Positions 1 to 64,000 of a stretch of 64,000 nucleotides of DNA are shown here, piece after piece. Below the pieces are notes generated by a model. It searched no databases, was not told where the DNA came from, and saw only the letters and a program-made list of their open reading frames with translations. A program made the position numbers and the translations under genes. Within the stretch, counting starts at the first letter, position 1. The number at the start of each line of letters is the position of its first letter. The DNA is from an uncultured Candidatus Binatia bacterium (GTDB lineage Bacteria > Desulfobacterota > Binatia > UBA9968 > JAJDTQ01): the NCBI GenBank assembly GCA_965213675.1, contig OZ243916.1, forward strand, positions 3,680,001-3,744,000. The letters are read 5' to 3'.

Positions 1-3000
1 GGTGTGCGTCCCCGAGCTGGCCCCGCTGATGGCGAGCGTCTTGGCGCCTTCGTTGGCGGTGGTCACGAAGTCCCCCACGGTGCCGCCCGTGGTTTCGGAC
101 ACGTCGAGATGCACGGTCACCGTGCCCGAAGCGGACAGATTCACGTCGAACGCCGCGCCCGTGCCCTCGTTCACCGACGCGCTGCCGGCGCTCACCGTGG
201 CCGTGGGCGGCGTGGCGTCATCGTTGTTGATGGTGTAGGTGGCGCTCCCCGCGGACGAGGAAATGTCCACCCCGCCGGGCGCGCCGCGCAGTTCGAGCAC
301 CGCGGTCTCGTTCGCCTCCGCCGAGCTGTCGCCGATGATGCGGAGCTTGACCTCGGCGCGGGTGTCCCCGGAAGCGAGCGTGTGGCTGTAGCAATTGCTG
401 GCGTCCACGGTCAGGGCGCTGCCGCCGGCGTTCACCAGATTGAAGTCCGCCGCCTGGGCGCCGTCGGCGCTGCGGAAGGTGGCCGTGCCGGTGTCCTTGA
501 CGCAGAGCTTGAATGCGGTGGCGGCGGCGCGGGTTTCGCTCAAGGACAGCGTCACCGCCACGTCCGTGTTGCCCGAATGGCCCTCGGCGCCGGAGGCCGA
601 CGCGAGGCTCACGGACAGCGCCGGGTTCGGCGCCTCGTCGTCCTCGATCTTGAGGCTCGCCATGTAGTTCGACGCATGGCGCTCCACGCCGCCGCTCACG
701 GTGGTGCCGAGGCCTGCGCCGCGAAGCACGCTGTCGGTGGCCAGCGTGGCGGTGAGCGTCTCATCGGCCATCTCGCCGTCGTCGCGGCCCGCCACCGGGG
801 TGAGCGTCACTGTCGCGTTTTGCACCATGTGGGCGTCCTGGCCGGTGAAGGTGAGCCTCGGGCTCGCAGTACTGGCGTTCGCAAGGCCCACGCCTCTGCC
901 CGCCGCCGCCACCGTGAAGTCGTGGTTGGCCGTCCCGGGCAGCCGCGCGCCGGTGCTTGTGGCCAGCGTCAGCGGCGCCACGATGACCTCGCCGTCGTAC
1001 AGGCGGCGGGACAGCGCCACCGTGAGCGTGGCCGTGTCCGAGGCCTTGCCTTCGGCCATGAAGGCGTCCGAACTCGTGAGTTCCACCGCCGTGGACTCGT
1101 CGTCCGTGATGCGCGCCGTGTCTGAAGGGCCGGTCGTCGATACCCGGTAGGCGCCCGCGTTGGTGCAGCCCGCCGCGTCCGGCGCCACCACCGCCACCGT
1201 TACCGAGCTGTCAGGGTCGTCCGCCGCCGTGTTCGTCCAGGTGAGGTCATGCTCACCCGCGCCGTTGGCGTTGCCGGTGCTGGTCATGGAGACCTTCTGG
1301 ATGCCCTCGCTCCCCGCCGCCACCCGGTCGCCACCGCTCTCGGTTACCTGCACGCACACCGTCAGGGTGCTGGGCAGCGCCCGGTCGGCGCTCAAGTCGA
1401 ACGTCACCCCGGCGCCGCCTGCGCTCTCCCCGTGAAGCTGTTCGCGCGCGGCGTTCCGTGTCGCGCCTCCCCCGCTGGGCAACGCCACCGAAATGATCGG
1501 CTGCAACCCCTCGTCATCCACAATGCCGACCGTGAGGTTCTTGTTCTGCGAGGCGCCGTAGCCGCTGCCCGCGCCCGACACGGCGTGGGCGAGGGTGACC
1601 GTGTCGTCGGTGTCGTCGTTATCCTCGGCGGCCGAGAGCGACACCGTCTGCGGCGTGCTCCAGATGGCGCTGCCAGCGGGAGTGAAGGTGAGGGTTTCGC
1701 TCGCCGAACTGCTCGTGCCCGCGTCCGGCCCGTCCACGGACAGGTCGCTGCTGGAGTGTCCGCTGATGGTGACCGTCACGTTGGCCAAAGGCTCCGTGGC
1801 GAGCGCCACCGTGTAGCTGCCCGTGTCGCCCTCGCCCATGGAGACGGGGTCCGGGGCGATCACCAGCCCCTTGGTGTCGTCGTCGGTGGCCGTCACCGTG
1901 ACGGAGCCGATGCTCAGGCTGGTGACGTATTGGCCGCCGGTGTCGCCGGTCTTGACCGCATGGGTAATGTTGGCGGTGCGATTGGAAGCCTGGTCGATGT
2001 CGTCGTTCTGGCCCTGGATGGTGAGGGTTTGCGCGGTGTCCCAGTTGGACGGCGTGAAGGTCAGGTCCTCGCTGTTGGTGTAGGTTGTGGCCCCATCGGG
2101 GCCGTCGAGCTTCACCACCGTACCGTCGCCGGAGGTCACGGTGATGACCACGTTCGACAGCGGCTCGCTGTCGAGTTCCACCGTGTAGGTTGCGGCGCCG
2201 CCGTTTTCCGCCACCGTGCGCGTGGTTTGGGAAACGCTCACCCCTGCCGTGTCATCGTCGGTGGCCGTCACCGCGACGGAGTTGATGCTCAGGCTGGTGA
2301 CGTATCTGCCGCCGGTGTCGCCGGTCTTGACCGCATGGGTAATGTTGGCGGTGCGATTGGAAGCCTGGTCGATGTCGTCGTTCTGGCCCTGGATGGTAAG
2401 GGTTTGCGCGGTGTCCCAGTTGGACGGCGTGAAGGTCAGGTCCTCGCCGTTGGTGTAGGCGGTGGCCCCATCGGGGCCGTCGAGCTTCACCACCGTGCCG
2501 TCGCCGGAGGTCACGGTGATGACCACGTTCGACGCCGGCTCGCTGTCGAGCTCCACCGTGTAGGTTGCGGCGCCGCCGTTTTCCGCCACCGTGCGCGTGG
2601 TTTGGGAAACGCTCACTCCTGCCATGTCGTCGTCGGTGGCCGTCACCGTGACGGAGCTGATGTTCAGGCTGGTGAGGTATCTGCCGTTGGTGTCGGGGGT
2701 CTTGACCGCATGGGTGATGTCGGCCGTGCGGTCGGAAGCGTGGTCGATGTCGTCGTTCTGGCCCTGGATCGTGAGAGTTTGCGTGGTGTCCCAGTTGGAC
2801 GGCGTGAAGGTCAGGTCCTCGCTGTTGGTGTAGGTTGCGGCGGAGTCGGGGCCGTCGAGCTTCACCACGGTACCGTCGCCGGAGGTCACGGTGATGACCA
2901 CGTTCGACAGCGGCTCGCTGTCGAGTTCCACCGTGTAGGTGTCGGTGCCGCCGTTTTCCGCCACCGTGCGCGTGGTTTGGGAAATGCTCACCCCTGCCGT

Positions 3001-6000
3001 GTCGTCGTCGGTCACGCTCACGCTCACGGTCCCGGCGCTGGTGATGGTGTAGTTGCTGTCGGTGGATGTCGTCGCGTGGCCGATGATCACGGTGCGGCTG
3101 TCGCCCGCGTTGTCGATGTCGTCGTCCACGCCAGTCACGGTGATGGTCTGCGCCACGTTCCAGGTGGAGGTGGTGAAGGTCAGCGTCTGCGCGCCGCCGA
3201 CGGTGCCGCCCGACTTGTTCACCCGGGTGCCCGCTCCCGCCGTGACCGTCACGGTCACGCTGTGGGTGGGCTCGGTCCTGAGCTTGATGTCGTAGCTGTC
3301 GGTGGTGGTGGCGCCGTCCTCGCTCACCGTGGTGCCGGCGCCTGACTCGGTGAAGACGAGTCCGTACGGGGTGTCGTCGTCCCGGATCACGTGGGTCGCC
3401 GGGTTGCCGTCGGTCTCGACCTCGAAGGTCGCCGGCAGGGCGGTGGTTGCGCTCTCCTTCAGCGTGACCGTCACCCTCTCGTCGTTTTCGATGTCCATTT
3501 CACCGAATACCCGGATCTTGTACGTGTGGCTGTCCACGCTCTGGGCGAAGGCGACCGTGCCTTGCGCGCCCACGCAGCCGAGGGTGCTGCCCGAGCCGAA
3601 GGTGGTGACCGTGCCGCTGCCGTCGATGTCGATGATGCGGTAGTCCTCGCCCGCCGCCTGCGTACCGTCGGCGTCGAGGGTCGCACTGCCGGAGAAGCAG
3701 AGGCTGTACGACACCGCCGGGCTGCCGGCGGGCTTGGCCACGACCACATTCACGTCGCGGGTGCCGGAATCACCCTCGTCGGCCGACGCCGAGGCCAGGG
3801 TCAGGGCGAGTTTGTACCTGTCGTCGTTGGTCAGGGTCACGGCCACACCGGGGATGGTCGGCGTGCTCGGGGTGTAGCGGCTGCCGTCGCCGTTGGCGGC
3901 CGAAGCGATTGTGTGCGTGACCGTGGCGGTGCGGTCCGGCGCGTTGACCACGTCGTCGTCCTGGGCCTCGAGGGTGATGGTCTGCGCCGCGTCCCAGTTC
4001 GACGGCGTGAACGTCAGGTCCTCGGTGTTCGTGTAGGTCACCGCCGGGTCCGGGCCGTCGAGCTTCACCGCCGTGTCGTCGCCGGAGGCGACGGTGATGA
4101 CCACGTCGGACAGGGGCTCGCTATCGAGCACCACGGTGTAGGTGGCGGTGGCGCCGTCTTCGGCCAGCGTGCGCGTGGTCTCCGACACCGTCACCCCGGC
4201 GGTGTCGTCGTCGGTCACCCGAACGTCCAGGCCGCCCGCGTCGTCGATGTCGTAGCTCGCGTCGGTGGAGCGGGTCGCGTGGGCGATGGTCACGACGCGC
4301 TGATTGTTCTCGTTGTCGACGTCGTCATCGACGCCGGTCACGGTGATGGTCTGCCCGGTGCTCCAGACGCCTGCGCCGCTCGGTGTGAAGGTGAGCGTTG
4401 CCGTGGCGCCCGCCGTGCCGTCCGCCGCGTGCACCCTGGTCCCTGCGCCGGCGGCCACCGTCACCGTCACGTCGTGGGTCGGCATGATGTTCAGTCTTAC
4501 CGCATAGCTGTCCGTGTCGGTTCCGTCCTCGCGCACGACGGTGCTGCCGCCCGTCGGCACGAAGTGGACTCCGGCGGTGCCGTCGTCGTCGGTGACGCTC
4601 ACCGTCACATCGCTGATGGACGGGGCGTCCGCCGTGTAGCGGCTACCGTCGCCGGTCTTGATTGCGTGGGTGATGGTGGCCGTGCGCCGGGAGAAGTTGA
4701 AGTGCTCGTCGTCCTGACCTTCGAGGGTGATGGTCTGCGCCGTGCTCCAGTTCGACGGCGTGAAGGTCAGGTCCTCGGTGTCGGTGTAGTCGGTCGCCGA
4801 GTCCGGGCCGTCGAGCTTCACCGCCGTATCGTCATCGACAGCGACGGTGATGACCACGGGCAACAGCGGCTCGGAGTCGAGCACCACCGTGTAGCTGGCG
4901 GTGCCGCCATCCTCCGCCACCGTGCGCGTGGTCTCCGACAGGGTCACCCCGGCGGTGTCGTCGTCGGTGACGGTCACCGCCACCTTGCCGGCGTTGGTGA
5001 TGGTGTAGCTGTTGTCGCTGGAGGTCGCCGCGTGGCTGAGCTCCACGGCGCGCGCGTCGCCCGCGTTGTCGATGGCGTCGTCCACGCCGGACACGGTGAT
5101 GGTTTGCGGCGTGCTCCACAGATTGGCCCCGGCCGGGGTGAAGGTGAGGGTCTGGCCGGCGCCCGCGGTGCCGCCGGACGTGTTCACCTCGGCGCCGGCG
5201 CCGGCGGTCACCGTCACCGTGACGTCGCCGGCCGGCTGGGTGTTCAGCGCCACGGTGTAGGTGTCGGTGGTGCCGTCCTCGCCGACGGTGGTGCCGCCGC
5301 CCGACTCCACGAGGCTCACACCGGCGCCGGGCGTGGTGTCGTCGTCGGTCACGCTCAACGTCACCGCGTCGATGGCGATGCCGTGGTAGGGATTGCCGGT
5401 GTCGGCGACGGCGGCGCTGTGCGCGAGGGGCACGCTTTCGCTCACCGTGTCCGCATCTTCCACGGCGCGCACGGTCACGGTCTGCGCCGTGCTCCAGAGA
5501 TTGGCGCCGGAGCTGGCGAAGGTGAGCGTGGCGCTCGTGCCCGCCGTGCCGCCCGGCGCCTGCACGGTCACGGCATCCTGGTGCGACGCGGGCACGCGCA
5601 CCGTCACCGCCACGTCCGCCACCGGGTCGGAGTCGAGCACCACGGTGTAGGTGCCGGCCGCGCCGGCCTCGGTGAGGCTCAGGCTGCTCGCCGACAACGT
5701 CACGCCGTCGCCGTCCGGGTCGTTGTCGACGATGTACACGTCCACCACGTCCCGCACCTCGTGCTGGACGAGGCCGACGGGCGGATAGTCTTGTATGGCC
5801 TGGATTCTGAATCGCTCGACGCCTTCGGTCAGCGCGTCGTCGACCAGCTCGACCGTGAGCGTCGTCGAGGTGTCGCCCGCTTCGAAGGTCACCTTCTCGG
5901 GCCACTCGAAGGCGGGCTTGTAGTCCGTCCCCGACGTCGCCTGGCCGGGCGCGCCGACGGCGGCGGGACCGCCGGCGGGGAAGGCGCCGGCATCGTCGAA

Positions 6001-9000
6001 ATAGCGGAACCGCACGCCGGTGTCGCGGCTGAGCGCCCGCGACAGGTTGACCTCGAGCTTGACGCTGTCCGCCCCCTCCGGCGCCCGCACACGGTCGGCC
6101 ACGGCGAAGGTCACGAGATATTCATCGTCCACCACCGTGGTCTCGATGCTGTGGTCGCTCGCGTCGCGGGTCACGTCGCCCACCGTGGTGTCGGGGTCGG
6201 CGGCCAACGCGGCGTCGCTGCCGAGCGCGACGGTGACCGTCTCTTCCCTCGGCGTCTCGAGATGGTCGTCGATGGCTTCGAGGGAGAGTTGCACGGCGGC
6301 GCCGCCCGCGCCTTCGCCCTCGAAGACCAGGGTGGGGCTGAGCGTACCAGCGCCCTCCAGGCGCACGCCGGGGTCGGCGGCGTCCTCGTCGCTCACCCAC
6401 TGGAGCCCGTGCGGGAAGTCGTCCCGAGTCACGTCCGCGCCGGAAATCACCAGCGGCACATCCACCCGCTCGCCCGCGCGCAGCGCCCGGCTCAACGCGA
6501 CCGCGAACTCGATGACGCCGCCCGCAATGTCCCGGTCCCGCCATCCGGTGCCCTCGTCGATGCGCGCGGCGCCGCCGGTGCGGGTGAGCGAGACCACGAT
6601 GTCGGAGTCGTCATCGTCGATCACCCCGGTGGCGATGAGGCGAAGCCCGCCGCCCGGGAGCACCGCGTTGGTGGGCTCGGAAAGGAACAGCGCCACCGTT
6701 TCGTCGCTCTCGAGCAGGGTGTCGCCGATGACCTCGACGGTCAGGGTCTTCTCGGTCTCGCCCGGCTGGAAGGTGAGCGTGCCGGGCGGCACGGCCACGT
6801 AGTCCGTCCCCCGCGTGGCGGTGTCGTCGGGGTCGATGTTCCCGTAGTCCACCGTGACGGTGTCCAAGCTCGCGTGGGAGAGGGTCACCGTGAAGTCCAG
6901 GTCGGCGGTGGCGCTGTCGCCCTCGTCGACCCGCCCGCCGCGCATTCTCAGCTTCGGGTCGCTGTCGAGCACATCCAGCGTGATGAGGGGCACCCGCGGT
7001 CCAACGAACCCGGCGTAGTTGCCTTTCCCCTGCACGGTGTTTCTGAACGTCGTGGTGCGCTTCCCGCTCGGGTTGTCCTTGCCATCGTCGACCCCGGTCA
7101 GGGTGACGGTCTGATAGCGGTACCAGTTCGACATCGTGAAGGTGAGGACCGAAGGGCTGAAACGGGCGAATCTGTAGTTCACACCCAGATGGATCTCCAC
7201 ATTGCCACGGTTCGGCGGCGCGTTGAGGCGCACCCTGTAGGTTCCCTTGTGCTCTTTCACATCCCGGGTGTGCGGGTTGTCCGCCTCGTACAGGGTGATC
7301 TTGGTGGGCGTATACGTGATGCCGGGGGTGTCGTTGTCCGCGACTTCCACCGTGGCAAAGTCGGGGTCGGCCGGGAAATAGGCGCGCGCGGTCGAGGCTC
7401 CCCGCACCGTTACCTTGACGCCCCCGGCGGGGTCCGAGCCGCTGGTGTCCCGGGTGGCGATGGTCAGCGCCGCCGACGCCTGGCCCGCGGGGATGGTGAG
7501 CGTGCGGTTGCCTTCGTCGGCCGTCGCGATGCGGTCGGCGGCGCCCGCTTCGGCCACGTTCAGGTTCACCGCAAGGGCGCTCGAGGTCACGAGGTTGCGC
7601 GTCACGGTGAACGCGGCGGCGTTGCCCTCGATGACCTCCGCTGCGTCCGCGCTCACGCTCACCGTCGGGTCGTTGTCGTTGATGCGCACCAGCGCCGTGT
7701 CGCGCGCGTAACCCGGGGGCAGGTTGTCCGGGTCGGCATGCAGGCGGAAGCGTTCCCGCTTCTCGACGACGTTGTCGTTCACGATCGGAATGACGAGATC
7801 GATCTCCGTTTGCCCCGCCGCGATTTCCGCGAACTGCGGATATGTCCAGGCTTCCCGGTAATCTTCCCCCACCTTCGCGTTCAGGCTCTCGAACACGAGC
7901 CGGACCAGCACGTCCCGGTCGAGCGCGCGCGAAAGCCGCAGGGTGATCCGGGCCGCCCCCGCCCCCTCGGACACGCTGTATAGGTCTTCAGAGAAGGTCA
8001 GCAGATATTCGTCGTCCACCACCGTCACGCTGAAATCGGCGGCTGAAGGGTCCACCGCCAGGGTGTCGGGGATGTTGGTGCCGGGCGCGCCGTTCAGCAC
8101 CGTCGCCTGCGCGAGCGCGACGGTCACCGTCTCCTCGCGCGGCGTCTCCAGTTGCAGGTCGGTCGCTTCGACCTCCAGGGCCGCGACCTGCGCGCCGGTG
8201 CCTGCGAACACCACCGTGGGCTGCAGGGTGTCCGCGCCCTCGATGCGGACGCCCGTGCCCGAGACCACCGCCAGCGCAGCGAAATCGTCCGCGCTGACGC
8301 CGGCCCCTGCAATCACCAGCGGGATGTCGACGCGCTCGCCCGCCACCAACGCCCTGGAAAGACCCACCGTGAAGGCCATCCTGCCGCCGGCGACCTCCTG
8401 CGCGCCCGGCGCATCCGGCGTGCCCTCGCCGATGCGCGCCGCGCCCGTGCGCGCGAGGGACACGGTCACCGTGCCGGCCTCATCGTCGGTGAGGGTGACC
8501 CCCACACTGGCGATGGCGGGCGTGCTCGGGGTGTAGCGGCTGCCGTCGCCGTCGGCGGCCGAACCGATGCCGTGCGTGATGGTGGCGCTGCGCGCGCTCG
8601 CATTGACCCGATTGTCGTCTTGACCCTGAACGGCGATGGTCTGCGGCGCGTCCCAGTTCGACGGCGTGAAGGTCAGCGCCTCGGTGCGGGTGTAGGTCCC
8701 GGACGCGTCGGGGCCGTCGAGCTTCACCACCGTGTCGTCGCCGGACGCGACGGTGATGACCACGTTGGACAGCGGCTCGGAATCGAGCACCAGCGTGTAG
8801 TCGGCCGTGCCGCCGCCCTCCGATACCCGGTGCGCGGCCTGGGAGACGGTCACGCCGGCGGTGTCGTCGTCGGTGACACGGACGTTCACGCTGCCGGCGT
8901 TGTCGATAGTGTAGTTGCTGTCCGAAGAGCGTGCGGCGTGGGTGAGGGCCACGGTGCGCGCATCACCCGCGTTGTCGATGGCGTCATCGACGCCGAACAC

Positions 9001-12000
9001 GTGGACGGTCTGCGCCTTGTGCCAGACCTTCGCGCCGCTCGGCGTGAAGGTGAGCGTCTTCTTCGCGCCCGCCGTGCGCACCCCGCCGCCGGCGTTGTTC
9101 ACGAGCGCGCCTGCGCCCGCGGTCACCGTGACCGTGACGTCGCTCGAGGGCGCGGTGCTCAGCCGGATGCGGTACGCGTCCGTGGTGGTGCCGTCCTCAC
9201 TGACGACGGTGGCGGCCGGTTGGCCGGTTTCGGTGAGGATGACGCGGGGGACGGCATCGTCATCGTCCGTGATCGTCACCGTCGCCGAACCGGCCCTGGT
9301 GGTGCCGGCCGTGCCGAGGCCCGAGACGCGATCGAGGTTGCTCGTGACCGCAATGGCGCGGCTGAAGCCGACCGTGAGCGCCTCCAAGTCGCCCTCGTCT
9401 GCGGTGTCCGGCTGCGCAGTGACGGTGAGGGTGGCCACCTGCACCGCGTTCGAGCCGTGGCCGGTGAACACCACTGCCGGCGCGGCGGCGCTGTAGTACG
9501 GCGCGCGGGTGTGCAGCGTCACGCCGCGGTTCAGACCGCTGCCGGATTTGAGCGCGATGACGTAATCCGCCGCGGTCACGCCCCGGCCCGCAACACCGAG
9601 CGGCACCGTCACCGTCTCGCCCGCCACCAGGTTGCGCCCGAGCGTCACGGTCACGTCCGCCGCGTCGCTGCCGTCCTCGCTCACCGTGCCGCCGCCGCCG
9701 ATGGTCACCGTTGTGGGGTCGTTGTCGACCAGCAACCTTGTGAACGTGTGGTGCCTGGTGGAGACCCGGTAGCCGGTGCCCGGGTCGAGCGTCACCCTCA
9801 GCACGCTGTTCGGCTCGTCCACCGCGTCGTCATCGATGGCGACGTCATGGGTGCCGCTTCTCGAACCCGGCGTCAGTGTGGGACCGGTGAAGGTGCCGAT
9901 GTGGGCGGAATGCGCGATGTCGCCCGTCTGGGTGACGGTGAAGCCGATGTCATCGATGTCGGCGCTCAAGGTGTCCTCGGTCTCGAAAAGCAGGGCCACC
10001 CGCTCCTGTCGCATCGTGCCGTTGTCGTCATGGGTTTGACCTTCGGCGACCGCCGAATTCAAGGTCGCGCTCGTCAACGCCACCGTCGGACGCGGGTCGG
10101 CGGTGACCGTGGCCTCCACCGAGGCGATGATGGTGCTGATGGGGTAAGCCGCGGTGGCGGTGGTCACCATATGGGTGATGGTGGTCGAGCCGGCCTGCTT
10201 GCCGGTCACCGTCACCGTTTGCGGCTTGGGCCAGTTGCCCGCGTTGAAGGTCAGGGCGCCGCTCACGACAGCGTTCGCCGGGGTGTCGCTGGTCGGCGTC
10301 ACCACCACCGTGCCACCGGGGTCGCTCTCGAGCACGACGGTATAGCGAACGATGGCGTCGCGGTCGGCCACCGACAGCGTCGTGTCCGACACCACCACCC
10401 CGTGCCCGGCGTCGGTGGTGGTCACGGTCACATCGTCGATGGCGAGCAGGTGGTAGCGGTGGTTGCTGTCCGCGGCCACCGCCGAGGAGTGGGAGAGGGT
10501 GACGGTCTCGCCTGCCGCGTCGCCGTCGTTCACCGCGCGCACCGTGACCGTCTGCGCCGCGCTCCAGTTGCCGGCGTTGCCGGGCGTGAAGGTGAGCGTG
10601 CCCTGGGTGCCCGCCGTGGCGCCGTCGGTGCCCACCGTCACGGCGGTGGGGTCGCTTGACGTCACGGTCACGACGACAGTGGCGCCGGGGTCGGAGTCGA
10701 GCACCAGCGTGTACGTCTTCTCGGCGTCATCGGCGTGCCGCTCGGTCAGCGCCAGGGTCGCGGTGGAGAGGGTCACGCCTTCGGGACCCGCGTCATCGTC
10801 GGTAATCGTCACCGTGGCCGTGCCCGTCGGGGTGGTGCCGGCGGTGCCGGAGCCCGTGGCCCGGTCGAGGTTGCTCGCTACCGCCCGGTCGCCGCTGCCG
10901 AAGCCGACCGTGAGCGTCTCGGCGCGCCCCTCGTCATCGGCGTCCTGCTGCCCGGTCACGGTGAGGGTGGCCACGCGCACCGCGTTCGTGTCGTGGCCGG
11001 CGAACACCACCGCCGGCGCGGCCGCACTGTGGGGATTGGCGGTGTCCAGCGTCACGCCGGCGTTCAGGCTGCTGCCGGTCTTGCGCGCGATGGTGTAATC
11101 GGACGCGGCCACGCCGGCGCCCGACACCACAAGCGGCACCGTCACCGTCTCGCCCGCCACCAGATCGCGACCAAGCGTCACCGTCACCTCCGCCGAATCG
11201 CTGCCGTCCTCGGCCACCGTGCCGCCGCCGCCGAGCGTCACCGAGGTGGCGTCGTCGTCGGTGATGTCCACCGTGGCCGCGTCCGGGCTGCCCACCTCGT
11301 AGCCGGTGCCCGGGCTCACCGTCACCTGCACGCCGTCATTCGCCTCGTCCGTGCTGTCGGCCACGGTGTCCACCGTCCAGGTCGCCGTCCCCGAGATGGG
11401 CACGGTGACCGTGGCCTCGCCCTCGTCATCGTCGGCCACGAAGTCGCCGGTCTCGCTGACCTCCAGGTTGACCGTGAGGCTCGCCCGCGGCACCGGGTCC
11501 GCGGTCACCGTGAAGCTCGCCGCCGTGCCCTCGGTGACCGCCGAACCGCCGGTGATCGTGATCGCCGGCGGCGGTTCCCTGACGGTGAGGGTGAAGGAGA
11601 CCTGGCGCGAGGAATCGTGCTGATCATTGAGGGTCATGGTGAAGGTCTCGTCGGGATCGTACACCCCGTCGGCGCGGGCGCGCAATTCCGTCGTGAACGT
11701 GCGGGTGTCGGTATCAAAGTTTTCGCGCCCAACGCAGAAATCCCAGTTCGGGAGCGCGTGCGGGGTGTCCACCAGGACGCATTCGAACGATTGCGCGGTT
11801 CCGGGGTAATTCGCCCCCAGGATGCCGCTGGTCCACGAGTGCGGGATGTTGATGACCGTGAACGTCTTCGTCTCCCCTTCCCTGATCTCCGTGGAGTCGA
11901 TACTCGGCGCGGGGAAGATCGTGACCGCCACGGACCCGATGTCGGTGCTGATGGGGTAGGCCGTCGTCGGGGTGGTGACCGCATGGCTGAGGGTGGCCGA

Positions 12001-15000
12001 ACCGGCCTGCTTGCCGGTCACCGTCACCTCTTGCGGCATGGACCAGTTGCCCGAGGTAAATGTCAACGCGCCGCTCACGGTGGCGTTCGCCGGCGTGTCG
12101 CTCGTCGGCGTGACGACCACCGTGCCGCCGGGGTCGCTGCGGAGCACGATGTCATAGGTCGTGGTGTCGTCGCCCGCACTGACCCGGATCGTCGTGGCCG
12201 GCACCACCACCCCGTGGCCGGCGTCGGTGACGGTCACACGCACATTGTCGATGTCGATGCCGTGATACGGGTTGCTGCTGTCGGTGGCCACCGTCGCCGC
12301 GTGGCGGAGGGTAACCGTCTCGCCCACCGTGTCGGCGTCGTTCCGGGCGCGCAGGAGGATCACCCTCTTTGCCTGCCAATTGCCGGAACTGCCGTGGGTC
12401 ACGGTAAACGAGCTCTGGTCGCCCGCCTTCTCGATGTCGGCGTCAATCACCACCGCTGTGGTGTCGTCTGAAGTCACCGTGACGACCACATCGGCACCGG
12501 GGTCGGAGGTGAAGGCCAGCGTATACGTCTCATCGAAGTCGGTCTCGTGCAGCTCGGTGAGCTGCACGCTCGCGGTGGAGACCACAACACCGTGGGTGGG
12601 CGGGTCCGTGATGCTGAATACGGCGAGGCTGTCGGTCTCCTCCGCACCGCCGGCGAGCCCGGTCGGCACGAGGGTGCCGATGTCGATATCGACCGTCTCC
12701 GGGCTCTCCTCGCTGCCGTCCGACACCGCGGTCAGGGTGAGCCTGGCGGTGGTCGCCGTCGCGCCGGAGTTGGGCCCGGTGAAGACCACGCGGGCGGTCC
12801 CGCTGTCGAGATTGTTGTAGACAACACCGGCCGCGGTGGCGCCGACCAGGGTGTAATCCGTGCCGCGCGTCGCCGTGCCGGCGAAGGTGAGCGGCACGGT
12901 CAACGTCTCGCCGCTGACCAGGCCGCGGCCGAGGGTCAGGGTAATATCCCGCGTCCGCCCCTCGGCCAGGTCGCCCGAGGCAGCCGAGGCCAGGGTGACC
13001 GTGGTGGGGTCGTCGTCGGTGATGGTCACCGACGCCGTGCCGGTCGGGGTGGTGCCGGCGGTGCCGGTGCCCGTGGCCCGGTCGAGGTTGCTCGCCACCG
13101 CCCGGTTGCCGCTGCCGAAGCCGAGGGTGAGCACCTCCGCCGACCGCTCGTCGTCGGTGTCCGACCGCGCGGTGACGGTGAGCGTCGCCACCTGCACCGT
13201 GTTGGTGGCGTGGCCCGCGAACACCACCGCCGGCGCGTCCGCGCTGTGCGGGGTGGTCGTGTTCAACGTCACGCCCTGGTTCAGGTTGCTGCCGGTCTGC
13301 AGCGCGATGGCGTAGTCGGAGGCGGCGATACCCGGCCCGGCAACGCCGAGCGGCACCGTCACCGTCTCGCCGACGCGGAGGTTGCGGCCGAGGGTCACCG
13401 TCACATCCACCGAGTCGCTGCCGTCCTCCTGCACCACGCCGGTGCCCGCCAGCGTCACCGCGGTGGCGTCGTCGTCGAGCACCGCCACGGTGGCCGTGTC
13501 GCTCGCGCCGCTCGCAACCCGGTAGCCGGTGCCGGGGGGCACCGCCACGGTCACGCCGCCATTGGACTCATCCGTGCTGTCGGCCACCGTGTCCACGGTG
13601 TAGGTCGCCCGGCCCGAGGTCCCGACGGTCACCGACTTGCCGCCCGCATCCTCGCTCGCCACGAAGGCGCCGCTCGCGGCGACGTTCAGGTTGACGGTCA
13701 GGTTCGCCCCCGGCGCCGGGCTGGCGGTCACCGTAAAGCTCGCCGCCGTGCCCTCGGTGACCGCAGTGCCGCCGCTGATGGTGATCACCGGGCGCGGGTC
13801 GGCGGTGACCGTCACCGCCACCGGGTCGATGTTGGTGCCGGCCGGATAGTCCGTCGTGGCGGTGGTCACCGTATGGCGGAGGGTGGTCGCCCCCTCGCCC
13901 TTGCCGGTCACCGTCACCGTCTGCGGCACGGACCAGTTGCCCGGGGTGAACGTCAGCGCGCCGCTCACCATCGCCCGGGACGGGTGATCGCTCGCCGGGG
14001 TCACCACCAGCGTGCCGCCGGGGTCGCTCTGCAGCACCAGGGTATAGGTCGCCGTCTCGTCATTCGCCGCCACCGACCGGGTCGACTCCGACACCACCAC
14101 CCCGTGGCCGGCGTCGGTGGTGGTCACGGTCACCGCGTCGATGGCGATACCGTGATAGGGGTGGGTGCTGTCGGACGCCACCGCCGCATTGTGGGTGACG
14201 CGGACGCTCTCGCCGGCCGCGTCGCCGTCATTCACCGCCCGCACCGTCACCGTCCGCACGTCGTTCCAGGTGCCCGCAATGCCATGGGTGAAGGTGAGCG
14301 TGTCCTGGTCGCCCTCCGTGTCGCCGTCGGTGTCCACCCGCACGGCGCTGTTGTCGGCGGAGGTCACGGTCACCACCACCTCCGCGCCCGGGTCGTTGTT
14401 CAGCGCCAGCGTGTAGGTCTTCTCCGCGTCGCTCGGGTGCAGCTCGGTGAGCGCGAGGCTCGCGGTGGAGACCGTGGCCCCGTCCTCCGCCGGGTCCTCG
14501 ATGCTGAACCCGGCCAGGCTGTCAGTGCTGTCGACACCGCCGTCAAGGCCGGTGGGAACGAGCGTGCCGAGGCCGATATCGACGGTCTCCGGGGTCGCCT
14601 CTGCCGTCCCGTCCCTGACCGCCGTCAGGGTGAGGGTAGCGGTGGTCGCCGTCGCCCCGGAGTCCGGGCCGGTGAAGACCACGCTCGCCGTCCCGCTGTC
14701 GAGCTGGTTATAGGCGACGCCGGCCGCCGTCGCACCGACCAGGGTGTAATCCGTGCCGCGCACCGCCGTGCCGGCGAAGGTGAGCGGCACGGTAAGCGCC
14801 TCGCCCTGCACCAGCCCGCGGTCGAGGGTCACGGTAATCTCCCGCGTCTGCCCCTCGCCCAGATCGCCCGAGGCGGCGGCGAGCACCACCCCCGTCGGAT
14901 CATTGTCCGTAACCCGTACGACCAGTTCGCGCGCCTTCTGGTGCTGGAACCTCACATCCGCCGAAGTGGCCGTGTGGGTGACCGAGACCGTCTTGCCCGG

Positions 15001-17211
15001 GTCGTCGGCCTCGTCGTCGGTCGCCGTCAACGTGACCGTCTGGCCCGTCTGCCAGTTCGACCGGGTGAAGGTGAGCGTCTTCGTCGCCGCCTGCGTCGGC
15101 GAGCCGGCCGTGCTCACCCTGGCGCCATCGCCGGCGGCGACCGTCACCGTCACATTCTGCGAGGGCCGTCCGGTCGAGCTGTCAAACTGCACGCGGTAAT
15201 TCGCCGTCCCGCCCTCGGTCAGCGCCAGGCTGCGCGTGGAGACCACCAGCTTGTCGGCGTCGACCACACGAAAGAGCGCGCCGCTCTGCCGCCGGTCGGG
15301 CTCGAGGCCGCCGCCGAGATTGGTCAGCGCGGCCGAGGCCAGCCCGCGAAAGTTCACCGTAATGTTTGCATCGGTGCTGTCGTTGGGCGCCCGCTCGGCC
15401 CGGGCGGTCAGGTGCACTGTGGCCGATCGGGGCGTATCGGCACCGCCGGTGAACTCCACGGCATAGACGGCCGAGTTCGGCGGCGTGCGCTGCCCGGCCA
15501 GTTCCGCACTGCCCGGGCCAAACAGCCACACGCCCTCGGCGAGCTTTTGGGTGTCGGAGTTGCGCGCGGCACTGTCCGCCCCGACGGCGTGGACCACCAC
15601 ATCGCGGCGACTGGCCGCTCCGGAGAGAAAATCCCTCGCCCCGGTGGCGAAGCGCAGCGGCACCCGCACCCGCTCGCCGGCGACGAGCTCCCGCCCCAGC
15701 TCCACCACCAGCACACCGGTTCGGCTCTCCACGCCCTCGGTCATCGAGCGGGAACCGCGGAGCGCCACGGAGGTTGGCTCGTCGTCGACCACCTCGATGC
15801 TGCCCGCGCTCCGGTCCGACACCCGGTAGCCCGTGCCGGTGGTGGGGGTCACCGTCAGGGTGCCGTTCGGCGCATCGCCGGCCACATCGATGCTCGCCGC
15901 CGTGATCTCGACGCTGCCGCTGGTCGGCACCACCACCGAGCCCGTCGACGCTGCCGCATGGCCGCGTGTGCCCGACACCTGGTAGTTCACCGTCACCGGC
16001 GCGGCCGGGGGCACGAGCAGACGGACGGTGAAGGTCGCCGCCGTGCCCTCGGGGACCGAGTCCCGCTTCGCCTCGACCCGCACCTCCGGCGTTTCATCGT
16101 CGAGCAGGCGGAGGGACGTATCGGTGAAGGTGGCGCCGGCCAGGGTCCCGGTCAGGCTGATCGTCTCTTCCGGCTCGCTCAGGGAATCATTCACCGGCGC
16201 CAGCGGGAACTCGACATAGCCGCTCGTTGCACCCTGGCGGAGGGTGATCGTCTGATCCGGAACATTCGCGTAGTCGGTGACCTCCTCCGCACTGTCGCTG
16301 GCCTCGCCCACCCGCACCGTCACCACCTGGTCCGTGTCGAACCGGGATCCATCGTCGATGGTCGCCGTCACCCGCACCGTCTTCGTCCCGCCATTCTCCC
16401 GCACGGCGTCCTGCACGCCGGCGCTGTCCGTATCCGCATCCACCGTCAGGGTGATGGCCGACGGCGACCCGTCATCGTCCACCACCACCACACTCGCCCG
16501 GTCGGAATCGGCGCCCACCGCATAGCCGGCGCCGCCGGCAAGGGTGACCGAGATCGCGCCCGCGGCCTCGGTGGTGGTGTCGTCATCGGTCTCGACCGCG
16601 ATCGTCGCCTGGTCCTCGCCGGCCTTCAGGATCACCTGCCGGTTGCCGGTCTGCCCCGCCGCCGCGACATCGCCTTCCTGCGCGACGCCCAGCGCCACCG
16701 TCAGATCCCGCGCCGGGGCGAAGTCGGCGCTCAGCGTGAACTCGGCATCGTTGCCCTCGCTCACCTCCGTCCCCGCCGCGCGCACGCGCAGCGTCGGCTC
16801 GGCCCCGTCGATGAGCACCTTCGCGACGGAGCGACTCACATCCACGGCATAGCCGTCGCCCGGGAACAGCGTCGCCCGCACCGAGCCGTCGGTCTGGTGG
16901 CTGTCGTTCTCCTCGGTCTGGATCCGCAGCGTCGCGCTCGCGCTGCCGCCCGGCAGCACCAGGCTGTACTCCCGAATCGCGGTCGCGGACACATAGCTGC
17001 CCTGTTGCGTGACGCGGACCTTCAGCGGCAGGTCGTTCTCCACCGTGGCATCGGCGCCGAAGGTGAACACCACCGTCTCGCCCTCATGCACCGACGCGGC
17101 CGCCTCGACGCCGACCGTCACCGGATCGTTGTCGACGATCGCCACCTTCGTCGCGGCGCTCGCGCCCACCTTCGTATGCGCCCCCGCCGTCAGCACCAGC
17201 GTGAAGTGCTC
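1..17211 (-). CDS. Giant repetitive surface protein/adhesin, C-terminal-side part (continues 17084..34018 after a +1 frameshift; runs off the window edge)
   Basis: Manual translation at several points (e.g. 17211 EHFTLVL, 11640 TMTLNDQHDSSRQVSFTLTV, 1500 PIISVALPSGGG) gives the same repeat types as the upstream ORF (LTFTPxNWxxxQTVTV, xxDDD linkers, Calx-beta-like). The track lists no terminated ORF in this frame, consistent with an open frame to base 1 (5,737 codons). Confidence 0.9.
1874..3013 (-). repeat. Three tandem near-identical 375-bp (125-aa) Ig-like/Calx-beta-like modules inside the giant gene
   Basis: Unit boundaries (g/a)tgtc(g/a)tcgtcggt recur at ~1874, 2249, 2624 and 2999. Shadow ORFs end at 2083, 2458 and 2833 (period 375). 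Confidence 0.92.
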
Positions 17212-20200
17212 GCTCGAAGTCAGGGACACTGTCATCCAGCGCCCCGACCGTGATCACCTGCCGGCTCGCCCCGCCCGGGGCGAAGGTCAGCGTGCCGCTC
17301 GCGCCGCTGTAGTCGCCTTCCCCGGCGGTGTCGCCGTCGCCGGCCGGAGCAAAGGTCACCGTCGCCGGCAGCAGCGAAGTGGCGCTGCCGCCCTGCGCAA
17401 CGACGACCCCCACCGTGCCGCCCTCGCTCACCCGGTACTGCCCGCTCTGGAAGCCGTATTGCGGCAGGTCGGCGGCGTCGGTGATGGTGCCCACCCCCTC
17501 GTAGTCGGTGGGGTGCAGGAGACCGTGGGTGGACGAGACCAGGCGCACCGTGAACCGGTGGTCCGACTCGTAGACGTTGTCGTCCACCGTCGGCACGGAG
17601 ACCGTGCCGCTGGTCTGCCCCTCGGCGATGGCGACCGCCCCGCCGCGCGACCCGCGAAAATCAGCGGGCGCGGTCGCCCGCGCATGCACCGCGCCGCCGG
17701 TGCCTTCATGAACGGTGTAGCGCACCGTCACACCGCCCGCCGGCGCCGCCTCGGGCAGCGACACCGTAAAGACCATCGCCTCGCCCTCGGCCGCGGACGC
17801 GTCCGAGATGGCGACCCCGACATCATTGTCCAGCACCGTCAGCACCGCCGAGTGGCTCGCGCCCGACGCCGCCACCGCGCCGGTCAGTTGTGTGGCAAGC
17901 GTGGCGTCGGAGAGGTCGCCGAGGGAAACCGTGAGCGTATCGTCCGTGCGGTTGCCGTCATCCAGCCCCGTCGCGGCGAGCAGGACTTCGGCCACCCGCT
18001 CGCTGCCCGCGCCGCCGGTGACGCGCACCTTCGGCGCCGCGGTGGCCGCATCGTGCAGCGACACCCCGGCGCCGGTCGCCGACAGCACCTGCACATGCGG
18101 CTGCGACCCGCCCGGCAGCGACAGGCCGCTGGTCGTCGCGAACGCCAGCGGCACCTCTACCACCTCGCCGGCCACGAGGTCGCGCTCCAGCAGCACCACC
18201 ACCGACCCCGTGTCGCCCGGCGCCTCCTCGAGCAGGCGCACATCGCCGCCAGCCCTGAGCGCGACCGTGAACGGGTTGTCGTCATCGAACAGCGTCAGCG
18301 TCGCCACGTTGTCACCAGCGGCCGGGGTCACCACCTCGCCGAGGTTGGTCGCCAGCCCGCCGGCGGCCAGATCGCCGAGGGTGACCGTGAAGCTGTCGTC
18401 GTCGGTATCGCCGTCGTCCTGGCCCGTCGCGGCCATGGCGACCGTCGCCACCTGCTCGCTGCCGGCGCCGCCGGTGAAGCGCACCGTCGGCGTCGTCGTG
18501 GTCGCGCCGTGCAACGTCACCCCCGTGCCGGCCGCCGACAGCACCTGCACATGCGGCTGGGCCCCGCCCGGCAGCACCACGCCGGTGGGCGAGGCGAAGG
18601 CCAGCGGCACCTCCACGATCTCGCCCGCCGCAAGGTCGCGCTCCAGCGTCACCGTCACCGATGCCGTGTCGCTCGGAAGCTGCTCGACCAAGCTCAGGTC
18701 GCCGCCGCCGGCCAGCGACACCTCGAACGACTCCTGGTTGTCCACCAGCGTCAGCCGCGCCTGGTTGCTGCCGCCGGTCGCCACCGCGCCGCCCGACACC
18801 GTCGTCCCGAGCGCCACCGCGGCGAGGTCGCCGAGCCCGACCGTGAAGGTATCGTCGCTCAGATTGGCATCCACGGTGGCCGTCGCCGCCAGCTCGACCA
18901 AAGCCACCCGCTCGACGCCGGCGCCGCCGGTGAAGCGCACCGTCGGCGTCGTGGTGGTCGCACCTCGCAGGGTCACGCCGGTGCCGCGCGCCGAGACCGC
19001 GACATGCGGCGCCGCCGCGCCGGGCAGCGCCACGCCGTCGGAGGTGGCAAAAGCCAGCGGCACATCCACCATTTCGCCCGCCGCGAGGTCGCGGCCAAGG
19101 GTCACCGTGACCTGCGCCTTGTCGCCCGGCGTCTGCTCGCGGAGGCGAAGGTCGCTGCCGCCCGCGAGCGACACCGGGGTCGGGAGGTTGTCCACCACCT
19201 GAACGCTCGCCGAAGCGCCGCCGTAGCGGGGCGCGAGCGTCGCCGTCACCGCGCCGTCCGGCCGGTCCGCGGGGAAGGCCTTCGTGTTCACGCTGAACCG
19301 CTTGCTGCCGCCCGCCGGCACGATGACCTTGCGGGTGAGGAACTGGCCGGCAGCCACCACATCGCCGCCATCGCCGATGCGCACCTCGACCGCCACGTCG
19401 CCGCCGAGGGCATTGGTGGCGCTCACCGTGAATGCGGCCGCGTTGCCCCCGACCACGCGCGCCGCGACCGGCGCGACGGTGAACGCCGCCCCGGCGATGC
19501 GCGCCGGCGCCGCACCCACCGTCACCCCAACCAAGGCGACGCCATACTCGGTGCCGCCGGAACCGCCGTAATTGCTGTCGGCCGAGGACACGTCGTGGGT
19601 CACCGTCGCCCGCCCCGGCGAGAGCCCCGACACCGCAATCGTCTTCTCCGTGTTCCACTCGTTCGGCTGGAAGGTGACCGCCGCACCGCCCCGGAGCACC
19701 GCGCCGCTGTCGGCCACCCGCGGGGTCACGGTCACCGGGTGCGTCGGCCGGCTCAGGAGGCGCAGCGTGTACCCGGCCGTGGCCCCTTCGGACAGCTCGA
19801 GCGCACGCGTCGATGCCATCACCCCATGCCCGGCGTCGCGGTGGGTGACGGTCACCGACGGCGCGCTGGAAACCCCCGGGTAGCCGGTCACCGCATGGGT
19901 GAGGGTGACGGTGCTGTCCTGGATCACATCCGCATCGGCGAGGGCGGTGACCGCCACCGACTGCGCCTCGCTCCAGATCCTATCCCCGCGCGTGGTGAAG
20001 GTGAGCTGCGCCGGTTCGACCCGCACCCGGGCGGGATCGCTGGAGGTGATGTCCACCGTCACATCCTGGCCGGGGTCGCTGCCGAGCCAGAGGAAGTAAC
20101 GCCCCGGCGGGCCGTTCTCCAACACCCGCAAGAAGTTGTGCGAGACCCGCACCCTGGGGGCGCCGGAGGCGGGCACCACCCGGTCGCGCAACTGGATGAA

Positions 20201-21304
20201 TGCCGCGCTGCCCCTGGCCGCCGTGCCCCGAGCCCCCGTGCCGGTCTCCAGGTCCAGGTTGCTGTCGAGCGTGCCCATCCACAGGGTGAACGCTTCCCTT
20301 GTCTCCGCCGCGCCGTCCTCGAGCGCCGCGAGCGACAGCGTCGCGGTGGTCACCACCGCATCGTCCGAGCCGGGGAACACCACCGCCGGCTGGTGGGAGC
20401 TGTACGGCGCCGAGATGGCGAGCGAGACGCCGCTGCTGCTCGCGCCGGCGTCGAGGGTGAGCGTGTAATCGGACGAGTCCACGCCGGTGCCCGCCACCAC
20501 GAGCGGTACCGTCACCGTCTCGCCCGCCCGCAGCCCGCGACCGAGGGTGAGCGTCGCGCTCGTCCCGTCGCCCTCGACCAGATCATCCCCGCCGGCCAGC
20601 GCGAAGGTCACCGCCGTCGGATTGCCGTCGATGACCGTCACTGTCGCCTCGGCGCCCTTGGCCAAGGTTGCGGGAAAGCCGCTGCCAAAGCCGATGGTCA
20701 GGGTCTCGTTCTGCTCATCAACATCGTCCGGCAGCGCCCACAGCTGGTAGGTGCGGGCGTAGTCGGGGGCCCGGAACGCGATCCGCGCCGGCAGGTCGAG
20801 CCGATAATCCGCCGCGGTCACCCCCGACACCGACAGCAGGTTGGCCGTGTCCACCAACACCCGCCCGGTGGCGCCGGTCAGGCGGAGCGTGACATCGCGC
20901 CACGCGCCTTCCCGAAGCGCGCCCCCGGCCAGCGACAGGTTCAGCACCGGCTTCGCCGCCGCAGTCACGGTCACCACCACCGGATCGATCGAAAGATCCG
21001 TGCCATAGCCGCCGCCGGCCGCATAGGTCACCGCATGGCCAATACTCACCGGACCGCCCGGGGCGACGCCTTCGACGGTGACGGTCTGCGGCTCCTGCCA
21101 GTTCCCGGCGTCGAAAATCAACCGGCCCGTGCTGCCGTTCTTGTTCGCCTGGATGCCGGCCGTGTTCGGATCCTCGCTGGTCGGCGTGATCGCCACCGCG
21201 CCCACAGGCGCGCTCGTCAGGCGCAGCGTGTAGCTCGCCGCAGCGCCGCTTGCGACCGTCACCCTGCCGGCGCCGACCGTCACCCCGGCCGTGTCGTCAT
21301 CGGT
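14499..21304 (-). repeat. Large intragenic direct repeat, copy B (~6.8 kb)
   Basis: Matches 22087..28906 with offset 7588 below 17212, 7587 above it, and 7599-7602 near the upper end. Confidence 0.93.
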
Positions 21305-24300
21305 GATCGAGAAACTCACGCCGCCGGACCCCGACGCGCCGCCGTCGAGCCCTCGGCCAGAGTCCCCGTCCAGCGCGCCGAGCGCCACCGACACCGTCTC
21401 CGACGCGCCTTCGTCGATCTCGTCCGCCATCGATTCGAGGGTGAACGACGCGCTCGGCGACGCGCCCGCCCCGCCGGTGAACATCACCGACGCCGCGCCG
21501 CTCGCCAGGTTGGTGTGGGTGACTCCGCTTGCCGCCTGGCCTTCCTGCACGCGCACCGCATAATCGGTGCCGCGCGTCGCCGCCCCGCCGAAGGTCAGGG
21601 GCACCGTCAGGCGCTCTCCTGCAACCAGCGCGCGGCCGAGCGCCACGGTCACCACCTTGTTGCTGCCGTCCTCGGCGATATCCCCCGCCGACGTGGACAG
21701 GGTCACTGCGGTCGCGTCGTCGTCGATCACCGCCACCGCCAGCACGGAAGCCACCATGGCGCGGTAGAACGGGTCGACAGAGGTCGCCGCATGGCTGATC
21801 TCCACCTCACGGCGCGACACATCATCCACCTGGTTGTCCACCGCGTGCACCGTCACCGTCTGTGCGTCGTCCCAGTTGGCCGGGGTGAAGGTCAGCGTCT
21901 TCGTCGCGGCCGCCGCCGGCGAGCCCGTCGTGCCGACCTCGACGCCGGCACCGCTCGTGACCGTCACCGTCACATCGTGGGTCGGTTCGGCGCTCAGGAC
22001 CACCTCGTAGGTGTCCTCCGTCCCGTCCTCACCGGCCACGGTCGAGCCGCCGCTTTCCGTTATCGCGATGCCGGCGGAGGAATCCACGATGCGGAACTCG
22101 GCCAGGCTGTCGGTCGTATCCACACCGCCGGCAAGGCCGGTGGGCACGAGCGTGCCGAGGCCGATATCGACGGTTTCCGGCGTCGCCTCTTCCGTCCCGT
22201 CCCGGACCGCCGTCAGGGTGAGGGTAGCGGTGGTCGCCGTCGCCCCGGAGTCCGGGCCGGTGAACACTACGCTCGCCGTCCCGCTGTCGAGCTGGTTATA
22301 GGCGACGCTGGCCGCCGTCGCACCGACCAGGGTGTAATCCGTGCCGCGCACCGCCGTGCCGGCGAAGGTGAGCGGCACGGTAAGCGCCTCGCCCTGCACC
22401 AGCCCGCGGTCGAGGGTCACGGTAATCTCCCGCGTCTGCCCCTCGCCCAGATCGCCCGAGGCGGCGGCGAGCACCACCCCCGTCGGATCATTGTCCGTAA
22501 CCCGTACGACCAGTTCGCGCGCCTTCTGGTGCTGGAACCTCACATCCGCCGAAGTGGCCGTGTGCGTGACCGACACCGTCTTGCCCGGGTCGTCGGCCGG
22601 ATCGTCGGTCGCCGTCAACGTGACCGTCTGGCCCGTCCGCCAGTTCGACCGGGTGAAGGTGAGCGTCTTCGTCGCCGCCTGCGTCGGCGAGCCGGCCGTG
22701 CTCACCCTGGCGCCATCGCCGGCGGCGACCGTCACCGTCACATTCTGCGAGGGCCGTCCGGTCGAGCTGTCAAACTGCACGCGGTAATTCGCCGTCCCGC
22801 CCTCGGTCAGCGCCAGGCTGCGCGTGGAGACCACCAGCTTGTCGGCGTCGACCACACGAAAGAGCGCGCCGCTCTGCCGCCGGTCGGGCTCGAGGCCGCC
22901 GCCGAGATTGGTCAGCGCGGCCGAGGCCAGCCCGCGAAAGTTCACCGTAATGTTTGCATCGGTGCTGTCGTTGGGAGCCCGCTCGGCCCGGGCGGTCAGG
23001 TGCAGGGTGGCCGACCGGGGCGTGTCGGTCCCGCCGGTGAACTCCACGGCATAGACGGCCACGTTCGGCGGTGTGCGTTGCCCGGTCAGTTTGCCGCTGC
23101 TCGGGCCGAACAGCCACACGCCCTCGGCGAGCTTCTGGGTGTCGGCAGCGAGCGCGGCACTGTCCGCCCCGTCGGCGTGGACGATCACATCGCGGCGATT
23201 GGCCGCACCGGAGAGAAAATCCCTCGCCCCGGTCGCGAATCGCAGCTGCACCAGCGCCCGCTCGCCGGCGACCAGCTCCCGCCCCAGCTCCACCACCAGC
23301 ACACCGGTTCGGCTCTCCACGCCCTCGGTCATCGAGCGGGAACCGCGGAGCGCCACGGGGGTCGGCTCGTCGTCGACCACCTCGATGCTGCCCGCGCTCC
23401 GGTCCGACACCCGGTAGCCCGTGCCGGTGGTGGGGGTCACCGTCAGGGTGCCGTTCGGCGCATCGCCGGCCACATCGATGCTCGCCGCCGTGATCTCGAC
23501 GCTGCCGCTGGTCGGCACCACCACCGAGCCCGTCGACGCTGCCGCATGGCCGCGCGTGCCCGACACCTGGTAGTTCACCGTCACCGGCGCGGCCGGGGGC
23601 ACGAGCAGACGGACGGTGAAGGTCGCCGCCGTGCCTTCGGGGACCGAGTCCTGCTTCGCCTCGACCCGCACCTCCGGCGTTTCATCGTCGAGCAGGCGGA
23701 GGGACGTATCGGTGAAGGTGGCGCCGGCCAGGGTCCCGGTCAGGCTGATCGTCTCTTCCGGCTCGCTCAGGGAATCATTCACCGGCGCCAGCGGGAACTC
23801 GACATAGCCGCTCGTTGCACCCTGGCGGAGGGTGATCGTCTGATCCGGAACATTCGCGTAGTCGGTGACCTCCTCCGCACTGTCGCTGGCCTCGCCCACC
23901 CGCACCGTCACCACCTGGTCCGTGTCGAACCGGGATCCATCGTCGATGGTCGCCGTCACCCGCACCGTCTTCGTCCCGCCATTCTCCCGCACGGCGTCCT
24001 GCACGCCGGCGCTGTCCGTATCCGCATCCACCGTCAGGGTGATGGCCGACGGCGACCCGTCATCGTCCACCACCACCACACTCGCCCGGTCGGAATCGGC
24101 GCCCACCGCATAGCCGGCGCCGCCGGCAAGGGTGACCGAGATCGCGCCCGCGGCCTCGGTGGTGGTGTCGTCATCGGTCTCGACCGCGATCGTCGCCTGG
24201 TCCTCGCCGGCCTTCAGGATCACCTGCCGGTTGCCGGTCTGCCCCGCCGCCGCGACATCGCCTTCCTGCGCGACGCCCAGCGCCACCATCAGATCCCGCG

Positions 24301-27300
24301 CCGGGGCGAAGTCGGCGCTCAGCGTGAACTCGGCATCGTTGCCCTCGCTCACCTCCGTCCCCGCCGCGCGCACGCGCAGCGTCGGCTCGGCCCCGTCGAT
24401 GAGCACCTTCGCGACGGAGCGACTCACATCCACGGCATAGCCGTCGCCCGGGAACAGCGTCGCCCGCACCCAGCCGTCGGTCTGGTGGCTGTCGTTCTCC
24501 TCGGTCTGGATCCGCAGCGTCGCGCTCGCGCTGCCGCCCGCCAGCACCAGGCTGTACTCCCGAATCGCGGTCGCGGACACATAGCTGCCCTGTTGCGTGA
24601 CGCGGACCTTCAGCGGCAGGTCGTTCTCCACCGTGGCATCGGCGCCGAAGGTGAACACCACCGTCTCGCCCTCATGCACCGACGCGGCCGCCTCGACGCC
24701 GACCGTCACCGGATCGTTGTCGACGATCTCCACCTTCGTCGCGGCGCTCGCGCCCACCTTCGTATGCGCCCCCGCCGTCAGCACCAGCGTGAAGTGCTCC
24801 TCGAAGTCCGGGACATTGTCGTCCAGTGCCCCGACCGTGATCACCTGCCGGCTCGCCCCGCCCGGGGCGAAGGTCAGCGTGCCGCTCGCGCCGCTGTAGT
24901 CGCCTTCCCCGGCGGTGTCGCCGTCGCCGGCCGGAGCAAAGGTCACCGTCGCCGGCAGCAGCGAAGTGGCGCTGCCGCCCTGCGCAACGACGACCCCCAC
25001 CGTGCCGCCCTCGCTCACCCGGTACTGCCCGCTCTGGAAGCCGTATTGCGGCAGGTCGGCGTCGTCGATGATGGTGCCCACCGCCTCGTAGTCGGTGGGG
25101 TGCAGCGGACCGTGGGTGGATGAGACCAGGCGCACCGTGAACCGGTGGTCCGACTCGTAGACATTGTCGTCCACCGTCGGCACCGAAAGCGTGCCGCTTG
25201 TCCGCCCCTGCGCAATCACGACCGCGCCGCCACGCGCCCCCCGGAAATCGTCGGGCGCCGTCGCCCGGGAATACGCCGCACCGCCCGTGCCCCCGGCAAT
25301 GGTGTAGCGCACCGCCACGCCGCCCGCCGGCGCCGCGTTCGGCAGCGTCACCGTGAATACAAGCGCCTCGCCCTCCGCCGCGGACGCGTCCGAGAGGGCG
25401 ACGCCCACGTCGTTGTCGATGACCGTCAGCGTCGGCGCGCTGCTCGCGCTCGACGCCGTCACCGTGCCGGTCAGTTGCGTGGCAAGACCGGCGTCGGACA
25501 GGTTGCCCAAGCTGACCGTGAAGGTGTCGTCCGTGCGGTTGCCGTCGTCCCGGCCGGTCGCGCCGAGCTGGACCTCGGCCACCTGCTCGCGGCCCGCGCC
25601 GCCAGTGAAGCGCACCTTTGGCGCCGTGGTGGCCGCATCATGCAGTGACACCCCGGCGCCGGTCGCCGACAGCACCTGGATATGCGGCTGGGATTGCCCC
25701 GGCAGCGACAGGGCGCTGGTCGTCGAGAACGCCAGCGGCACCTCCACCACTTCGCCGGCCACGAGGTCGCGCTCCAGCGTCACCACCACCGACCCCGTGT
25801 CGCCCGGCGCCTCCTCGAACAGGCGCACATCGCTGCCGCCCGTGAGCGCAACCGTGAACGGGTTGTCGTCGTCGAACAGCGTCAGCGTCGCCACGTTGTC
25901 GCCAGCGGCTGTGGTCACCGCCTCGCTCAGGTTCGTCGCCAGCCCGCCGGCGGCGAGGTCGCCGAGCCCGACCGTGAAGGTGTCGTCGCTGGTATCGCCG
26001 TCGTCCTGATTCGTGGCCGCAATCTGCACTTGCGCGACCTGCTCGGTGCCCGCGCCGCCGGTGAAGCGCACCGTCGGCGTCGTGGTGGTCGCGCCTTGTA
26101 ATGTCACGCCCGTGCCGCTCGCCGACAGCACCTGAACGTGCGGCTGGGACCCGCCCGGCAGCACCACGCCGCTCGTTGAGGCGAACGCCAGCGGCGCCTC
26201 CACGATCTCGCCGGCCGCAAGGTCGCGCTCCAGCGTCACCGTCACCGATGCGGTGTCGCTCGGAAGCTGCTCGACCACGCTCAGGTCGCCGCCGCCCGCC
26301 AGCGACACCTCGAACGCCTCCTGGTTGTCCACCAGCGTCAGCCTCGCCTGATTGCTGCCGCCGGTCGCCACCGCGCCGCCCGACACCGTCGTGCCGAGCG
26401 TCGCGGCGGCAAGGTCGCCGAGCCCGACCGTGAACGTGTCGTTCGTCAGGTTGGCGTCGCGGGTGGCGGTCGCGGCCATCTCGACCGTGGCGACCCGCTC
26501 GGTGCCCGCACCGCCGGTGAAGCGCACCACCGGCGCCGTCGTGGACGCGCCTTGCAAGGTCACGCCCGTACCGCGCGCCGTCACCGCGATGTGCGGTTGC
26601 GCCGCGCCCGGCAGCGCCACGCCGTCGGTCGTTGCAAAGGCCAGCGGCACCTCCACCACCTCGCCCGCCGCCAGGTCGCGCCCGAGGGTCACCGTGACCT
26701 GGGCCTTGTCGCTCGGCGTCTGCTCGCGCAGGCGCAAGTCGCCGCCGCCCGCGAGCGATACCGGGGTCGCGATGTTGTCCGCCACCGCAACGCGCGCCGA
26801 CGCGCCGCCGTAGCGGGTCGCGAGGGTCGCTGTCACCGCGCCGTCTGGACGGTCCTGGCCGAAGGACTTCGTGCCCACGCTGAACCGCTTGCTGCCGCCC
26901 GCCGGCACGATGACCTTGCGGGTGAGGAACTGGCCGGCGGCCACCACATCGCCGCCATCGTCGATGCTCACCTCGACCGCCACGTCGCCGCCGAGGGCAT
27001 TGGTCGCGCTCACCGTGAATGCGGCAGGATTGCCCCCGACCACACTGGCCGCGGCCGGCGCGACGGTGAACGCCGCCCCGGCGATGCGCGCCGGCGCCGC
27101 GCCCACCGTCACCCCAACCAAGGCGACGCCGCGGACCGTTCCGCCGGAACCGCCGTAATTGCTGTCGGTCGAGGACACCTCGTGGCTCACCGTCGCGCGT
27201 CCCGGCGAGAGCCCCGACACCGCAATCGTCTTCTCCGTGTTCCACTCGTTCGGCTGGAACGTGACCGCCGCACCCGCCTTGAGCACCGCGCCGCTGTCGG

Positions 27301-30300
27301 TCACCCGCGGGGTGAGGGTCACCGCATGGGTCGGCCGGCTCTTCAGGCGCACCGTGTACTCGGCCGAGGCCCCTTCGGACACCTGGAGCGCGCGCGTCGA
27401 TGTCATCACCCCGTGCCCGGCGTCGCGGTGGGTGACGGTCACAGCCGGCGCGCTGGACACGCCCGGGTAGCCGGTCACCGCATGGGTGAGGGTGACGTTG
27501 CTGCCCTGAATCGCATCCGCGTCGGGCAGGGCGGTGACCTCCACCGCCTGCGCCTCGCTCCAAATCGTCTCGCCGCGCGTGGTGAAGGTGAGCTGCGCCG
27601 GTTCAACCCGCACCCGGCCGGCATCGCCGGAGGTGATGTCCACCGTCACCGTCTGGCCGGGGTCGCTGCCGAGCCAGAGGTGGTAACGCCCCGGCGGGCC
27701 GTTCTCCACCACCGTCATGGCGGTCGGGCTGACCCTCACCCTGGGGGTGCCGTCGCCGGGCGCCACCTTGGGCGCCACCTTGTCACGCAACTGGATGAAC
27801 GCCGCGCCGCCCCTGGGCACCGTGCCCGTAGCCCCCGTGCCGGTCTCCCGGTCCAGGTTGCTGTCAATTGTGCCCATCCACAGCGTGAACGCTTCCCTGC
27901 TCTCCGCCGCGCCGTCCTCGATCGCCGCGAGCGCCAGCGTCGCGGTCGTCACCGCGGCATCGTCCGAGCCGGTGAATACCACCGCAGGCTGGTCGGCGCT
28001 GTACGGCGGCGAGGCGGAGAGCGATACGCCGCTGCTGCTCGCGCCGGCATCAAGGGTGAGCGTGTAGTCGTCGCCGTCCACACCGGTGCCGGCCACGGTG
28101 AGCGGCACCGTCACCGTCTCGCCGGCGAGCAGCCCGCGCCCCAGGGTCACCGTCACGCGCGTCTCGTCGCCCTCGACCAGCTCGTCTTCGCCCGGAACGG
28201 CGAAGGTGACCGGTGTCGGATTGCCGTCGATGACCGTCACCGTCGCCTCCGTGCCCTTGGCCAAGGTTGCGGGAAAGCCGCTGCCGAAGCCGACCGTCAG
28301 GGTCTCGTTCTGCTCATCGGTATCGTCGGGCAGCACGAACAGCCGGACGGTGTGCGCATAGTCGGGCGCCCGGAACGCGATCCGCGCCGGCAGGTCGAGC
28401 CGGTAATCCGCCGCGTTCACCCCCGACACCGACAGCAGATTGGCCGTGTCCACCAACAGCCGCTGCGTCGTCGCGCCGGTCACGCTCAGCGTGAGGTCGG
28501 CCCACTCGCCTTCCGCCATGACATCCCCTGCAAGCGACAGGTTCAGCACCGGCTTCGTCGCCGCGGCCACGGTCACCGACACCGGATCGATCGACAGGTC
28601 CGTGCCATAGCCGCCGCCCGCCGCGTAGGTCACCGCATGGGTGACGTTCACCGGACCGCCGCCGGCGACGCCCTCGACGGTGACGGTTTGCGGCACCTGC
28701 CAGTTCTCCGCGTCGAACACCGCCCACTTGGCACGAGTTCCTTCGATGGCCTTGATGCCGACCACCTTGTCGTCATCGCTCGTGGGCGTGATTGCCACCG
28801 CACCCACAGGCTCGCTCGTCAGGCGCAGCGTGTAGCTGTCCTCCCCGCCGCTTGTCACCGTGACCGCGTTGGTGCCGACCGTCACCCCGGCGGTGTCGTC
28901 ATCGGTCACGGTGACGCTGACGCTGCCGGCGTCGGGAATCGCGTAGGTGGCGTCGTTGGAGGTCGCCACGTGGGCGATGGTGACGGTGCGGGCATCGCCC
29001 GCGTTGTCGATGTCGTCATCGACGCCGGTGACGGTGATGGTCTGCGCGGTGCTCCAGATGCCGCTGCCGGCCGGCGTGAAGGTGAGCGTCTGGGTCTTGC
29101 CCGTCGTGCCGCCCACGGTGTTCACCTGCACGCCGTCGCCGGCGGTCACCGTGATGGTCACGTTGGCGGTCGGCGCGCTGCCGAGTTCCACCGTGTAGCT
29201 CTCCGTGGTGGTGCTGCTGCCGCCGTCGTCGCTGACGATGGTCTCGTCGTCAGACTCCTTGATGATGACGCCGGGGGTGAAATCGTCGTCGGTGATGGTC
29301 ACTGTCGCCGTGCCCGTGGAGGTGGTGCCCTCCCTGCCCATGACCTGTACAAAACTGTCGTCCAATTCCCGGTCGAGGTTGCTCATCACCGCCCGGTTGC
29401 GTTTGCCGAAGTCCACCGTGAGCGCTTCCGAGCTGCCTTCGTTGTCGGCGTCCTGCTGCGCGGTGACGGTGAGTGTCGCGACTTGCACCGTGTTCGAGTC
29501 TTGACCGGTGAACACCACCGCCGGCGCGGACGCGCTGTGCGGGGCGCTGGTGCTGAGCTTGACCCCTGTGTTGACGCTGCTGCCGGGCTTCAGCGCGATC
29601 TCGTAATCGGATGCGGTGATGCCCGTGCCCGACACGGCGAGTGGCGCCGTCACCGACTCGCCGGCGATGAGGTTGCGGCCCAGGGTCACGGTGATGTCGG
29701 CCCCGTCGCTGCCGTCCTCCTTCACCGTGCCGGCGCCCGCCAGCGTCACCGAGGTGGGGTCGTCGTCGTAAATCGTGAGGGTGGCCGTGGTGCCCGCCCG
29801 AAAACCCGGAGGCAGGTTCTGCCAGCCCACCGTCAGCGTCTCGTTCGACTCGTCAACGTCGTCGTCGTTGATGTCAAACTTACTGTTGTCCGTATAGGGA
29901 TGGGAGAAAGAGTGGTAATTCACCCTTGATGCGAGCGTATAGTCCGACTCGGTGACACCTTCGCCAGTGATTGTCAGCCTACTCGTTCCCCCCGGCAGAA
30001 TGAACCCTGACGTGGCGCCGGTGGCCGTCACTAACAGATCGGTAGAAGCCCTGTTCGGCCTGTGCCTGACGCGTGTGTTCAGCGTTTCAGAGACTCGGGT
30101 GGACTGAAACCGAAGATCCAGCACCTGGCGCGTATCGACAGTGACCGTGACGCTGCCGGCGACGGCGATGACGTAGTTGCTGTCGGTGGAGGTTACCGCG
30201 TGGCTGATGGTGGACGAGCCGTCCTCCTTGCCGGTCACCGTCACCGCCTGCGGGATGTTCCAGTTGCTCGTGGAGAAGGTCAGGGCGCCGGACACCGCGG

Positions 30301-33300
30301 CGTTGGCCGCCGCGCTCGAGGTCGGCGTGACCGTCACCGGGTAGTTCGGCCGGCTCTTGAGCACGACCTCGTAGGTCTTGGCTTCGTCGCTGCCCTGCAC
30401 CGACAGCATCGATTCGGACAGAATGACCCCGTGGCCCGCGTCGGTGGCGGTGACGGTCACGTCGTCGATGTCGATCCCGTGGTAAGGATTGTTGTTGTCC
30501 GAGGCCACGGCCGCGGCGTGGGAGATGATGACGGTCTCAGTCGCCACGTCGCCGTCGTTTACGGCGCGCACCGTAACCGTCTGCGGCTCGTCCCAGTTGC
30601 CGGCGTTGCCGTCGGTGAAGGTGAGGGTGCTCTGGTTGCCCGCCATGGCGCTGTCGGTGTCCACTTCAACGACGCTGGGGTCGCGGGAGGTGACGGTCAC
30701 GACCACTTCCGCGCCGGGGTCGGTGTGGAGCGCCAGCGTGTAGGTTTTCTCGGCGTCGGTGGGGTGCAGCTCGGTGAGCGCGAGGCTCGCGGTGGAGGGC
30801 GTCACGCCGTCCGTGTCCTCGATGCTGAATTCGTCGAGGCTGTCGGTCTCGCTCGTGCCGCCGTCGAGGCCGGTGCTCGCGAGCGTGCCGAAGCCGATAT
30901 CGACGGTTTCCGGCGTGCTCTCCAAGGTGTCGTCCGCCGCCGCGGTCAGGGTGATGGTGGCGGTGGTCGCCGTCTCGCCAGTGTTCGGGCCGGTGAAGAC
31001 CACGTTGGCAGCGCCGCTGTCGAGGTTGTTGTAGGCGACGCCGTCCGCCGCGGCGCCGGTCATCGTGTAATCCGTGCCGCGCGTCGCCGTGCCGCCGAAG
31101 GTGAGCGGCACGGTCAGCGTCTCGCCGCTGACCAGGCCGCGGCCGAGGGTGATGGTGAAGTCCCGCGTCTGGCCCTCGGTCAGGTTGCCCGAAGCGGTGG
31201 AGGCGAGGGTGACGGTGGTGGGGTCGTCGTCGGTGATGGCGACGGTGATGTCCTCGATGATCATTCTCTCGAAACCGCGGGTTGTTTTGTGGGTTATCGT
31301 CGCAGTGCGAGGGCCGCCGGGATTGTCAATGTCGTCGTCCACTGCGCTGACGTCGATCTTCCTGGGACTGCTGAGCCCATCTGAAAAGCCGCCGAGCCCA
31401 GTGAAGTTCAAGGTTGCCGTCCCCGCCGGTTGATTGCCGCCGAAGGACACCTGCAGCCCTTCACCGGCGGTGGCGATAAAATCCGTTATAAGAAAAGGGT
31501 TGGCTTCCACCATCTGCACCTGATAGGAGTCCGTCGCGCCCGATTCAACCACCGCGGTGGAACCGTCGGACTCGGTCAAAACCACGCCATCGTCGTCAAG
31601 AATGTTGATCGTCAGTGTTGGGTTCGCACCCCTTTCCACGCCTGTGTCCAGGTTGATGATCCTGGCTAAGATGCGCTCTAGTCCTTCAAGGATGTCGTCA
31701 TCGACCGTCATGACCGTCGCGCTGGCGGTGGTAGCGCCTGCGGCAATCGTCAGGCTGAAGTCTGCGTGTTCCCCATTGATCGGGTCGCCGGTCACCGGGT
31801 CAACAAAGTCTGCAGCGACAGTGGCGTTGTCGCCTAGCAGCCAGATTTCAATGGGGGTGTCGGTATCGCGCGCCTCGGAGAGCTCGACGGTCACCTGTAG
31901 TGATTCGCCCTCCTCGACATCGGCACTTTCCTCGGTGAAGGAGACCGTTACGATATCGTCGTCGTGAATAATGAGAGATGCTGTCGACGCCGAGCCTACC
32001 CGCACGTCCGCTGGCAGGCTTGCCGCGTCGATCGAGACGAAGGTCAATTCGCTGTCCTCCGTTGCGTCGTCGTCCAGGATCGGTATCGTGAAGGTCCCGG
32101 TGGTCGCGCCAGCGCTGATCGTGACGCTGCTGGGATTCGGCGCGGTGTAATCCTCCCCGGCTGTTGCGCCGTCTTTTACCTCTCGCAGGGATATAGGTAT
32201 CACGACATCGCTGCCGAGCACGGCGGACAGGGTCACGGTGAATTCGGCGCTTGCGTCCGTACCTTCCGTGACGGAAACGAACACGGGGCCGATATTCACC
32301 GTCGGACGCGCTTTGATGGTGAAGTCGGCCGCGAGGTCGTCGGCGTCGCCGAGCACGGAAGCGTGGTCGTATCCATAAACGACCTGGTTGCCGTCGCCGG
32401 GATCGCCGCGGTAGCGGAGCAGGCGCTTGTCCACATTGATCTTCACCGCGCCATCGGCGGTGAGCGCATCGCCGCTGTAGCTCAAGTCCACCTCCGCGGA
32501 GCGGTGGCCGTAGTTCGCGGGGATGCCGTGTACGCCGGTGGCGTCCCTGGCGAGCAAGCGAACCGCGGAGATGGCGAGCCCCGACGGCGCGCCGGAGAGC
32601 GTGATCAGCGCCCTGCCCGCCGCGTTGAGCTGCTTGCCGGTGAGATACTTGCCTTGTTTCTGCGAAGCGCCGGCGGTCCTGTTGCCTGCGCCGAGGAAGG
32701 TGGCGTTCTTCGGGTCGAGGGTGAGGGTGACTGTGCCGCCGCCAACAAATTCGCTTTCCTTGATTTGCGCGGGTGACAGCGCGAGCGAATAGACGACGTT
32801 ATTCGTGTCGTTGTCCTTGAGCGTCACCTCGAACCGGTTCGCCGTCGCGTGTGGACTCGCATCCATGGTGGTGCGGCCTTCGGTATCGAACTGCGCGTCG
32901 CTGCCGAGCGCCACCACCGCGGTCTCGTCGGATTCGTCGGCAATGTCGTCCTTCGGTGTGAGTTCGAGCGTCGCCGTCTGCGCGCCGTCAGTGAACTCCA
33001 CAGTCCAGGCAAGCGTCCCTGCGCTCGAAACCGTCACGCTTGTATTCAATGCCGGGCCGGCCTTGGCCTGGATGTCCACATCCTGGCTCGTGACCCGACT
33101 GCCGGAGACGAACAAGGGCACAACGACTTCTTCGCTCGCGATCAGCACCCGGCTCAGGGTCACCGTGAACTCGGCGGTGGCCGATCCGCCCTCGGTGACG
33201 TCGCCCATGTTCGTGCGGGCTAGCGAGACCTCCACGGCCGCGCCCGTCTTGTCGTCGTCCTCGATGAGCAGCGTCGCCCGGTTGGCGCCGCCGCCTGCAG

Positions 33301-34018
33301 TGAGGCCTCCGCTGAGGTTGGTCGCCAGGGTGGTATCGGCGAGGTCGCCGAGCGCCACCGTGATCGTCTCGTTGCCCGTGTCGCCGTCGTCGCGCGTGGT
33401 CGCCGTGAACGTGACCGTCGCCGTCTGCTGGGTGCCCGCGTCCGCGCCGGTGATCTTCACCTTCGGCGACCAGGTTGCGCCGCCGATTGCGGTGCCAGCC
33501 TCGCCACTGATGGACACGCCGGCGCCGCTCGCGCTCACGGTGTAGTCGAAGTCCGAGCTGCTCCGCCGGTCGGCGGTGCCGCCGATCACCAGCGGAATCT
33601 CCGCGATCTCCCCGCCGGCGAGGTCGCGGTCAAGGGTCAGCGTCACCGTTGCGGTGCTGCTCGTGTCCTCCTCGGTGAGCGTGGTGTCGGGGGCCGCAAG
33701 CGTCACCGTGACGGGGGCGCTCGTCTGCGCTTCAGTCCAGGGCGTCCACCCGGCCAGCAGCACCAAGGCAACCCCCAATGTTGCAAAAGCCTTCGCGGGA
33801 ATGACGTCTCGTAAGTTTTCCGATAATCCTACTCTGCGGCTCGGCTCGGCTCGGCTCGGCTCGGCTCGGCTCGGCTCGGCTCGGCTCGGCTCGGCTCGGC
33901 TCGGCTCGGCTCGGCTCGGCTCGGCTCGGCTCGGCTCGGCTCGGCTCGGCTCGGCTCGGCTCGGCTCGGCTCGGCTCGGCTCGGCTCGGCTCCATTGTGG
34001 ACTGAGCATTAATTCCAT
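17084..34018 (-). CDS. Giant secreted adhesin-like protein, N-terminal part (Sec signal peptide; Calx-beta and Ig-like repeats); frameshifted at 17212
   Basis: 5,644-aa ORF. GAGGGG SD-like motif 7 nt upstream of ATG 34018. Hydrophobic segment AFATLGVALVLLAGW followed by TEA|Q. T/V/A/G/D-rich repeats with Calx-beta-like motifs (e.g. SDASAAEGEALVFTVTL...VPTVDDNVYESD). The last ~42 aa are out-of-frame sequence. Confidence 0.93.
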   Translation of the reverse strand: MELMLSPQWSRAEPSRAEPSRAEPSRAEPSRAEPSRAEPSRAEPSRAEPSRAEPSRAEPSRRVGLSENLRDVIPAKAFATLGVALVLLAGWTPWTEAQTSAPVTVTLAAPDTTLTEEDTSSTATVTLTLDRDLAGGEIAEIPLVIGGTADRRSSSDFDYTVSASGAGVSISGEAGTAIGGATWSPKVKITGADAGTQQTATVTFTATTRDDGDTGNETITVALGDLADTTLATNLSGGLTAGGGANRATLLIEDDDKTGAAVEVSLARTNMGDVTEGGSATAEFTVTLSRVLIASEEVVVPLFVSGSRVTSQDVDIQAKAGPALNTSVTVSSAGTLAWTVEFTDGAQTATLELTPKDDIADESDETAVVALGSDAQFDTEGRTTMDASPHATANRFEVTLKDNDTNNVVYSLALSPAQIKESEFVGGGTVTLTLDPKNATFLGAGNRTAGASQKQGKYLTGKQLNAAGRALITLSGAPSGLAISAVRLLARDATGVHGIPANYGHRSAEVDLSYSGDALTADGAVKINVDKRLLRYRGDPGDGNQVVYGYDHASVLGDADDLAADFTIKARPTVNIGPVFVSVTEGTDASAEFTVTLSAVLGSDVVIPISLREVKDGATAGEDYTAPNPSSVTISAGATTGTFTIPILDDDATEDSELTFVSIDAASLPADVRVGSASTASLIIHDDDIVTVSFTEESADVEEGESLQVTVELSEARDTDTPIEIWLLGDNATVAADFVDPVTGDPINGEHADFSLTIAAGATTASATVMTVDDDILEGLERILARIINLDTGVERGANPTLTINILDDDGVVLTESDGSTAVVESGATDSYQVQMVEANPFLITDFIATAGEGLQVSFGGNQPAGTATLNFTGLGGFSDGLSSPRKIDVSAVDDDIDNPGGPRTATITHKTTRGFERMIIEDITVAITDDDPTTVTLASTASGNLTEGQTRDFTITLGRGLVSGETLTVPLTFGGTATRGTDYTMTGAAADGVAYNNLDSGAANVVFTGPNTGETATTATITLTAAADDTLESTPETVDIGFGTLASTGLDGGTSETDSLDEFSIEDTDGVTPSTASLALTELHPTDAEKTYTLALHTDPGAEVVVTVTSRDPSVVEVDTDSAMAGNQSTLTFTDGNAGNWDEPQTVTVRAVNDGDVATETVIISHAAAVASDNNNPYHGIDIDDVTVTATDAGHGVILSESMLSVQGSDEAKTYEVVLKSRPNYPVTVTPTSSAAANAAVSGALTFSTSNWNIPQAVTVTGKEDGSSTISHAVTSTDSNYVIAVAGSVTVTVDTRQVLDLRFQSTRVSETLNTRVRHRPNRASTDLLVTATGATSGFILPGGTSRLTITGEGVTESDYTLASRVNYHSFSHPYTDNSKFDINDDDVDESNETLTVGWQNLPPGFRAGTTATLTIYDDDPTSVTLAGAGTVKEDGSDGADITVTLGRNLIAGESVTAPLAVSGTGITASDYEIALKPGSSVNTGVKLSTSAPHSASAPAVVFTGQDSNTVQVATLTVTAQQDADNEGSSEALTVDFGKRNRAVMSNLDRELDDSFVQVMGREGTTSTGTATVTITDDDFTPGVIIKESDDETIVSDDGGSSTTTESYTVELGSAPTANVTITVTAGDGVQVNTVGGTTGKTQTLTFTPAGSGIWSTAQTITVTGVDDDIDNAGDARTVTIAHVATSNDATYAIPDAGSVSVTVTDDDTAGVTVGTNAVTVTSGGEDSYTLRLTSEPVGAVAITPTSDDDKVVGIKAIEGTRAKWAVFDAENWQVPQTVTVEGVAGGGPVNVTHAVTYAAGGGYGTDLSIDPVSVTVAAATKPVLNLSLAGDVMAEGEWADLTLSVTGATTQRLLVDTANLLSVSGVNAADYRLDLPARIAFRAPDYAHTVRLFVLPDDTDEQNETLTVGFGSGFPATLAKGTEATVTVIDGNPTPVTFAVPGEDELVEGDETRVTVTLGRGLLAGETVTVPLTVAGTGVDGDDYTLTLDAGASSSGVSLSASPPYSADQPAVVFTGSDDAAVTTATLALAAIEDGAAESREAFTLWMGTIDSNLDRETGTGATGTVPRGGAAFIQLRDKVAPKVAPGDGTPRVRVSPTAMTVVENGPPGRYHLWLGSDPGQTVTVDITSGDAGRVRVEPAQLTFTTRGETIWSEAQAVEVTALPDADAIQGSNVTLTHAVTGYPGVSSAPAVTVTHRDAGHGVMTSTRALQVSEGASAEYTVRLKSRPTHAVTLTPRVTDSGAVLKAGAAVTFQPNEWNTEKTIAVSGLSPGRATVSHEVSSTDSNYGGSGGTVRGVALVGVTVGAAPARIAGAAFTVAPAAASVVGGNPAAFTVSATNALGGDVAVEVSIDDGGDVVAAGQFLTRKVIVPAGGSKRFSVGTKSFGQDRPDGAVTATLATRYGGASARVAVADNIATPVSLAGGGDLRLREQTPSDKAQVTVTLGRDLAAGEVVEVPLAFATTDGVALPGAAQPHIAVTARGTGVTLQGASTTAPVVRFTGGAGTERVATVEMAATATRDANLTNDTFTVGLGDLAAATLGTTVSGGAVATGGSNQARLTLVDNQEAFEVSLAGGGDLSVVEQLPSDTASVTVTLERDLAAGEIVEAPLAFASTSGVVLPGGSQPHVQVLSASGTGVTLQGATTTTPTVRFTGGAGTEQVAQVQIAATNQDDGDTSDDTFTVGLGDLAAGGLATNLSEAVTTAAGDNVATLTLFDDDNPFTVALTGGSDVRLFEEAPGDTGSVVVTLERDLVAGEVVEVPLAFSTTSALSLPGQSQPHIQVLSATGAGVSLHDAATTAPKVRFTGGAGREQVAEVQLGATGRDDGNRTDDTFTVSLGNLSDAGLATQLTGTVTASSASSAPTLTVIDNDVGVALSDASAAEGEALVFTVTLPNAAPAGGVAVRYTIAGGTGGAAYSRATAPDDFRGARGGAVVIAQGRTSGTLSVPTVDDNVYESDHRFTVRLVSSTHGPLHPTDYEAVGTIIDDADLPQYGFQSGQYRVSEGGTVGVVVAQGGSATSLLPATVTFAPAGDGDTAGEGDYSGASGTLTFAPGGASRQVITVGALDDNVPDFEEHFTLVLTAGAHTKVGASAATKVEIVDNDPVTVGVEAAASVHEGETVVFTFGADATVENDLPLKVRVTQQGSYVSATAIREYSLVLAGGSASATLRIQTEENDSHQTDGWVRATLFPGDGYAVDVSRSVAKVLIDGAEPTLRVRAAGTEVSEGNDAEFTLSADFAPARDLMVALGVAQEGDVAAAGQTGNRQVILKAGEDQATIAVETDDDTTTEAAGAISVTLAGGAGYAVGADSDRASVVVVDDDGSPSAITLTVDADTDSAGVQDAVRENGGTKTVRVTATIDDGSRFDTDQVVTVRVGEASDSAEEVTDYANVPDQTITLRQGATSGYVEFPLAPVNDSLSEPEETISLTGTLAGATFTDTSLRLLDDETPEVRVEAKQDSVPEGTAATFTVRLLVPPAAPVTVNYQVSGTRGHAAASTGSVVVPTSGSVEITAASIDVAGDAPNGTLTVTPTTGTGYRVSDRSAGSIEVVDDEPTPVALRGSRSMTEGVESRTGVLVVELGRELVAGERALVQLRFATGARDFLSGAANRRDVIVHADGADSAALAADTQKLAEGVWLFGPSSGKLTGQRTPPNVAVYAVEFTGGTDTPRSATLHLTARAERAPNDSTDANITVNFRGLASAALTNLGGGLEPDRRQSGALFRVVDADKLVVSTRSLALTEGGTANYRVQFDSSTGRPSQNVTVTVAAGDGARVSTAGSPTQAATKTLTFTRSNWRTGQTVTLTATDDPADDPGKTVSVTHTATSADVRFQHQKARELVVRVTDNDPTGVVLAAASGDLGEGQTREITVTLDRGLVQGEALTVPLTFAGTAVRGTDYTLVGATAASVAYNQLDSGTASVVFTGPDSGATATTATLTLTAVRDGTEEATPETVDIGLGTLVPTGLAGGVDTTDSLAEFRIVDSSAGIAITESGGSTVAGEDGTEDTYEVVLSAEPTHDVTVTVTSGAGVEVGTTGSPAAAATKTLTFTPANWDDAQTVTVHAVDNQVDDVSRREVEISHAATSVDPFYRAMVASVLAVAVIDDDATAVTLSTSAGDIAEDGSNKVVTVALGRALVAGERLTVPLTFGGAATRGTDYAVRVQEGQAASGVTHTNLASGAASVMFTGGAGASPSASFTLESMADEIDEGASETVSVALGALDGDSGRGLDGGASGSGGVSFSITDDDTAGVTVGAGRVTVASGAAASYTLRLTSAPVGAVAITPTSEDPNTAGIQANKNGSTGRLIFDAGNWQEPQTVTVEGVAPGGPVSIGHAVTYAAGGGYGTDLSIDPVVVTVTAAAKPVLNLSLAGGALREGAWRDVTLRLTGATGRVLVDTANLLSVSGVTAADYRLDLPARIAFRAPDYARTYQLWALPDDVDEQNETLTIGFGSGFPATLAKGAEATVTVIDGNPTAVTFALAGGDDLVEGDGTSATLTLGRGLRAGETVTVPLVVAGTGVDSSDYTLTLDAGASSSGVSLAISAPYSSHQPAVVFPGSDDAVVTTATLSLAALEDGAAETREAFTLWMGTLDSNLDLETGTGARGTAARGSAAFIQLRDRVVPASGAPRVRVSHNFLRVLENGPPGRYFLWLGSDPGQDVTVDITSSDPARVRVEPAQLTFTTRGDRIWSEAQSVAVTALADADVIQDSTVTLTHAVTGYPGVSSAPSVTVTHRDAGHGVMASTRALELSEGATAGYTLRLLSRPTHPVTVTPRVADSGAVLRGGAAVTFQPNEWNTEKTIAVSGLSPGRATVTHDVSSADSNYGGSGGTEYGVALVGVTVGAAPARIAGAAFTVAPVAARVVGGNAAAFTVSATNALGGDVAVEVRIGDGGDVVAAGQFLTRKVIVPAGGSKRFSVNTKAFPADRPDGAVTATLAPRYGGASASVQVVDNLPTPVSLAGGSDLRLREQTPGDKAQVTVTLGRDLAAGEMVDVPLAFATSDGVALPGAAAPHVAVSARGTGVTLRGATTTTPTVRFTGGAGVERVALVELAATATVDANLSDDTFTVGLGDLAAVALGTTVSGGAVATGGSNQARLTLVDNQESFEVSLAGGGDLSLVEQLPSDTASVTVTLERDLAAGEIVEVPLAFASPTGVVLPGGAQPHVQVLSAAGTGVTLHGATTTTPTVRFTGGAGSEQVATVAMAATGQDDGDTDDDSFTVTLGDLAAGGLATNLGEVVTPAAGDNVATLTLFDDDNPFTVALRAGGDVRLLEEAPGDTGSVVVLLERDLVAGEVVEVPLAFATTSGLSLPGGSQPHVQVLSATGAGVSLHDAATAAPKVRVTGGAGSERVAEVLLAATGLDDGNRTDDTLTVSLGDLSDATLATQLTGAVAASGASHSAVLTVLDNDVGVAISDASAAEGEAMVFTVSLPEAAPAGGVTVRYTVHEGTGGAVHARATAPADFRGSRGGAVAIAEGQTSGTVSVPTVDDNVYESDHRFTVRLVSSTHGLLHPTDYEGVGTITDAADLPQYGFQSGQYRVSEGGTVGVVVAQGGSATSLLPATVTFAPAGDGDTAGEGDYSGASGTLTFAPGGASRQVITVGALDDSVPDFERALHAGADGGGAYEGGRERRDEGGDRRQRSGDGRRRGGRVGA
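22087..28906 (-). repeat. Large intragenic direct repeat, copy A (~6.8 kb)
   Basis: Paralogous to 14499..21304. Near-identical over ~22150-25070 and more diverged elsewhere. Confidence 0.93.
33789..33806. repeat. Half REP-like palindromic element (GCCTTCGCGGGAATGACG) inside the adhesin signal-peptide region
   Basis: Matches the right half of the ATTCCCGC..GCGGGAATGAC elements at 36758 and 43152. Encodes VIPAKA in frame. Confidence 0.55.
33838..33992 (-). repeat. Simple sequence repeat (GAGCC)31, putative phase-variation tract
   Basis: 31 perfect GGCTC units on the + strand. They lie between ATG 34018 and the signal-peptide h-region and translate as (EPSRA)n. Confidence 0.97.
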
Positions 34019-34119
34019 TTGTCAACCCCTCGGCCAAGTCTCTTCCGCCGTGCTCCAATGCGGACCCGGGCTGGAAGTTGCACGATGCCTTCCGTCCCTT
34101 GATCGGGTTGTTCTGTGCA

Positions 34120-34275
34120 GTCATAATGAAACCGTCCCAATCTATAACGAAACATCGTCATGGAAAATTCGGTGCTCGCAATGCCATTATCATGGCAATT
34201 TCCGTCCGACCACAAAGTTAAGTATACATAACTAGTTGGAAGTAAACAACTTATTTTGCACTGTTATGTACACAT
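34120..34275. promoter_or_regulatory. AT-rich intergenic regulatory region upstream of the giant gene
   Basis: Sharp GC drop with short direct repeats: ATAA(T/C)GAAAC x2 at 21-bp spacing and GTA(T/A/C)ACA x3. Confidence 0.45.
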
Positions 34276-34510
34276 CCCGCGCACGGTCTTCGCTCCCTAC
34301 GTTCGATCAAGGCCCCAACCTTCGTTGTTGCAACGAGGACGTTGTCGTTCAGGGCGTGCGTGGGTGGATCCTGTCCGGACAGACTCCTGTCCGGCGACAG
34401 AATTCCTTGTGCAGCTTGTGGCGGGGAGCGTGAGGAACACAACGGCAGCTTGACAGCCGCCTGCAAATGTTCGATTCCGTGAGTCTACTAGTCTGAGCGG
34501 GAGGCGGATT

Positions 34511-35326
34511 ATGAAAACGCGGATTCGGCACATTGCTCTCAACACGGAGAACTGGGACCGGATGGCCCGGTTCTATCAGAGCATTTTCAGCATGAAGAAG
34601 ATCACCACCGGAATGACCGATGAGAAGGGTAACTACAACCCCAACCGTGGCCACATCAGCGACGGCGTCATCGGCTTCGCCATGCTGCAGAAACATCCGG
34701 GAAACCAGTCCGGGCTCGATCACTTCGGCTTCGAGGTGGAGGAGATACCGCTGGTGCTGGAGCGCATGCGTGACGACTATCCGGAACTCCTGGTGGCCAA
34801 GAGCCTGGCCCACGTGCCCTTCTCGGTCTCCCGCGGCACTGATCCATGCGGCACCCAATACGATATTTCCCAGAAGGGTGTGGCCAAGGTGCGCGAGGGC
34901 TACCTGGAGGACGGCTGGGAGCAGCCGCGCCAGATCAGCCACATCGCCATCCGCTCGAAGCAGCCCGAGCGGGTGGCGGAGTTCTATCACAAGGTGTTCG
35001 AACTTGATGCCGGTGAAGGGCCGGGACCCGATGGAAGTTTCCGTGTGACCGACGGCCAGGTGGAGTTGCTCGTGCGCCCGTGCGACAACTCGCTTTACCG
35101 GGGCATGCGCGAGGGCCTGGATCACATCGGCTTCCGCGTCGAGAACATGGAGCAGACCCGGAAGGAAATCGAAGAACTGAGTGAATCGGTCCCCGAATCC
35201 GCCCCCGCCAACCTGGACGCCGGCCGCTTCGGCCCCATGACCCGCGCCGACCTCGAAGGCTGCGTCATCGGCCAGTACGCCATGGCCGACCCGGACGGGG
35301 TGCTGCTGGATCTCACCGAGCGATAG
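34511..35326 (+). CDS. VOC/glyoxalase-family protein (two VOC modules)
   Basis: IRHIAL..FY..F, GLDHFGF, ISHIAI, GLDHIGF and DPDG motifs; GGAGG RBS. Confidence 0.85.
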   Translation: MKTRIRHIALNTENWDRMARFYQSIFSMKKITTGMTDEKGNYNPNRGHISDGVIGFAMLQKHPGNQSGLDHFGFEVEEIPLVLERMRDDYPELLVAKSLAHVPFSVSRGTDPCGTQYDISQKGVAKVREGYLEDGWEQPRQISHIAIRSKQPERVAEFYHKVFELDAGEGPGPDGSFRVTDGQVELLVRPCDNSLYRGMREGLDHIGFRVENMEQTRKEIEELSESVPESAPANLDAGRFGPMTRADLEGCVIGQYAMADPDGVLLDLTER

Positions 35327-35360
35327 GGCAACGGGGATCGTGCCGGGCGGCTGCCCGCGT

Positions 35361-36719
35361 CTATGCGTCCCGGGGCGTCGCCGCGCGAGCGAGGGCGCCC
35401 GCGTCCTCCAGTTCCGCGACGCCCCGGCAGGCACGGATCATCGCTTGGGTCGAAGCCTCTCCCAGCAGCGGATCGGCCAGGGCGTGGACCTTGGCGTCCA
35501 TGTCCTTGTCGGACAGCGGGCGTTCCAGGCTGCCCGAGGCGTGCTCAACGACTTCCTCGACGGTGCGGCCACCCTTCAGGCGGATCGTGACCACGGCGCC
35601 GGCTTCGCGGATGTTCTTGTCGGCGACCGTGGAAACGCGGTCGCGCACCGCCTTGACGGCTGGGTGCCGCACCACCGCGTCGGTAAACTCGGCCACGCCC
35701 ACGCGCCCGAGCACCAAGGCGGCGCCGGCGGCGTGGTACACGCTGAACTTGCCCTGGAGGCCGGTTTCCGGAGTCTTGTTCCCGGTGAGTTCCAGCACCA
35801 GCGGGTGTACGCGCAGCTCCACGGACTCGATGTCGTCGCCCGTGAGGCCGTGTCGCCGTTTCAGGCTGATGCAGCCGTCGAGGCTCGGGTGGATGACGAC
35901 GCCGCAGGGGTAGGGCTTGTAGGTGTTGAGCCGGCTCTCGTAGGTCTCGCCCAAGCCGTCGCAGATGGCGGCGTAGTCCTGCTTCGTGGACAGGACCCGG
36001 GCGAAGCCGCGCGGCGCCTCGATGGCGCGCTCGGAGCCGGTGAGTCCTTGGGCGGCCAGGAACGCGGCGGCGAGGCCGTTCTGCGCCGCCCGTCCGACGT
36101 GGAAGGGCTTCAGCATGGTGCCGAACATCTCCCGCAGGCCCGCGGCCTGGGTGGCGGCGCCAGCCAGCGCCCAGCACAGGCGTTGCGCGTCGAGCCCCAA
36201 CAGGCGGCCGGCGGCGGCGGCGGCGCCGAAGACTCCGGCGGTGCCGGTGATGTGCCAGCCCACATCGTAGTGGTCCGGGTAGACGGCGTTGCCGATGCGG
36301 CATTCCACCTCGATGCCGAGGATCAGCGCGTGCAGGAAGTCGCGCCCGGAGACGGGCCGGTGCTCGGCCAACGGCGCCAGCGCCGACGCCACCGGCCCTG
36401 CGGGATGGATGATGGTCCGGAGGTGGGTGTCGTCGAAATCGAACACGTGGGAGCTGATGCCGTTGAGCAGCGCCGCATGAAGCACGTCCACCCGCTCCAC
36501 GCGGCCCAGTACCGACGCCTGGGGTTGTCCCATGAAGGGGCCCAGCGCCCGCAACGCGATGTCCACCGATTCGTGCCCCGATCCCCCCACCGCGCAGCCC
36601 ATCCAGTTGAGCAGCGTGCGCGCGGCTTCATCGCGCACGGCGGCGGGGATCGTGTCGAAGTTCGAATCGCAGATCCACTGCGCCAGTCGTTTCGTGACTT
36701 CCATCTCGGATGTTTTCAT
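35361..36719 (-). CDS. MmgE/PrpD family protein
   Basis: NGISSHVFDFDDTH, IHP, GWHITGT, KPYPCG and GKFS motifs. Start moved to ATG 36719 (MKTSEMEV, GGAG RBS) because the upstream extension is a REP element. Confidence 0.9.
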   Translation of the reverse strand: MKTSEMEVTKRLAQWICDSNFDTIPAAVRDEAARTLLNWMGCAVGGSGHESVDIALRALGPFMGQPQASVLGRVERVDVLHAALLNGISSHVFDFDDTHLRTIIHPAGPVASALAPLAEHRPVSGRDFLHALILGIEVECRIGNAVYPDHYDVGWHITGTAGVFGAAAAAGRLLGLDAQRLCWALAGAATQAAGLREMFGTMLKPFHVGRAAQNGLAAAFLAAQGLTGSERAIEAPRGFARVLSTKQDYAAICDGLGETYESRLNTYKPYPCGVVIHPSLDGCISLKRRHGLTGDDIESVELRVHPLVLELTGNKTPETGLQGKFSVYHAAGAALVLGRVGVAEFTDAVVRHPAVKAVRDRVSTVADKNIREAGAVVTIRLKGGRTVEEVVEHASGSLERPLSDKDMDAKVHALADPLLGEASTQAMIRACRGVAELEDAGALARAATPRDA

Positions 36720-36757
36720 CGGAAGGACTCCGTCAACGGGCTGGCAACCGCCGTCCC

Positions 36758-36807
36758 TGGATTCCCGCCCCCGATCGGGGTCGAGGGCAAGCATTCGCGG
36801 GAATGAC
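36758..36807. repeat. REP-like palindromic element with internal insert
   Basis: TGGATTCCCGCC-[CCCGATCGGGGTCGAGGGCAAGCA]-TTCGCGGGAATGAC. Confidence 0.7.
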
Positions 36808-37011
36808 ATGCTTGTGGGACCGTTTGACATATCGGTGGGATCGTTTTTCGTCCGCATGTGTGCCGGTGGCACGCCGACTTGGCATGACGGAAGGGGAGCA
36901 TCGGACTATCGAACAGCCTTGGCATCATCCTTGACAAGGTGCGTTGTCGTCTTCAATGTTGAGACCATACATGGGACGTGCAAATGTACCGCGAATCGAC
37001 GGAGGTGAGAA

Positions 37012-38133
37012 ATGGACTGTGTAGACGCTGACGGCCACGTGGAAGAGTGCCTGGAGACTTTTGACGACAAGTACCTGGACCCCGGGTTCCGCGGCCAGAA
37101 GCCCCGGGTGGTGGGGGTGGATGGCATGGCCTACTGGATGATCGACGAGCAGCTCTTCCCCCGCCGGGTGGGCCGGGGCTGCAACAACCTGGGAACGCCC
37201 CTGACCATCGACGGCAAGCTCGCGAAACACTCGGTGGGCAAGGTGGACAGCGTCGGCAGCCAGGATCTCACCAACATCTCCGAGCGGCTGGCGATCATGG
37301 ACGAGGAGGAGATCGCCGTCCAGGTGGTTTACACGACCCTGTTCCTTGCCTATCCGCTGACCAGCAACGTTCCCCTGGCCACGGCGTTGTGCGATTCGTA
37401 CAACCGCTGGCTGGGGGACCGGCTGGGCGGCAACGACCGCATCAAGTGGGCCGCGGTGGTGAACCTCGACGACGTGGGCGGCGCGGTGCGCTCCGTGAAC
37501 GAGGCGGCGAAGCTGGGCGCTGTTTCGGTCATGGTGCTGGGGACCGCGGGCGACCGGCTGCTGGACGACGACGACCTGCTGCCCTTCTATGAGGCGGTGG
37601 AAGGAAACAATCTCGCGCTGGGTGTTCACGTAGGCTGGTCCTGCCCCTCGGTGAACAACCTCTACTCGCACATCTATCCCTCGGGCGTCATCGCGTTTCA
37701 CATGCCTGTGCTGATGGCCTGCACCTCGCTCATCGCCGGCGGCATCCTCGACCGCTTCCCGGCCATGCGGGTGGTGTTCCTGGAGGCCGGATGCATGTGG
37801 GTGCCGTTCATGCTCGACCGGCTGAAGCACCGCTACGAGAACCAGGGCGAACTGCTGCTGAAGTTCATTCCCGAGTGCGTGCCGCGGCAGGCTCTGCCCG
37901 CCATGGACTACGTCGAGAAGGGGAACCTCTTCTTCAGCGCCGAAATCGAGGACTCGCTGTTGCCGCAGGTGATGGACCTGGTGGGGCAGGAGCAGATCGT
38001 CATGGGGACGGACATGCCCCACGGCGACCGGGAGCGCTTCGCCGCGCGCATGCTGCGGGAGCGCGCCGACATTTCCGGCGCCGCCAAGGACGCGATACTG
38101 GACGGCAACCCGAGGCGGCTCTACGCGCTGTAG
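37012..38133 (+). CDS. Amidohydrolase family protein (amidohydrolase_2 type)
   Basis: DADGHVEE, YNRWL, LGVHVG, FLEAG and MGTDMPHGD motifs; GGAGG RBS. Confidence 0.9.
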   Translation: MDCVDADGHVEECLETFDDKYLDPGFRGQKPRVVGVDGMAYWMIDEQLFPRRVGRGCNNLGTPLTIDGKLAKHSVGKVDSVGSQDLTNISERLAIMDEEEIAVQVVYTTLFLAYPLTSNVPLATALCDSYNRWLGDRLGGNDRIKWAAVVNLDDVGGAVRSVNEAAKLGAVSVMVLGTAGDRLLDDDDLLPFYEAVEGNNLALGVHVGWSCPSVNNLYSHIYPSGVIAFHMPVLMACTSLIAGGILDRFPAMRVVFLEAGCMWVPFMLDRLKHRYENQGELLLKFIPECVPRQALPAMDYVEKGNLFFSAEIEDSLLPQVMDLVGQEQIVMGTDMPHGDRERFAARMLRERADISGAAKDAILDGNPRRLYAL

Positions 38134-38153
38134 GACCGCCTACGACCCGGAAA

Positions 38154-38192
38154 CTGGCCCCCGCGCCGGCCGAGGAACGACGCGGGGGCCAG
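38154..38192. terminator. GC-rich hairpin between convergent genes (possible bidirectional terminator)
   Basis: Perfect 12-bp inverted repeat CTGGCCCCCGCG / CGCGGGGGCCAG; no U-tract. Confidence 0.5.
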
Positions 38193-38200
38193 ACACCACA

Positions 38201-38968
38201 CTAGAGCCGGAAGAGATCTCTGATGAGGTCTGGCGCACGGACGGTCCGTCCGTTCCGGATCATGCAGCCGGCCCAGGAGTCCAGGTAGTCGGCGAAAGTC
38301 CCGTCGGCGCCGGGCTCCCATCGGTTCAGCCAGCCACAATCCCGCCATAGCAGCGGGTCCTCATTGAAGCGACCGAGCAGGGCGATGGCCACAACGCCAT
38401 TGAGTTCCCGTCTGTATGGATCGGTTTCCAGCGTCGCGATGTTCGCGCTCAGCCATTCCGGAAGAGGGCCGTTCAAAGGCGCTCTCCACTTGGCCTGGAT
38501 GTCCTCGGCATAGGTTCGGTGGTTCGGCGCAAAGGTCTTGGCCCCAATGATTTCGGGAGGTGGCGTTCTGTCCCAGAGCGCGGCAAGACGATGCAGGACG
38601 AATAGAGACGCCAACTGGCAAACGGTTTCCTCGAACCATTTGTGCCTGTGGTTCCGGTAGCGATCGAAGCGGGTCATCACGTGACAGAGTTCATGTGAGA
38701 ACTGATACACGTACTGGCACCAGTACCGGTCCCGCGCACTCAGGCGGATTTCGTAGGGGCGTCTGTCGTGGAGCGTACGGGGGTCCTGGTCCCAGCGGGC
38801 CACGTGTATGGGAGCGTCGGGGGGCGTCCCGAACGCGTCCGTCAAGACGTCGCAGGCGGATTGGAGCACGGCAAGCACCGCCGTCAGGCTCGTCGCACCC
38901 CAGTTGTCGTTCGCCACCACCAGCGACGGCCCCGTATCCGATGCGGCTGTGGCCAAACGCTGGATCAT
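38201..38968 (-). CDS. Hypothetical protein with HEXXH zinc-metallopeptidase-like motif
   Basis: YQFSHELCHV followed by WFEE (possible third Zn ligand). ATGA overlap with the upstream ATPase gene. Confidence 0.72.
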   Translation of the reverse strand: MIQRLATAASDTGPSLVVANDNWGATSLTAVLAVLQSACDVLTDAFGTPPDAPIHVARWDQDPRTLHDRRPYEIRLSARDRYWCQYVYQFSHELCHVMTRFDRYRNHRHKWFEETVCQLASLFVLHRLAALWDRTPPPEIIGAKTFAPNHRTYAEDIQAKWRAPLNGPLPEWLSANIATLETDPYRRELNGVVAIALLGRFNEDPLLWRDCGWLNRWEPGADGTFADYLDSWAGCMIRNGRTVRAPDLIRDLFRL

Positions 38969-40536
38969 CCGTATGCTCCCGCTATCTGTTCAGCCACCGT
39001 CCAGTCCCCGCTGGCGCCGCGGGTTTCATCGCCCAGCATTCGGCGGAAGTCATTCAAGTCGCGGCACACCCATCCATCGCCAGTCAGCCGGTAACGCTGG
39101 TCTTCCGGGAACACGGGGGCGAAGAGAGCGAACTCCTGGCGCCAGCCATGAAATCGCTTTCCACGACGCGTGGACAAGAAACGCTGCACGTGATCGCGGA
39201 AGTTGGTCCGCGAGGCCCGGTCGTGCTTGCGCGGGTCTCGCTTGCAGGAACCGAAACGCACGCAACGACGGTCCTCGTTCCATGCGACCAGGTCGATCTC
39301 GATGGACGCCGCATGCTCGCGCGGGCGATTCCAGTAGCCCCGAACCAGATCCGTCAGGGGAAAGTCCCGGTCACCTGCTCGGGAGGCCTCTTCGCTCGCC
39401 TCGCGTACCATCCGCTCGAATGCCCAACCTTCGAGATCGGCGAGTCGGGAATGCAGGCGCGCCGCCACCTCGGCAACGGGAAGCACCCTCGCGGCTTGAC
39501 AGGCGGGCTGAAGGACGGACAGCCATGCGCGCAGGAACGGATCGGAGAGATGATAACGCGCCCCGCGACTGTTTTCGTTGGAAAATACCGGAGTCTCCCG
39601 CTCCACCAAGCGCAAGTCCCGAGCCAGGGTTTGCAGGTAAGGCCCGAGACTGGGGATATCGGGGAGGGCTTCGCGTAGTTCCGGATGGCTGCGGCCGCCT
39701 TCCGCCAGGACGCGGAGTACGGCCAGATAGTTGCGGCGAATCTCGAGTCCCAGCAGATTCTCGCCTTCCTCCCGCAACGGCGCGTCGGCACGAAGAAACA
39801 GTCTCGCACATAATTCCCCAACCCATTCTCGCCAATTCGAAAGCGCGTCGAGACCACGGGCTTCGGCGAAGTGCCGCCAGTATTTGGGCACGCCGCCGAA
39901 GAGGGTCCATGCAGTGAGGCCATACCGCGGGTCGGCCGCGCCGTGGCGGGCGGCCACCTCGAAAACCGTGCGCAAGTCCCACGGGTCGAGTGTGAAGCTG
40001 AAGGTGGTTCTCCCGTACAGCGGTGCGCGCCGGTCATTGAGCAGTGCTTCCATCTCCGTCTGAACGGAGCCGAGGACGATGAGCCCGCCACCAGAGACGC
40101 GATCCTGGATCCGGTCCACCTGGGCCTGCAGCAGTGACGGGAAGACGCGCAACGGACCTTGGTGGCACACCTGAAATTCATCAAGGGCGACTGCGGCGCC
40201 TGCCTCGCAAAGAGAGCCGATGGCGCTGGCCACCGCCGGCAGATCCCGCACCTGATCCAATCCGTTCAACAGGTGTTTCAGGTCGGTATTGCGCACGGTG
40301 TTGCGGAACACCGCGGCGAGGTCGCCGGGGCCGCCCTCGGGCAGTTGGACCATCAACACGGGTCGTGGGTTCTGTTCGTCCTGCTCCAATGTGGCCAGAG
40401 CCTGCTGGATGAGGGCGGTCTTGCCGATGCGCCGCCGCCCCCGGATGGCGCCGAAGAACCAGCGGCCCGAGCGCATGGTTTCAAGAAGGCAGCCGAGTTC
40501 GTCCCGGCGTCCGTAGAAGTCCCAGTCACGAATCAT
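38965..40536 (-). CDS. Archaeal-type P-loop ATPase (COG1672/ATPase_2-like) with C-terminal DUF234-like PD-(D/E)XK-type domain
   Basis: FYGRRDEL, Walker A GRRRIGKT, Walker B VALDEFQ, PLYGR, GGVPKY, DPFLRAW, FE, GYW, EIDLVA..FGSCK. Confidence 0.87.
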   Translation of the reverse strand: MIRDWDFYGRRDELGCLLETMRSGRWFFGAIRGRRRIGKTALIQQALATLEQDEQNPRPVLMVQLPEGGPGDLAAVFRNTVRNTDLKHLLNGLDQVRDLPAVASAIGSLCEAGAAVALDEFQVCHQGPLRVFPSLLQAQVDRIQDRVSGGGLIVLGSVQTEMEALLNDRRAPLYGRTTFSFTLDPWDLRTVFEVAARHGAADPRYGLTAWTLFGGVPKYWRHFAEARGLDALSNWREWVGELCARLFLRADAPLREEGENLLGLEIRRNYLAVLRVLAEGGRSHPELREALPDIPSLGPYLQTLARDLRLVERETPVFSNENSRGARYHLSDPFLRAWLSVLQPACQAARVLPVAEVAARLHSRLADLEGWAFERMVREASEEASRAGDRDFPLTDLVRGYWNRPREHAASIEIDLVAWNEDRRCVRFGSCKRDPRKHDRASRTNFRDHVQRFLSTRRGKRFHGWRQEFALFAPVFPEDQRYRLTGDGWVCRDLNDFRRMLGDETRGASGDWTVAEQIAGAYG

Positions 40537-40540
40537 GACT

Positions 40541-40564
40541 ATAGCGTAATTTTTTTTACACTAT
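40541..40564. promoter_or_regulatory. AT-rich palindrome directly upstream of the ATPase start (putative operator/leaderless promoter)
   Basis: ATAGCGTAA-T6-TTACACTAT (1 mismatch), 4 nt from ATG 40536; no SD. Confidence 0.5.
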
Positions 40565-40665
40565 GGATCAAGGGCGAACAAAGACTTCCCCGTCGCGGGG
40601 AGTGTCTTCCGCTCCCGCCACTGGTGAGCCTTCGGTTGATGGAGACTTCGCGAGATTGTGGCTGC

Positions 40666-41682
40666 CTACGTCAATCGCGGCGCCACTTTCTCTGTCAACA
40701 GCCGGATGGAGTTGAGGACCTGGTCGTGGGGGATCTGGCCGCCGTGGTTGACGTCCAGAATCATGCCGGTCAAGCCGGTGCGCTCGCGGAATTCCTCGAT
40801 GCGGTCGATGACCGATTCGGGGGAGCCGTAGATGACGCGGGTGCGCAGGAACGAGTCGTAGTCTTCCAGGAACGCCTGGGCCTGGGCCACGCGGTCGGCG
40901 GCATTCATGGCCGTGGCCTCGGCGATGACGCGGTTGAGGTCGTGGACCACGCTGGCCCGGGGAATGTCCCGCGCCGCGTTTTCCGACTCGGCGACGAAGA
41001 TGGGCACGCGCACGTGGATCTCGGGCGGCTCGGCGTGGCCCGCGGCCTGCCATTCCTCGCGATAGATCGCCAGGCGGTCCTCGTAGTAGTCGCCCATGAA
41101 CCACAGTACGACGTGGTAACCGCTGCGGGCGGTGTGGGCGAAGCCCTCCGGCGTGCGCACGGCCATGTAGATGGGAGGATGGGGCTGCTGGAGCGGGCGC
41201 GGCGAAATGCTCACGTCGTGATACGAGTAGTAGTCGCCTTCGAAGGAGAAGGTCTCCTGGGTGAACGCGCGCATGACGATCTCGAACGACTCGGCGAAAC
41301 GCGCCGGGCTTTCCGAGTAGGGAATGTTGAAGCCGTCGTAGAACTTGGGGATGCTGCTGCGGCCGATACCGAAGTCGAAGCGGCCGTGGCTGATGTGGTC
41401 GATGGACGCCACCTCTTCGGCAATGCGCAGGGGGTTTCCCAGGGGCAGCACCTGCACCGCCGTGCCAATGCGCACGCGCTCGGTGCGCGCCGCGATGGCC
41501 CCGGCCACCATCATGGAGGCGGAGAGTACCGACGCCTTGGGCCGGAAATGGTGCTCGACGATCCAGATGGAGTCCAGCCCCATGGATTCGGCGGCATCCA
41601 CCTGATCGAACAATTCGTCGAAGGCGAGGGTCTGCGTCCGACCTTCGCGAACGTGGCAATCAACCAACAAACCGAGTTTCAT
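40666..41682 (-). CDS. LLM-class flavin-dependent oxidoreductase (luciferase-like)
   Basis: WIVEHHF, RIGTAV, PLRIAEE, GRFDFGIGR, PLQQPHPPI and GSPESV motifs. Confidence 0.92.
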   Translation of the reverse strand: MKLGLLVDCHVREGRTQTLAFDELFDQVDAAESMGLDSIWIVEHHFRPKASVLSASMMVAGAIAARTERVRIGTAVQVLPLGNPLRIAEEVASIDHISHGRFDFGIGRSSIPKFYDGFNIPYSESPARFAESFEIVMRAFTQETFSFEGDYYSYHDVSISPRPLQQPHPPIYMAVRTPEGFAHTARSGYHVVLWFMGDYYEDRLAIYREEWQAAGHAEPPEIHVRVPIFVAESENAARDIPRASVVHDLNRVIAEATAMNAADRVAQAQAFLEDYDSFLRTRVIYGSPESVIDRIEEFRERTGLTGMILDVNHGGQIPHDQVLNSIRLLTEKVAPRLT

Positions 41683-41849
41683 CCCGTCATCCCCGTTGCG
41701 CGGCCCAACGTATCCTTTGCATGTTGGCGCCGTCGCCTTTGTCTACCCGCGCGGACCGACACCGGGGTGAGCATGGAACCCACCCCCAGTGTCGCTCGCG
41801 GAGGCTCTTCTCGCGTTGTGTATGCCCGGCTGTGCGGGACGGGCCTGGA

Positions 41850-42920
41850 CTATGCTGCCTGCAGGTCCCTGTAGTGGAAGTCCTTGGAGATGGGCGCCAG
41901 GCCGCTGGCGATGACCGACCAGCTTTCGCCGGCGTCGTCGCTGCCGTAGATCTCCCCGCTGGTGGTGGCGGCGAAGACCGAAACCGAATCGCCCGAGGCT
42001 TCCAGGCACAGCGCTTCGACGCTCGCCTGCAGGCGGTCCGGGAGTCCGTTGCGCAGGATCTCCCAGGTTTGCCCGCCGTCCGTGCTGCGCGAGATGCGCG
42101 CGCCCGCGAAATGCGTCCGTTGCCACTGGCCCGGGTTGTACTGTGCCGCGCTCAGGAACATCATGTCGGGATTCAGCGGATTGAGCACGCATCCGTCGGG
42201 ATAGTCGCCGTTCTCACACGGCCGCACGAGCCGCTCCTCAAAGTTCTTGCCGCCGTCCGCGGAGACGTACAACCCGCGTCCGGTCACTTCATACAGGCGA
42301 TGGGAGTCCTGCGGGTGGATCACCAGCCGGTGGGCGTCCTCGTAGATTCCGAGAAGCTCTTCGAAGGACTCGCCGCGGTCCCGGCTCCTCAGGAGGCCGC
42401 CGACTTCCACGCTCACGTACACGGTGTCGGGGTCGTGGGGGTCGAAGTTGATGTGCTTGGCGTGGGCGATGTGCGGCGGCACCGGGAACTTCCATTTGGG
42501 CACGCTGGGCACGGATCGGAACGCCGGCAGCTCGGTCCAGTGCTCCCCCATGTCGTCGCTGCAGAACAGGTGCGCCGGCTCGGTGCCGGCATAGAGCCGG
42601 GTGCGGCCGTTGCTGCGGGACGAATTGACGCTGTAGACGTCCCGTTCGGTCAACCCGTTCTCGCGCGCCTCCCAGGTGGCGCCATGGTCCGCGCTCACGT
42701 GCAGGCCGGCGTGAAACGCGCCGACGAAGAACAGGCCGCTCTCCGGTTCCTGGTGGATGGCGCTGATGTGCTTGTCCTCCAGCATGTGGCGCGCGACGCG
42801 CCAGCCGCCGGAGTCGCGCTCCAGCACCGCGATGCCTTTCCGGGTTCCCACCCACAACTCGTCGGAGCGGGAGGGGGATGAATACATGGTGGTTCCGCCG
42901 TGGGACAGTGCGATGGACAT
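41850..42920 (-). CDS. BNR/Asp-box repeat beta-propeller protein
   Basis: Repeated SxDxGxxW/F boxes. Start at ATG 42920 with AAGGAGG RBS. Confidence 0.85.
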   Translation of the reverse strand: MSIALSHGGTTMYSSPSRSDELWVGTRKGIAVLERDSGGWRVARHMLEDKHISAIHQEPESGLFFVGAFHAGLHVSADHGATWEARENGLTERDVYSVNSSRSNGRTRLYAGTEPAHLFCSDDMGEHWTELPAFRSVPSVPKWKFPVPPHIAHAKHINFDPHDPDTVYVSVEVGGLLRSRDRGESFEELLGIYEDAHRLVIHPQDSHRLYEVTGRGLYVSADGGKNFEERLVRPCENGDYPDGCVLNPLNPDMMFLSAAQYNPGQWQRTHFAGARISRSTDGGQTWEILRNGLPDRLQASVEALCLEASGDSVSVFAATTSGEIYGSDDAGESWSVIASGLAPISKDFHYRDLQAA

Positions 42921-43151
42921 GGCTGTGCCTCCTTGGACGAAAGGGCTCGGGACGTGCGCCGCGCGATGATCGTGGCCGGACGCGGAAGCCCGCGTGTGAA
43001 AACGAAGCGGACGGAAAGGGACCCTCCGCCTATGCAAGGCGGTACACCTTCGCTATGGTGGTGTCAAGCATTGCAAGGCCGGGCCGGCGGGCGTGAAAGC
43101 GGGCTGTGCCTGATCCCGCCCGGACACGAACCGGCGCCAGCGGCCCGGACC

Positions 43152-43177
43152 GTCATTCCCGCGGAAGCGGGAATCCA
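43152..43177. repeat. REP-like palindromic element
   Basis: GTCATTCCCGCGGAAGCGGGAATCCA: ATTCCCGC/GCGGGAAT stem; intergenic. Confidence 0.75.
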
Positions 43178-43260
43178 TGGATGGTGGGGTGGGGAACAAG
43201 GACCGTGGGTTGCAGCTTTGTGACCCCCTGAAGGACCCGCCCGCATTGCATCTTCATATC

Positions 43261-43294
43261 AAGGACGTATCCGAGCCAAGGACGTATCCGAGCC
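43261..43294. repeat. Perfect tandem 17-bp duplication
   Basis: AAGGACGTATCCGAGCC x2. Confidence 0.85.
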
Positions 43295-43327
43295 GTTGGC
43301 GCCTCGCGGAAGACAGCGGGAGACTGG

Positions 43328-44266
43328 ATGCAAGTCACACGGTTACGGGTGCTCTACGGGGTTCTCGGCGAGGGGAGCGGAAGCGTGGCGCGCGACCCCA
43401 CCGGGTATCTGGGAATCGAGCAAGGCATCTACCGGCGGCATGGGCTGGATCTGTCCTGGAACCACGTGCAGGGCACGGACGAGCGCAATCAGGCGCTGGC
43501 GGACGGCGACGCCGATCTGTCCCTCGTCATCGGGCGGGCGTCGCTCCAGCATTTCCTGCGCGCGGAGGCCACGCGGCTCATCGGCTCGTGCATGAACAGC
43601 AGCCCCTACGTGCTGATGGCCCCGGCCGGGACACGCGAGCTTGCGCATCTCGAGGGCAAGGTGCTGGCATGCCGCCGTGTCATCGCCGAGGCGGCGCCGC
43701 TGGCGAAAACGTTCCGCGGCCTGGCCCGTCTCGAATTGGGAACGGATCTCGGCCTGGACACGGTGGATACCGATCAACAGGCGCTGGATCGGCTCACCGA
43801 GGGGTCCGTGGGCGCGGCGCTGTTGCCGCGGCCCTTCGATTTCGTCGCACGGCAACGGGGCTTCCTGCCGCTCGCCGGCTGGCCGGTGGTGGCGGACGAT
43901 CCCATGCCCATCACCGTCGAAACCATGGCGGCGCGGCTGAGCGAGAGAGGCGGCGCGATTGCGGCGTTCCTGGCCGCGCACCGGGAGGCGATCCGCTACC
44001 TGCAGGGGCATCGGAGCCAAACTCTGGCGATGCTCGACCGGGTGTTCGGCTATGCGCCCGATCTTGGCGCCGTGCTCTACGACGAGTACCTCGTGTCGTT
44101 GGACCCGCGGCTGACCGTCGACCTCCCGCAAGTGGAGAAACTCCTGCGCCTGACCGCGCCCAACGCGGGCGTCGGCGCGTCCGAGCTGGTGTCGCGCTGG
44201 CTCGCGCCGGGAGCGGCAACCCCCGAGGCCCCGGGCGCCGGCTCCCGAGCGCCCGACACGGCATGA
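43328..44266 (+). CDS. ABC-type substrate-binding protein, NMT1/SsuA/THI5-like
   Basis: GIYRRHGLDL, ALADGDADL, LEGKVLA and AAFLAAHREAIRY patterns. No clear signal peptide. Confidence 0.7.
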   Translation: MQVTRLRVLYGVLGEGSGSVARDPTGYLGIEQGIYRRHGLDLSWNHVQGTDERNQALADGDADLSLVIGRASLQHFLRAEATRLIGSCMNSSPYVLMAPAGTRELAHLEGKVLACRRVIAEAAPLAKTFRGLARLELGTDLGLDTVDTDQQALDRLTEGSVGAALLPRPFDFVARQRGFLPLAGWPVVADDPMPITVETMAARLSERGGAIAAFLAAHREAIRYLQGHRSQTLAMLDRVFGYAPDLGAVLYDEYLVSLDPRLTVDLPQVEKLLRLTAPNAGVGASELVSRWLAPGAATPEAPGAGSRAPDTA

Positions 44267-44383
44267 ATATCCGCCGGCACGCCGCATGGGCCGGACCCCG
44301 CCGGGGCTGCTGGCCGGACGCCCCTGCCGGAGACTGTCCCGGCAACCGCCACGGGTGCTGAAGCGACACCACACCAGGTTGTC

Positions 44384-45304
44384 ATGCCGGTTCCCGCCGA
44401 AGCCATAGCCCTGATGGCGGCCTTCGCGTACGCGGCGGTTTCGGTTTCCTCGCGGCTGGGGCTGCAATACTCCACGCCGCTCACCGCCACCTGCGTTGCC
44501 ATGACCGTGCGCATGACGCTGTTGTGGTGCGCGGTCGCGGTCACGGGCGGCGTGCCCGCGGTGGCCAGGCTTGCGTTTCTGCTGTTTGTGCTGCTGGGCG
44601 TGATGCAGGCCGTGACGAGCTATCTGAGCTTCACCGGCGTTGCCCGCATCGGCGCGTCGCGCAGCCAGCCGCTGCGCACCACCTATCCGCTCTGGAGCGC
44701 GGTGTGGTCGGTGGCGCTCCTGGGCGAGCGCCTGACACCGGGTCTCATGACCGGGACCGTGCTGGTGGTGGCGGGCACCGTGTTGATCTCCTGGAGTCCC
44801 CGCCGCGACGCCGAACCACGGCGGGGCGCCGGGGGCGGCCAGGCGGTTGCCGGTGCCGCGGTTCCTCGCCAACGCGGGTGGTACATCGTCTTTCCCCTGG
44901 GCGCGGCGTTCCTGGCGGGCATCGCGTTCCCGGTGCGCCGCTATGCACTGGACATCTCCAACCAGCCGCTGTTCTTCGCCGCGGTGCTGGCCACGGTGGC
45001 GGCGGTGTGCCTGGCCGTCTCCCTGTCCGCCGGTGGCATCCGCGGGCGCTTCTCCTGGAACCGGCGCGCGCTGTGGCCCTTCATTTGCGCTGGCGCCTTT
45101 GAGACGGTGGCTTCGCTGTTCTCGCTCATCGCCGTCAGCATGGGCCAGGTGGTGGCGGTGGCGCCGCTGGTGGCGACCTCGCCGCTCTGGACCCAGGTGC
45201 TGGCCCTGCTGTTTCTGCGCGGGGTGGAACGGCTCAATGTCCGGTCGGTCATCGGCACCGTCCTGGTGGTGGCCGGCACCGTCACCATCATCGCGGGCCG
45301 TTGA
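44384..45304 (+). CDS. EamA/DMT family transporter
   Basis: About 10 hydrophobic segments; IGASRSQPL..TYPLW, LLGERL, VAPL..TSPLW. Confidence 0.88.
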   Translation: MPVPAEAIALMAAFAYAAVSVSSRLGLQYSTPLTATCVAMTVRMTLLWCAVAVTGGVPAVARLAFLLFVLLGVMQAVTSYLSFTGVARIGASRSQPLRTTYPLWSAVWSVALLGERLTPGLMTGTVLVVAGTVLISWSPRRDAEPRRGAGGGQAVAGAAVPRQRGWYIVFPLGAAFLAGIAFPVRRYALDISNQPLFFAAVLATVAAVCLAVSLSAGGIRGRFSWNRRALWPFICAGAFETVASLFSLIAVSMGQVVAVAPLVATSPLWTQVLALLFLRGVERLNVRSVIGTVLVVAGTVTIIAGR

Positions 45305-45328
45305 GTCCGCCGAAGGCAGCACGTCGTC

Positions 45329-46210
45329 ATGCTCCCTGAACTCGTCGCCGTCGTTTCCGCCGCCATGTATGCGGTGAGCTTCATCGTGGCGCGGCGGGGC
45401 CTGCGCTACTCCACCCCGGCCACCGTGACGGCGTTCTCCATGCTGTTCCAGGCCGGGATCTACGGCGTGGCGGCGGCGATTCGGGGGCTGCCCGACTTCA
45501 CTTGGAATGCCGTGGCGTTGATGGTGGCGGCCGGCAGCCTGCAGCCGTTCGTGCGCCAGTTGACCTATCGCGGCATGCAGACCATCGGCGCCGCCCGGAG
45601 CGGTTCGCTGCGGGCCACCCATCCTTTCTGGGCCGGCATCATTGCGATTGCACTTTTGGGGGAAGAGCTGACGTGGGCCGTGTTCCTGGGGAACGTGACG
45701 GTGGTGGCCGGCATCGCGGCCATCTCGCGGGAAGGCGCCCGGGCGGCGGATGTGAAAACGGATGCGCGGGCCGAAACCCCCGGATGGTTTGTGCTCGTGC
45801 CCCTGGCCGCCGCGTTGATGGCGGGCATCGCCTTCCCCTTGCGGCGGGCCGCGCTGATCCTCACCCCCGAGCCGGTTTTCTTCACCGCCGTCACCGGCAC
45901 CGTGGGCCTGGCCCTGCTGGCCATCACCCAGGCCATACCGGGCCTGGCCCAACGTTACGTCTGGGACCGGCGCGCGTTCTGGCCCTTTGTCGCGGCCGGG
46001 CTCTTCGAAGGGGTCTCCGCCGGCGGCATCCTCTATGCCCTCAATGCCGGCGAGGTCATCGTCATCGCCCCCATCACCGCCACCCTCCCCATGTGGATCC
46101 TCCTGGGCACGGTGATCTTTCTCCGTGACATGGAACGGGTCACCCGCCGAACCGCGCTCGGGACGATGCTGGTGGTCATGGGGATCGTGCTGGTGTCGGT
46201 GGGGCGGTGA
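45329..46210 (+). CDS. EamA/DMT family transporter (tandem paralog)
   Basis: Same architecture; shares RxGLxYSTP and GIAFPxRRxAL with the upstream gene. Confidence 0.88.
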   Translation: MLPELVAVVSAAMYAVSFIVARRGLRYSTPATVTAFSMLFQAGIYGVAAAIRGLPDFTWNAVALMVAAGSLQPFVRQLTYRGMQTIGAARSGSLRATHPFWAGIIAIALLGEELTWAVFLGNVTVVAGIAAISREGARAADVKTDARAETPGWFVLVPLAAALMAGIAFPLRRAALILTPEPVFFTAVTGTVGLALLAITQAIPGLAQRYVWDRRAFWPFVAAGLFEGVSAGGILYALNAGEVIVIAPITATLPMWILLGTVIFLRDMERVTRRTALGTMLVVMGIVLVSVGR

Positions 46211-46268
46211 CGCGGCCCAATGCGATCAACGGGGCTTTGAAACCCATTCCCGCATGGCGGCCCATGCT

Positions 46269-48377
46269 TCACGGCCGCGCCAGCTCGAAGTCGATCTCCC
46301 CCTGAAACAGCTTCACTCGCGCCACCTTTACCGTGACCGGGTCGCCCATGCGGAAGGTGCGGCCGTGGTTCTGGCCCTTGATGAGGTGGGCGGTGTCGTA
46401 ATAGCGGTAGAAGTCGTCGTCCAGGGACTTGAGGCCCACGAGGCCCTCTACGAACCAGCGGTCCAATTCGACGAAGAAGCCGAAGTGGGTGATGTCGGTG
46501 ATGACGCCGGTGTGTTCCTGGCCGATCTTGTCGGTCATGAACTGGGCTTTCTTGAGGTCCACCATCTCGCGCTCGGCCTCCATGGCCAGGCGCTCGCGCC
46601 GGGAGCTGTGGTCGGCGGCTTCGCGCACCCAGGCGTCGAGGCCTTCGCGCGTCCCGGAGTCGAGCCTGGGGCTGGCGCTCGCGCGGTCCAGGAGTCGGTG
46701 CGCCATGAGGTCGGGGTAGCGGCGGATGGGGGAGGTGAAGTGCAGGTACGCGTCGGACGCCAGGCCGAAGTGGCCGATGTTCTCGGGGTCGTAGTACGCC
46801 TGTTTCATGGAACGCAGCAACATGCGGTTCAACACACGTTCCTCGGGCTTGCCGCGGCACGCTTCCAGGACGCGCTGGAGATCCTGCGACGAAATGCGGT
46901 CGCCGCTCCGGTGGAGCCGGTATCCCAGGGTGGACAGGAACGGGCCGATGGCGTCGAGGGTGTCCTCGTCGGGTCCCTCGTGCACGCGGTACACGCACGG
47001 GAACTTGCGCTTCCGCAAGGCGCCGGCCACGGTTTCGTTGGCGGCTATCATGAACTCCTCGATCATGCGGTGGGCGATGGTGCGGCGGGCGCGCCGGATG
47101 TCGATGGGCATGAGGTCGTCGTCCAACACGATCTCGGTCTCCGGCAGTTCGAAGTCGAGGCTGCCGCGGGCGCGCCGCCGTTCCATGAGGAGGTGGGTCA
47201 ACTCTTCCATGGAGCGGAGGGAATCGATCACTTGCGGATACCTGGCGACAACGGCGGTGTCCCGGTCCACCAGCATCCGTCCCACCTCGGTGTAGGTGAG
47301 CCGGGCCGCGCTGCGGATCACCGACGGGAAGATCTCCGCCCGTTCGACCTCGCCCTTGCGGTCGAACTCGAGGAGCGCCGTGCGCGTGAGGCGGTCCAGG
47401 CCCGGCTTGAGGCTGCAGATGCCGGTGGACAGCGCCGGCGGCAGCATGGGCAGGGCCCGGTCCGGGAAATAGACGCTGGTTCCGCGTTCATGGGCTTCCA
47501 CGTCCAGGGCGGAGTCTTGCGGCACATAGTGGGCCACGTCGGCGATGGAGACGTGGAGCCGGTAGCCGCCCCCGGCGGTGCGCTCGATGCCCACGGCGTC
47601 GTCGAAGTCCCGCGCGGTCTCGCCGTCCACGGTGAAGGTGGTGAGCGCGCGCAGGTCGCGGCGTCCATGCAGGCTCGCCGCCGCCCCGGCGTGGCGCTCG
47701 GCTTCCTGGACCGCCCCGTCCGAGAACTCCTCGGGCCAGCCGTAACGGAAGATCACCGCCTGGGCCTGGACCTCGGGATCGTCCGGCGCGCCCAGCACCC
47801 GTTCGAGCCGCGCTTCCGCGGGCGTGTAGCCGCCGCCGTACCGGGTCATCTCCACCGCCGCCACCTGCCCGGCCTGGACCGTTCCGGGCGCTTTCAGCGG
47901 GATGGCGGCCGCGACGCGCGGGTCCATGGGCGCCAGCACGGTGCGGTCGCCGTCGGTGCGCACCATGCCCACCAACCGCCGCTGGCCCCGCTCCAGCACC
48001 TCGACGACATGTCCCTGGCTGTCGCCGTGACGCTTCTTCTCCAGACGCACCCGCACCCGGTCGCCGTGCATGACCCGGCGCATCTCCCTGCGGCTGAGGT
48101 AGATGTCGTCCATGCCCTTCTGGTCGGGCACGACGAAGCCGAAGCCGTCGGGATGTCCCTGCACCACGCCGGCGACGAGGCTCGCGGCCTTGGCCAGGGT
48201 GTAGTGGTTCTTGTGGAGGCGGAGGACCTTGCGCTCGTGGATCAGTTCCTGGAGCGCTTCGAGCACCGTTTCGCGGTCTGTCTTGCCGAATCCCTTGCGT
48301 ATCTCCCGAAGGCTGAAGCGGTGTCCGGGGCGGGACCGCAGGACCGAGAGGACGCGCGGCTTGAGCGCGGTGTCCAT
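46269..48377 (-). CDS. rnr: Ribonuclease R
   Basis: GHPDGFGFV cold-shock domain, catalytic TVDGETARDFDDA, HFTSPIRRYPDL, C-terminal S1 domain. Start uncertain (48377 or 48413). Confidence 0.95.
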   Translation of the reverse strand: MDTALKPRVLSVLRSRPGHRFSLREIRKGFGKTDRETVLEALQELIHERKVLRLHKNHYTLAKAASLVAGVVQGHPDGFGFVVPDQKGMDDIYLSRREMRRVMHGDRVRVRLEKKRHGDSQGHVVEVLERGQRRLVGMVRTDGDRTVLAPMDPRVAAAIPLKAPGTVQAGQVAAVEMTRYGGGYTPAEARLERVLGAPDDPEVQAQAVIFRYGWPEEFSDGAVQEAERHAGAAASLHGRRDLRALTTFTVDGETARDFDDAVGIERTAGGGYRLHVSIADVAHYVPQDSALDVEAHERGTSVYFPDRALPMLPPALSTGICSLKPGLDRLTRTALLEFDRKGEVERAEIFPSVIRSAARLTYTEVGRMLVDRDTAVVARYPQVIDSLRSMEELTHLLMERRRARGSLDFELPETEIVLDDDLMPIDIRRARRTIAHRMIEEFMIAANETVAGALRKRKFPCVYRVHEGPDEDTLDAIGPFLSTLGYRLHRSGDRISSQDLQRVLEACRGKPEERVLNRMLLRSMKQAYYDPENIGHFGLASDAYLHFTSPIRRYPDLMAHRLLDRASASPRLDSGTREGLDAWVREAADHSSRRERLAMEAEREMVDLKKAQFMTDKIGQEHTGVITDITHFGFFVELDRWFVEGLVGLKSLDDDFYRYYDTAHLIKGQNHGRTFRMGDPVTVKVARVKLFQGEIDFELARP

Positions 48378-48420
48378 CAGCGCCGCCCCCGGGCGTACCA
48401 AGAGGGCGCGCATCTCCGGG

Positions 48421-48708
48421 TCACAGGCCGTCTCCGGCGCCAGGGTCCGCGCCCGCAAGCTCACCGAGAAGCCAGTCGTCGCCGAGACCTTCGGGCCGGG
48501 GAATCTCCTCCAGCGGGACTTCCCCGGCAAGGGCGTGGAGCACGTCCCGCGCCAGCGCCAGCGAGTCGTCCAGCACCAGCATCACGATGACGGCTTGATG
48601 CGCATCCACCGTGCGGATGATGCCCAGCAGTTCATACGACTCCACGATGAACTTGATGTAGGCGATGTCTTGCCGGCGCACCCGGAGGTAGAGTTCGTGG
48701 ACGTCCAT
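48421..48708 (-). CDS. DUF4911-like small protein
   Basis: YLRVRRQDIAYIKFIVESYE..G..RTVD pattern; upstream of rnr. Confidence 0.72.
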   Translation of the reverse strand: MDVHELYLRVRRQDIAYIKFIVESYELLGIIRTVDAHQAVIVMLVLDDSLALARDVLHALAGEVPLEEIPRPEGLGDDWLLGELAGADPGAGDGL

Positions 48709-48770
48709 GTGTGCGGGCCGCGGTGTCGCGAAGGGATGCGTGTGGCGTGGCCGGAGGGCGCCCTCCGGCG

Positions 48771-51404
48771 TCAACGAAGGCGCTCCAGGAAACTCTGCCC
48801 GAGACGCTTCCACAGCTTGCCGCCGTCGTCATCGGCCCGCGACCGCCTTTCCTCCGCGAGCTTGTTGAACATGTAGCGCACGAGCTGCGCCACGTCGGGA
48901 CGGATGGCGACGTCAGGGAAGCCGCCCGCTAGCCGGAAGGGCACACTGATTCCCTCTGCGTCGAAGAGGTAGCGTACGTTGCGGTAGCGGCCGCTCAGGT
49001 CGCGGGAGAACGCCGGCGACAGCACGAGGGTCGCCAACATATCCACCTCCCCATCCGGGTTCAGCGAGCCTTGGCCGACGATGCTGTAGTGGTCCGCGAC
49101 CAGGCGAATGTCGTCGCCGCGCACCGTGCCCTGGCGAATGGTGAAGCGGCTCGTCACGCTGTCGAAGGATGTCCGGTCGTCCTGGACCAGCGAGAGAAAC
49201 GCGGGTCCGGCGGTGTCGATGCGGTCGATCCCGTCCAGGGCGTCAAGCGCGGCGAGAACCCCGCGGACCGGATTGAAGCCGGCCAGGACACCCCGTTCGA
49301 GCGTCATGCGGCCGCGTCCGTCCAGGTTCCGGATGAAGGACGGCCAGTCCTTGCCCGCGCTGTGCAAACGGCCTTCGAAACCCACGTTTCCGTTGACCGA
49401 ATCCGCGGGCCAGGCGGGGAGGAACGCGAGGAGCCTGTTGACGTCCAGGTTCTCCCCGGTGGGGTGCAACTCGACGTCGAAGCCCTTCCCCCCGTTGCGC
49501 CTCGTGACCGCGCCGTGGCCCTGAATCGCGCCTCCCAGGGTCGCGACGGAAAACCGTTGCACGGTCAAGGCGTCCTGCGTCCAGTGCACGAAGCTCCGCA
49601 GGTCCTCGTAGGCGGCGCCGCCTGCCTGACCGCTGGTGGAGGCCAGATAGCCCCGCACCGAGACGAGGCCTCCGCGCACGTCGGCGGAGCCCTCGTGAAA
49701 GACATCGCTGAAGGAATGCGCCCGATGCGCGGCGTCGCCGGTCACGTCACCGAGATTCAGCAGGTCGGAATGGAGGCGGAAGTGCAGCGTGGGCCGGCTC
49801 AGGTTCACCAGCACCCCGTTCAGACGCATGTCCGACAGGCCCGAGCGCAGCCGAAGCTGGCGTATCTCGATGTCGTCGCCACCGAACGCCAATTCTCCCT
49901 GGAGCCCCTGCACCGTGCGGTTCTCTCCCGGCGGGCCGATGACGTGAACGTTGGTCAGGCCCAAACTGCCGTGGAGCGTCGGGGGGTCGGCGCGTGGCCC
50001 CAACCGTTGCCGTAGCGTCAGCCGGCCGCTCACGGCGCCGTCGAGCTGGTAGTCCCTGGCGGCCGGCACCATTCCCTGCCATCCCGCCAGCGACACGTCA
50101 TTGGCCTGAACATGGAGTTGAATCAAACGTTCCGGCTGCTCGATGATGGCGCCGGAGAACGGCAAGCGGGTGTTGTGGAGACGCGCCTCGGACGGGTCGA
50201 TCACGATGCGGTCCGGGCTTAGCCGCAGGTTCACGGCCAGACGGGCGGCGATTCCCGGCGCCTTGAGGAACCAGTCGCCGTACTGGATGGTATGGCCATC
50301 CGCCACCACGGTGACCCGGACCCTCAGATCGTCCAGCGGGCCCTCCAGCACGCTGGCGATGCGCAGTGGCTCGTGGACTCCCAGCCCCGCCGGCAGGAGG
50401 CGCTCCACCCAGGGCAACTGCCGGAGTGGGTCGAGGTGGACGGGTCCCAGGTGAAGCTCGCACCTGGCCCGCGCGCGACGCCACGAGGACCCTTTCGAGA
50501 AGTCCACGCTGCCGGTGAGGCGGGCGTTGTCCACGGCGGCGCCGAACAAGGCGCCGGTCACCTCCATGCTGGATACGCGCGGGCGGTCCATCCGCCCGGT
50601 CACCCGTGCGCCAATGGTCAGGGGGCCGGAGGGGCGCAGGTAGGCCGGAAAGTGTTGCCCGACCCACGTCCAGGCGCGCGCCACCAGGGGCTGCGGCAGC
50701 GACGTGGCGCGAACTTCCAGATCCACCTCGTTCCGGCTCCACGCCGAAAAGGGCGCCTCGGTGCCCACAAAGCCGGCGACGGAGAACGTGCGCGCGCTGT
50801 CCTCGGACAGCGCTCCGGTTGCCTCGACGCGGATGCGCTGGCCGCGCAGCCACTGGAGCGTTGCCGTCAGATCCCGCAGGCGCAGTTCTTCCGGCGTTTC
50901 CGAGGAGCGGTCCACCAGGTAGAGTCGGGCGTGCCGGACGTGAACCGCGGCGCCGTTCACGTCCGCTGCCTGGAGACTGGCCTTGAGCGGCCGCGCGGGT
51001 GAAAGGACGTTGATGTCGCCGTATTCGTTGCGGATGACCTGGATTTCCGGCTGGTCCAGGACCACGTCGGACACGGTGGGCGCGCCGGTCAGGAGGGACA
51101 GCCATCCCAGGGAGAGAGTCAGTTCGCGCGCACGGATCAAGGGTGTGGCCGCGAACCGCGGGTCGTCCGCGATGCGCAGATCCGTGACCGTGACGCCGAG
51201 ACTTCCCAAGCGTCCGAACAGACTCAGCCGTACGGACTCGAAGGCCACGTCGCGGCCCACCGCGTTGGCGATCTCCTGGCGGATGGCTTCCTTGCGGTTT
51301 TCCAGGAAGGCTTCCAGTCCCACCACCGCAACCCCGCTCAACACCACGGCGAGTGACAGGAAGACCAGAAATCTGGACGCCTTGCTTTTCATGCGACGCA
51401 GCAT
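48771..51404 (-). CDS. AsmA family protein
   Basis: N-terminal TM anchor, GRDVAF..VRLSL, extended beta-rich repeats, C-terminal AsmA-like segment (FDSVTSRFTIRQG...VPFRLAGG). Start 51404 or 51392. Confidence 0.82.
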   Translation of the reverse strand: MLRRMKSKASRFLVFLSLAVVLSGVAVVGLEAFLENRKEAIRQEIANAVGRDVAFESVRLSLFGRLGSLGVTVTDLRIADDPRFAATPLIRARELTLSLGWLSLLTGAPTVSDVVLDQPEIQVIRNEYGDINVLSPARPLKASLQAADVNGAAVHVRHARLYLVDRSSETPEELRLRDLTATLQWLRGQRIRVEATGALSEDSARTFSVAGFVGTEAPFSAWSRNEVDLEVRATSLPQPLVARAWTWVGQHFPAYLRPSGPLTIGARVTGRMDRPRVSSMEVTGALFGAAVDNARLTGSVDFSKGSSWRRARARCELHLGPVHLDPLRQLPWVERLLPAGLGVHEPLRIASVLEGPLDDLRVRVTVVADGHTIQYGDWFLKAPGIAARLAVNLRLSPDRIVIDPSEARLHNTRLPFSGAIIEQPERLIQLHVQANDVSLAGWQGMVPAARDYQLDGAVSGRLTLRQRLGPRADPPTLHGSLGLTNVHVIGPPGENRTVQGLQGELAFGGDDIEIRQLRLRSGLSDMRLNGVLVNLSRPTLHFRLHSDLLNLGDVTGDAAHRAHSFSDVFHEGSADVRGGLVSVRGYLASTSGQAGGAAYEDLRSFVHWTQDALTVQRFSVATLGGAIQGHGAVTRRNGGKGFDVELHPTGENLDVNRLLAFLPAWPADSVNGNVGFEGRLHSAGKDWPSFIRNLDGRGRMTLERGVLAGFNPVRGVLAALDALDGIDRIDTAGPAFLSLVQDDRTSFDSVTSRFTIRQGTVRGDDIRLVADHYSIVGQGSLNPDGEVDMLATLVLSPAFSRDLSGRYRNVRYLFDAEGISVPFRLAGGFPDVAIRPDVAQLVRYMFNKLAEERRSRADDDGGKLWKRLGQSFLERLR

Positions 51405-51537
51405 CCCGGCCTTGCCACGGGACGACACCTCCTTCGTCCCGCGAGGCCGGCCATAAATCAATCAGGGGCTGGACGTCGAACCCGATCCAGCGACCGCCAC
51501 TCTTCTCTTGTTCCCATGAGGCATTTCCGTCCCCCGG

Positions 51538-52743
51538 TCAAGAGTCCGCGCGTTCCACAATGGTGGCGATGCCCTGTCCCACGCCGATGCACATGGTGGC
51601 CATGCCGTAGCGGCTGCCGCGCCGGCGCATCTCGTGGACAAGGGTGGTCATGATGCGCGCGCCGCTGCAGCCCAGCGGGTGGCCGAGGGCGATGGCCCCG
51701 CCGTTGACGTTGACCTTGTCGGGGTCGAGCCCCAGTTCCTGGATGCACGCCAGGGACTGCGACGCGAAGGCCTCGTTCAACTCCACCAGATCCAACTGGT
51801 CCGCGGTCAGTCGCGCGCGCTCCAGCGCCTTGCGGCTGGCCGGAATCGGGCCGATGCCCATGAAGGCCGGGTCCACGCCCGCCACCGCCGATGCCACGAT
51901 GCGCGCCACCGGCCTGAGCTTGAGCGCGTCCGCGCGTTCGCGCGACGCCACGAGCAGCGCCGCCGCGCCGTCGGACAGGGGCGAGGAGTTCCCCGCGGTC
52001 ACGGTGCCATTCCGGGCAAAGGCCGGGCGCAGGGCGGCGAGCTGCTCCAGGCTGGTGTCCGGCCGCGGTCCTTCGTCCCGGCTGTGCACCACCGGATCGC
52101 CGCGCCGTCGCGGCGCCGCCACCGGAATGATCTCGTCGTCGAGCCGGCCCGCCTCCTGGGCCGCCACCGCGTTGCGATGGCTCTTGAGGCCGAAGGCGTC
52201 CTGTTGCTCCCGGCCCACCGCGTATTTCTCCGCCACGTTCTCGGCGGTCTCGCCCAGGCTGACGAGGGGGTACATCTCCCCCATGCGCGGATTCGGAAAG
52301 CGCCACCCGAGCACGCTGTCGTAGACCGTGACCTCACCGCGGGCGAAGGGCACCGCTCCCTTGGGCATCACCAGCGGCGCGCGGGTCATCATCTCGACGC
52401 CGCCGGCCACGAACAGGTCGCCTTCCCCGGCCGCCACCGCGCGCGCGGCCTGATTGATCGCTTCCAGCCCGGACCCGCACAGGCGGTTCACCGTGGCGCC
52501 GGGAACCGAATCGGGAATGCCCGCCAGAAGCGAGGCGTTCCGCCCCACGTTGCGGCAATCCTCGCCGGCCTGGTTGGTGCAGCCGAGGATCACGTCCTCG
52601 ATGGCGGCCTTGTCGATGTCGTTGCGGGCGATGAGCTTGTCGATGATGTGCGCCGCGAGATCATCCGGCCGGATGTCCTTGAGGATGCCGCCGTAGCGCC
52701 CCATGGGGGTGCGGGCGGCGTCGATGATGACGGCTTCTGGCAT
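51538..52743 (-). CDS. paaJ: 3-oxoadipyl-CoA thiolase (PaaJ/PcaF-like)
   Basis: [29 protein letters not shown] and CIGVGQG; paa operon context. Confidence 0.88.
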
Positions 52744-52787
52744 GGTGTCCCTCTCCGCGGCGAAGGCCCGGCCTCCGCCTCGCACTG

Positions 52788-53528
52788 TCAAACGCCAGGC
52801 TCTCCGTGGCGGTAGAATCCCCGGCCCGCGCCTTCGCCCAGGCGGCCGGACAGCACCATTTTCCTCAACAGCGGCGCTGGACGGTAGCGGTCGTCGCCGG
52901 TCTCCTCCAGGAGCCCTTCGAGGACCGCCAGCACTTCGTCGAGGCCGATCTCGTCGGCCCAGCGCAGCGGACCCTGGGGATAGTTGGTGCCCAGCCGCAG
53001 GGCGATGTCGATTTCCTCGGCGGTGGCGACCCCTTCGTCCAGGCCGCGAACGGCTTCGTTGATGATAAGGCTCAGGATGCGCGGGAACACGAGGCCGGGC
53101 GCGTCCTTAACGACAGCGCTCGCCTTGCCCAGGCTTTCCACCAGGGCGGTGGCCGCTGTCATGGCCTCGCCGGCGGTGTCGAGCCCGGGCGCCAGTTCGA
53201 TGACGTTGCGGCGGGCCAGCGGATGAAACGTGGCGAAGCCGACGACCCGCTCCGGCCGGCGGCTCCAGGATGCCAGCGTCGTGGTGGACCCGCGCAGGCA
53301 GGAGGTGAGAACGAGCGCGGCGCCCGGCGCGGCCTCGTCCGCCTCCCGCAGGACGCGGCGCTTGTCTCCGAGGGGGTGGGCGAGGGTGTCGACGATGACC
53401 TCGGCGGCCGGGTCGATCTCGTCCGGGCGCGCGCACCGCGCCGCGTTCAGGCCGTTGTCCCGCGCCAACTGGTACAGGTCCTCCGCCACGCGGTTGCCGC
53501 CAAGGATCGCGACGCTATTTGGACTCAT
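52788..53528 (-). CDS. 3-hydroxyacyl-CoA dehydrogenase, C-terminal-module homolog of PaaH
   Basis: [34 protein letters not shown] and GRGFY; degenerate Rossmann motif. Confidence 0.82.
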
Positions 53529-54378
53529 AGTGGTAGAAGCCTTTGCCGGTCTTGCGTCCCAGGTGGCCGGCGAGATACAGCTTCTGCTGCAATGGGCTGG
53601 GACGGAAGCGCGGATCCTCGAAGAACGCGCGGTACAGGGTCTCGGTGGCGGTGAAGTTGATATCGATGCCGATGAGGTCCTGCAACTCGAACGGCCCCAT
53701 GCGGAACCCGCCGGCTTCGCGCATGATCCGGTCCACCGTTTCCACGTCGGCGCCGCCGTCGCCCAGGATGCGCAGCGCCTCGTTGTAGAAGGGGCGCGCG
53801 ATGCGGTTCACGATGAACCCGGGCGTGTCCTTGGTACGCACCGGTGTCTTGCCGAAGCGGCGGGCGATGTCCATGGCCTTGGTCACGGTGGCGTCGCTGG
53901 TGAGTTCTCCCTGCACGACCTCCACCAGCGCCATGAGCGGCGCCGGGTTGAAGAAGTGGGTGCCCAGCACCCGCGTGGCGTCCTTCACCGCGCCGCCGAT
54001 GGCGGTGACGGACAACGATGAGGTGTTGGTGGACAGCAGGGTTTCGGGCGCGCACGCGCCCTCGAGCTTCTGGAACAACTCGCGCTTGACCGAGAGGTTC
54101 TCGGTGGCGGCCTCGATGACCAGGACGGCGTCGGACAGATCCTCCAGCGCGAGGGATCCCTGGAGGCGCGCCAGGATGCGCGCTTCCTCCTGTGCGTCGA
54201 TGGTTCCCTTCTCGCGGCTGCGGCCGATGAAGCCCCGAATGCGTCCGAGGCCGCGGTCGACGAACTCTTGGGCGATGTCGTACACGACGCACTCGAATCC
54301 GCCCTGGACCGCCACCTGGGCGATGCCCGCGCCCATGGTGCCGGCGCCGATCACCCCGATCTTGTTGTCGTTGACCAT
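53515..54378 (-). CDS. paaH: 3-hydroxyacyl-CoA dehydrogenase (PaaH N-terminal module)
   Basis: GVIGAGTMGAGIA, NTSSLS, HFFNPAP, DTPGFIVNR and GFRMGPFEL; start at ATG 54378. Confidence 0.86.
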   Translation of the reverse strand: MVNDNKIGVIGAGTMGAGIAQVAVQGGFECVVYDIAQEFVDRGLGRIRGFIGRSREKGTIDAQEEARILARLQGSLALEDLSDAVLVIEAATENLSVKRELFQKLEGACAPETLLSTNTSSLSVTAIGGAVKDATRVLGTHFFNPAPLMALVEVVQGELTSDATVTKAMDIARRFGKTPVRTKDTPGFIVNRIARPFYNEALRILGDGGADVETVDRIMREAGGFRMGPFELQDLIGIDINFTATETLYRAFFEDPRFRPSPLQQKLYLAGHLGRKTGKGFYHYESK

Positions 54379-54392
54379 GGCTTGATTCCGGC

Positions 54393-55175
54393 CTACTCGC
54401 CCTTGAATACCGGGGTTCGCTTCTCCATGAAGGCGCGCACGCCCTCGTCGTAGTCGGCGGTGCGTCCGGCGATCTCCTGGGTGCAGGCCTCGTACTCGAG
54501 CTGCGCCTCCAGCTCGGCGTACATGGAGCGGTTGAGGGTACGCTTGATCAGGCCGGCGCTGCGCGGCGCCCGCGCCAGGCGCCCGGCCATGGCGCGGGCC
54601 TCCGCAGCCAGCGCCGCCACGGGCACCACCTTGGTCACGAGGCCGTAGCGCAGCGCGTCCCGGGCCTCCAGCGGCTCGCCCAGAAGGAACAACTCGGTGG
54701 CCTTGCTCAAGCCGATGAGCCGGGGCATGAAGTAGCTGCCGCCGCAGTCGGGGCCCAGGCCCACGCGCACGAACGCCTCGATGAAGCGCGCGTTCTCCGA
54801 GGCGATGCGCAGGTCGCACGCCAGCGTGAGGTTGCAGCCCGCCCCCGCGGCCACGCCGTTGACGGCGCAGAGCACGATCTTCTCGGTTCTGCGGATGGCC
54901 AGGATGATGGGGTTGTAGCGCTCCCTCAGCGATTCGCCCAGGGAGCCCTTCCTGTCCGGGGAACGCTCCTTCAGGTCCTGACCGGCGCAGAAGGCGCGCT
55001 CGCCTGCGCCGGTGAGCACGAAACAGCGCACCGCCTTGTCGCGGTTGCCGTCCTTGAGCGCGTCCAGCAACTCGCGGTTCATTTGCGGGGTGAAGGCATT
55101 GAGCGCTGCCGGGCGGTTCAGCGTGAGGGTGGCGACCCCGTCCTGCTTGTCGTAGAGGATCGTCTCGTAGCTCAT
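54393..55175 (-). CDS. paaG: Enoyl-CoA hydratase/isomerase, PaaG-like
   Basis: FCAGQDL, YNP, NGVAAGAG and GLGPDCGG (PaaG-type catalytic Asp); ATGA overlap with paaF. Confidence 0.82.
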   Translation of the reverse strand: MSYETILYDKQDGVATLTLNRPAALNAFTPQMNRELLDALKDGNRDKAVRCFVLTGAGERAFCAGQDLKERSPDRKGSLGESLRERYNPIILAIRRTEKIVLCAVNGVAAGAGCNLTLACDLRIASENARFIEAFVRVGLGPDCGGSYFMPRLIGLSKATELFLLGEPLEARDALRYGLVTKVVPVAALAAEARAMAGRLARAPRSAGLIKRTLNRSMYAELEAQLEYEACTQEIAGRTADYDEGVRAFMEKRTPVFKGE

Positions 55176-55945
55176 TTTCCCTTGAATTCGGGCTTGCGCT
55201 TGTCGAGGAACGCGGTCATGCCCTCGCGGCGGTCCTCGGAGGCGAACAGTGTGTAGAAGGACTTGCGTTCGAACGCCAAGCCTTCGTCCAGGGGCGTGTT
55301 GGCGGCCTTGAGGATGGCTTCCTTGGCGAAGCGGACGGCGATGGGCGGCTTGCGCGCGATGGTGTGGGCCATACCCCTGGCCTCGTCCAGCAGCACCTCC
55401 GCCGGCACCACCTTGTTCACCAGCCCGCACCGCTCGGCCTCGGCCGCGTTCATGAACCGGCCGGTGAGCACCAGCTCCATGGCCTTGTGCTTGCCCACCA
55501 GGTGGGTGAGCCGCTGGGTGCCTCCGGAGCCCGGGATGACCCCCAGGTTGACCTCGGGCTGGCCGAATACGGCCGTTTCCGAGGCGATGATGATGTCGCA
55601 GCTCATGGCCAGCTCGCAGCCGCCGCCCAGGGCGAAGCCGCTCACTGCGGCGATGACCGGCTTGGCGAGGTGGTTCAGGCGGTCGCGCAGCATCAGGCGG
55701 TCGTGCGCCGTGCCCGCGAACGGAGTGGCCTGGACCATCTCGTTGATGTCGGCGCCCGCGGCGAACGCGCGCTCGCCGCCGGTGATGATGAAGACGCGCG
55801 CGGAGTCGTCGCGGTCGAGTTCCTCGAAGGCCGTGCACAGGTCCTTGCACAGGCCGTAGGAGAGTGCGTTGAGTTGTTTCGGGCGGTTGAGCGTGGCCAC
55901 GACCACGGGGCCGTCGCGTTCCAGGGTGATGTTGTCGAAGGTCAT
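55172..55945 (-). CDS. paaF: Enoyl-CoA hydratase, PaaF-like
   Basis: FAAGADI, ALGGGCEL and FGQPEVNLGVIPGSGGTQRL (both catalytic Glu). Confidence 0.85.
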   Translation of the reverse strand: MTFDNITLERDGPVVVATLNRPKQLNALSYGLCKDLCTAFEELDRDDSARVFIITGGERAFAAGADINEMVQATPFAGTAHDRLMLRDRLNHLAKPVIAAVSGFALGGGCELAMSCDIIIASETAVFGQPEVNLGVIPGSGGTQRLTHLVGKHKAMELVLTGRFMNAAEAERCGLVNKVVPAEVLLDEARGMAHTIARKPPIAVRFAKEAILKAANTPLDEGLAFERKSFYTLFASEDRREGMTAFLDKRKPEFKGK

Positions 55946-56135
55946 GCTACGTCGCAGATATACACCATGGGTCGGGCGGTTTCAACGCGAGTCCCGGGCG
56001 GCTGCGCCCGTGTCGGTCCGGTCCGTGGGCATGATTGGATGCGGAGGATCTCGGGGTCCCCGCGCCTGCCTGCGGCGCGGCGAACCTGGATGATTTCGTT
56101 GACTTGGACATTTCGATCTGACAGGAACGGTGTTC

Positions 56136-56822
56136 ATGCCGAACGGTTCTGAATCGCGCACTGCCCACCACGACGAGAAGCTGCGTCAGATCCTCAAGAC
56201 CGCCGCCGGGATTTTTGCGGAGAAGGGGTTCGACGGCACCTCCATCCGCGACATCAGCCGGGCCACGGGAATGAGTCTGGCAGGCCTCTATTACTATTTC
56301 CGCACCAAGGAAGAGTTGCTGTGCCTGATCCAGGAGCGCTGCATGGAGACCTTGCTGGAGAACGCGCGCAAGATTCGGACGATGCCGAAGAGTCCGCGCG
56401 AAAAGGTTGCCTTGTTCGTCCACAACCATCTCGGTTTCTTTCTTCACAACATGAATGAGATGAAGGTCATGTCCAGGGAGGACACGGCGCTGACGGCGGA
56501 CTACGAGAAACGCGTTCTCGAGTTGAAGCGGCACTACGTGAAAGCGCTGGTGGACTTGGTGGAGGAACTGCAACAGCAGGAGGGCGCGCCCAAGCTCAAC
56601 GTTCGCGTGGCGGCGCTGGCGCTCTTCGGCATGATGAACTGGGTGTACACTTGGTACAATCCCAGCCGGGACCCCTCCCTCGGGGAGCTCATCGAACAGG
56701 TTCTGCACATCTTCTTCTTCGGCGTGCTCCACGGGAAGGCGGAGGATCAGGCGGCGGAGGAGCATCTCCGCCGGTCTTTCCTGCCCGAGGACAAGAGTTT
56801 TGCGCTGTGGCCCGGGTCGTGA
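56136..56822 (+). CDS. TetR family regulator (PaaR/KstR2-like), divergent from the paa-like operon
   Basis: FAEKGFDGTSIRDI..GLYYYFRTKEELL HTH; GMMNWVYTWY C-terminal motif. Confidence 0.9.
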   Translation: MPNGSESRTAHHDEKLRQILKTAAGIFAEKGFDGTSIRDISRATGMSLAGLYYYFRTKEELLCLIQERCMETLLENARKIRTMPKSPREKVALFVHNHLGFFLHNMNEMKVMSREDTALTADYEKRVLELKRHYVKALVDLVEELQQQEGAPKLNVRVAALALFGMMNWVYTWYNPSRDPSLGELIEQVLHIFFFGVLHGKAEDQAAEEHLRRSFLPEDKSFALWPGS

Positions 56823-56890
56823 GTGGGTGCGGGGTCGGTGATTCGTGGGGTAAATCGCCGGTGGGGTGTGGGTGAGCCGGGCGCCGCGGA

Positions 56891-57021
56891 GTGGGCGGCG
56901 TCTCTGAAATCAGAAGACGCTCCTGCGGGGGTGTGCATCGTGCACCGCTCAGGCCAAGGGGTGGATCGGGGCGGTGGCTTGCGCCCGCCCGGCGTCAACA
57001 GATTTTAGAGACGCCGCCCAC
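56891..57021. mobile_element. MITE-like element with 21-bp terminal inverted repeats
   Basis: GTGGGCGGCGTCTCTGAAATC ... GATTTTAGAGACGCCGCCCAC (1 mismatch), 131 bp, non-coding; no clear target-site duplication. Confidence 0.5.
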
Positions 57022-57045
57022 CCGGCTCCATGTGTCGTGTCCCGT

Positions 57046-57080
57046 AAATTCCTGCGACCAGTTGCGCAGGAATTTTTTTT
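57046..57080 (+). terminator. Rho-independent terminator downstream of tetR
   Basis: AAATTCCTGCG / CGCAGGAATTT stem running into a T8 tract. Confidence 0.7.
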
Positions 57081-57150
57081 GTTGTCGGCAAGGCGCGATG
57101 ACGACCAGTGGCGGTTACCACGCGAGGAAGAGCAACGCAGCCGGTGGACG

Positions 57151-57780
57151 TCAGGCGGCGGCGCTGGGGCGTTGGCTGACGCGGTGGTGCCAGTCGGCGG
57201 CGCGGTGGCACTCGGGAGGCAGGGTCATCTTGATCCAGCCGGCGAAGTCCACGGCCACCTGCGCGGTGATGTCGGCGATGGTGTAACGTTCGCCGGTGAC
57301 GAAAGGGCCGTGGGCGAGTTGCCTGTCCAGGGCGGCGAAGAAGCGCTCGACGCGGGCGCGGCCGCGTGACACGAGCTCGGGGATCTGTTCGGCGCCGTCC
57401 GGGCCGGTGAGGGCGCGCCCCTTGAGCCCTCGGGCCTGGTTCCTGAACGCTTCGGTGACGGCGAGGAAGCCGTCGATCTCGAAGCGGTGTTCCCACATGG
57501 CCACCTGCGCGCGGTCGCGCGCGTCCACGCCCATGAGCGGCGGCTCAGGGTGAACTTCCTCCAGATAGCGGCACACGGCGACGGCTTCGCTGACGGTGGC
57601 GCCGTCGTCGAGTTCCAGGACGGGGACCGTGCACCAGGGGTTGAGCCTGCGGAACGGTTCCGTGAGGTGCTCGCCGTTGCGCAGGTCCACCTCGACGGTG
57701 GGAATGTCCAGGCCCTTTTCGGCGATGAAGATGCGCACGCGGCGCGGGCTCGGAGCGGAGCGGCAGTCGTGAAATTTCAT
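57151..57780 (-). CDS. Glutathione S-transferase family protein
   Basis: APSPRRVRIF, LNPWCTVPVLELDDG, SEAVAVCRYLE and YTIADI. Confidence 0.9.
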   Translation of the reverse strand: MKFHDCRSAPSPRRVRIFIAEKGLDIPTVEVDLRNGEHLTEPFRRLNPWCTVPVLELDDGATVSEAVAVCRYLEEVHPEPPLMGVDARDRAQVAMWEHRFEIDGFLAVTEAFRNQARGLKGRALTGPDGAEQIPELVSRGRARVERFFAALDRQLAHGPFVTGERYTIADITAQVAVDFAGWIKMTLPPECHRAADWHHRVSQRPSAAA

Positions 57781-57787
57781 CGGATCC

Positions 57788-59089
57788 TCATGCCGGACTA
57801 CGGGTGGAAATACCGTACTGCCGGAGGGTGGTCGCCATGGTCGGGCGGCCGAGCCGGATGCGGCCGTCGTTCAAGAGATACGAAAACAGGTACCCGGCGC
57901 CAAGCATCAGGATGCCGATGAGGAAACAGTACATGACCGCGCGATCCGGGTAGGAGTCCTTGAGGTAGCCCACGTAGAGGGGTCCGCAGATGCCCGCGGC
58001 GGCCCAGGCGGTAAGCACGAAGCCGTACATTCTGGACATTTTCTCGGCCCCGAAGACATCGAGGACGTAGGGCGGCATGATGGCGAAGCCGCCGCCGAAG
58101 CAGAGCAGAACGTAGCAGACCAACGCCGAGAAGACCCACGGGTTCTCTTCGGTCATGAGGACCCCGAACACGACCATCTGGCTGGCCAGCAGGATGCGGA
58201 ACACGTGGACCCGGCCGATGCGATCAGACAGGAGTCCCCAGAACAGTCGCCCCACCCCGTTGCACACGGAACTGGCGGCGATGAGCGTGGCGCCGTACTC
58301 TGCCAGCACGACCGGCTCGAGGGTGGGGTCGGCGATGCCCCAGACCTCCTGCAGGAGTTCCGACTGGAAACTGATGACGGAGATGCCGGCGGCGATGTTG
58401 AAGAAGAATACGGTCCACATGATGAGGAACTGGGTGGACGTGAGGTAGGGCAGGGTCGTCGCGGGTTCGTCCGAATCCAAGCGGCTGGCGAAGCTGCCCG
58501 GGGCACGGATCGGTGGTACGGGGTTGCTCAGGGCGAGGCTGCAAGGCAGCAGGATGCAGGCGAACAGGATTCCCAGCCACAGGAAGACCAGGGCCAGGTC
58601 GCCCTCGGTGCGCAACACCAGGAAGGGAGCCAGCCCCTTGCTCAGGAGCAGCGCGCCGATGCCGAAGCCCATGACGACGATACCGGTCACCAGCCCCCTC
58701 TTTTCGGGGAACCACTTGGCCACCGTGGCCACCGGGGTCACGTAACCCAGTCCGATGCCGGCGCCGCCGATGACGCCGTAACCGAGATAGAACAGCGGCA
58801 GGTAGTCGAGCCGGAGCGCCGCGCTGGCAATGATGTAGCCGCCGGAGAACATCAGGCTGCCGGTGAGCGCCAGACGCCGGGGGCCGAGCCGCCCCAGCGC
58901 GGAGCCCGCCCAGGCCGCGGACGTCCCCAGGGAAAAGATGGCGATGCTGAAGGCCCAGGCGGTTTCGGTGTGGGTCCATCCCGACTGATGCACCAGCATG
59001 GTCTGGAAAAAGCTCCAGGCGTAGACCGTCCCGAAGCATATCTGCAGCAGCGTGCAGAAAAACGCGATGGCGACTCGGTGAATGCGCAT
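57788..59089 (-). CDS. MFS transporter, oxalate/formate antiporter (OFA) family
   Basis: GTVYAWS, GIGLGY..PVAT..KWFP.KRGL..G, NGVGRLFWG.LSDRIGR, FGGGF. Confidence 0.9.
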   Translation of the reverse strand: MRIHRVAIAFFCTLLQICFGTVYAWSFFQTMLVHQSGWTHTETAWAFSIAIFSLGTSAAWAGSALGRLGPRRLALTGSLMFSGGYIIASAALRLDYLPLFYLGYGVIGGAGIGLGYVTPVATVAKWFPEKRGLVTGIVVMGFGIGALLLSKGLAPFLVLRTEGDLALVFLWLGILFACILLPCSLALSNPVPPIRAPGSFASRLDSDEPATTLPYLTSTQFLIMWTVFFFNIAAGISVISFQSELLQEVWGIADPTLEPVVLAEYGATLIAASSVCNGVGRLFWGLLSDRIGRVHVFRILLASQMVVFGVLMTEENPWVFSALVCYVLLCFGGGFAIMPPYVLDVFGAEKMSRMYGFVLTAWAAAGICGPLYVGYLKDSYPDRAVMYCFLIGILMLGAGYLFSYLLNDGRIRLGRPTMATTLRQYGISTRSPA

Positions 59090-59139
59090 ATCCTTGGAAA
59101 TGCCGGGGCGCCCGGTGGTCGCCCTTGGGCCGGGCGCCC

Positions 59140-59877
59140 CTACGTGGCGCCTTCCGGCGGCCGCGGTCCAGCGTCGCGTCGCGCCACGTGAAGCAGCAGG
59201 CGCGCCAACTCCCCGGCTTCGTCGTCGCGCGCCAGGACCCGCTCATCCGAGTCCCCGTCCGGGTTCTCTTCCCTGGCCAGTTTCGCGGCGAGGGCCAGGA
59301 CTTGTCCCAACGGCTTCGCCGCCAGGTTGATGAACCAGATGGACCCCAGGACGCCGACCACCAGCAGGATGGAGATGAGGTAGACTTGCTGGCCGATGGC
59401 GCGCTGAATCTTCAGGCCGATGACGTCGAGGTCCATGCCCACGTGCACGGCGCCGGCGTAACCCGCGAGGATCGGACTGGCTACCTCCACGAACTCGCCC
59501 ATGCCCGGAAGCGTCCGCTTGACCGTGGCGGTTTCGAACGGGTTGCCTTGCAGGATCTCCTCGGGAATGCCGGGGACGAAGGTGTGGGCGAGGAACTCGC
59601 CGCTATCGCTGGTGATGTAGACGTAGCGGATGCCCTGGATCTCCGCGAACTGGTCGATGAGCGATTGGAGCGTGGCCAGGTTGCGGTTGAGCAGGATGTC
59701 CACGCTGGCGTTGGCGATGGTCCTGGCAATGTTCCGGCTGTTGATCTCGTATTCCCTCGACAGGTGGGTCTGAACCGTATAGATGGTCAGCGCCGAGGTG
59801 GACAGCACGATCATGCCGAAGAGCCCCAAGATGCCGAACTGCGTCTTCTGAAAGAGCTTCCTGATCTTCATGATCAC
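59140..59877 (-). CDS. Membrane sensor-like protein (TM, Cache-like domain, TM, degenerate HAMP) with no output domain
   Basis: Two TM segments flank YVYI..GEFLAHTF..VEVASPIL..GAVHVGM; KPL...RDDEAGELA HAMP-like tail, then stop. GTGA overlap with the SBP gene. Confidence 0.75.
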   Translation of the reverse strand: MIMKIRKLFQKTQFGILGLFGMIVLSTSALTIYTVQTHLSREYEINSRNIARTIANASVDILLNRNLATLQSLIDQFAEIQGIRYVYITSDSGEFLAHTFVPGIPEEILQGNPFETATVKRTLPGMGEFVEVASPILAGYAGAVHVGMDLDVIGLKIQRAIGQQVYLISILLVVGVLGSIWFINLAAKPLGQVLALAAKLAREENPDGDSDERVLARDDEAGELARLLLHVARRDAGPRPPEGAT

Positions 59878-61157
59878 CCGAACTTGGCGCGCCAGTCGTC
59901 CAGGGTGACGAAGCGGCCGTCCTCGACGACGGTGTAGTACACCTTTTGCAACCCCTGCCGGCGGTCCGGTCCGAAGGACACCGACTCGCCGATGCCGAGG
60001 TCATAGTCGCGCACCGAGAACACGGCTTCCTCCAGGCCGCTTCTGTCCGGCCTGCCCTTGAGGCGGCGGAGTATTTCCACCATCAGCCTGGCGTCCAGGA
60101 ACCCTTCCAGGCTGACGAAGCTGTGGGGAAACGGCGTGTACGGCTCCTTCACCAACTCGCCGGGAACCTGGGGGTCGTAACGCGCCATCAGGTCGCGATA
60201 TTCCCGGACCGCGGGGATGGATGTGTCCTCGTAGCTGGGCACGACCTGCGAGTTCACGAGGTGGCGGGTGTAGGCATCAGGGTCGTCCTGTCCCTCGGAC
60301 AGGAGATTGAGCAGATTTTCGCTGCCGACGAAGGAAAGGTTGGCGATGGGGACGCGCAGGCCCAGATCCACGGCGTCGCGCGCAAACGCGGCGCACGCGG
60401 CATACGCGCCCACGCAGATCACCGCCTCGGGAGAAGCCTTCTTGAGGATCTCCACCTGTGCCCGCATGCTGCCGGTGAACCGCGTCCCTCGGCGGTACGT
60501 GGCCTCGCCGGCCATCTCGACGCCGTGCCGGGCCAGGGCCGCCCGTACGCCCGCCCAGCCGCTGCGGCCGTAGGCATCGGCCTGGTAGAACATGGCAATG
60601 CGCTGCCGTCCGATACGCATGAAGTTTTCCACGAGGCCGGCGGTCTCCTGGCGGTACGAGGCCCGCAGGTTGAAGGCGAAGTCGCCGTAGGGCGGCTCCC
60701 GCTGGGGCTGGGCGCCGGTGAAGGGGAAGAACAGGTACATCCGCTGGGCCTGGAACTTCTTCAGCATCGGCAGCGCGCGGGTGACGGTGGGGGTGCCCAC
60801 GTAGCCGAAGAGCAGGAAGACCTGGTCCTCCAGCATGAGCTTCACGGTGTTCTCGACGCAGGGATCCGGCTGATAGCCATCGTCATAGAGCTTGAGAACG
60901 ATCTTGCGGCCGTTGACGCCGCCGTTCTCGTTGACGTGGTTGAAGTAGGACCGAGCGCCGCGATAGAGTTCGGTGCCCAGTCCGCGGGAGGGGCCGGAGA
61001 ACGCCGCGGACACGCCCAGGACGATCTCGCCGTCGGGTCCGATGCCTCTCATCGCGGCCGCCCGGGCGTTGGCGTGAAGGGCGTGAAGCCACGGCGGCGC
61101 CAGCGCGGCCGCAAGCCCGGCGCGGACGAAGGTTCTGCGTGTCAGACTGGCTCTCAC
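59874..61157 (-). CDS. Periplasmic ligand-binding protein (PBP1/LivJ-like) with Tat signal
   Basis: GTG start overlapping the nfo stop; TRRTFV twin-arginine motif; SAAFSGP..LG, GGVNGRKI..DDGY.P, GYVGTPT, RASY..E. Confidence 0.85.
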   Translation of the reverse strand: MRASLTRRTFVRAGLAAALAPPWLHALHANARAAAMRGIGPDGEIVLGVSAAFSGPSRGLGTELYRGARSYFNHVNENGGVNGRKIVLKLYDDGYQPDPCVENTVKLMLEDQVFLLFGYVGTPTVTRALPMLKKFQAQRMYLFFPFTGAQPQREPPYGDFAFNLRASYRQETAGLVENFMRIGRQRIAMFYQADAYGRSGWAGVRAALARHGVEMAGEATYRRGTRFTGSMRAQVEILKKASPEAVICVGAYAACAAFARDAVDLGLRVPIANLSFVGSENLLNLLSEGQDDPDAYTRHLVNSQVVPSYEDTSIPAVREYRDLMARYDPQVPGELVKEPYTPFPHSFVSLEGFLDARLMVEILRRLKGRPDRSGLEEAVFSVRDYDLGIGESVSFGPDRRQGLQKVYYTVVEDGRFVTLDDWRAKFG

Positions 61158-62047
61158 TTTCCGTCCCGGAAAGACCGCAACAACTCCAGGCTCTCCCGGT
61201 CTTCCTTCAGGTCCTTGCCTTTCGGCGTCTCCAGGCACATGGGCAGGCCGAAGAAGCGCTTGTCGTTCATCAACAGGCGGAACGGCTCCACGTCCAGGTG
61301 TCCCTTGCCGATGATCTCGTGGCGGTCCACCCGGCAGTCGAGCTCCTTCTTGGAGTCGTTCAGATGGAAGGCGGCGAGGAGACCGACGCCGATGACCTCG
61401 TCGAACTCCGTGAAGGTGCGCTCGTAGCCTTCGCGCGTGCGGATGTCGTATCCGGCGGCGAAGGCGTGCTGGGTGTCGAAGCACACGCGCAGCCGGTCGC
61501 TCTCCCTGGCGCTGTCGATGATGTCGCGGATGTGTTCGAAGCGGTAGCCCAGGTTGCTGCCCTGGCCGGCGGTGATTTCCAGGGCGACGCGCACGTTGAA
61601 ACCCTTGCACCGCCGGTGGACGGCGTCGAGCGACCGTGCGATGGTGCGCAGGCCCGCGCGCTCGCCCGAGCCCGTGTGGGCGCCGGGATGGGCGATGAGG
61701 CAGGGGATGTCCAGGGCCTCGCAGCGCTCCATCTCGTCCACGAAGGCGGCCACGGACTTCTGCCGCAACTCCCGGTCGGGCGCGCCGAGGTTCAGCAGGT
61801 AGGAATCGTGGGCCACCACCGCGTGGACCCCGCTGGCCGCATGAGTATCCTTGAACGTGCGGGCGTCGTCTTCGCTCAAGGGCTTGGCGGCCCATTGCCG
61901 CGAGGACTTGGTGAATATCTGGATGGCTTCGCAGCCCACGCTGTCGCCGGCGCGGAGCGCGTTGTGAACCCCGCCGGCGATGGACATGTGCGCTCCCAGA
62001 AGCGGCCGGTCCCTGGGCGGGGTCTTCTTGCGCGGTGGCGAGGCCAT
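61154..62047 (-). CDS. nfo: Endonuclease IV (deoxyribonuclease IV)
   Basis: LGAHMSIAGG, QIF, HDSYLLNL, HPG, LEITAGQG, CFDTQH, HLNDSK, DRHE, LETP. Confidence 0.96.
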   Translation of the reverse strand: MASPPRKKTPPRDRPLLGAHMSIAGGVHNALRAGDSVGCEAIQIFTKSSRQWAAKPLSEDDARTFKDTHAASGVHAVVAHDSYLLNLGAPDRELRQKSVAAFVDEMERCEALDIPCLIAHPGAHTGSGERAGLRTIARSLDAVHRRCKGFNVRVALEITAGQGSNLGYRFEHIRDIIDSARESDRLRVCFDTQHAFAAGYDIRTREGYERTFTEFDEVIGVGLLAAFHLNDSKKELDCRVDRHEIIGKGHLDVEPFRLLMNDKRFFGLPMCLETPKGKDLKEDRESLELLRSFRDGK

Positions 62048-62149
62048 GTGGGAACTCTTACCACAACCCTGCCACTGACTTCATCCGGGAATTTGCCACG
62101 CGGAACGTATTGCAGTATGGCAACACATCGCCCAACAAGGAGGTCCTCC

Positions 62150-62557
62150 ATGGCCAACTGGCTTCTGAAGACCGAGCCCAGCGTCTATTCCTTCGCTGAC
62201 CTCCAGCAGGACAAGAGCACGATCTGGGACGGCATCAAGAACAATCTCGCCCTGAAACACCTTGCCACCGTGAAGAAGGGTGATCGATGCATCATCTATC
62301 ATACCGGCGGCCAACGGGTTTGCGTCGGCCTTGGCAAGGCCACCACCGGCGCCTATCCCGACCCCGAGAAGGACGACCCGAAGCTGCTGGTGTTCGACAT
62401 CAAGGTGGGCAAGGCGCTGAAACGCGAGGTCTCGCTGGCCGAGATGAAGCTCAATCCCCGGCTCGAGGGCTTTGACCTGTTCCGCTTGGGGCGGCTTTCC
62501 TTTGTTCCGGTGAGCGACGCCCACTACGACGTCATCATGGAGATGGCCAAGGGCTGA
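62150..62557 (+). CDS. EVE domain protein
   Basis: WLLKTEP..YS..DL, WDGIKN..A, GD..IYHTG, RLSFVPV; AAGGAGG RBS. Confidence 0.9.
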   Translation: MANWLLKTEPSVYSFADLQQDKSTIWDGIKNNLALKHLATVKKGDRCIIYHTGGQRVCVGLGKATTGAYPDPEKDDPKLLVFDIKVGKALKREVSLAEMKLNPRLEGFDLFRLGRLSFVPVSDAHYDVIMEMAKG

Positions 62558-62628
62558 GAAGGATGGCGGGCGGGAACGCCGCAGGTGCGCGTGAAGCCCG
62601 CCCGCGGGGACCTGAAAGGAGAGAACCC

Positions 62629-62895
62629 ATGAAAAAGGCAGACTTCCGCCAGTTCTACCGCGACGCCCACGCCGTGGACTCCCTCAGCGAGCGCGAGAAG
62701 ATATTCCTCGGCCTTGCCGTGGCCATGACGCGCAACTGCGATCCGTGAGTGGACCGCCGCCTTGCGGACGCAAGGAAAGCGGACATCCCCGAGGAACACC
62801 TCGACGCCGCCGTGGACGTCATCGCCGCCGTGGACGCGGGCATCCTCCAGTCCCTGAACCAGCGCATCAAGCAGCGGCACAAGGAACGGGGATAA
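62629..62895 (+). CDS. AhpD/carboxymuconolactone-decarboxylase-like selenoprotein (CxxU), 88 aa with UGA read as Sec
   Basis: AAGGAG RBS. LSEREK..LAVA..RNCDP-UGA(62746-62748), then the frame continues VDRRLADARKADIPEEHLDAAVDV to TAA 62895. SECIS-like hairpin follows the UGA. Confidence 0.85.
62754..62782 (+). promoter_or_regulatory. Bacterial SECIS-like hairpin
   Basis: CCTTGC-GGAC-GCAAGG stem-loop starting after an 11-nt spacer from the UGA, with G first in the loop; lower stem CCGC/GCGG. Confidence 0.75.
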
Positions 62896-62919
62896 CCTGT
62901 TCCGCGGGTCGTCGCATGC

Positions 62920-62948
62920 TTGAAACCCGCCCTTCGAGGTGGTAAAAG
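62920..62948 (+). promoter_or_regulatory. Putative sigma70 promoter of the tRNA
   Basis: TTGAAA-17 nt-TAAAAG with TG at the extended -10 position. Confidence 0.4.
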
Positions 62949-62963
62949 TCGAGGTCCCACAGT

Positions 62964-63040
62964 GGTCGCATAGCTCAGTCGGCTAGAGCGCTTGCCTCAC
63001 ATGCAAGAGGCCGCAGGTTCGAGTCCTGCTGCGACCACCA
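62964..63040 (+). tRNA. trnV: tRNA-Val(CAC)
   Basis: Acceptor stem GGTCGCA/TGCGACC, D-arm, anticodon stem CTTGC/GCAAG with loop CT-CAC-AT, GGTTCGAGTCC T-arm, encoded CCA. Confidence 0.96.
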
Positions 63041-63259
63041 TTCCCCTGCTCCAAACCAGATTGGTTGTCATATGCTTGGTTGGCGACCATGTGGTTGGCA
63101 ACCATGTGTTGGCATCCCGCCAGACGAGGCAATGGCCGGTATTCGACGAACCTTTTCCAGCGTATTGGATGACTGCGGGACCCACGGGAAAACTCCGCCA
63201 AGGGCTGCAGGCAAGCTCCCAGGGTCGAGCGACACGGTACATTCAAGGGAGGGCAGGAC

Positions 63260-64000
63260 ATGAGCACCGATTTGAAGATGTTTCTTTTGACCGCCGACAA
63301 CCTGGTGCGTTGCCATTGGGACGGCCGTTCCCGGCAGGTGGAGGTGCTGGATCGGGTGATGGACGGGGAGGTGCTGCGGGAGGTGACGCGGGACGCGGAG
63401 GACCCGAACCGGCTCTACGCGGCCACGGGCACCGAGCTGCACGTGAGCGAGGACGGCGGGGAGACCTGGAAGTGGATTCCCTCCGGCGGCCTGGATTACC
63501 GGGACATCTGGACAATGCAGGCGCATCCCACGCGGTCCGGCGAGGTCTACGTGGGCACGCTGCCCGCGGCGGTGTACGTGAGCGACAACGGCGGACGCTC
63601 GTTTCGTGAGTTGTCGGCCTTCCGCCGGATCGAGGACTACGCCCGCTGGACGTTCCCGCCGCCGCCCCACACGCCGCACATCCGCTGCATCGTGCTGGAC
63701 AGCCGGGCGCCGGACGAGATCATCGTGGGCGTCGAGGAGGGGGGCGTGGTGCGGAGCCGCGACCGGGGCGAGACGTGGGAGGATATCAGCGGGCCGTCGA
63801 GCACGGCCGCGTACCCGGAGCACAACGACCCGGCGGGGGTGCTGCCGTACCAGATGGGCGCCCACGAGGACGGGCGCGTCTATCGCGACGTGCACTGGGT
63901 GATGCGCGACCCCGCGAGCCTCGACACGCTGTACGCCACCACCGGCATCGGCACGTATCGCACCGAAGACGGCGGCGCGTATTGGCGCAAGCTGGAATAC
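63260..64000 (+). CDS. BNR/Asp-box repeat protein (partial; paralog of 41850..42920)
   Basis: ATG 63260 after GGAGGG; SEDGGETW, SDNGGRSF, SRDRGETW and WTFPPPPHTPH. Open to the window end. Confidence 0.85.
   Translation, partial: MSTDLKMFLLTADNLVRCHWDGRSRQVEVLDRVMDGEVLREVTRDAEDPNRLYAATGTELHVSEDGGETWKWIPSGGLDYRDIWTMQAHPTRSGEVYVGTLPAAVYVSDNGGRSFRELSAFRRIEDYARWTFPPPPHTPHIRCIVLDSRAPDEIIVGVEEGGVVRSRDRGETWEDISGPSSTAAYPEHNDPAGVLPYQMGAHEDGRVYRDVHWVMRDPASLDTLYATTGIGTYRTEDGGAYWRKLEY

Follow-up and report, generated by a model that had tools for sequence, protein, structure and literature searches.

The window, i.e., the whole stretch of 64,000 nucleotides analyzed here, carries a gene for a giant Calx-beta repeat protein on its minus strand (Table 1). 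The preliminary description counted it as a single gene of 34 kb. In this assembly, the gene is interrupted and appears as two ORFs, divided by an additional C at position 17212 (reference: an internal paralogous copy), and it measures approximately 38.8 kb from ATG 34018, with its terminus beyond the window. Pfam detected only Calx-beta in the N-terminal 1499 and the C-terminal 1607 amino acids. The 5′ end of the gene contains a long, uninterrupted tandem repeat of the type found in contingency loci, the unit of which is not a multiple of three (31 × 5 bp). A regular expression matched exactly 31 GAGCC units from 33992 down to 33838, and Tandem Repeats Finder reported a repeat at 33837–33992 (period 5, 31.2 copies, 100% matches, score 312), in agreement with the 31 perfect units counted before. 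Chance origin is no issue for a perfect repeat of 155 bases. The 4.53-Mb genome contains no more than five long tracts whose unit length is not divisible by three, among them (GAGCC)31, the sole GAGCC tract in this genome. The tract reads (EPSRA)n in all three frames, none of which contains a start or stop codon within it, and the encoded peptide is neutral in charge.

Table 1. Sequence features of the tract and of the adjoining gene (n, number of repeat units)
Feature	Position	Strand	Remarks
Candidate upstream promoter, TTGTTT-17-TATACT	34221..34249	−	Seen in the letters; consensus scan without call
Long leader ORF, frame B, MTAQNNPIKGRK...	33732..34124	−	Starts at ATG 34124; 130 aa at n = 31
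GAGGGG, Shine–Dalgarno-like	34026..34031	−	7 nt before ATG 34018
TTGACA box	34020..34025	−	Identical in 10 of 11 cassettes of the genus; TTTACA in the eleventh
ATG, short leader start, frame A, MELMLSPQW-	34016..34018	−	Shares the frame of the gene at n = 31
TAA closing frame C	34009..34011	−	No start after it; n = 0 mod 3 is OFF
CACAAT, −10-like hexamer	33994..33999	−	20 nt after TTGACA, 1 nt before the tract
ATG adjoining the tract, frame B	33993..33995	−	No Shine–Dalgarno sequence; second start of the preliminary description
(GAGCC)31 pentanucleotide tract	33838..33992	−	Tandem Repeats Finder, regular expression, frame rebuild
TAG, out-of-frame stop	33829..33831	−	Reached by ATG 34018 when n = 2 mod 3 (rebuilt locus)
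Signal peptide core KAFATLGVALVLLAGW, aa 76–91	33728..33793	−	Likely cleavage between TEA and QTS after aa 97; judged by eye
ORF 1, giant Calx-beta repeat protein, 5644 aa	17084..34018	−	ORF translation, Pfam
ORF 2, same protein continued, open frame of 7359 aa	1..17235	−	ORF translation; end outside the window

Start codons and reading frames around the tract

Two frames upstream of the tract carry start codons. Frame A is entered at ATG 34018 and again at ATG 34009, and is closed just upstream of the former by TGA 34024–34022, which lies inside the TTGACA box. The position of ATG 34018 is occupied by GTG in one locus of the same genus and by ATA in a paralogous cassette of this genome. Frame B is entered at ATG 34124, the start of a leader of 44 codons, and TTG 34058, 34037, and 34025 share this frame; at n = 31, it crosses the tract and ends at TGA 33734–33732. 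ATG 34124 is homologous to the Shine–Dalgarno-preceded ATG leader starts of four further cassettes in the genome (see below). No ATG or GTG was found on the minus strand between the tract and the hydrophobic (h-)region of the signal peptide, and the sole in-frame canonical start there is a TTG, 59 nt past the tract and already within the h-region. The position of the tract between ATG 34018 with its ribosome binding site and the h-region, as reported earlier, was corroborated. Translation is predicted to run through the tract, which follows the start codon and precedes the body of the protein, with starts upstream only. The putative signal peptide, delimited by eye, has the unusual length of 97 amino acids, and from its position N-terminal to the hydrophobic core the (EPSRA)n peptide would be expected to depart together with it.

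The locus was rebuilt in silico with n = 26–36, and ATG, GTG, and TTG starts in the last 230 nt were scored for a frame open into the gene. With n = 28, 31, or 34 (n = 1 mod 3), ATG 34018 and ATG 34009 are open, which, like ORF 1, is in accordance with the gene having been described as in frame with ATG 34018 at n = 31. With n = 27, 30, 33, or 36 (n = 0 mod 3), no open ATG, GTG, or TTG is found in this section. The OFF state proposed for n = 30 and 33 agrees with these frames, as ATG 34018 meets TGA 33734–33732 and frame C is shut by TAA 34011–34009. With n = 29, 32, or 35 (n = 2 mod 3), frame B is open into the gene. For n = 29 and 32, the stop at TAG 33831–33829 and the opening of ATG 33995 had been recognized correctly, but ATG 33995 is not the only start to come into frame; ATG 34124 does so too. 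The start assignment has to be reconsidered, as the leader conserved in the family is the long one (ATG 34124), and it is out of frame at n = 31.

Related cassettes in the genome, the genus, and other phyla

The search for further (GAGCC)n tracts in the genome, which had been suggested before, yielded no second GAGCC tract, but revealed four loci with tracts of 8-base units (8 to 45 units) in a homologous 5′ cassette, namely (ATCGCCGG)n with 45, 32, and 11 units and (GTCGAGCC)8. These cassettes comprise a leader with Shine–Dalgarno sequence and ATG, TTGACA, the tract, a basic linker, and a signal peptide, in this order, and precede genes for Calx-beta/LRR, He_PIG, and unnamed secreted proteins. 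The 450 nt upstream of the tracts with 45 and 32 units are common to both loci save scattered differences. Of the four leaders, one is in frame, two are not, and the fourth is shut by a TGA just before the tract. In the region of approximately 85 amino acids following the tract, none of the nine members of the octamer type contains an ATG, and differences are most frequent at third and least frequent at second codon positions (third/first/second, e.g., 30/17/11). The post-tract region is therefore translated, from a start located before the tract.

Seven of the 28 genomes of the genus contain (GAGCC)n. When TTGACA has to be present upstream, the repeat is found in at least 95 stretches belonging to many phyla, and cassettes of this type front surface-protein genes of many unrelated bacteria. 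The leader ORF enters the tract in all nine foreign cassettes read in detail. Eight of them have a plain Shine–Dalgarno sequence with ATG, and the ninth is frameshifted; in one cassette, AGGAGG is followed after 5 nt by ATG, four codons, and (GAGCC)52, and the leader is one unit out of frame. Among 75 loci, 38 have an ATG open into the tract (shuffled sequences: 21.6 ± 3.7, maximum 35 in 300). The leader is in frame with the gene in 4 and out of frame in 13 of the 17 loci with long ORFs, and short leaders are in frame in 5 and out of frame in 7 of 12 loci. In both groups, the ORFs remain intact, up to more than 1600 codons. At the level of sequence comparison, such a mixture with intact ORFs is the signature of phase variation. 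As descent or transfer links the loci compared here, counts across them overstate independence. Where flanks were at least 90% identical, n differed in six of seven pairs (two further pairs were dropped as the same DNA fetched twice). No other metagenome contigs with the flank of this locus were found; the flank-bearing contigs represent one sample. The case for a switch thus gains from the homologues in and out of frame, from the different n between near-identical flanks, from the translated, start-less post-tract region of the sister cassettes, and from the stops in the two wrong frames.

That the tract plays no regulatory role is highly improbable in our view. It might be a hypermutable passenger in a long n-region, and its neutral peptide, open in all frames, would suit this, or it might serve as a homology handle for the exchange of paralogous 5′ ends, as several loci per genome have the same unit and 5′ cassettes that are nearly identical, which would permit recombination between them. 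However, a passenger should tend towards multiples of three units or decay, whereas the tracts are perfect, long, with as many as 62 units, and frequently out of frame although the ORFs are intact. Both wrong frames also retain stops past the tract.

In some relatives, the gene has a start of its own beyond the tract (100–270 nt in two loci of the same genus and in Firmicute loci). The two same-genus loci encode a lipoprotein with its own ATG approximately 270–280 nt past the tract. In three loci of human-gut Firmicutes read in detail, the gene for the secreted protein is on the opposite strand, and in the one locus measured the small upstream ORF that bears the tract ends approximately 100 nt before the start of this gene. 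Several loci show tract-ATGA junctions, in which stop and start overlap. In such an arrangement, n would set the stop of the small ORF and act via attenuation, polarity, or translational coupling, for which the GCAGA pentamers in the leader peptide of pil1, as presented in PMC3894217, are a precedent. A separate leader ORF followed by a gene with its own ribosome site and start is found in the relatives from the genus and the Firmicutes, but the tract ORF of the window continues into the signal peptide and is not followed by a second start. This mechanism fits the relatives better and is highly improbable for the window.

Promoter-like sequences ahead of the tract

A conserved order of an A-rich stretch, TTGACA, and a −10-like hexamer precedes the tracts. 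The profile of the TTGACA-anchored columns displays A at approximately 0.5 at positions −9 to −5, G at −4 to −2, C at 0.65 at −1, and T at 0.42 at +6, which we take to be a classical extended −35 element with a proximal UP element. In 49 of 73 loci, 5–8 nt separate the end of the −10-like hexamer from the tract; TATAAT occurs three times, and TACAAT and CATAAT several times each. In frame B of the long leader, the TTGACA box reads Leu-Thr. The constraint seems to act at the DNA level, as TTG, ACA, and, in the −10 box, ATA are rare codons for a genome of 66% G+C.

These observations, together with an ATG directly after the tract in several loci, would also fit a role of the tract in gradual control, in which the box is a working promoter and the tract, as the first section transcribed, tunes transcription, mRNA stability, or ribosome loading by its length. 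Translation would start after the tract, and the frame would be irrelevant, analogous to the promoter/5′-UTR repeats of hmw1A/hmw2A of Haemophilus influenzae described in PMC8262952 and PMC12721329. In the window, however, no usable start follows the tract, and the start-less regions of the sister cassettes are translated. Both in the window and in most loci whose −10 sequence is strong, TTGACA and the −10-like hexamer are 20 nt apart, which is outside the usual −35/−10 spacing of 16–18 nt, and the consensus scan called no minus-strand promoter at the locus. Moreover, the loci with a strong −10 sequence mostly lack the short leader, yet retain the long leader with Shine–Dalgarno sequence and ATG. 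Gradual control is therefore considered unlikely. If the box fires, the mRNA would start at the tract and leave off both starts, which would speak against a translational switch and for gradual control or a leader-peptide mechanism. The candidate promoter at 34221–34249, which sits in a block of 38%–44% G+C (34101–34250; genome 66%), would place both start frames on the mRNA.

A probable translational switch and its known counterparts

The explanation we favor, with a probability of roughly 0.6, is that (GAGCC)31 acts as a slipped-strand contingency switch on translation of the opa kind. The mRNA would start upstream, probably in the AT-rich block near the candidate promoter, and would carry two start-bearing frames ahead of the stop-free and start-free tract, beyond which the export signal has no usable start of its own. 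Because the tract separates the sole usable starts from the export signal, gain or loss of a single unit, presumably by slippage in this population, would turn the protein on, low, or off. As assembled (n = 1 mod 3), ATG 34018 with its GAGGGG ribosome site would yield the giant Calx-beta protein. With n = 2 mod 3, the long leader from ATG 34124, which has a weak ribosome site, and ATG 33995 would be used, probably with lower expression, and with n = 0 mod 3 the gene would be reached by no start. Ribosomes in a wrong frame would halt at TAG 33831 or TGA 33734. Points against this explanation are ATA in place of ATG 34018 in the paralogous cassette, the position of the long leader out of frame at n = 31, the genes of some relatives with their own start past the tract, the unusual length of the signal peptide, and the interruption of the gene at 17212. 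The three states of the preliminary description are supported in part, with regard to the architecture and the stops in both wrong frames, but its start assignment calls for correction, and the promoter-like box before the tract limits the verdict.

More tentatively, and with somewhat more doubt than confidence, the locus may be one copy of a portable cassette that spread across many phyla and was joined to unrelated surface-protein genes, with the promoter-like box as part of the mechanism. Its elements would be the A-rich stretch, TTGACA, and the −10-like box, then a tract with units of 5 or 8 bp that begins 19–36 nt past TTGACA, and finally an export leader that has stops in the two wrong frames. 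The embedded box could, for example, keep the tract slipping as an internal promoter or open complex, or add a second layer of expression beside the frame switch. If true, this would be a two-layer stochastic switch, undescribed for any contingency locus. The locus had previously been put forward as a candidate for an undescribed surface system, which is fair for the cross-phylum cassette, but not for the mechanism, which belongs to the opa or leader-peptide type of simple sequence repeats (SSRs).

In lic1/lic2-type loci of H. influenzae, a tetranucleotide tract behind several ATGs in different frames gives rise to strong, weak, and off states, as the preliminary description proposed for the window. 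The locus shares with them the upstream ATGs in more than one frame, the use of two starts being a proposal here. The repeat unit has another length, and neither the organism nor the class of protein is the same. For H. influenzae, SSRs with tetra-, penta-, hepta-, and octanucleotide units are documented in PMC2651432. The 7-bp repeats of hmw1A/hmw2A, with graded expression, lie between promoter and coding sequence; unlike in the window, the gene there has its own start after the tract. In pil1 of Streptococcus gallolyticus, the length of the repeat alters the frame and length of the leader, and attenuation is involved. Its pentanucleotide repeat sits in a small leader ORF ahead of an operon for a surface structure, much as in those relatives whose gene carries a start of its own, whereas the leader in the window is fused to the gene.

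The closest counterpart is opa of Neisseria, in which paralogues carry 2 to 30 CTTCT units, with lengths differing widely between paralogues and strains according to PMC5320596. As in opa, a pentanucleotide tract (CTTCT/CTCTT in opa) separates the start codon from the mature protein, whereby the frame would decide between ON and OFF, and a multigene family of surface proteins has one tract per gene. Membership in the Opa (opacity) family was rejected, since Pfam shows Calx-beta only and no match to that family in the N-terminal 1499 and C-terminal 1607 amino acids; the locus would work like opa, but its protein, an unrelated Calx-beta giant, is not an Opa family member. In contrast to opa, the unit is GC-rich and encodes a hydrophilic extension of the n-region instead of the hydrophobic core, the tracts reach 31–62 units, two frames bear starts, a conserved promoter-like box precedes the tract, and the cassette is found across phyla.

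Reading frames across the tract and the giant gene

The repeat tract of the window lies on the minus strand at the 5' end of a giant Calx-beta gene (coordinates in the table). It is preceded by GAGGGG-TTGACAA-ATG-GAA-TTA-ATG-CTC-AGT-CCA-CAA-TG and directly followed by GCAGAGTAGG... The first 100 residues of the ORF opened by ATG 34018 comprise MELMLSPQW, S-R-A-(EPSRA)x9-EPS, RRVGLSENLRDVIPA, KAFATLGVALVLLAGW, and TPWTEA/QTS. The locus was rebuilt with 26 to 36 repeat units (n), and every ATG, GTG, and TTG in the 230 nt before the tract was translated. With n = 1 mod 3, the gene was open from ATG 34018 and ATG 34009, and with n = 2 mod 3, a second frame was open. No frame was open with n = 0 mod 3; the one in register ended at a TAA without a later start. 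The frame arithmetic of the preliminary description is correct, and the two stops it had placed behind the tract, a TAG and a TGA, were recovered. ATG 33995, which it had named as the start of the second frame, is open, although it is not the sole one, since ATG 34124 opens this frame as well. Between the tract and the hydrophobic core, neither ATG nor GTG is present in the window. A Tat signal at SRRVGLS was ruled out by eye, the hydrophobic core beginning 14 residues further on. The N-terminal 139 amino acids gave a single NCBIfam match ("anti-sigma," 16.2 bits against a cut-off of 100), which was rejected, and for the stretch 33500-34400 Rfam gave nothing at E values up to 1.

Coordinates of the features (window positions; G000:C1, other positions in the same genome)
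Feature	Position	Remark
ATG, second frame	34124	44-codon leader, MTAQNNPIKGRK...STM
ATG, gene frame	34018	opens a 5644-aa ORF
TAA	34011-34009	ends the frame at n = 0 mod 3
ATG, gene frame	34009	
ATG, second frame	33995	
(GAGCC)31	33992-33838	minus strand, 31 perfect units
TAG	33831-33829	stop behind tract
TGA	33734-33732	stop behind tract
Tandem repeats in giant gene	25514-26763, 17916-19176, 1874-3012	periods 375 and 456 nt, 2.7-3 copies
Internal copy	~24829	near-identical to frameshift region
No Logan contig	17221-17237	4/4 runs
Extra C	17212	GAG-C-GAG
Overlap of the two ORFs	17084-17235	
Second ORF	1..17235	continues the repeat protein
Octamer locus x45	G000:C1:800358-800722	(ATCGCCGG)45
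Octamer locus x32	G000:C1:2407385-2407645	same octamer
Octamer locus x11	G000:C1:3050133-3050225	same octamer
Octamer locus x8	G000:C1:1134042-1134108	(GTCGAGCC)8
126-aa ORF	G000:C1:801321-801701	upstream of x45 cassette, same orientation; ...GVRFSDSEWKKVREAAQSHGITPAEFVRKKILALV...
22-C run	G000:C1:399035-399056	near 3' end of a 244-aa ORF

The single 34-kb ORF described before did not hold: relative to the near-identical internal copy, one extra C splits the gene into two overlapping ORFs. The protein extends past the window, ends about 38.8 kb from ATG 34018, and has a length of roughly 13,000 residues; at both of its ends, Pfam identified Calx-beta domains only. Because no Logan contig covers the stretch next to the frameshift in any of four runs (one sample of one study) and the contigs reaching 17211/17212 go on as a paralogous copy, the frameshift may be an assembly error, though a coverage hole proves nothing. 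Besides tandem repeats, the gene carries large internal duplications; about 7.6 kb upstream of the frameshift, the protein stretch surrounding it is found again. A search for orthologues of the N-terminus gave domain-level matches only (33-49% identity), in 1 of 40 related genomes.

Related cassettes in the genome, the genus, and other phyla

A search of the 4.53-Mb genome for perfect repeats found a single GAGCC tract and four further long tracts with a unit length not divisible by three, all of them octamers. The four octamer tracts stand before genes for secreted proteins. All five loci have one 5' layout in common: a Shine-Dalgarno site with an ATG; a leader of 41-50 codons with an invariant TTGACA read as Leu-Thr; the tract, beginning 19-36 nt 3' of TTGACA; a basic linker and a signal peptide; and a secreted protein with Calx-beta plus LRR, He_PIG/Big_9, or no Pfam family. 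Among the octamer loci, one product has He_PIG/Big_9 domains, one has Calx-beta plus LRR, and two have no Pfam family assigned. Of the four leaders, that of x45 alone runs in frame into its gene, across 360 nt of tract. Those of x32 and x11 are out of frame, and that of x8 meets a TGA immediately before the tract. In an alignment of the window with the x8 cassette, the leader ATG of x8 corresponds to ATG 34124 of the window, and an ATA stands opposite ATG 34018. The x45 and x32 loci are the same over about 450 nt upstream of the tracts save for scattered differences. By eye, the 126-aa ORF upstream of x45 resembles a protein of the ribbon-helix-helix or mobilisation type. The run of 22 C, which is followed at about 170 nt by a small ORF for a secreted protein, is possibly another contingency tract.

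Tracts of at least five GAGCC units occur in 7 of the 28 genomes of the genus, this one included, and octamer tracts in two; the other GAGCC copy numbers are 6, at least 7 (a contig end cuts the tract), 12, 23, 24, and 62. Upstream sequence is available for 11 cassettes of the genus; TTGACA precedes the tract by 19-36 nt in 10 of them, and the remaining one has TTTACA. One of these loci has GTG-GAA exactly at the position of ATG-GAA in the window, and another has an ATG one base later that is in frame through 24 units into the signal peptide. At two same-genus loci, the tract is followed by a lipoprotein gene that has an ATG of its own about 270-280 nt away. Among 300 other genomes sampled from the phylum, none contained five or more units; the tract, therefore, does not follow phylogeny.

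With one genome per species, the pattern TTGACA-N18-36-(GAGCC)4 matched at least 95 stretches; as TTGACA was part of the pattern, this number says nothing on the generality of the box outside the genus. The 80 matches listed were labeled Pseudomonadales, Chromatiales, Acidobacteriota, Gemmatimonadota, Nitrospirales, Entotheonella, Latescibacterota, Binatia, Myxococcales, Poriferihabitaceae, Alpha- and Betaproteobacteria, and gut Firmicutes such as Gemmiger formicilis. GAGCC cassettes also occur in records labeled Gammaproteobacteria; in these and in the Acidobacteriota, Gemmatimonadota, Nitrospirales, Entotheonella, Poriferihabitaceae, Alpha- and Betaproteobacteria, and gut Firmicute records, the export leader is near-identical. 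The left flank of the window tract plus two units had no match in metagenome contigs. In the literature searched, neither a GAGCC/EPSRA cassette nor any repeat switch of sponge symbionts or uncultured symbionts was found.

Evidence for translation through the tract, and the promoter-like box

The octamer-type cassettes and their foreign counterparts have an export leader of about 85 residues after the tract in common (ALPASSWWRRLGRSASRPESS...LLCLPLLLGLAAPAAAQ/T), found in L037, L077, L080, L081, L109, and L117 from other genomes and in the octamer loci. Differences within it fall on third, then first, then second codon positions (30/17/11, 30/19/12, 33/23/12, and so on), and it is therefore read as protein in the frame of the gene. 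None of nine aligned members has an ATG in this region; a translated region without ATG requires a start before the tract. Its DNA identity across phyla of about 81% (49 differences in 261 bases) suggests transfer. The region lacks a start codon, and no Pfam or NCBIfam match was obtained for it (NCBIfam query, the octamer-type 89-aa pre-region). In 9 of 10 members, its +1 frame contains an overlapping small ORF of 12-13 codons (MVAPPRALRLPA*).

All nine foreign cassettes read in detail have a leader ORF into the tract, eight of them with a plain Shine-Dalgarno site and ATG. Short leaders of 9-11 codons, as in the window, start with ATG or GTG at -1 to +5 nt from the end of TTGACA in 29 of 75 non-redundant loci, and ATGs open into the tract at 38 of the 75, compared with 21.6 ± 3.7 in shuffles (maximum 35 in 300). 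Relative to the gene, 4 of 17 long leaders are in frame and 13 out, and of the 12 short leaders, 5 are in frame and 7 out. The genes behind the tracts are open for hundreds to >1600 codons, and both wrong frames meet conserved stops soon 3' of the tract. The gene frame coincides with that of the TGA within TTGACA in about one third of the loci, which is no signal. For tract lengths, nine pairs of loci with 60-nt flanks at least 90% identical on both sides were compared, and two were dropped as the same DNA. In six of the seven remaining pairs n differs (28/32, 10/4 twice, 35/22, 12/10, 41/20). All the loci counted in this section are relatives, so none of these counts are independent trials.

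Columns anchored on TTGACA are A-rich from -9 to -5, followed by G, with C at -1 and T at +6. In 49 of 73 loci, 5-8 nt separate the end of a -10-like hexamer from the tract behind it (TATAAT three times, TACAAT and CATAAT several times each; CACAAT in the window). Since TTG, ACA, and ATA codons are unusual in G+C-rich genomes, the constraint looks to act at the DNA level. If the box were a promoter, RNA would begin at the tract and all upstream starts would be left off. However, the spacer between TTGACA and the -10 box measures 20 nt in the window, as it does in most of the strong cases, and frequently has an internal dyad; a consensus scan of 33600-34500 called no minus-strand promoter and one plus-strand site only; and loci with a strong -10 box keep the long leader. 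Spacers of 19-20 bp are found in MerR-type promoters. The 20-nt spacers with a dyad in the best -10 cassettes (L048, L052, L074, L081, and others; e.g., GACAGGGGATTTCCCCTGTC) recall activator-dependent promoters with over-long spacers.

The gut Firmicute loci have the secreted-protein gene on the opposite strand, past a small ORF that bears the tract; the gene has a start of its own, and on the far side of the tract another TTGACA faces it. L054, L069, and L116 of this group carry inverted GCTTGACA...TGTCAAGC boxes on both tract sides, so that promoter-like elements face the tract. Their secreted-protein gene is on the GGCTC strand, and in L116 it starts about 100 nt past the small ORF. Whether internal promoter, regulatory site, or part of the slippage mechanism, the box near the tract is the main unexplained feature and a concrete puzzle, testable in principle.

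A proposed translational switch and its known counterparts

A slipped-strand switch acting on translation, with start codons in two frames and three n-dependent states, is the best-supported mechanism (probability about 0.6). The gene would be ON through ATG 34018 when n = 1 mod 3; n = 2 mod 3 would probably give weaker expression through ATG 34124/33995, and n = 0 mod 3 would turn the gene OFF. A switch of this kind appears to control not only the Calx-beta surface protein but also at least four more secreted proteins of the genome. To our knowledge, simple-repeat phase variation has been described almost exclusively in cultured pathogens and commensals of animals. If the cassette switches, stochastic surface variation would be a general tool of host-associated and environmental bacteria, and the cassette would be a ready marker for their variable surface proteins as well as a source of silent "frameshifted" giant genes in genome annotation. 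Calx-beta domains also build the sponge aggregation factor (PMC5400394), which makes variable display of such domains by symbionts of interest.

Their relatedness aside, the cassette loci show the pattern known for opa paralogues (PMC5320596). The window locus would work like opa, but its protein is outside the Opa family; the switch logic also recalls lic1, to whose family the protein does not belong either. The arrangement in the gut Firmicutes is similar to the leader-peptide switch at pil1 in Streptococcus gallolyticus (PMC3894217). The mechanism is known; what is new is its setting in an uncultured bacterium, in front of a protein of about 13,000 residues, with very long GC-rich tracts and a cross-phylum cassette that includes a promoter-like box.
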